A stretch of DNA of 19,078 nucleotides, taken from NCBI GenBank assembly GCA_046595915.1, contig JBKJSI010000430.1:1-19078 (forward strand). Reading direction: 5' to 3'. A model generated the notes under the pieces. It searched no databases and was not told where the DNA came from. It worked only from the letters and a program-made list of their open reading frames with translations. Origin of the DNA: Pirellulaceae bacterium. Lineage in GTDB: Bacteria; Planctomycetota; Planctomycetia; Pirellulales; Pirellulaceae. The translations under genes were made by a program, and so were the position numbers. This document shows, piece after piece, positions 1 through 19,078 of this stretch; positions within the stretch are counted from its first letter, which is position 1, and each line of letters begins with the position of its first letter.

Positions 1-1
1 T

Positions 2-523
2 GAAATTCCAACGGGCGAAGACGCCTGGCCCTTTGTCGTCATCGCCAACGAAAGCCTCGATTACCTCTGCTCCGCGCGCCGCGACAAGCTCAACTTCACA
101 CCGGGCCAAATCGTGTCGCTCCAAAACGACGAAAAACTCTATCCCGATCGGTACCAACTCTTCTCCCCGCGCGGCGTCGCAACGGAAATCGTCGCCCGCA
201 GTGGCATATTAACCGTCTCGACCACCAATGAGCTCGGCATCTTTCGACTCAAAGGAAGTCGCGGCGGTCCCCTCACCCGAGGCTTCAGCGTCCGCCTTCC
301 TGTTGGCGCGACCGACTTAAGTCGAATTCCCAAGCCGCAGTTGGAAGAGTCCTTTGGTAAAGATCGCTATCAGGTTGCCCGCAATCTGTCGGAGATCGAG
401 CACAGCCTCACCAGCGCCCGTCGCGGGCGCGATTTCTACCCCATGATCGTGTCGCTTCTGGCCATCGTTTTCGCCCTCGAAAACTTACTCGCCAATCGCT
501 TCTACAAAGGAGCGACGCGGTAA
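2..523 (+). CDS. 3' end of a hypothetical protein with a single C-terminal transmembrane anchor (YPMIVSLLAIVFALENLLA). It is partial because the gene starts upstream of the window.
   Basis: Frame 2 is open from position 2 with no upstream stop, so the 113..523 ORF in the track is only the tail of a longer gene. It ends with a hydrophobic helix plus a short basic tail. The stop at 521-523 lies 13 bp before the next ATG, which suggests an operon. Confidence 0.55.
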   Translation, partial: EIPTGEDAWPFVVIANESLDYLCSARRDKLNFTPGQIVSLQNDEKLYPDRYQLFSPRGVATEIVARSGILTVSTTNELGIFRLKGSRGGPLTRGFSVRLPVGATDLSRIPKPQLEESFGKDRYQVARNLSEIEHSLTSARRGRDFYPMIVSLLAIVFALENLLANRFYKGATR

Positions 524-535
524 CGCGCGACAGTC

Positions 536-2800
536 ATGCTTACTTGGTACGCCGAACCGATCGCCAATGGCTACCTCCCCGTCTTTTTGGCGGTGGCGAT
601 GCTCTTTGCGCTCGCATTCCTGCGACCCACTTTCCGCGACCTCGATCCCAAAAAGCGGCGAGTCCTACTTGGCCTTCGAATCGCGCTTTTACTTCTACTT
701 GCGTTAGCGATGCTCCGGCCCGGCCTGATGCTGGTGGAGGACAAACAGCTCCCCTCGGTGCTGCTCATCATGCTCGATCGCAGCAAAAGCATGCAGCTGC
801 CCGACACCGACTCGTCAAAAACGCGCTGGCAATCGCAATTGCAAACGCTCCGCGCGGCCGGGAAAAAGTTTGACACCGTCGCCAAGAAGATGGAGATCAA
901 AGTCTTCGCGTACGACTCTAAGCTCCATGACGCCGATGCCAGTAAACCAGATTTAGGCCTTCCCAAATCGCCCGATGGCATCGAGACCGATATCGGCACC
1001 AACCTCTCTGATCTCGTGCAGCGCGAGTCGGGGCAGAAGCGAATCGTCGGCGTCGTGCTCCTCGGCGATGGCGCCCAGACTGCGATCACGCCGCGCATCG
1101 ATCCGCAAGATGCCGCCCGTGAACTCGCGCAAATCGGCGCTCCGCTCTTTCCCATCGTTTTCGGTCCCGTCGGTTCCGGCGAACAGTCTCGCGACGTCGC
1201 CGTCGAATCCCTTCCCGATCGCTACGACGTCTTCATCAAGAACATTCTCAAAGTCCAAGGCGCCGTTCGAGTCCGCGGCTTTCGCGGCAAACCGATCCCC
1301 GTCGAACTCGTCCTTACCGATCGCGCCGGCAAGTCCCAAGTGATCAAGCGAGAAATGTTCAAAGTTGAGCAAGACTCCGAGTTGATCGATGTCTCCATGC
1401 AGTACGTGCCCGACAAATCGGGCGAATTCCAACTTGCCCTCCGTGTTCCGCCTCAAGATGGCGAACTCGTCGCTAAGAACAACGAACTCGTTTCCTTCTT
1501 GCGGGTGCTCGATGGCGGCATTCGAGTTCTCTACATCAGCGGCACGCTCCTAGGCGAGCAAAATCGCCTCCGTCGCTCGCTTGATGCCTCGCCCGAAATC
1601 GAAATTGATTTTCAATGGCTCGATTTTCATGAACGGGCCAGCTGGCCCGTCAAACTCGGCCAAGTGCTTGGCCAAACCAAGTATGACGCGGTGATCTTCG
1701 AAAGCGTCCACGCTAGTGCGTTCACCGAAACGGACCTTCGCGAATTGGCAACCCTGATCGATCGCGGCCAAGGCTTCATGATGATCGGCGGTCTGTATAG
1801 CTTCGGCGCGGGAAACTATGGCGGCACCCCACTCGCGCCGGTCTTGCCAATCGAGATCGGGCGTTTCGAAAAACAGCAGCTTAACGAACCGCCTCGACCC
1901 GACCTGCACCTCGAAGGCCCACTCGTTGCACTTCCCAAAGCGGCACATTCGATCACCCGCATCGCCGCCGCCGCCGAGAACGAAGCGACCTGGAAAAAAC
2001 TCCCCCCGCTCGAAGGCGCCAACCTCTTCGAATCGGTCAAAGAACGCGGGCGCATCCTCCTCGCGACCCCCGACAACCGCCCGATCCTCGTCTCCAGCGA
2101 ATATGGCGCCGGGCGAGTCCTCGCATTTGCCGGTGAATCAACCCGCCGCTGGTGGAACTATGGCTTTCAAAACGAGCATCGCCGATTTTGGCGACAAGTC
2201 ATCCTCTGGCTTGTCCGCCGCGAAGATCTTGCGCAAAACGATGTCTGGCTCAAACTCGATCAAGCTCGCCTTACTCCTGGCGTTAAACTGACCTTCAGCG
2301 CCGGCGCACGCGGCGCCGAAGGCGAAGTGCTCACGGACGCCTCCTTTGTCGCCACGCTCAAAGGCCCCAGCGGCAAATCTTCCACTATCAATGTCACGGG
2401 TTCTGGCGAAGAATTTCGTGGCACATCGGCGCCCCTTCGCGATCCGGGGTTTTACTCACTCGAAATCGTCGCAACTCGCAACGGCAAGGAAATCGGCCGC
2501 GCCGCCAGCCAATGCATGGTGCTCGATCAAGACGTCGAAATGCAAAGCCTCGGCGCCGATATTGATCAAATGACTCGCCTTGCCGCTGCCACCAAAGAAG
2601 TCGGCGGTCACATGGTCGCGCCCGAACAACTTGGCGATCTACTCGACGAGCTCGCTGCCCAACCGGACGACCAAAAAGTTGAGGTCCGCCGCAAATGGGG
2701 CCTCGGCGATTCGGCGCCCGACGCTTGGATTTTTGTTCTCTTGATGAGCGCGATTTACACTGTCGAGTGGTTTTTGCGAAAAAAATGGGGCTTGGTGTAG
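536..2800 (+). CDS. 754-aa membrane protein with BatA-like architecture and a C-terminal TM anchor. It has an N-terminal double-transmembrane (BatA_N/TIGR02226-like) region, a vWA-like segment with a DxSxS MIDAS-like motif (LIMLDRSKSM) and a putative class-I glutamine-amidotransferase-like (DUF4159-like) C-terminal region.
   Basis: It is a long uninterrupted ORF with an ATG start 13 bp after the upstream stop. Two N-terminal hydrophobic helices are present (YLPVFLAVAMLFALAFL and LLGLRIALLLLLALAML). A DRSKS motif follows the second helix. The central VLYISG...GFMMIGGLYSFGAGNYGG segment resembles GATase1-like/ThuA-like folds. A terminal helix AWIFVLLMSAIYTVEWFL is present. Codon usage is consistent with the neighbours. 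Confidence 0.8.
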   Translation: MLTWYAEPIANGYLPVFLAVAMLFALAFLRPTFRDLDPKKRRVLLGLRIALLLLLALAMLRPGLMLVEDKQLPSVLLIMLDRSKSMQLPDTDSSKTRWQSQLQTLRAAGKKFDTVAKKMEIKVFAYDSKLHDADASKPDLGLPKSPDGIETDIGTNLSDLVQRESGQKRIVGVVLLGDGAQTAITPRIDPQDAARELAQIGAPLFPIVFGPVGSGEQSRDVAVESLPDRYDVFIKNILKVQGAVRVRGFRGKPIPVELVLTDRAGKSQVIKREMFKVEQDSELIDVSMQYVPDKSGEFQLALRVPPQDGELVAKNNELVSFLRVLDGGIRVLYISGTLLGEQNRLRRSLDASPEIEIDFQWLDFHERASWPVKLGQVLGQTKYDAVIFESVHASAFTETDLRELATLIDRGQGFMMIGGLYSFGAGNYGGTPLAPVLPIEIGRFEKQQLNEPPRPDLHLEGPLVALPKAAHSITRIAAAAENEATWKKLPPLEGANLFESVKERGRILLATPDNRPILVSSEYGAGRVLAFAGESTRRWWNYGFQNEHRRFWRQVILWLVRREDLAQNDVWLKLDQARLTPGVKLTFSAGARGAEGEVLTDASFVATLKGPSGKSSTINVTGSGEEFRGTSAPLRDPGFYSLEIVATRNGKEIGRAASQCMVLDQDVEMQSLGADIDQMTRLAAATKEVGGHMVAPEQLGDLLDELAAQPDDQKVEVRRKWGLGDSAPDAWIFVLLMSAIYTVEWFLRKKWGLV

Positions 2801-3478
2801 CGCGAACGATCGAAACGGCGCCCCGACATATCGAATTTGTCGCCGAACGCGTTCCACCGCTTCCGTTTGGCGTAGGGCCGGACGATTTTGGCGACGAGCG
2901 CGTACAGCAGCGAAACCAATTCGTTGCACGCCGTGCGATCTCGCGAGATCGTCGCGCCACGAGCTTGGCGGTTGGCCCTGAAGGCGTGCCCGCTGGTTTG
3001 ATTCGTGCTTCATCCGGGTTGTCGCATTCCGGAGTCGGACTCCCTGGCAAATTGGGTGACGCGGCCCGCGCTCGGCCGGTTACACCCATTTTTCCGCAGC
3101 TTAACAATCGGCTCCTCATTTGAGGTGATCATCTCGACGTACAGATTGAAAAAGAGCTTGTTTTCTTTAGGCTGCCTAGAAGGCCTAGATGGCCACTATC
3201 TAGGGCTTAGGTTGCCAGAGGAGGTCTTAGATTGCCAAGTTCATTTGCAGAGAGGGTGGCTCCGGCAGGTGCGCCCGTGGGCGGGCGCTTGGGCGCTCGT
3301 CGCGGCACGCCAATTTTACGAACCTTGTGGCGTCATTTGGTGGCGAAAATTGCCAAAAAATTCGCGGAATTTCGGGGGCAAATTGCCGGTCGAAGTTCTC
3401 GTGCTTTTGAGGCGGTTTTTAGGCAATTAGCCCCCGCCACCCGATGCCACTCGACGACGCATGTTTCTGGGACACGCT

Positions 3479-4765
3479 TTAGGGACCCATTAGGGACTCG
3501 ATTTCGTCGGCTTCGATTGGGATATCTTCCATCAAGTCCACCGTTCCGGTTTCGGTCACGAGGATGTTGTTCTCCAGGCGAACGCCAAAACCCTCTTCTT
3601 TAATGTAGATACCTGGTTCACAAGTCAACACCCAACCCGGCGTGATAGGTTGATTGATCTGGCTGAGGTCATGGACATCGAGGCCCAATGAATGGGCTAC
3701 ACCGTGCATGAAGTATTTTTTGACGGCTGGATTGTCGGGATCCTGCTTCTTAATGTCCGAGGGCTTCAGAAGCCCTAAATCAACACATTCTTTCGACGTC
3801 AATTCCTCGGTGAGCTTGCGAAGATCTTTCGTGTAGGCGCCCGGCTTCATCTCGGCGACGATCTGCCGGAAGATCCTCAGCACGGCTTGATACACCTGCT
3901 TTTGGCGACGTGAGAACTTACCTGTCACGGGAATCGTTCGCGTTAAGTCGGAGTTGTATTGGCCGTAGCCGGCCGCCACATCCATCAAGATAAGCTCGCC
4001 TTTTTTGCACACCTTGTCATTTTCGTTGTAGTGCAAAACGCAGTTGTTCTCGCCGGTACAAACGATCGGGTTATAGGCAAAAGTCGCCTTGTTTCGGATG
4101 AATTCGTGGGCGAATTCGGCTTCGATTTCGGCTTCGTTGACGCCTGGCTTGACCATTTTGAGGACGCGTAGAAATCCATCGCGTGTAATGCCGCAGGCCT
4201 TTTTGATGATGTCAACTTCGTGCGGTGATTTGCAGACCCGCATCTCGCTCATGATCCTCGCGAGGCGATGGTAGTGATGCAGCGGATAGGCTTCTTGGCA
4301 GTCGCGAATGAACTTGGCATCCCGCGATTGGACCTCGACTACCGAGCGCGGATGTTCGTTCGCATTGAGATAGACGTGTTCGAGTTCGCACATCAATGGA
4401 TGGAATATGCCTCGAAACTCGGTGAGATATTTGACATTCTTAATGCCGGAAATTCGAGTCGCTTCCTCCTTGGAAATCTTGTGCCCTTCCCAAACCTTGA
4501 GATGTTCGTTCGGTTCGCGAATGAAGAGAATCTCGCGCACCTTTTCGTCGAACGCGCTGGGCGCCAAAAGCAGCATCGTTTCTTCTTGATTGATGCCGGT
4601 TAGATAGAAAAGGTCCGAGTTTTGATGCAGCAACATCGTGCCATCACAGTTCGTCGGCATGATGTCATTAGAATTCAATACGGCGAGTGAACTCGGCAGC
4701 ATCCGGTTGACGACGCGCTCGCGATTGTTCTTAAAGAGTTCGACGGGGAGCGTTACGTTTTTCAT
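3479..4765 (-). CDS. pepP: Xaa-Pro aminopeptidase, M24B family (creatinase_N plus a pita-bread metallopeptidase domain).
   Basis: It carries the HGVAHSLGLDVHD and ENNILVTE metal-ligand signatures, and the DVAAGYGQYNSDLTRT motif is typical of M24B. I place the start at the internal ATG (MKNVTLPVELF...) at 4763-4765. The longer track ORF (to 4870) would translate straight through a perfect 16-bp palindrome. Confidence 0.88.
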   Translation of the reverse strand: MKNVTLPVELFKNNRERVVNRMLPSSLAVLNSNDIMPTNCDGTMLLHQNSDLFYLTGINQEETMLLLAPSAFDEKVREILFIREPNEHLKVWEGHKISKEEATRISGIKNVKYLTEFRGIFHPLMCELEHVYLNANEHPRSVVEVQSRDAKFIRDCQEAYPLHHYHRLARIMSEMRVCKSPHEVDIIKKACGITRDGFLRVLKMVKPGVNEAEIEAEFAHEFIRNKATFAYNPIVCTGENNCVLHYNENDKVCKKGELILMDVAAGYGQYNSDLTRTIPVTGKFSRRQKQVYQAVLRIFRQIVAEMKPGAYTKDLRKLTEELTSKECVDLGLLKPSDIKKQDPDNPAVKKYFMHGVAHSLGLDVHDLSQINQPITPGWVLTCEPGIYIKEEGFGVRLENNILVTETGTVDLMEDIPIEADEIESLMGP

Positions 4766-4815
4766 GGTTGCCTTTTCGTGTTGATATTGAGTTGCAAGGC
4801 TTCCTTGTCCCGAGG

Positions 4816-4851
4816 CGAAGCGTAAGCGAGGGATTCCTCGCTTACGCTTCG
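4816..4851. other. Perfect 16-bp inverted repeat with a 4-nt loop (cgaagcgtaagcgagg / gatt / cctcgcttacgcttcg). It sits in the 105-bp spacer between the CPBP protease stop and the pepP start.
   Basis: Read directly from the sequence. It lies 20 bp downstream of the CPBP TAA (4871-4873 on the minus strand). No U-tract follows on either strand, so it may be an intercistronic hairpin, an RNA processing site or an operator rather than a terminator. Confidence 0.6.
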
Positions 4852-4870
4852 GGTTGGGATGGAGAGCCAT

Positions 4871-5539
4871 TTAGTTGTTTCGACTTCGAACGAAATACAA
4901 GATTGCGATGAAATCGTATAAGCCATGCGCCACAATTGGCGCCAGAATATGGTCTGCGTAAAGATACAAGTAGCCGAGGATCACACTCATGAGCGTTGCG
5001 GCGACCAGATAGGTCTTGGTCATGGCATGACATAGCCCGAAGATCAGCGATGCGGCGCCGATCGCAATGCATTGTGCCGGAACAAAGTCGAACTCGAGTC
5101 GCTTCATCGCGTCCGCAACGCCTTGCTGCAAAAAGCCGCGGAACAACACTTCCTCGCCGATACCGGCCGCCCCCGCCAAAGCGACGATCTGCCATAACGT
5201 GGCTTCGCGCAGGAGCTTGGCCATCGCCTGTTCGACGACTTCACGCAGCCTCGCAAGCGGTTCCCAATTCAGTCGATCGAGTCCAGACATGACGACGAAG
5301 CAAACCAAGCCAACTCCAATTCCCAGGGCAATCGGTTTCACCAGTGAACCTTCTTCCACTCCGCTGGGACGCCCTAGTGCATGGATGCCCGCTGCCCAGG
5401 CGAGGAGGATTCCGACAACCGCGAGCCCTCCCTCGACGGCGATGAATAGCCAAATGGGTGAGGAATTGGTCTCCCTCCCCAATGATTTTCGTGACGAATT
5501 TTCCGGTGAATCCAAGGCAGGCTCGCTTCCATCGTTCAA
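4871..5539 (-). CDS. CPBP family intramembrane glutamic endopeptidase (CAAX protease / Abi-like).
   Basis: The three canonical CPBP motifs are present: EEVLFRG (EExxxR), FGLCH (FxxxH) and HGLYD (HxxxD). Multiple TM helices are present. The apparent start is TTG at 5537-5539, so the exact start is uncertain. Confidence 0.8.
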   Translation of the reverse strand: MNDGSEPALDSPENSSRKSLGRETNSSPIWLFIAVEGGLAVVGILLAWAAGIHALGRPSGVEEGSLVKPIALGIGVGLVCFVVMSGLDRLNWEPLARLREVVEQAMAKLLREATLWQIVALAGAAGIGEEVLFRGFLQQGVADAMKRLEFDFVPAQCIAIGAASLIFGLCHAMTKTYLVAATLMSVILGYLYLYADHILAPIVAHGLYDFIAILYFVRSRNN

Positions 5540-5712
5540 CCAAGACCACGCTTTGCAGCTCCGCTTTTTACGAAAAATCGAGCGTTTTCGCTACTTGCCC
5601 CAATACGGAGTTACTCGCCGCGAATTCGCCTGAACTGATAGCGCGACGCGACTCCTCAAATGACGCTATCATCCCGAAGCAGGGATTTCGCCTTCTTAAA
5701 GAGGACGTAAAG

Positions 5713-6339
5713 GTGCTCAGCTGGATTTTTCTTTTTTGTGCGATTGCCGGTGGCACGATCCTGGTTTGCCAGTTCTTGCTCACAGTGCTGGGCTTTGCCC
5801 ACTTTGGGGGCGACCATGATTTTGGCGGTGACCTGCACCATGACGGCGCGGCGAGCGACCATATCGATGTCGACCACGGCGATGGCCAGCCTAGCCACGA
5901 GTCGCATTTCGATGGCAACTGGCTTTTCGCCATGCTTTCGCTGCGAACCGTCACCGCTGGCGCAGCCTTTTTTGGCCTAGGCGGTCTCGGCGCGGCAAGC
6001 CTGCAACTGCCGGCGCTCGTGCAGCTTGGATTTGCTTCGGTTTGCGGCTTCACGGCTCTCTCAGGCGTCTACTACCTCCTTCGCAGCATGATGAAACTCA
6101 ACACCGACAATACCGTTCGGATCACTCGGGCGATCGGCCAGCGCGGCGTGGTCTATCTCACGATTCCCGCGCAGTCGTCGGGCGAAGGCAAAGTGCAGGT
6201 CACTTTGGCGAGCCGCCAAATGGAGTACCCGGCGATCACCAAGTGGGCCAACCCGCTCAAAACGGGCGAACTGATCACTGTCGTTTCCGTCGTCAACAAC
6301 TCCATCCTCGAAGTGACGCCGCTCGCGGGTGAAAAATAG
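5713..6339 (+). CDS. NfeD-like (YuaF/YqiJ-type) membrane protein with a C-terminal OB-fold beta domain. It is the partner of the downstream flotillin.
   Basis: A GTG start at 5713 is preceded by AAGAGGA (5697-5703), which is better supported than the long TTG/ATG-extended ORF starting at 5458. The protein has N-terminal TM helices, a His/Asp-rich loop (HFGGDHDFGGDLHHDGAASDHIDVDHGDGQPSHESHFDGN) and a C-terminal soluble beta-rich domain (VVYLTIPAQSSGEGKVQVTLASRQMEYPAITK...GELITVVSV) typical of short NfeD proteins. It sits immediately upstream of an SPFH/flotillin gene. Confidence 0.75.
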   Translation: MLSWIFLFCAIAGGTILVCQFLLTVLGFAHFGGDHDFGGDLHHDGAASDHIDVDHGDGQPSHESHFDGNWLFAMLSLRTVTAGAAFFGLGGLGAASLQLPALVQLGFASVCGFTALSGVYYLLRSMMKLNTDNTVRITRAIGQRGVVYLTIPAQSSGEGKVQVTLASRQMEYPAITKWANPLKTGELITVVSVVNNSILEVTPLAGEK

Positions 6340-6444
6340 CGCCCGCGAAATCGTCATAAACATCGCAACCATCCCGCAGTCCATTCAGCGTTCAAGGAAT
6401 TGCAACCTAAGTTTTCCTAATCGTTCTGCGAGACCATTGCGCCC

Positions 6445-6556
6445 GTAGGTCAGGCTCCCGCCTGACGGGACCGCGCAACTAGCCAACACTGCGTCAGGCA
6501 GGAGCCTGACCTACATGGAATTCACCTCAGCCGCGTCAGGCAGGAGCCTGACCTAC
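6445..6556. repeat. Three copies of a 24-bp stem-loop element in the NfeD-flotillin spacer. Copy A (6445-6468) is in inverted orientation and matches 22 of 24 positions. Copies B (6491-6514) and C (6533-6556) are identical direct repeats (gcgtcaggcaggagcctgacctac). Each copy contains a 7-bp stem gtcaggc/gcctgac with a 4-nt loop.
   Basis: Read directly from the sequence. A 24-mer perfect repeat cannot be a chance match in 19 kb. The inverted copy could pair with either direct copy as an alternative to the local hairpins. Confidence 0.85.
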
Positions 6557-6594
6557 CCAATACCAGCCTTCACAAAAGCCCCGGAGCTTTCCCC

Positions 6595-8199
6595 ATGCTA
6601 CTCCTCGCTCAATTACAAGACTTGCCAGCAGGCGTCATCACCGCCATCGCCATTGGCCTCGCCGCGATGGTCTTCTTCGGCTTCGTGATGTTCTTCATCC
6701 GTTGCTACAAGCGCTGCCCTTCGAATCGCGTGCTCGTGATCTATGGAAAGACCGGCTCCACCAAGGGCGCGGCAATTACCATTCACGGCGGCGCCAAGTT
6801 CGTCATCCCCGTTATTCAAGACTACGCCTACTTAAGCCTCGAACCGATTCAAATTGAAGTGCCGTTGCGCGGCGCCCTGTCCGCCGAGAACATCCGCGTC
6901 AACGTGCCGAGCGTGTTCACCGTCGCCATCGACACTCGACCTGAAGTGATGCAAAACGCCGCGGTCCGTTTGCTCGGTCTCGATAATAACCAGGTTCGCA
7001 AGCAAGCGGAAGAAATCATCTTCGGCCAGATGCGACAGGTAATCGCCTCGATGCAGATCGAGGAAATCAACCGCGATCGCGAGACGTTCCTCAAGCACGT
7101 TCAACATTCGCTCGAGCCCGAGCTCAACAAAATCGGTCTCCAGCTGATCAACGTTAATATCACCGACATCACTGACGAATCGGGTTACATCGACGCGATC
7201 GGCAAGAAGGCAGCCTCGCTCGCCATTCAACAGGCTCGCGGCGACGTCGCCGAGAATGAGCGAATGGGTGAAATCAAAGTCGCTAGCGCCGAACGCGAGA
7301 AAGCGATTCAAGTCGCGAATGCCCGTAAGGATCAATTGATCGGCACGCGCGAAGCCGCCCGCGATCAAGCGGTGCAAATCGCGAACCTCGAACGCGAACA
7401 GGGCGTCGCCGAGCAAAAAGCCAAGTTCGAACAAGAAAGCGCCGTTAAAGACGCCGAACGAGCCAAACGCGTTCAGATGGCCGACGCCGAAGCCACCGCC
7501 CTCACCGGCGAAAACTTGGCCCAAGCCAAAATCCTCGCCTCGCAAGCCGAACTCGCCGTCAAACGCGCCGAAGCCTTCGAAATCGGCGAAACTCGCAAAC
7601 GTCAAGCTGAAGCGAACGTGCTCGAAATTCAAAATCGCGCGATGGCCAAGGTCGCCGCGGCGGAAGCCGAACGTGCAGAAGCCGAACAGCGTGCGAAGCT
7701 CGAAGCGCCCGCTCGCGCCGCCAAAGCACAAATGATCGTCGAAGCCGAAGCCGCCGCCGAGAAAAAGAAGCTCGAAGCCCACGCCGAAGCGACCTCGATC
7801 TACGCCAAGCTCGAAGCCGAAGCTCGCGGCCAATATGAAATCCTCGCTAAAAAGGGCGAAGGTCTCAAATGCATCATTGATGCGTGCGGTGGCTCCAAGC
7901 AAGCCTTCCAAATGCTGATGCTCGAACATCTCGACAACCTGGCCGAAGCCTCGGCGAAAGCAATCTCGAACGTCAAGTTCGACAAGATCGTGGTCTGGGA
8001 TGGCGGCAACGGCAATGGAACCGGCAACGCCACTTCGAACTTCCTTCAAAGCATGTCAAAGACGCTTCCGCCGATGCTGCAAGTGATGAAGGATGTGGGC
8101 GGCGTCGAGTTTCCCGAAGCGCTTTTCAAGATGGAAGCCGAATCGAGCAACACGGTTAAAGCGGACGATAACAGCGCGGCAGCCGTTACGACGAAATAG
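6595..8199 (+). CDS. floT: Flotillin-like SPFH/band-7 protein (FloT/YuaG/YqiK-type). It has an N-terminal membrane hairpin, an SPFH domain and a long Ala/Glu-rich coiled coil.
   Basis: The N-terminal hydrophobic segment is followed by VLVIYGKTG...FVIPVIQDYAYLSLEPIQIEVP, which matches the SPFH core. An extended EA-rich heptad-like region is typical of bacterial flotillins. The conserved NfeD-flotillin gene pairing is present. Confidence 0.88.
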   Translation: MLLLAQLQDLPAGVITAIAIGLAAMVFFGFVMFFIRCYKRCPSNRVLVIYGKTGSTKGAAITIHGGAKFVIPVIQDYAYLSLEPIQIEVPLRGALSAENIRVNVPSVFTVAIDTRPEVMQNAAVRLLGLDNNQVRKQAEEIIFGQMRQVIASMQIEEINRDRETFLKHVQHSLEPELNKIGLQLINVNITDITDESGYIDAIGKKAASLAIQQARGDVAENERMGEIKVASAEREKAIQVANARKDQLIGTREAARDQAVQIANLEREQGVAEQKAKFEQESAVKDAERAKRVQMADAEATALTGENLAQAKILASQAELAVKRAEAFEIGETRKRQAEANVLEIQNRAMAKVAAAEAERAEAEQRAKLEAPARAAKAQMIVEAEAAAEKKKLEAHAEATSIYAKLEAEARGQYEILAKKGEGLKCIIDACGGSKQAFQMLMLEHLDNLAEASAKAISNVKFDKIVVWDGGNGNGTGNATSNFLQSMSKTLPPMLQVMKDVGGVEFPEALFKMEAESSNTVKADDNSAAAVTTK

Positions 8200-8258
8200 T
8201 CGGCGAATACTGAAAAACCAAGTTGGGGGAGGTGTCAATCAGGCAGCCTCCCCGCGAT

Positions 8259-8295
8259 AATGGCCGCGACACATGCTTCGCGGCCATTGCTTTTG
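8259..8295 (+). terminator. Probable rho-independent terminator of the flotillin transcript. An 11-bp perfect stem aatggccgcga / tcgcggccatt with an 8-nt loop is followed by gcttttgg.
   Basis: The GC-rich perfect hairpin sits about 60 bp after the flotillin TAG and is followed by a short T-run. A second, weaker hairpin (gggagg...cctccc, 8226-8253) precedes it. Confidence 0.5.
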
Positions 8296-8694
8296 GTGAC
8301 TTAACAATGCAGTGGGCGAGGCACGGAGTCCTCGCGAATGCTTGTTGCCCAGCTCAACGCGAGCCAAATCCTTTACGGCCAACTCGATTGGATTCAAATC
8401 GTCATCTATTTCTAGCCAAATTACTTTCGCAACTCTTTCGGCTATTCGCAGATTTTTCTTTCACGCCGCCGAGGGTATTTCTTAGCGAGGAATCAACAGA
8501 AATTCCGCTGCCTCCGCCGACGCCACCTGCGGCCGCGACTACTGATGGTGCGCCTCCGGCGCCGCCGAATCTGACCGAGCCGACTTTGCTTTTAAATCAT
8601 ATGAAATGGAACGTTGCGAAATTGGCTTTGGCCATGTGGCTACGCTATAGTGTTTCGCATCTTGGTTAACGCGAAATTCGACGCGAGGTCTCGG

Positions 8695-9741
8695 ATGCGC
8701 AGTTACTTGAAACCTTTCTGGCGACGCCCGCAGTTTTCGTTGGCGACTTTTATGGTCGTTATTGCGTTGACCTCCGTCCCTTTTGCCTATGTGCAGTACC
8801 GCCGGTCTTGGAATACCCGGCGAATGGAGGCCAGGCGTAAGCTGGTTCAGCTCGGGGTTCAGTTTGCTTCAAAGTCGACGAATCCCTACCAATATCGCTG
8901 GCGAACGCTGATCGACTCGATCTTTCTGGAAGATGGTTATCAAGCCCTTCATGTGCATGACGGTTGGGGCCCTTCGACTGGGCAACCGCCCTCCAAATTC
9001 GACTCTTATCCGCTTCAATATTTTCCTGAAATGGAAACGCTTGCGCTGGGTCCCGCTCCCTATGTCAATGATGAGATGCTCGGAGTCGTCGCTGTTTTGC
9101 CACGCCTTGAGTATTTAAGCGTTTCCGGCGTCAGCGGCAGTTTTTTGCAGCGCCTTCCGTCTCACTCCAAGATTGAAACGCTTCGAATTCGCGGCATGGC
9201 CAGTCCTTGCTCGCTCGGTTTGGCTCGGTTAAGCAGCCTTGCCCATCTGAAGGAACTCGAAATCGGCGGGGCTACGAATCTGAGCGATGAATGTTTTCGA
9301 GGCGTTGAACTGCCCGAATCGATCGAAGAGTTGGTGCTCAATGACTGTAGGGTCGGCGATCAGACACTCGTTCGCTGGCTCACAAATTGCAAGTTCAAGA
9401 AGTTAACCCTCAACGTTCCGATGACTCGAGGTATTTCGCGCGCGCTGGCAGGCCAAACGGAATTGGAGGAGCTTGATCTCCAAGGGGCTCCCTTGATTGA
9501 TGACGATTTTGAGTTCTTGTCTCGTTGCAAGCGATTGAAGATATTGTGTCTGCGAGACGTGCCTGTCTGCGGCGACTTTTTGGGGAAAATGACGGGTCTG
9601 AAGAATCTTGAGAAACTCGAACTAATCGATACGCTGACGCCCCCATCACGGGTTCGCAGTTTTTGGCTGACGGTTCGTAGGTCGCAAGGTCTTGAGGCAA
9701 ACGCCGCGGAGGTTGAGAATGAAGCTCAGCGCGCACAGTAA
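8695..9741 (+). CDS. Leucine-rich-repeat protein with an N-terminal signal-anchor/TM helix (planctomycete-type LRR protein).
   Basis: An ATG at 8695 is preceded by GAGGT. An N-terminal TM helix (FSLATFMVVIALTSVPFAYV) is followed by repeated LxxLxLxxC/N motifs (LEYLSVSG, LKELEIGG, IEELVLNDC, LEELDLQGA, LKILCLRDV, LEKLELID). The track ORF starting at 8614 adds 27 unsupported codons. Confidence 0.75.
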   Translation: MRSYLKPFWRRPQFSLATFMVVIALTSVPFAYVQYRRSWNTRRMEARRKLVQLGVQFASKSTNPYQYRWRTLIDSIFLEDGYQALHVHDGWGPSTGQPPSKFDSYPLQYFPEMETLALGPAPYVNDEMLGVVAVLPRLEYLSVSGVSGSFLQRLPSHSKIETLRIRGMASPCSLGLARLSSLAHLKELEIGGATNLSDECFRGVELPESIEELVLNDCRVGDQTLVRWLTNCKFKKLTLNVPMTRGISRALAGQTELEELDLQGAPLIDDDFEFLSRCKRLKILCLRDVPVCGDFLGKMTGLKNLEKLELIDTLTPPSRVRSFWLTVRRSQGLEANAAEVENEAQRAQ

Positions 9742-10037
9742 TCTCGGACCTTCGAAACCCGATCTAGAGACTTTGCTCGCTTAATCTCGTACTCGAGCAC
9801 TTCCAGGATTTGGCGTGTTTGCGCCGGGCTATAGGCGATATCGCCCGACTCTTCGGAACATTCCCTACGAAACAAGGAAGCAGATTGGGCAGTAATAACC
9901 ACGACCATACCTGAATTCAGCATGGCTCCCTGAACGCGGTCCTATCTTTGTCTAACAGCGAAATCACAGCTTGAATCAGGGCGTAGATTATCGCTGAAGA
10001 CGTAAACAAGCTGGACGGCCGAACGGTTGCAATCTTC

Positions 10038-12437
10038 ATGTCCTCTCGATTACAAAACATCGCTCTTCCGGCCTACAAATTGATTGGCGCAATCCGTGAC
10101 CGCCTCGGTTCATTCGCGTCGCGTTACCGGCGCATTTGCAATTTCGGATCTTACGCGGCTCTCGGTGTGTTGATCGCCGGATTTACGCTGACCTGGTTGG
10201 CCGCGTTTCGAACGGTGCAACAAACAGAACAGCAAAATCAAGCCGTCTTCGAAAAGCTGTCGGAGCGCGCGGTTCAGGAAGTGCAGCGGCGGATTGGTCG
10301 ATACGAATATGGCTTGCTGGGAACAAGGGGAATATTTGTCGCGAGTGACCTTGTCACTCAAGAAGACTTCCTTGCCTATGCCAATTCACTCAAATTGGAG
10401 ATCGATTTTCCGGGCGCGACGAGCCAAGGATTCATCCAACGCGTGAAACGGAGTGAACTCAAAACGTTTCTCGAACAATTCTCTGGTGATCGTCCATTGC
10501 ATTTCACATTTCGCGCCACCGAGAACGGCGATGAATACTGGGTGGTGAAATACGTCGAACCGATCGTGAGAAATCTCGACTTGCGAGGCTTTGACATCGC
10601 AAGCGACGCATCCATTCAAGGCGCGGCGCTTCAATCGATGAGGTCGGGAATGCCTTCGGCGATCAAAACAGGGCTTACTTTTCCACACCAAGGATCGTCG
10701 AACGCACTGCTTTGCCTACTGCCAATCTATCGCCGTGGCGTCGCACAAAACTCGTCGAAAGCGCTAGAGCGGGCATGCATTGGCTGGAGTTTTATGACGG
10801 TTGATTCGGAGAAGGCATTTAGCGCCGTGACACAAGCCGCGGAAGAGAAGTTGGATGTGGAGATTTTTAACGATCAAGGCGCCTTGGTCGCTTCGATCGC
10901 TGCTGGCAACGAATCGTATACGAAAGCAGCGCAAGGAATCGAAACTGCGGAATCGCCAAATGCAACCGAACTTCGCAAGAGCGCGCCGTTACGCGTTTTT
11001 GGAGCGGAGTGGACTGTTCGAGTATGTTCGAATGAACATTTCGATCGCTCAGTGTGGACAGGCGGCGTCCTAGTCGTTTCATCGGTCGGTTTCGTGGTGA
11101 CCTTACTCGTCGCGGGACTTGTCTGGAATCTACAGACTTCGCAAGAACGTGCTTATCGGCTGGCTCGCAGCATGACCGTGGAACTCAAAATCGCTAAGGA
11201 AGAAGCCGAAGCGGCCAATCTCGCCAAGAGCGAGTTCCTCGCCAATATGAGTCACGAGATCCGCACGCCGATGACGGCGATTATGGGCTTTGCCGACTTG
11301 CTCGACGAATTTGGCGATCGCAAATCGGCGCCGCGCCAACGATTGGAATATATCGCCACGATTCGCCGCAATAGCGAACACCTACTCGCGATTATCAATG
11401 ATATTCTTGACCTTTCCAAGATTGAGGCAGGCAAACTCATCGTCGAGCGAATGCCTACCGACGTTGTGCAAATCGTGCATGACATTCTCTCACTGATGAA
11501 TGTTCGAGCGGTCGCGAAAGGCATTGTCCTGGAAGGTGAGTTGGCGACGGCGATCCCCGCGATGATCTATTGCGATCCGATTCGGCTTCGACAGATCCTG
11601 GTTAACCTGGTTGGAAACGCGATCAAGTTTACGGATACGGGTTCGGTAAAGATCGCCGTTCGATATCTGAACGAGGGAAATGGCACGCTTCAGTTTGACG
11701 TAATGGATACCGGAATCGGCCTGACACCTGAACAGATCGGCACGTTGTTTCAATCCTTCACCCAGGCGGATGCCGGGACGACGCGAAAATATGGCGGATC
11801 CGGACTGGGGCTTTGCATCAGCAAGCGCCTGTCAAATCTCTTGGGCGGCGACATTAGCGTGCGTAGCATGCATGGACGAGGAAGTGTTTTCAGTGTGACG
11901 ATTCGCGGCGAAGCGGCAACGCGAAAGGGTGAAATGCTGGCGGCGGGAAAAATCGGTGCGACGGAAGGATTGCAAATCGATCCTAACGCCGATGTTATGA
12001 AGCAAACAACCAATGCTCGCCCCCTGGAAGGACTGCGCATCTTATTGGCAGAGGATGGTCCAGATAACACGCGACTGATTGTGCATTTTCTCACCACGGC
12101 AGGCGCCCAAATCGACGCAGTTGAAAATGGTCGCTTGGCGGTTGAAAGGCTCTCCGTCAACGGCGATATCGATGAACAGTTGCTCGATCCACCGCCTTAC
12201 GATCTGCTCTTAACTGATATGCAAATGCCCGTCATGGATGGATTCATGGCGACGCGACTTTTGCGGGCCAAGGGCTGCCGAATGCCAATCGTCGCCCTGA
12301 CTGCCAACGCCATGAGCGGCGATGACGATCGCTGCAAAGCGGCTGGCTGCGATGATTACGCTTCGAAGCCGATTGCACGGGGCAAATTGATCAATACGAT
12401 CTTAAAGCAGCAAAAAGCGGTGGCGGTGATTCAATAG
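10038..12437 (+). CDS. Hybrid sensor histidine kinase/response regulator with an extracytoplasmic CHASE-like sensor domain. The order is TM, CHASE, TM, HisKA, HATPase_c, REC.
   Basis: Two TM helices bracket a roughly 300-aa extracytoplasmic domain carrying the CHASE-like signature ([50 protein letters not shown]). The H-box is [17 protein letters not shown]1/G2 boxes are present ([22 protein letters not shown]). The C-terminal receiver has the phospho-acceptor LLLTDMQMP and the conserved K in ASKPI. Confidence 0.9.
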
Positions 12438-12592
12438 GAGTGCGAACTTCACAAAGAGTCGATGCTCCGAATCGGGTTGTTATCGGGGCTCGCATTCGCG
12501 GCGGACTATCCCCAAAATAGCTTTGCACCGAAACCAGCCCGCCGCAAGATCTTGCCGGCAGGCTGCGAGGCTACACATCTGGGAGATTGCTC

Positions 12593-13570
12593 ATGCCGAC
12601 CACCGGAACTCATGCGATTCTCGGCCCTCACAAGCGACTTGCGGGCGCAGCGTCCAAGGAGCGGTTTGCTTGTCAGCTATTTGACACGCTCTGGGAGCGA
12701 TATCGGCAACGAGTCTCCTACGTGCAGACGTATGAACAAGTCGTAGCGAGCGCTGGCGCGACGTTCTTCAATGACCATATCGCCTTTCGGACCATTGGCT
12801 GCGAACGCCCGGCGGTGGGGATTCACTCCCTGTCGCGAATTTTTGAAGCGTTGGGATACGTCGCAGCGGGAAACTATGTCTTCACCGACAAGCATTTGGC
12901 GGCAACCCATTTCCAGCATGCCAATCCACAGTTTCCTAAGATCTTCATTTCGGAACTAAGGCTATGGGAATTGCCGCGACCGGCGCGGGAGATCATTCAG
13001 CGCCTCTTAGATTCACATCGCGAACCGATTTCAGATGAATCGCTGGCGACGCTCTTTGACCTCGATCACACCGATGTGGGTCATGGCGACGTCGACGCAT
13101 GGGAGCGACTAATGGAAGTGGTCATAAGTCACTTTCAGGATTTGCCTTGGGACGCGCCTTCGCAAGCAGAAGTCGTCGCGATGAACAAACTCAGCCAATA
13201 TGGTGCGTGGGTGATGGTGCATGGCTACAACGTCAATCACTTCACATCGCTAGTCAATTCGCATGGCGTCGATGGACTCAATGACATCGAAAAGACCATC
13301 ACAGCGCTCGAGCAAGCCGGCGTGCCAATGAAGAAGGAGATTGAAGGGGAACGCGGGAGTAAGCTAAGGCAAACCGCAACCGAGGCAGTGAATATTCCAG
13401 TCGAGATGGTGGCCGAAGGAAAACGGGCAAAGTTACCTTGGACTTATGCGTACTTTGAATTGGCGCAGCGCGACAACGTCATTGACCCGATAACGGGAAA
13501 ACCGACTCGCTTTGAAGGTTTTCTAGGTCCACAGGCGACAAATCTGTTTGAAATGACGCGAGTGAAATAA
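12593..13570 (+). CDS. DUF1338 family protein (HglS/YdcJ-like putative Fe(II)-dependent 2-oxoadipate dioxygenase/decarboxylase, VOC fold), short form.
   Basis: An ATG at 12593 is preceded by GGGAG (12581-12585). The motifs FNDHIAFRT, LGYVAAGNYVF...HLAATHF and PKIFISEL match my recollection of the conserved DUF1338 blocks. The family assignment is from memory and is not verified by a search. Confidence 0.6.
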   Translation: MPTTGTHAILGPHKRLAGAASKERFACQLFDTLWERYRQRVSYVQTYEQVVASAGATFFNDHIAFRTIGCERPAVGIHSLSRIFEALGYVAAGNYVFTDKHLAATHFQHANPQFPKIFISELRLWELPRPAREIIQRLLDSHREPISDESLATLFDLDHTDVGHGDVDAWERLMEVVISHFQDLPWDAPSQAEVVAMNKLSQYGAWVMVHGYNVNHFTSLVNSHGVDGLNDIEKTITALEQAGVPMKKEIEGERGSKLRQTATEAVNIPVEMVAEGKRAKLPWTYAYFELAQRDNVIDPITGKPTRFEGFLGPQATNLFEMTRVK

Positions 13571-13668
13571 CTACAATCCGCGCCATCTCGATCCAGGTCG
13601 CATTTTTTTTGGGGTGACATGGCAATGGGTACTCTGAAGGCCATGTCCGAGGTTGCTTGATAATTCGC

Positions 13669-13941
13669 CTACTGCGGTCGCGGCCCCCAAAACATTTCAC
13701 TCCAGATCTGCGCCCGCTCTGCCTGCGGGACTTGCTGCATGTATTCGCGCGGCCTGGCGCCAACGACTGCGGGCCCAATCGAGCTATCAGGATAAGGATC
13801 CCAAATAGCGGCTTCGTAGCGTTGTTGGCGGATCGTACCGGGATTGAATAGGTTCGGATACTTAACGAACTGACTCGCGCAACCCAAGTTGCTTGAGGCG
13901 ACTAGCAGCAAGGCGATAACGAGAGTAATTCGGCGCAGCAC
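13669..13941 (-). CDS. Small secreted lipoprotein-like protein (90 aa). Its signal peptide, MLRRITLVIALLLVASSNLGC, is followed by an acidic/aromatic mature part.
   Basis: A GTG start is preceded by a strong RBS (GAGGAG, 7-nt spacer). It has a classic n-h-c signal peptide with a Cys after a lipobox-like NLG. It lies 120 bp downstream of, and on the same strand as, the HTTM gene. An 8-bp hairpin (gcgatagc/gctatcgc, 14007-14036) sits in the spacer. Confidence 0.5.
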   Translation of the reverse strand: MLRRITLVIALLLVASSNLGCASQFVKYPNLFNPGTIRQQRYEAAIWDPYPDSSIGPAVVGARPREYMQQVPQAERAQIWSEMFWGPRPQ

Positions 13942-14061
13942 AATCCGGCTCCTCGCCGCGAGAAGGTCGCAGCGCGCCCGCGATGGTAGTCTCCTGGAAG
14001 TGCATAGCGATAGCCGAAAATGTAAGTTGCTATCGCGAGGATGCTGGCAGTATCACTGATG

Positions 14062-15102
14062 TTAGCCCCGGACCCCGGCAAGCCTGGAACGCGGCGGGCC
14101 TTTATCTACGACTTCTTGTGGGCTTGAGTGGACTAGTTCCCATCCAAAGAGTCGGTGTAGCAATCGGGCGACAGATTGCACTCCACCATCGACCAGCTTG
14201 GGTGACAGGAAGCACATATTGGCAAAGATCATCGCCGCTCCAAAGGTCGGCATTCCCATAGCAACGCCAATGCCGCCATGAATTAGCACGGCGCACCCGA
14301 GCGCGAACCATCGAGTCGACTTAGGCCAAACCAAAGCTGGATAGGTAGCTTCCCAGAAGACAGTGAGATGAGTCATGAACGCGAGCACAATCGGCGCGTG
14401 CGCCAGCCACGTCATATTGAGCGATTGATATTGAAAACTCGCGAGCGCTTCCCAAACGGCGCTGCCATCCCACCAAGCTGGGCCCCGCATTTTTTCGACG
14501 CCCGAATAGAAGTAGACGATGCAAAGATGGATTTGAAGCAGACGAATTGCCAAGTTGACGCTGACAAATTCCTTGGGTCGCGCCGCTTCCGTCTCCTTGG
14601 AACGAAGCCAAGCGTCGATCGAGTAGCGTTCGCCGCATGGCCCAAGCATCAGATAGAGGGCCATCATGCCATTGACTTGATCAAGGCCGTATTGAAGCAA
14701 CGAAAATCGATGGGAATAGGAGATCGTCAAGAAGCAGGCAAGAACCGCCATTACACGAGTGCGATATCCGAGAGTGAAGAGTGCAAAAACGATCAGTGCG
14801 AGGATGTGGGCGGTCCAAATAACCGCCGTGTTTACCGGCAACCAATCAAAGTGGGTCCAGGCGAAAGAATAGTCTCGTCCCCAGCGCTCGAATACTTCGT
14901 GCGAGACTTTGGAAGGCGCCCAGCCGTGAGGGCCAATAATCTTGATGAGATCGAAAGACCAAATGAGGTGCGTATAGAACATCAATCCGCCGCTGAGCAC
15001 GCGCAAGAGGCAGAGAGTGTGGGGTTCGTTCTTGGCGAACCAAAAACGATCCCACTCAGCGATTCGATCTTTAAACCAGGTAGCGAGGAACTTTCTGATC
15101 AT
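14062..15102 (-). CDS. HTTM-domain polytopic membrane protein (vitamin-K-dependent gamma-carboxylase-like/SdpB-like family).
   Basis: The N-terminal signature (WFKDRIAEWDRFWFAKNEPHTLCLLRVLSGGLMFY) matches the HTTM consensus (DRFWF...R...G). About 8 TM helices are present across roughly 346 aa. Its start ATG overlaps the upstream gene's stop (ATGA, 15099-15102). Confidence 0.8.
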   Translation of the reverse strand: MIRKFLATWFKDRIAEWDRFWFAKNEPHTLCLLRVLSGGLMFYTHLIWSFDLIKIIGPHGWAPSKVSHEVFERWGRDYSFAWTHFDWLPVNTAVIWTAHILALIVFALFTLGYRTRVMAVLACFLTISYSHRFSLLQYGLDQVNGMMALYLMLGPCGERYSIDAWLRSKETEAARPKEFVSVNLAIRLLQIHLCIVYFYSGVEKMRGPAWWDGSAVWEALASFQYQSLNMTWLAHAPIVLAFMTHLTVFWEATYPALVWPKSTRWFALGCAVLIHGGIGVAMGMPTFGAAMIFANMCFLSPKLVDGGVQSVARLLHRLFGWELVHSSPQEVVDKGPPRSRLAGVRG

Positions 15103-15761
15103 TTCTTCAGTTCCTCCTCCTTGGGTGGTTGTTCGGGCAAAGTCTCAAACAGGCGCGGATCGGTGAGCGACCACCCGCTCATGAATTCTTGATAAGTCGG
15201 TGCTCGATGCACGACCCGATCGACAACCGCGTGGGTCCCGTGAAACTCGCGCGCGAGGCCTTGTTCAATTGCGTTCTTGAGAATCACATAGTTCGCCCTA
15301 CGCTTCACAATGTCTTTCCGAACATCCTCAGGGAGTTTTGGATCAGGCTCGTCGGCGACCATCCACATTTGATTGAGCGTTTCGCTGAGCATGAAATAGC
15401 GATGGTAGCGCAATCGCGGCAAATGTTCTGATTTGCTCGGAAATCGCCCTTCCTTGATCACATCTCCCGACGCATTGAAAACGCGGTAATCCACAACGTG
15501 CGTCGGTCCTGGATTTGGTGCGAAGAAGGAATACCCATGATCCAGGTAAAGCGGTTGATAATAGCGTTCAAATATCATGTCGGGATAATTCGCAAACGGC
15601 GAACCACCCTCCGGCGATGTCGTGATGAAGCGAAAAGGCGCCCAAAATACCGCCAGTACATGAAAGACGATCAAGCAGCTGACGACTGCCTTAACGCTAG
15701 GCGTCCAGAGAGTATTCACAGTTGCAGCGGCTGGCTTCATACCAGACCAATCGGCGCGCAC
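15099..15761 (-). CDS. Membrane-anchored 220-aa protein of unknown function, translationally coupled to the HTTM gene (candidate SdpA-like accessory).
   Basis: It is a long ORF with an N-terminal hydrophobic helix (AVVSCLIVFHVLAVFWAPF) followed by a soluble domain. Its stop overlaps the HTTM start. The start is either GTG at 15761 or ATG at 15740. Confidence 0.65.
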   Translation of the reverse strand: MRADWSGMKPAAATVNTLWTPSVKAVVSCLIVFHVLAVFWAPFRFITTSPEGGSPFANYPDMIFERYYQPLYLDHGYSFFAPNPGPTHVVDYRVFNASGDVIKEGRFPSKSEHLPRLRYHRYFMLSETLNQMWMVADEPDPKLPEDVRKDIVKRRANYVILKNAIEQGLAREFHGTHAVVDRVVHRAPTYQEFMSGWSLTDPRLFETLPEQPPKEEELKK

Positions 15762-15806
15762 GGAATGTGCGGCAAAGATTATTGATCGCGCGCCGCGCCA
15801 TGCCGG

Positions 15807-15851
15807 AAAACAAAAAAACCCTCGCTTTAGCCATAGCTAGAGCGAGGGTTT
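15807..15851 (-). terminator. Rho-independent terminator, possibly bidirectional. An 11-bp stem aaaccctcgct / agcgagggttt with a 14-nt loop is flanked by an A-run (15811-15818) and T-rich sequence.
   Basis: On the minus strand the hairpin is followed by TTTTTTTGTTTT, which is the canonical arrangement for terminating the upstream TIGR03000 gene (stop at 15892). It separates that gene from the HTTM cassette. Confidence 0.75.
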
Positions 15852-15891
15852 CAAATGTTAAAATCAGATTATTAAGAAAGCCAACGGCTGA

Positions 15892-16935
15892 CTACCGAAG
15901 GGCGATCTTGCCTTCGGCTGGGCTGTCGACGAACGAGAAGTTCTGAGTCTCGCCGGCGCGGAGAGTGATGGTCTTTTCCATCGATTCTTCCTTGCCATCC
16001 TTTTCGAAGCTCACCTTGATGGTGTAATCGGCCCAAGCAGCGCCACCGCTCAGCTTGGCAGTGCGGAACACGCGGGTGCCACCGGTGGCTTTGGTCGGGT
16101 TGCCGCCCAAAGTGACCTTGGCGTTTTCTGGCACGTTGAGAATCAAAACCGTCTCACTCGGCTTCGCAGCTTCCGTCTTGGGAGCGTCGGCCTTGAAGGC
16201 GACGTCCATGACATGACCAGGTCGCACGACGACATTCTTCACTTCTTCGATTTCTTTGCCATCGACGGTGAAGGTCGCTTTGACTTCGTAGTTGTAAGTT
16301 GCGCCGGCATCAAGACCGCGCGAGACAAACTGTCGCATTTCGCCGGTGCTCTTGGTTTCCTTGCCATTCACGAAGACCTTCGCTTCGGCAGGAACGGAAA
16401 CCGCGAGGATTGCTTCGCTGGCGGGAATGCCAGTGCTTCCTGCAACTTCGCTGTAGGCTGGAGCGTAAGCAGCGCCGTAGGCGCTGCCAACGGAGCCACC
16501 ATAAGTGCCGCCGTAATAGTAACCACCGGAAGATCCACCAGAGGACCCGCCCGAGTAAATCACACCGCCAGAAGAACCACCCGAAGATCCACCGGAGGAA
16601 CCGCCCGAAGAGCCGTAATAGTGGCCCGAGGATCCACCAGAGGAACCGCCGGACGATCCGTAATAAGAACGTCGATACGTTGCGCGAGCATAGTGACGAT
16701 CAGCCATGCGACGGAAAAGGCCGTGGCGATGACCTGACGAACCGCCCGAAGATCCACCCCAGCTACCGCCGGAAGAACCGTAATAGGCATAACCACCAGA
16801 CGAGCCGCCCGAGGATCCACCAGAAGATCCACCCGACGAACCCCATCCTGCCAGGGACTCAGCGGAACCGGCGACCAGCGAAGTCGCGCAAACGGCCGCC
16901 GCTAGCGCCCAACCTGTAAATTTCTTGCGCAGCAT
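15892..16935 (-). CDS. Secreted protein with a long Gly/Ser/Tyr-rich low-complexity region and two C-terminal TIGR03000 (planctomycete-specific) domains.
   Basis: An ATG at 16933-16935 is preceded by GGAGAG. The signal peptide is MLRKKFTGWALAAAVCATSLVAGSA. About 125 aa consist of (GSSGGSS)n with interspersed Tyr. Two roughly 75-aa repeats carry the VPxxAKVxxNG...T...G..R.F......Y.Y.V.A....DG pattern of TIGR03000. The 16-codon N-terminal extension in the track (start 16983) has no support. Confidence 0.8.
   Translation of the reverse strand: MLRKKFTGWALAAAVCATSLVAGSAESLAGWGSSGGSSGGSSGGSSGGYAYYGSSGGSWGGSSGGSSGHRHGLFRRMADRHYARATYRRSYYGSSGGSSGGSSGHYYGSSGGSSGGSSGGSSGGVIYSGGSSGGSSGGYYYGGTYGGSVGSAYGAAYAPAYSEVAGSTGIPASEAILAVSVPAEAKVFVNGKETKSTGEMRQFVSRGLDAGATYNYEVKATFTVDGKEIEEVKNVVVRPGHVMDVAFKADAPKTEAAKPSETVLILNVPENAKVTLGGNPTKATGGTRVFRTAKLSGGAAWADYTIKVSFEKDGKEESMEKTITLRAGETQNFSFVDSPAEGKIALR
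16480..16860. repeat. Imperfect 12-bp tandem DNA repeats (units such as ccaccggaggaa / ccgcccgaagag, in two blocks) that encode the (SSGG)n low-complexity region.
   Basis: Read directly from the sequence. The repeats show coding-frame periodicity on the minus strand. Confidence 0.7.
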
Positions 16936-17251
16936 GCAATTTCTCTCCAAAGTGAAGGTGCGTAAGCGTGTCGGGACGCGCAACGCTGTCAGTTTCGCTT
17001 TCCGAACATAGCAAGCGTAGCTTGCAATTCAAGCAGTTAGCGAGTTTTTGCCTATTGCGCAGACCTGGCGGTCTGGAGAAACGGCAATGACACCCACTCT
17101 AAAGAGGGGGTAATGTTTGTGCCGTAAATCGACCCATCAACCGTTGTTTACTTGAACTCGCATCCATAGTCGTTGATAATTCGCGATGGCGGCCCAAACG
17201 CCGTCACCCGCCAGTTAATGCCCACCCTGCCTCCGTTCATTGAGACCACGC

Positions 17252-19078
17252 ATGATGCGTCCCGCCTTGGCTCGTATTCTATTTCTTTCTACTGCCCTAC
17301 CTTTCGCTGTTCTGGTTGTGCAGGTTGCGCCGGCGCAGGATGGAGCAGCAGGAGCAGCGAAATGGTCGCAGCTTTCCGTTCTAGGAGGAGAATCGTATCA
17401 CCTAGCGGGCCGTGATTCAGCAGCTCAGTTGGTAGTGACCGCAAAGAAGGCCGATGGCAGCGAAGTCGATGCGACTCGCGACGTGCAATATCTCGCCGAG
17501 CCAATGGGAATCGTTGGCGTTGATGCAACGGGCTACGTCTCCGCTCAAGCAGAGGGCGAGGCGACCATCAAAATCAGCGGACCCGATGGACTTGCTGCCT
17601 CGGCAAAAGTGAAGGTCACCGACCTGAATACTGACTTGCCTATCAACTTTCCCAATCAGATCACGCCGATCTTCACCAAGTTTGGGTGCAACGGAGGCGG
17701 ATGTCACGGCAAGTCGGGCGGGCAAAATGGCTTTCGACTATCGCTCCTCGGTTTCGAGCCGAAGGAAGATTTTGAATTCCTCGTGAAGGAAGTCCGTGGT
17801 CGCCGACTCTTCCCCGCCGCGCCCGATCGCAGTTTGCTCTTACTCAAAGCAACCGGCTCGTTGCCTCATGGCGGCGGCGCTCGCATTGAGCCCGACTCGA
17901 CTTCGTATCGTTTGGTCCGCCGCTGGATTGAGCAAGGAATGCCTTATGGCGCGGCTACCGATGCTCATGTCACTCATATATCGGTCTCACCCACCGAACG
18001 CATTCTTTCGCGAGGCGGCGAACAACAAGTTTCGGTCATCGCCCACCTTTCCAATGGCAAGACCGAGGATGTGACCCGCACGACCCAGTTTGATTCCAAC
18101 GATGGCGAAATGGCCGGCGTAAGCGTGACCGGCCTCGTCTCCACCAATCAACTCACTGGCTCGGTCGCGATCATGGCTCGCTATCAAGGCCACGTCGGCG
18201 TCTTTCGCGCAACGATTCCACTAGGAATCGAAGTCACCAATCTGCCACCAAATCGCAACTACATCGATGAGTTTGTTTTCGCGAAGCTGAAAAAGCTCGG
18301 CTTGCCTCCATCCGGCTTGTGCGATGACGCGACTTATCTGCGACGAGTAACTGTCGATATTTGCGGCCGTTTACCGACGCTCGAAGAATCCGAAGCGTTT
18401 CTCAAGGACGCTGACCCCAACAAACGCGACCGGCTGGTGAGTCAATTGCTCGATAGTGCGGACTACGCCGAGAATTTCGCGAACAAATGGTCGGCAATCC
18501 TTCGCAACAAGCGTCGCAATGACCAAGACAAGAATGCGACCTTTGCGTTCCATGAGTGGATTCGTGAATCGCTGCTCGACAACGTTCCCTATGACCAATT
18601 TGTGCGAGCGATCGTTTCCGCGACCGGCGAACCGGGAAAAAATCCGCCCGCCGCTTGGTATCGCGAAGTCAAAGATGCCTCCGCGCAAGTCGAAGACACC
18701 GCGCAGCTCTTCCTGGGACTCCGAATTCAATGCGCCCGTTGCCATCACCATCCATTCGAAAAATGGAGCCAGCAAGACTACTACGGAGTCGCCGCGTTCT
18801 TTTCGCAAGTTGGCCGAAAGAAGGGCGAGCGAAATGATTCCGACCGAATTTATCACCGCGTCGGAACGGCATCCGCGACAAATCCCAAAACCAACCAAGG
18901 CGTAAAACCGACCGGACTTGGGGCCGCACCACTCGATATCGCGCCCGACGCTGATCCCCGCATCGCGCTGGCGGATTGGATGAGCGATCCTAACAACGCC
19001 TTCTTCTCCAAGGCGCTGGTGAATCGCTATTGGAAGCACTTCTTCAGCCGCGGGCTAGTCGATCCTGAAGATGACATG
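17252..19078 (+). CDS. PSCyt1/Big_2/PSCyt2 (DUF1549) planctomycete cytochrome-c-domain protein. It is partial at the 3' end (609 codons) and runs off the window.
   Basis: This ORF is not in the supplied track because it has no stop codon. The frame is open from the ATG at 17252 to the end of the window. A signal peptide is present. Ig-like Big_2 segments are present. The PSCyt1 heme-like motif is FTKFGCNGGGCHG and the DUF1549 hallmarks are DICGRLPT and RIQCARCHHHPFEKWSQQDYYGVAAFF. Confidence 0.9.
   Translation, partial: MMRPALARILFLSTALPFAVLVVQVAPAQDGAAGAAKWSQLSVLGGESYHLAGRDSAAQLVVTAKKADGSEVDATRDVQYLAEPMGIVGVDATGYVSAQAEGEATIKISGPDGLAASAKVKVTDLNTDLPINFPNQITPIFTKFGCNGGGCHGKSGGQNGFRLSLLGFEPKEDFEFLVKEVRGRRLFPAAPDRSLLLLKATGSLPHGGGARIEPDSTSYRLVRRWIEQGMPYGAATDAHVTHISVSPTERILSRGGEQQVSVIAHLSNGKTEDVTRTTQFDSNDGEMAGVSVTGLVSTNQLTGSVAIMARYQGHVGVFRATIPLGIEVTNLPPNRNYIDEFVFAKLKKLGLPPSGLCDDATYLRRVTVDICGRLPTLEESEAFLKDADPNKRDRLVSQLLDSADYAENFANKWSAILRNKRRNDQDKNATFAFHEWIRESLLDNVPYDQFVRAIVSATGEPGKNPPAAWYREVKDASAQVEDTAQLFLGLRIQCARCHHHPFEKWSQQDYYGVAAFFSQVGRKKGERNDSDRIYHRVGTASATNPKTNQGVKPTGLGAAPLDIAPDADPRIALADWMSDPNNAFFSKALVNRYWKHFFSRGLVDPEDDM

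What the first reader, a model, noticed from the sequence alone, without database searches (positions are those of the whole stretch)
6340..6594. Three copies of a 24-bp stem-loop element (one inverted) in the NfeD-flotillin spacer, a possible RNA switch or REP-like element
NfeD and flotillin genes are normally adjacent or overlapping (yuaF-yuaG, yqiJ-yqiK). Here they are 255 bp apart. The spacer carries a perfect 24-bp direct repeat (6491-6514 and 6533-6556) plus a 22/24 inverted copy (6445-6468). Each copy folds into a 7-bp/4-nt hairpin, and the inverted copy can alternatively form a roughly 22-bp duplex with either direct copy. Mutually exclusive structures directly upstream of the flotillin start codon could set the NfeD:flotillin ratio through attenuation, processing or occlusion of the start region. 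Alternatively, this is a genome-wide REP-like family.
Basis: seen in the sequence. Interest (0 to 1): 0.55.

Follow-up and report, generated by a model that had tools for sequence, protein, structure and literature searches.

The report
REP palindrome cluster between NfeD and flotillin
The three 24-base stem-loops are copies of an ordinary, widely dispersed bacterial "REP" palindromic repeat that landed in the gap between two membrane-protein genes, not a purpose-built RNA switch.

Summary
There are three copies of a 24-nt unit at 6445-6468, 6491-6514 and 6533-6556, and the first is inverted relative to the other two. Each folds as a 7-bp/4-nt hairpin.

Each unit is GTAG followed directly by the palindrome GTCAGGC-N4-GCCTGAC, which is the signature of GTAG-tagged REP elements.

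- **Dispersal:** The exact loop subfamily occurs on 49 metagenome stretches.
- **Location and arrangement:** copies are mainly extragenic, lack target-site duplications, and pair head-to-head with GTAG outside (32 such pairs, none with GTAG inside). The window's first two copies are arranged this way.
- **Copy number at this locus:** syntenic relatives carry 0, 1 or 2 copies against 3 in the window. The three-copy architecture is therefore not conserved.
- **Switch test:** the two alternative long duplexes differ by 1.4 kcal/mol and leave the predicted structure at the start site unchanged. Rfam finds nothing.

**Verdict:** an ordinary REP trimer (a dimer plus a singleton), a new member of a known kind. 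The REP alternative is supported and the RNA-switch reading is not.

**Untested:** the copy number in the source genome, because the window is the whole contig, and the presence of a RAYT transposase.

The parts
6445..6468 (+). REP copy 1: GTAG + stem GTCAGGC + loop TCCC + GCCTGAC + GG. The GTAG tag is on the + (sense) strand.
   Evidence: The orthologous copy sits at the same junction in L181 and L178.
6491..6514 (-). REP copy 2, with GTAG on the - strand and loop TCCT. With copy 1 it forms a head-to-head (GTAG-outside) dimer.
   Evidence: A decayed orthologous arm is present in L181.
6533..6556 (-). REP copy 3, identical to copy 2 and tandem (head-to-tail) to it. Found only in the window lineage.
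   Evidence: Absent from L181, L178 and L176.
6445..6514 (.). Head-to-head REP dimer (REPIN-like): 23-nt arms, a 24-nt gap between the arms and a 26-nt gap between the 22-nt cores.
   Evidence: I1, 96% complementary. (-48.6 kcal/mol as RNA). (-26 to -29 kcal/mol as ssDNA). The same architecture occurs in 32 other dimers.
5713..6339 (+). Context: upstream gene, a divergent NfeD-family membrane protein of 208 aa.
6595..8199 (+). Context: flotillin (SPFH/Band_7), YqiK/FloT-like.
6398..6421 (+). Context, not part of the REP: spacer motif AATTGCAACCTAAGTTTTCCTAAT. It is near-invariant among the close relatives aligned (window, L181, L178, L176/L121, L122), with or without the REP, and diverged in the more distant L123.
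6584..6587 (+). Context: GGAG ribosome-binding site of flotillin, 27 nt downstream of copy 3 and conserved in relatives.

Best explanation
The three stem-loops are a cluster of GTAG-tagged REP elements (repetitive extragenic palindromes). They form a head-to-head dimer (6445-6514, REPIN-like) plus one further tandem copy (6533-6556).

**Shown.** The unit belongs to a multi-copy, dispersed, mostly extragenic family. A copy entered this spacer in an ancestor of the window, L178 and L181 lineages. Copy number has since changed: 1, 2 and 3 copies.

**Inferred from established REP biology.** Such units are recognised as single-stranded DNA hairpins through the 5' GTAG and the stem. They are spread in trans by a REP-associated tyrosine (HUH/Y1) transposase (RAYT), leaving no target duplication.

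**Inferred for this locus.** The cluster is transcribed within the NfeD-flotillin intercistronic or 5' leader region. It folds into a very stable hairpin and at most acts as REPs generically do: as a barrier to 3' exonucleases and a partial brake on read-through. It is not a regulated switch.
For: - **Anatomy:** GTAG lies directly next to a perfect 7-bp stem with a 4-nt loop. This matches the GTAG-REP definition in PMC3733652.
- **Dispersal:** It gave 120 stretches and 171 copies, with many loci per genome: at least 27 copies in one Steroidobacter MAG, at least 17 in a beta-proteobacterial MAG, and at least 9-10 loci in each of several Planctomycetota MAGs.
- **Exact subfamily:** the TCCY-loop subfamily is on 49 metagenome stretches, several per sample.
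- **Extragenic location:** only 30 of 236 copies (12.7%) lie deep inside crude ORFs, although those ORFs cover 87% of the sequence.
- **Pair arrangement:** adjacent pairs are 32 head-to-head, 0 tail-to-tail and 17 tandem. Head-to-head gaps are 0-62 nt and the window's gap is 26 nt. PMC3733652 describes head-to-head dimers with 20-100 bp spacers, and trimers as a singleton next to a dimer.
- **No target duplication:** none flanks the 33 dimers checked.
- **Locus history:** L181 has the dimer at the identical left junction with a decayed second arm. L178 has copy 1 only. L176, L121, L177, L122, L123, L182 and L183 have none.
- **Negative checks:** there is no Rfam match and no terminator or promoter consensus at the repeats.
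Against: - **Source genome not counted:** the window is the entire 19,078-bp contig and holds only this one cluster. About 54 kb of syntenic sequence from the REP-bearing lineages (window, L178, L181) shows no second locus, so the family may be sparse in this clade.
- **No RAYT found:** neither tblastn with E. coli RayT nor a HUH...YxxxNP motif scan found one in about 1.3 Mb of fetched loci. Mobilisation by a RAYT is therefore inference only.
- **One heuristic fails:** the stem base GTCA has 2 G/C among its first 4 positions. One published REP search rule asks for at least 3 (PMC6006769).
- **Possible constraint on copy 1:** copy 1 is kept almost unchanged in three lineages whose flanking non-coding DNA has diverged. 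This could mean some local selective constraint.
Confidence: 0.85

Rival explanations
1. Locus-specific RNA switch. Alternative pairing of the inverted copy with one or the other direct copy attenuates, processes or occludes the flotillin start region and sets the NfeD:flotillin ratio.
For: - The alternative duplexes exist and are nearly isoenergetic: -77.1 against -78.5 kcal/mol.
- The region folds far better than shuffles (z = -5.3 to -7.7).
- The cluster lies on the sense strand between two co-directional partner genes.
Against: - The three-copy layout is not conserved in any relative, including the nearest: L178 has 1 copy, L181 has 2 with one decayed arm, and the others have none.
- Both conformations leave the predicted structure at the ribosome-binding site and AUG identical.
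- No U-tract follows any hairpin.
- No Rfam family matches.
- The same unit is dispersed at hundreds of unrelated loci.
Confidence: 0.04
2. Exapted REP. The element arrived as a selfish REP but is now kept by selection at this site as a constitutive intercistronic RNA stabiliser or decoupler. Its copy number (1, 2 or 3) would tune relative NfeD and flotillin levels in each lineage.
For: - Copy 1 is 21-22 of 22 identical at the same junction in three lineages whose flanking genes differ by 4-37% at the protein level. The neighbouring non-coding DNA has diverged.
- The hairpins are very stable.
Against: - REP and REPIN copies in general persist at orthologous sites and stay homogeneous without locus-specific function (my own knowledge of the REPIN literature, not checked here).
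- Relatives without the element keep the same gene pair and the conserved spacer motif.
- The second arm is decaying in L181 and missing in L178.
Confidence: 0.15
3. MITE-type remnant of a DDE transposon. The inverted copies would be terminal inverted repeats of a miniature element mobilised by an IS630-like transposase.
For: On L138 an IS630-like element (DDE_3 plus HTH domains) lies between two 124-nt inverted arms that contain this repeat.
Against: - No target-site duplication flanks the 33 dimers. None has a flanking 2-nt direct repeat, so no TA duplication.
- More than half of the copies have no exact-core neighbour.
- On L138 the GTAG ends face inward, opposite to the common dimers. This fits an IS that inserted into a REP cluster.
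- The GTAG tag plus hairpin is the substrate type of HUH/Y1 enzymes (PMC3733652, PMC6006769).
Confidence: 0.04

Closest known systems
GTAG-tagged REP families (Di Nocera, De Gregorio & Rocco 2013, PMC3733652; Nunvar 2010, PMC2817692)
   Same: - Unpaired 5' GTAG directly next to a 6-13 bp G+C-rich stem with a short loop.
- Multi-copy and mostly extragenic.
- Head-to-head dimers 20-100 bp apart, and trimers built as a dimer plus a singleton.
- Already reported in Planctomycetes (Rhodopirellula baltica GTAG-20 and GTAG-21) and shared between distant taxa.
   Different: - This stem (GTCAGGC/GCCTGAC) does not correspond to the peptides listed for the R. baltica families.
- I could not match it to any of the 24 published consensus sequences because Figure 1 is not held.
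- The literal sequence was not found in any REP-related paper: 15 of the 50 papers containing it were listed, all unrelated, such as primer sequences.
REPINs (REP doublets forming hairpins; Bertels & Rainey 2011, cited in PMC3733652)
   Same: - Two inverted REPs with a short spacer fold into one long hairpin.
- Whole-dimer copies with near-identical spacers occur twice on L157.
- Copies persist at orthologous sites.
   Different: - Spacers differ among most dimers.
- No cognate RAYT was identified.
- The window carries an extra tandem copy.
E. coli BIMEs / REP in the malE-malF intercistronic region
   Same: A cluster of REPs in alternating or tandem orientation lies between co-transcribed genes. 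The known generic effect is protection of the upstream mRNA and uneven expression within an operon (my own knowledge, not tested here).
   Different: The sequence is unrelated apart from GTAG, and the E. coli loops are longer. No evidence of IHF or gyrase motifs, and no transcript data, exist for this locus.

Membership tests
GTAG-tagged REP | Short (20-40 bp) palindrome forming a stem-loop | tested here: met
   7-bp perfect stem and 4-nt loop in all three copies. Energies are -12.5 to -12.9 kcal/mol as RNA and -7.6 to -7.9 as ssDNA.
GTAG-tagged REP | Unpaired GTAG tetranucleotide 0-2 nt 5' of the stem | tested here: met
   GTAG lies directly next to the stem in all three copies and in all 236 family copies (the latter by search design).
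GTAG-tagged REP | Many dispersed copies per genome (in other genomes) | tested here: met
   The genome scan was cut at 120 stretches holding 171 copies, with up to 27 or more copies per MAG on many contigs. There are also 49 metagenome stretches of the exact subfamily.
GTAG-tagged REP | Many dispersed copies in the source genome itself | not testable with these tools
   The window is the whole 19,078-bp NCBI contig. The rest of the assembly was not retrieved, and only one cluster lies in the window.
GTAG-tagged REP | Predominantly extragenic | tested here: met
   12.7% of 236 copies lie deep in crude ORFs that cover 87% of the bases. The gene calling is crude.
GTAG-tagged REP | Frequent inverted dimers or clusters (BIME-like) | tested here: met
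   32 head-to-head, 0 tail-to-tail and 17 tandem neighbour pairs, with gaps of 0-62 nt. The window is a dimer (26-nt gap) plus a tandem copy.
GTAG-tagged REP | Cognate RAYT (TnpA_REP, Y1/HUH) gene in the genome, often flanked by the REP | tested here: inconclusive
   tblastn with E. coli RayT and a HUH...YxxxNP scan found none in about 1.3 Mb of loci or in the window. The sample is 8-kb pieces of some 60 or more genomes, so absence says little.
GTAG-tagged REP | Search heuristic of PMC6006769: at least 3 G/C among the first four stem positions | tested here: not met
   The stem starts GTCA, which has 2 G/C. This is a filter rule, not a biological definition.
REPIN | The doublet replicates as a unit (same spacer at different loci) | tested here: inconclusive
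   Two near-identical dimers lie on L157, but most dimers have unrelated spacers.
Riboswitch / cis-regulatory RNA switch | Architecture conserved at orthologous loci, and a match to a described RNA family | tested here: not met
   Relatives carry 0, 1 or 2 copies. Rfam gives no hit at gathering scores, only microRNA-hairpin noise below them.
Riboswitch / cis-regulatory RNA switch | Alternative structures change an expression platform (terminator or ribosome-binding site) | tested here: not met
   The 1:2 and 1:3 duplexes differ by 1.4 kcal/mol and give identical predicted pairing at 6580-6599. No U-tract terminator is present.
MITE (DDE-transposase derived) | Terminal inverted repeats flanked by a target-site duplication | tested here: not met
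   0 of 33 dimers have a 2-nt flanking direct repeat, 1 of 33 a 3-nt one, and none a longer one.
CRISPR array | Direct repeats in one orientation with unique spacers of similar size | tested here: not met
   One of the three copies is inverted. More than half of the family copies have no exact-core neighbour within 150 nt.

The most novel reading that the evidence does not exclude
The REP at this site has been exapted. Copy 1 is held at the same junction in three diverged Pirellulaceae-like lineages, and gain or loss of further copies (1, 2 or 3) acts as a heritable dial on read-through and mRNA stability between the NfeD and flotillin partner genes. This would tune the stoichiometry of the SPFH-NfeD membrane complex.
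Probability: 0.1. Interest if true: 0.45.

Novelty: new member of a known kind. Interest (0 to 1): 0.15.

Why it matters
The result matters mainly as a clean negative. A striking set of mutually exclusive hairpins directly upstream of a start codon turns out to be the expected by-product of a REP trimer, so it should not be pursued as a riboswitch.

There is minor positive value in two respects:
- It documents a GTAG-REP family (stem GTCAGGC) that is widespread in uncultured Planctomycetota and shares its core with families in Gamma- and Betaproteobacteria.
- It gives a small natural series of 0, 1, 2 and 3 copies at one orthologous intercistronic site. That series could be used to test what REPs do to expression of neighbouring genes.

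Tried and rejected
- **Rfam:** a gathering-score search of the whole window gave nothing. An E-value search on 6250-6700 gave only sub-threshold microRNA-hairpin matches.
- **Finding the source genome:** the exact flotillin look-up failed in the look-up of encoding contigs. The listing of cluster members showed that the window is a complete 19,078-bp NCBI contig. BLAST of the window against all fetched loci found relatives only.
- **RAYT hunt:**
  - ORFs between paired REPs on L090, L092, L157, L163 and L169 are ordinary genes.
  - tblastn with E. coli RayT gave only E > 1 noise, and the two best places are unrelated genes.
  - The HUH/Y motif scan gave 2 false positives.
- **IS630 lead (L138):** this looks like an IS inserted into a REP cluster, not the source of the repeat.
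- **NfeD identity by sequence:** Pfam, NCBIfam, BLASTP against E. coli YqiJ and a PDB sequence search were all negative. The profile search against PDB gave only spurious designed-propeller repeat hits. Only homolog-wise Pfam scanning and fold comparison resolved the question.
- **Promoter and terminator consensus scan:** nothing was found at the repeats.
- **Literature search for the literal sequence:** the listed hits were unrelated papers (e.g. primer sequences), none on REPs.
- **Tandem duplication as the origin of copy 3:** the flanks of copies 2 and 3 are not similar beyond the 24 nt, so this is unresolved.

Full report
**1. The observation**

The sequence is as described. GCGTCAGGCAGGAGCCTGACCTAC occurs perfectly at 6491-6514 and 6533-6556, and its reverse complement occurs with two mismatches at 6445-6468. 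None of 200 dinucleotide-preserving shuffles of the window gave a single match, and the 19-kb window holds no further copy.

Each copy folds into a 7-bp stem with a 4-nt loop, at -12.5 to -12.9 kcal/mol as RNA and -7.6 to -7.9 as ssDNA. Copy 1 can pair over 23 nt with copy 2 or copy 3. The 1:2 hairpin is -48.6 kcal/mol and the whole cluster is -64.2 kcal/mol, both far below shuffled controls.

The spacer runs from the stop at 6339 to the ATG at 6595, which is 255 nt.

**2. The flanking genes**

- **Downstream gene:** 6595-8199 is a flotillin. It matches Band_7 at E = 1e-27, matches the FloT model weakly, and is 25% identical to E. coli YqiK over its full length.
- **Upstream gene:** the protein is the 208-aa product of 5713-6339, and this exact sequence is the one on record in NCBI. 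It has no family hit of its own.
- **Support for an NfeD assignment:** 13 of 36 homologs match PF01957 NfeD weakly. Some homologs carry the name that I recognise, from memory, as the COG1585 (NfeD) description. An AlphaFold model (mean pLDDT 76, C-terminal beta domain above 88) has as its four best PDB matches YuaF, YbbJ in the QmcA-YbbJ complex, MTH693 and PH1510-C, all NfeD proteins.

The NfeD-flotillin labels are therefore right.

The premise that the pair is normally adjacent does not hold in this clade. Relatives without the repeat have spacers of 62-182 nt.

**3. What the unit is**

Read on the strand where it starts with GTAG, every copy is GTAG + GTCAGGC + 4 nt + GCCTGAC. An unpaired GTAG abutting a short G+C-rich hairpin is the signature of the GTAG super-family of REPs. 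That family has been described in more than 80 species, including Planctomycetes (PMC3733652).

It returned 120 stretches holding 171 copies.

- The hits include many Planctomycetota MAGs and isolates, such as Kolteria novifilia, strain ZRK34, and Pirellulales, Isosphaeraceae and Phycisphaeraceae MAGs.
- They also include a Steroidobacter MAG (at least 27 copies on many contigs), a beta-proteobacterial MAG (at least 17 copies), Sulfuricella, Sideroxydans and single hits elsewhere.
- Loops differ by lineage (TTCA, TTTA, TATT, TCCC and others).
- The window's TCCC/TCCT loops recur in about a dozen MAGs labelled Planctomycetaceae or Planctomycetales.

A metagenome scan for the exact subfamily, GTAGGTCAGGCTCCYGCCTGACG, gave 49 stretches, several per sample. 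Seven contigs of similar coverage came from ERZ869936 alone.

**4. Family properties**

- **Extragenic location:** with a crude ORF-based gene call covering 87% of 1.10 Mb, only 30 of 236 copies (12.7%) lie more than 30 nt inside an ORF.
- **Pair arrangement:** neighbouring copies are 32 head-to-head (GTAG outside), none tail-to-tail and 17 tandem. Head-to-head gaps are 0-62 nt with a mode near 30 nt.
- **The window fits this pattern:** copies 1 and 2 form such a dimer (26-nt gap between cores, mixed TCCC/TCCT loops as in several other dimers), and copy 3 is a tandem addition. This is the "trimer = singleton next to a dimer" of PMC3733652.
- **No target-site duplication:** none flanks the 33 dimers checked. 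This argues against a DDE-type MITE and fits HUH/Y1-type single-strand transposition.
- **The IS630-like element on L138:** one such element sits between REP-containing inverted arms. The GTAG ends face inward there, so I read it as an IS that landed in a REP cluster.

**5. The same locus in relatives**

The flotillin cluster and homolog searches gave syntenic loci. By four proteins the window is closest to L178-L180, then L181, then L176, L177 and L121, then L122 and L123.

| Locus | REP copies in the spacer | Notes |
|---|---|---|
| Window | 3 | Head-to-head dimer plus one tandem copy |
| L181 | 2 | Dimer at the identical left junction (...tgcgccc\|GTAGG); second arm decayed (one deletion, CTAC to CCAC); no third copy |
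| L178 | 1 | Copy 1 only, followed 13 nt later by the ribosome-binding-site region |
| L176, L121, L177, L122, L123 | 0 | |
| L182 (Pirellulaceae OZ247499), L183 (Anatilimnocola floriformis) | 0 | |

All the close relatives, with or without the REP, keep a 24-nt spacer motif (window 6398-6421) and the GGAG site. The simplest history is one insertion in the common ancestor of the window, L178 and L181, followed by loss, decay and gain of arms.

**6. The switch idea**

The alternative pairings are real, but they follow automatically from having three copies with one inverted.

- With constrained folding of 6400-6625, the 1:2 and 1:3 duplex states are -77.1 and -78.5 kcal/mol. They give identical predicted pairing over the ribosome-binding site and AUG.
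- No hairpin is followed by a U-tract, and no sigma-70-like promoter is present.
- Rfam has nothing at gathering scores.
- The three-copy layout is absent even from the nearest relative.

I therefore reject a dedicated switch.

**7. Most likely mechanism**

- **Shown:** the unit belongs to a dispersed GTAG-REP family. The cluster is a lineage-specific, copy-number-variable insertion.
- **Inferred from the family (PMC3733652, PMC6006769):** units are recognised as ssDNA hairpins with a 5' GTAG guide and are spread in trans by a RAYT.
- **Inferred for this locus:** the cluster is transcribed with the two + strand genes. It forms a very stable hairpin and, at most, acts as a generic REP-type RNA barrier.

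**8. Limits**

- I could not count copies in the source genome, because the window is the whole contig.
- About 54 kb from the three REP-bearing lineages holds no second locus, so the family may be sparse in this clade.
- No RAYT was found in the roughly 1.3 Mb sampled. Given the sampling, this says little.
- Retention of an almost unchanged copy 1 in three lineages leaves room for some local constraint, so I keep a modest probability for an exapted, constitutive role.

**9. Novelty and score**

REPs of this class, their dimers and trimers, their presence in Planctomycetes and their sharing between distant taxa are all published. The particular stem was not found in the searchable text, so I file this as a new member of a known kind. 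Interest is low at 0.15.

Noticed in passing
window 6398-6421: The motif AATTGCAACCTAAGTTTTCCTAAT is near-invariant in the NfeD-flotillin spacer of the close relatives aligned (window, L181, L178, L176/L121, L122), with or without the REP, while the rest of the spacer has diverged. It is a better candidate than the REPs for a locus-specific promoter, operator or RNA signal.
   Followed up: partly
window 4808-4859: A second palindrome (24-nt arms, 4-nt loop, core CGAAGCGTAAGCGAGG) lies between the CAAX-protease and M24-peptidase genes. The same core recurs in other Planctomycetota loci: L011, L015, L121/L176/L177 just downstream of flotillin, and L147, L149, L151 and L173. In the last four it lies 17-112 nt from the GTAG-REP, mostly 17-75 nt. 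This looks like a second dispersed repeat family.
   Followed up: partly
window 3479-4870 (- strand): The 463-aa M24 aminopeptidase ORF is over-extended at its N-terminus through the palindrome at 4808-4859. Orthologs (428 aa) start at MKNVT, near 4766.
   Followed up: partly
L003-L118 (Steroidobacter CALMII01) and L036-L106 (beta-proteobacterium CAVTHT01): The identical GTAG+GTCAGGC/GCCTGAC core is multi-copy in Gamma- and Betaproteobacterial MAGs (at least 27 and at least 17 copies) as well as in Planctomycetota. They differ mainly in the loop (TTCA/TTTA against TCCC/TATT). Shared ancestry, transfer of a RAYT-REP pair or convergence could each explain this.
   Followed up: partly
L138 1-1481: An IS630-like element (DDE_3 and HTH ORFs, apparently frameshifted) is bracketed by 124-nt inverted arms. 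Each arm contains a tight REP doublet with GTAG facing inward. It is probably an IS inserted into a REP cluster.
   Followed up: partly
window 5713-8199 compared with L178 and L181: Kinship is mosaic. NfeD, the CAAX protease and the M24 peptidase are closest to L178 (88-96% aa). Flotillin and the spacer flank next to the REP are closest to L181 (95.7% aa). This suggests recombination in or near the spacer.
   Followed up: no
L157 334-408 and 1143-1217: Two REP dimers with near-identical 31-nt spacers and flanks bracket a 219-aa ORF of unknown family. This is evidence that a whole dimer was copied as a unit.
   Followed up: no
window 15892-16983 (- strand), repeats 16514-16861: An ORF holds nine overlapping copies of a 54-nt (and 12-nt sub-period) repeat encoding a Gly/Ser-rich low-complexity tract. 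It has a weak PEGA-domain hit at the C-terminal end.
   Followed up: no

Follow-up and report, generated by a model that had tools for sequence, protein, structure and literature searches.

A probable two-subunit membrane enzyme related to GGCX in the Pirellulales, with an upstream Gly/Ser-repeat protein as its likeliest candidate client

Do three adjoining minus-strand genes on a Pirellulaceae contig form a peptide-toxin cassette of the Bacillus sdpABC type, as a first-pass annotation had proposed, or does the HTTM membrane protein encoded among them belong to a different kind of system? The window, that is, the whole stretch of DNA that was analysed, was 19,078 nucleotides long. The three genes, here called A, B and C, were located in it on the minus strand together with all of the sequence features that had been ascribed to them, and a fourth gene, T, was found upstream. 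The other neighbours in the window included an HGLS protein and a histidine kinase, and an Rfam scan of the window gave no matches. In the deposited annotation, gene A is truncated to 131 aa and gene C is apparently absent. The features needed for what follows are listed here from upstream to downstream.

15892 to 16935, minus strand: gene T, upstream secreted Gly/Ser-repeat protein with TIGR03000 domains
15807 to 15852, minus strand: T/A intrinsic terminator, with an interrupted stem of 16 bp and, after it, U7-G-U4
15099 to 15761, minus strand: gene A, 220-aa ORF with a GTG start
15099 to 15102, minus strand: ATGA overlap of the A stop and the B start, read from the sequence
14062 to 15102, minus strand: gene B, 346-aa ORF, HTTM polytopic membrane protein
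13949 to 13953, minus strand: AGGAG Shine-Dalgarno sequence of gene C, 7 nt ahead of the GTG
13669 to 13941, minus strand: gene C, 90-aa ORF, small exported protein

The HTTM protein and its upstream partner

The claim that B is an HTTM protein held through its family, its curated relatives and its fold, but not through a match of its own, as the B product did not match PF05090 at E ≤ 1. The consensus of the 31-member B family matched PF05090 with 35.9 bits (cut-off 27.7) over 257 of 259 profile positions, 12 of the 31 members matched individually (best E 8e-14), and homologues of B are annotated as HTTM/PF05090. The best curated match of B itself was TIGR04033 (SdpB), with E = 3e-12 and 46.7 bits (cut-off 178.4); judged from its sequence, B is a distant relative only of the SdpB family. 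When the AF2 model of B (pLDDT 85.3) was compared with the PDB using Foldseek, the top 16 matches were all human GGCX. Fifteen of these had E-values of 1e-6 to 3e-4, a probability of 1.0 and TM-scores of 0.51–0.58, and the best match other than GGCX had E = 0.37. Sequence and profile searches of the PDB with B matched nothing, and GGCX was reached from B by the fold search and pairwise profile alignment only.

The human GGCX sequence used for alignment was checked against the PDB chains. Alignment of B with GGCX residues 51–324 by hhalign gave a probability of 85.6% (E 5.6e-6) and placed K204 of B on K218 of GGCX, a pairing that was also obtained with hmmsearch. In the profile alignment, W211 of B fell opposite GGCX W223. 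Both K204 (motif GVEKM) and W211 are invariant in the 31 B-family sequences. Of the Glu-binding residues of GGCX (N159, H160 and Y395), the two programs disagreed on the equivalent of H160, the N159/H160 region aligning ambiguously, and Y395 sits in a part of GGCX that is missing from B, which stops after the membrane core. A thiol-oxidoreductase role was rejected, since a conserved Cys pair is missing from B and mature T and mature C are without one.

An A homologue was found directly upstream of the HTTM gene in 80 of 80 related loci (E 1e-36 to 1e-76), these loci being A-B carriers at 41–52% identity, and L087 and L088, two divergent subfamilies, keep the pairing. In the window, the B start overlaps the A stop as ATGA, just as had been described, and a 4-bp overlap is common to ~63 of the 80 loci, which indicates translational coupling. 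The earlier description of A as an accessory protein is borne out, A being tightly coupled to B in all 80 loci, and we consider it quite likely that the two proteins form a physical complex. The housekeeping genes Asd, TruA and Dtd adjoin A-B in related loci.

Gene A contains an in-frame ATG at 15740 that would give a product of 213 aa; this is probably the true start, being a better fit to the relatives of 214–217 aa. The AF2 model of A (pLDDT 84.5) showed a helix at residues 21–47 followed by an alpha/beta domain, which agrees with the proposal that A is membrane-anchored, and the charge bias was +1.3 before the helix and -0.8 after it. From the model, A is predicted to have a single N-in membrane helix and an outward-facing periplasmic alpha/beta domain. 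The outward domain carries many invariant His, Tyr and Arg residues, and the motifs YLDHGYxFFAPxPG and PRLxYHRYFML are invariant in A. The A family was matched by 1241 representative clusters. Searches of the family against Pfam and NCBIfam gave no matching model, and the A model matched no PDB fold. At E ≤ 10, SdpA (TIGR04034) matched neither A nor a single one of 57 family members; DUF5819 (PF19136) matched one of the 57 members at E = 0.29, with no match to the consensus. Identification of A as either SdpA or DUF5819 was rejected for want of support in these searches. The likeness of GYSFFAPNPG in A to GYSWDMM had prompted the idea that A is the split-off C-terminal half of GGCX, which was rejected when the A profile was compared with human residues 325–729 (nothing by hmmsearch, probability 0.3% by hhalign). 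Fusion proteins of A and B were likewise discarded, as the longer A matches were insertion variants only.

The closest parallel in architecture is offered by DUF5819-HTTM pairs, for which it was proposed that an HTTM protein and a single-pass partner mimic the whole of GGCX (bioRxiv 10.64898/2026.08.19.745780). As in A-B, the partner consists of one N-terminal membrane helix and a domain of ~160 aa, its gene adjoins that of the HTTM protein, and the HTTM protein has a conserved Lys...Trp motif (Lys189/Trp195 there; K204 followed by W210 and W211 in B). Unlike those pairs, A has no Pfam DUF5819 match, B lacks the C-terminal DCC1-like domain, and the A-B genes have a Gly/Ser-repeat neighbour that is not described for DUF5819 pairs. 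With GGCX, the only significant PDB fold match, B shares the membrane core fold and the catalytic Lys with its following Trp. However, GGCX is one chain of 758 aa whose large luminal domain binds propeptide and Glu, whereas the B core is 346 aa long with a separate and unrelated-looking A alongside; the N159/H160 equivalents are uncertain in B, Y395 is absent, and the locus has no Gla-type substrate.

The conserved upstream neighbour

The T reading frame reaches a TTG at 16983, and the ATG at 16935 gives a protein of 347 aa, in line with its relatives. It is laid out as a signal peptide, ~150 aa of GSSGG-type repeats with Tyr and Trp, a His/Arg-rich segment in the centre (HRHGLFRRMADRHYAR) and two TIGR03000 domains, which matched in two stretches (E = 1e-38; 130.9 bits, cut-off 43.1). 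A full-length T homologue was found directly upstream of A-B in 68 of the 80 loci. Five of the remaining 12 have too little upstream sequence, leaving ~75 loci with room, and T was missing from seven loci in which there was room upstream. Gly/Ser-rich ORFs occurred only at the T position (54 of 80 loci, versus 0 of 2133 other ORFs). The adjacency of T was kept at 31–51% protein identity while the genes on both flanks varied, and in subfamily L088 the upstream gene encodes a signal peptide, Gly/Ser repeats and a basic segment only, without a TIGR03000 domain. Because the constant neighbour is the upstream T and not the downstream C, the locus is not a toxin cassette of the Bacillus sdpABC type; within the Pirellulales lineage, A-B counts as a core feature and not as a niche toxin system.

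A strong terminator had been noted upstream of A and taken to insulate the cassette from an unrelated gene. The hairpin is real (15852–15815 plus a U-run; dG -26.8 kcal/mol, z = -5.6, with 0 of 200 shuffles as stable), but the gene on its far side is the conserved neighbour T. A hairpin with a T-run followed the T stop in 51 of 68 related loci, versus 1 of 68 control windows inside B. T is probably transcribed as its own unit ending at this strong terminator, and is probably strongly expressed. A generic promoter and terminator scan was uninformative and missed the real T/A terminator.

We consider it likely that A and B, as one subunit each, make up a split, GGCX-related membrane enzyme, for which T is the likeliest client. 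That T is a client of A-B at all is a tentative proposal, and it is counted against by the strong terminator between T and A-B and by the seven roomy loci without T. The same two observations would fit another explanation, in which A-B has a general housekeeping function in the membrane (quinone-linked redox or chaperone, like DoxX, MauE or LMF1) and T stays beside it through inherited synteny. Almost the whole lineage has the pair, with a relative in 506 species-level genomes, its neighbours include Asd, TruA and Dtd, and a few B-family members match DoxX, MauE or DoxD weakly. We nevertheless regard a housekeeping role as rather unlikely, as the adjacency of T outlasts the turnover of both flanks even at this level of divergence and holds in divergent subfamilies with the Gly/Ser-repeat part of T alone, and as B lacks a conserved Cys pair for thiol chemistry.

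The downstream gene and the sdpABC comparison

The order of a small accessory gene, an HTTM gene and a gene for an exported protein is also that of Bacillus subtilis SdpA-SdpB-SdpC and of its paralogue YitPOM. SdpC, a protein of 203 aa, gives rise to a 42-aa hydrophobic toxin, and the sdpRI immunity genes lie downstream (PMC6818787). Gene C of the window starts 120 bp past the B stop, and the ribosome-binding site attributed to it was found as AGGAG at 13953–13949, 7 nt before the GTG. A GGAGC site was invariant across four orthologous B-C spacers with GTG, TTG or ATG starts, the rest of the 120-bp spacer being poorly conserved. The N-terminus of C is hydrophobic and ends in G20-C21, which is invariant in 8 sequences; positions -3 and -2 (N-L, S-S, P-C and others) deviate from the classical L-[AS]-[GA]-C lipobox. 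On this sequence evidence C is probably a lipoprotein, although a signal-peptidase-I site (G-C-A|S) may be the alternative. The mature protein of ~69 aa is highly conserved. Comparison of C in the window with its L081 homologue gave 15, 7 and 51 differences at the first, second and third codon positions, with 42 of the codon changes synonymous and 18 non-synonymous. Since C homologues differ mainly at third codon positions, C is a real gene under purifying selection, but it is confined to a narrow clade, with seven homologues at 70–89% identity and one short metagenome locus.

C was absent from 80 of 80 distant A-B loci, and no distant C homologue or unrelated small lipoprotein was found downstream of the HTTM gene in any of them; the downstream genes there were Asd, TruA, Dtd, an RND adaptor-like lipoprotein and others. 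Where present, C always came after T-A-B and was followed by four different next genes (HGLS, epimerase, TetR and another). C, a lineage-specific addition to the 3' end of the cluster, lies outside the conserved system and may be an extra client or accessory.

The proposal that C, as a small exported protein, undergoes maturation by A and B, for example by Glu carboxylation or processing, draws on the position of C, which is co-directional and 108–147 bp past B in every C-bearing genome and stays there while the next downstream gene changes four times. C is also under strong purifying selection, the residues E43, D48, D52 and E66 of the mature protein are invariant, and SdpB is the best curated family match of B. 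We now judge it distinctly improbable. The absence of C from the 80 loci at 41–52% identity means that A-B must do something else there, and conservation of A, B and C as a trio of neighbours, which had been named as a check, was seen in the close clade only; very large databases yielded 8–9 C sequences in all. Nor did the sdpABC logic find support in homology, the A family having no match to SdpA and C none to SdpC or, in the NCBIfam search, to any other model. The 90-aa C has no hydrophobic C-terminal toxin segment, Cys pair, propeptide or Gla-like Glu cluster, and its only cysteine is that of the invariant G-C. The first-pass annotation had itself seen no immunity or regulator genes of the sdpRI type in the window, and we found none.

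SdpABC had further been taken for the sole characterised bacterial HTTM context; besides the DUF5819-HTTM pairs, however, MloH has been described, a bacterial HTTM enzyme of malonomycin biosynthesis in Streptomyces. Its substrate is a polyketide-peptide intermediate, and vitamin-K-type carboxylase chemistry was demonstrated at a non-Glu position, so that the chemistry of the HTTM family is broader than Gla formation. Unlike A-B, MloH is a fused single protein encoded in a natural-product cluster, whereas the A-B locus has no biosynthetic cluster. From MloH it is also clear that a bacterial HTTM enzyme can have a target other than ribosomal proteins (PMC12647623), and A has no recognisable protein-binding fold, but action of A-B on a non-protein substrate (lipid, envelope glycan, small molecule) is highly improbable given that no NRPS/PKS or glycosyltransferase genes are conserved beside A-B and that the sole conserved neighbour encodes a secreted protein.

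Proposed chemistry and its meaning

For the split enzyme that we favour, B would be the quinone-binding HTTM core with the retained catalytic lysine K204, to which A would add one membrane helix and a periplasmic domain. The A domain would probably cap the active site and select the substrate, like the C-terminal luminal half of GGCX and as has been suggested for DUF5819 proteins of other bacteria; as A has no detectable sequence or fold likeness to SdpA, DUF5819 or that luminal half, the argument for such a clamp-like role comes solely from architecture and gene coupling. A-B may use menaquinol and O2 to make a strong base in the manner of GGCX, and we put the chances of quinone-dependent chemistry at about even. 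The repeat region of T around the His/Arg-rich segment would then be modified or matured by A-B in the periplasm. The T repeats are almost without Glu or Asp (0–8 residues in most orthologues), which excludes classical gamma-Glu carboxylation of the repeat region. A narrower version, which we think very unlikely to be correct, is that A-B is dedicated to the Gly/Ser repeats of T, docking on the His/Arg segment as GGCX does on a propeptide and abstracting Gly/Ser C-alpha protons. The outcomes could then be carboxylation of Gly to aminomalonate, epimerisation to D-residues, or elimination and cross-linking.

To our knowledge, SdpB (by genetics) and MloH (by biochemistry) are the only bacterial relatives of the vitamin-K carboxylase with assigned roles, and our literature searches on TIGR03000, on HTTM in Planctomycetes and on vitamin-K carboxylase in Rhodopirellula came back empty. 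A-B would be a lineage-wide split version of a vitamin-K carboxylase-type enzyme, with a partner family, that of A, for which Pfam and NCBIfam have no model. The tempting sdpABC analogy is corrected, and T takes the place of C as a concrete, conserved candidate client. Cultured strains, Blastopirellula marina DSM 3645 (L032) among them, carry the cluster, and the candidate client and the cultured carriers together make the A-B question directly testable. If Gly/Ser C-alpha abstraction on T were true, it would be a previously unknown modification of a planctomycete envelope protein.

Gene layout of the window

The first-pass annotation had placed three co-directional minus-strand ORFs here, A, B and C, and their coordinates were exact in the sequence. 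Likewise borne out were the overlap of the B start with the A stop, the separate ribosome-binding site of C, and a strong intrinsic terminator between A and its upstream neighbour T (hairpin dG -26.8 kcal/mol, z = -5.6, with a U-run after it).

Principal features of the window (coordinates, strand, description)
536-2800, +, GATase1-like/VWA protein
3479-4870, -, M24 Xaa-Pro aminopeptidase
4871-5539, -, Rce1-like CAAX protease
10038-12437, +, CHASE hybrid histidine kinase
12587-13570, +, HGLS 2-oxoadipate dioxygenase/decarboxylase-like protein, convergent with C
13941-13669, -, gene C, small exported protein, 90 aa; 120 bp past B, AGGAG 7 nt ahead of its GTG
15102-14062, -, gene B, HTTM protein, 346 aa; its ATG overlaps the TGA of A
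15761-15099, -, gene A, accessory membrane-anchored protein, 220 aa from a GTG start
16935-15892, -, gene T, secreted Gly/Ser-repeat TIGR03000 protein, upstream of A (ORF extent 15892-16983)

An alternative ATG at 15740 gives A a length of 213 aa, nearer to its relatives of 214-217 aa. In the source record A seems to be reduced to 131 aa (P0128, from VDYRVF), a fragment without the membrane helix and the first and most conserved motif. Gene C was probably left unannotated there, since the protein collection holds no protein identical to it. Directly past the stop of B, the B-C spacer contains an inverted repeat of 8 bp without mismatches, GCGATAGC...GCTATCGC, which encloses a 14-nt loop and lacks a T-run (14010-14045, minus strand), and comparable hairpin potential occurs in the close relatives L083 and L081. 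This repeat could serve to stabilise or process the RNA; spacer conservation is poor outside it and the Shine-Dalgarno site.

The genes in 1-13570 are syntenic with L083. A plus-strand ORF of at least 620 aa (17219-19078), divergent from T, continues past the window end and is the counterpart of a ~825-aa PSCyt2/PSD1/Big_2 protein at the same site in all close relatives (L081, L083, L086). Very high AT skew (0.35) was observed within the Band_7/SPFH gene (6595-8199, plus strand, chiefly 7000-8000), probably from a purine-rich stretch encoding a charged coiled coil.

The HTTM core and its accessory subunit

Searched alone, the B protein gave no match to PF05090, the Pfam HTTM model, a result that the first-pass annotation had listed as counting against its HTTM reading; the assignment held at the level of family and fold. 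The SdpB family TIGR04033 matched B at E=3e-12, with a score far under the family cut-off. Database relatives of B numbered 289, nearly all from Pirellulales-type planctomycetes, and many carry an HTTM annotation or a precomputed PF05090 match. PF05090 matched 12 of 31 aligned relatives, and the family consensus cleared the Pfam cut-off across the entire profile. When the AlphaFold model (pLDDT 85.3) was compared with PDB folds, the top 16 matches were human vitamin-K gamma-glutamyl carboxylase (GGCX; 15 with E 1e-6 to 3e-4), with no significant match besides it. The family profile aligned to GGCX residues 57-321 (probability 85.6%; the human sequence used was confirmed as 100% identical to the PDB chains), placing invariant K204 (GVEKM) on catalytic K218 (GVKKL) and W211 on W223. 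For the GGCX residues N159, H160 and Y395 (PMC12647623), the B equivalents of the Glu-binding N159/H160 align ambiguously, and Y395 belongs to the luminal half, for which B has no counterpart. B thus belongs to the HTTM superfamily, with the catalytic lysine kept; on family, fold and the K204 alignment it is a genuine HTTM core, yet incomplete as a GGCX.

A scan with one genome per species yielded 506 loci with a B relative, of which the best 80 were analysed (B identity 41-52%). In 80/80 the gene directly 5' of B, on its strand, is an A homologue, which upholds the earlier reading of an HTTM protein with an accessory subunit, and about 63 share the 4-bp stop/start overlap. Constant adjacency and a shared overlap of this kind mark an obligate unit of two subunits: A and B are obligately coupled genetically. 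In L087, a locus with a divergent A subfamily, a frameshift breaks the HTTM gene (5801-6864) into ORFs of 230 and 114 aa, either an assembly error in a metagenome contig or a pseudogene.

Relatives of A (118 word-indexed; 1241 representative clusters) are all stand-alone proteins of about 200-400 aa, and no Pfam or NCBIfam model matched A or its relatives. In the A model (pLDDT 84.5) a membrane helix (residues 21-47) precedes an alpha/beta domain, and charge bias predicts an N-in, domain-out topology. Invariant residues are concentrated in the motifs YLDHGYxFFAPxPG and PRLxYHRYFML. No fold resemblance was found between A and solved structures, and a comparison with the GGCX luminal half detected no similarity.

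Conserved neighbour T and clade-restricted C

T carries a signal peptide and two TIGR03000 domains, together with GSSGG-type repeats that include Tyr/Trp and, centrally, a segment rich in His/Arg. A full-length homologue lies directly 5' of A-B in 68/80 loci; of the 12 misses, 5 lack enough upstream sequence and 7 have room yet no T. ORFs whose Gly+Ser content reaches 60% or more across 40 residues occupy the T position in 54/80 loci, and none of the 2133 other ORFs in these loci reached this threshold. Past the T stop, 51/68 loci have a strong hairpin with a T-run, versus 1/68 control windows, so T is its own transcription unit just ahead of A-B, and probably a highly expressed one. Two loci with divergent A subfamilies keep the layout: in L087 T is shorter, with a single TIGR03000 domain, and in L088 its place is taken by a 123-aa protein without TIGR03000, made up entirely of GSSGS repeats, a basic HGSRLRLRKRASHGSHG segment and a signal peptide. 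The secreted Gly/Ser-repeat module is therefore the feature that travels with A-B. The adjacency of T to A-B is conserved, and the unit proper is T / terminator / A-B.

The His/Arg-rich cluster between the GSSGG repeats recurs in T proteins (window 15892-16983, minus strand; L001-L080, L087 and L088), often as G-L-F-x-R followed by His/Arg runs; the L088 protein ends in ...FRKGCC. A PCMT-like protein (protein-L-isoaspartate O-methyltransferase) bearing a signal or membrane segment at its N terminus is encoded 5' of T in 9/80 loci; such genes are at 1799-3151 (+) in L056 and 1738-3072 (+) in L089.

An A-B-C trio was not conserved: a C-family HMM found C in 0/80 A-B loci (best E=0.6), where the genes 3' of B are unrelated housekeeping genes, e.g. 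Asd, TruA and Dtd. Only 7 homologues of C (70-89% identity) and one short metagenome locus were found. C is nevertheless a real gene, as its homologues differ mainly at third codon positions and the ribosome-binding site and a G-C after the signal peptide are invariant. Within its one clade C always lies 3' of T-A-B, through four changes of the following gene, and is a lineage-specific appendix to the T / terminator / A-B unit.

Proposed chemistry and alternatives

The sdpABC-like reading with C as substrate does not hold up: the locus falls short of that system in SdpA, in SdpC, in immunity genes and in conservation of the three genes together. The A-B locus is most like DUF5819-HTTM pairs, the likeness to SdpAB being looser, although A fails DUF5819 membership by sequence. 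DUF5819-HTTM complexes are predicted mimics of whole GGCX (bioRxiv 10.64898/2026.08.19.745780). A and B would probably pair as a heterodimer, with A giving an extra helix and a periplasmic cap, in parallel with these complexes and with MloH, a fused enzyme.

Planctomycetes use menaquinones, which makes a quinol/O2-driven strong-base mechanism on a periplasmic client the most economical guess. On conservation grounds T is the best candidate client of A-B, and C could be an additional one within its clade. The T repeats are nearly devoid of Glu and Asp, which excludes Gla-type chemistry there. Alternatively, A-B may serve as a general redox or chaperone factor, or may act on a non-protein substrate.

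No description of the Pirellulales T-A-B module, the A family or the TIGR03000 proteins was found in the searchable literature. With T as the candidate client, T-A-B brings a client open to testing to an enzyme family that has few assigned functions in bacteria.
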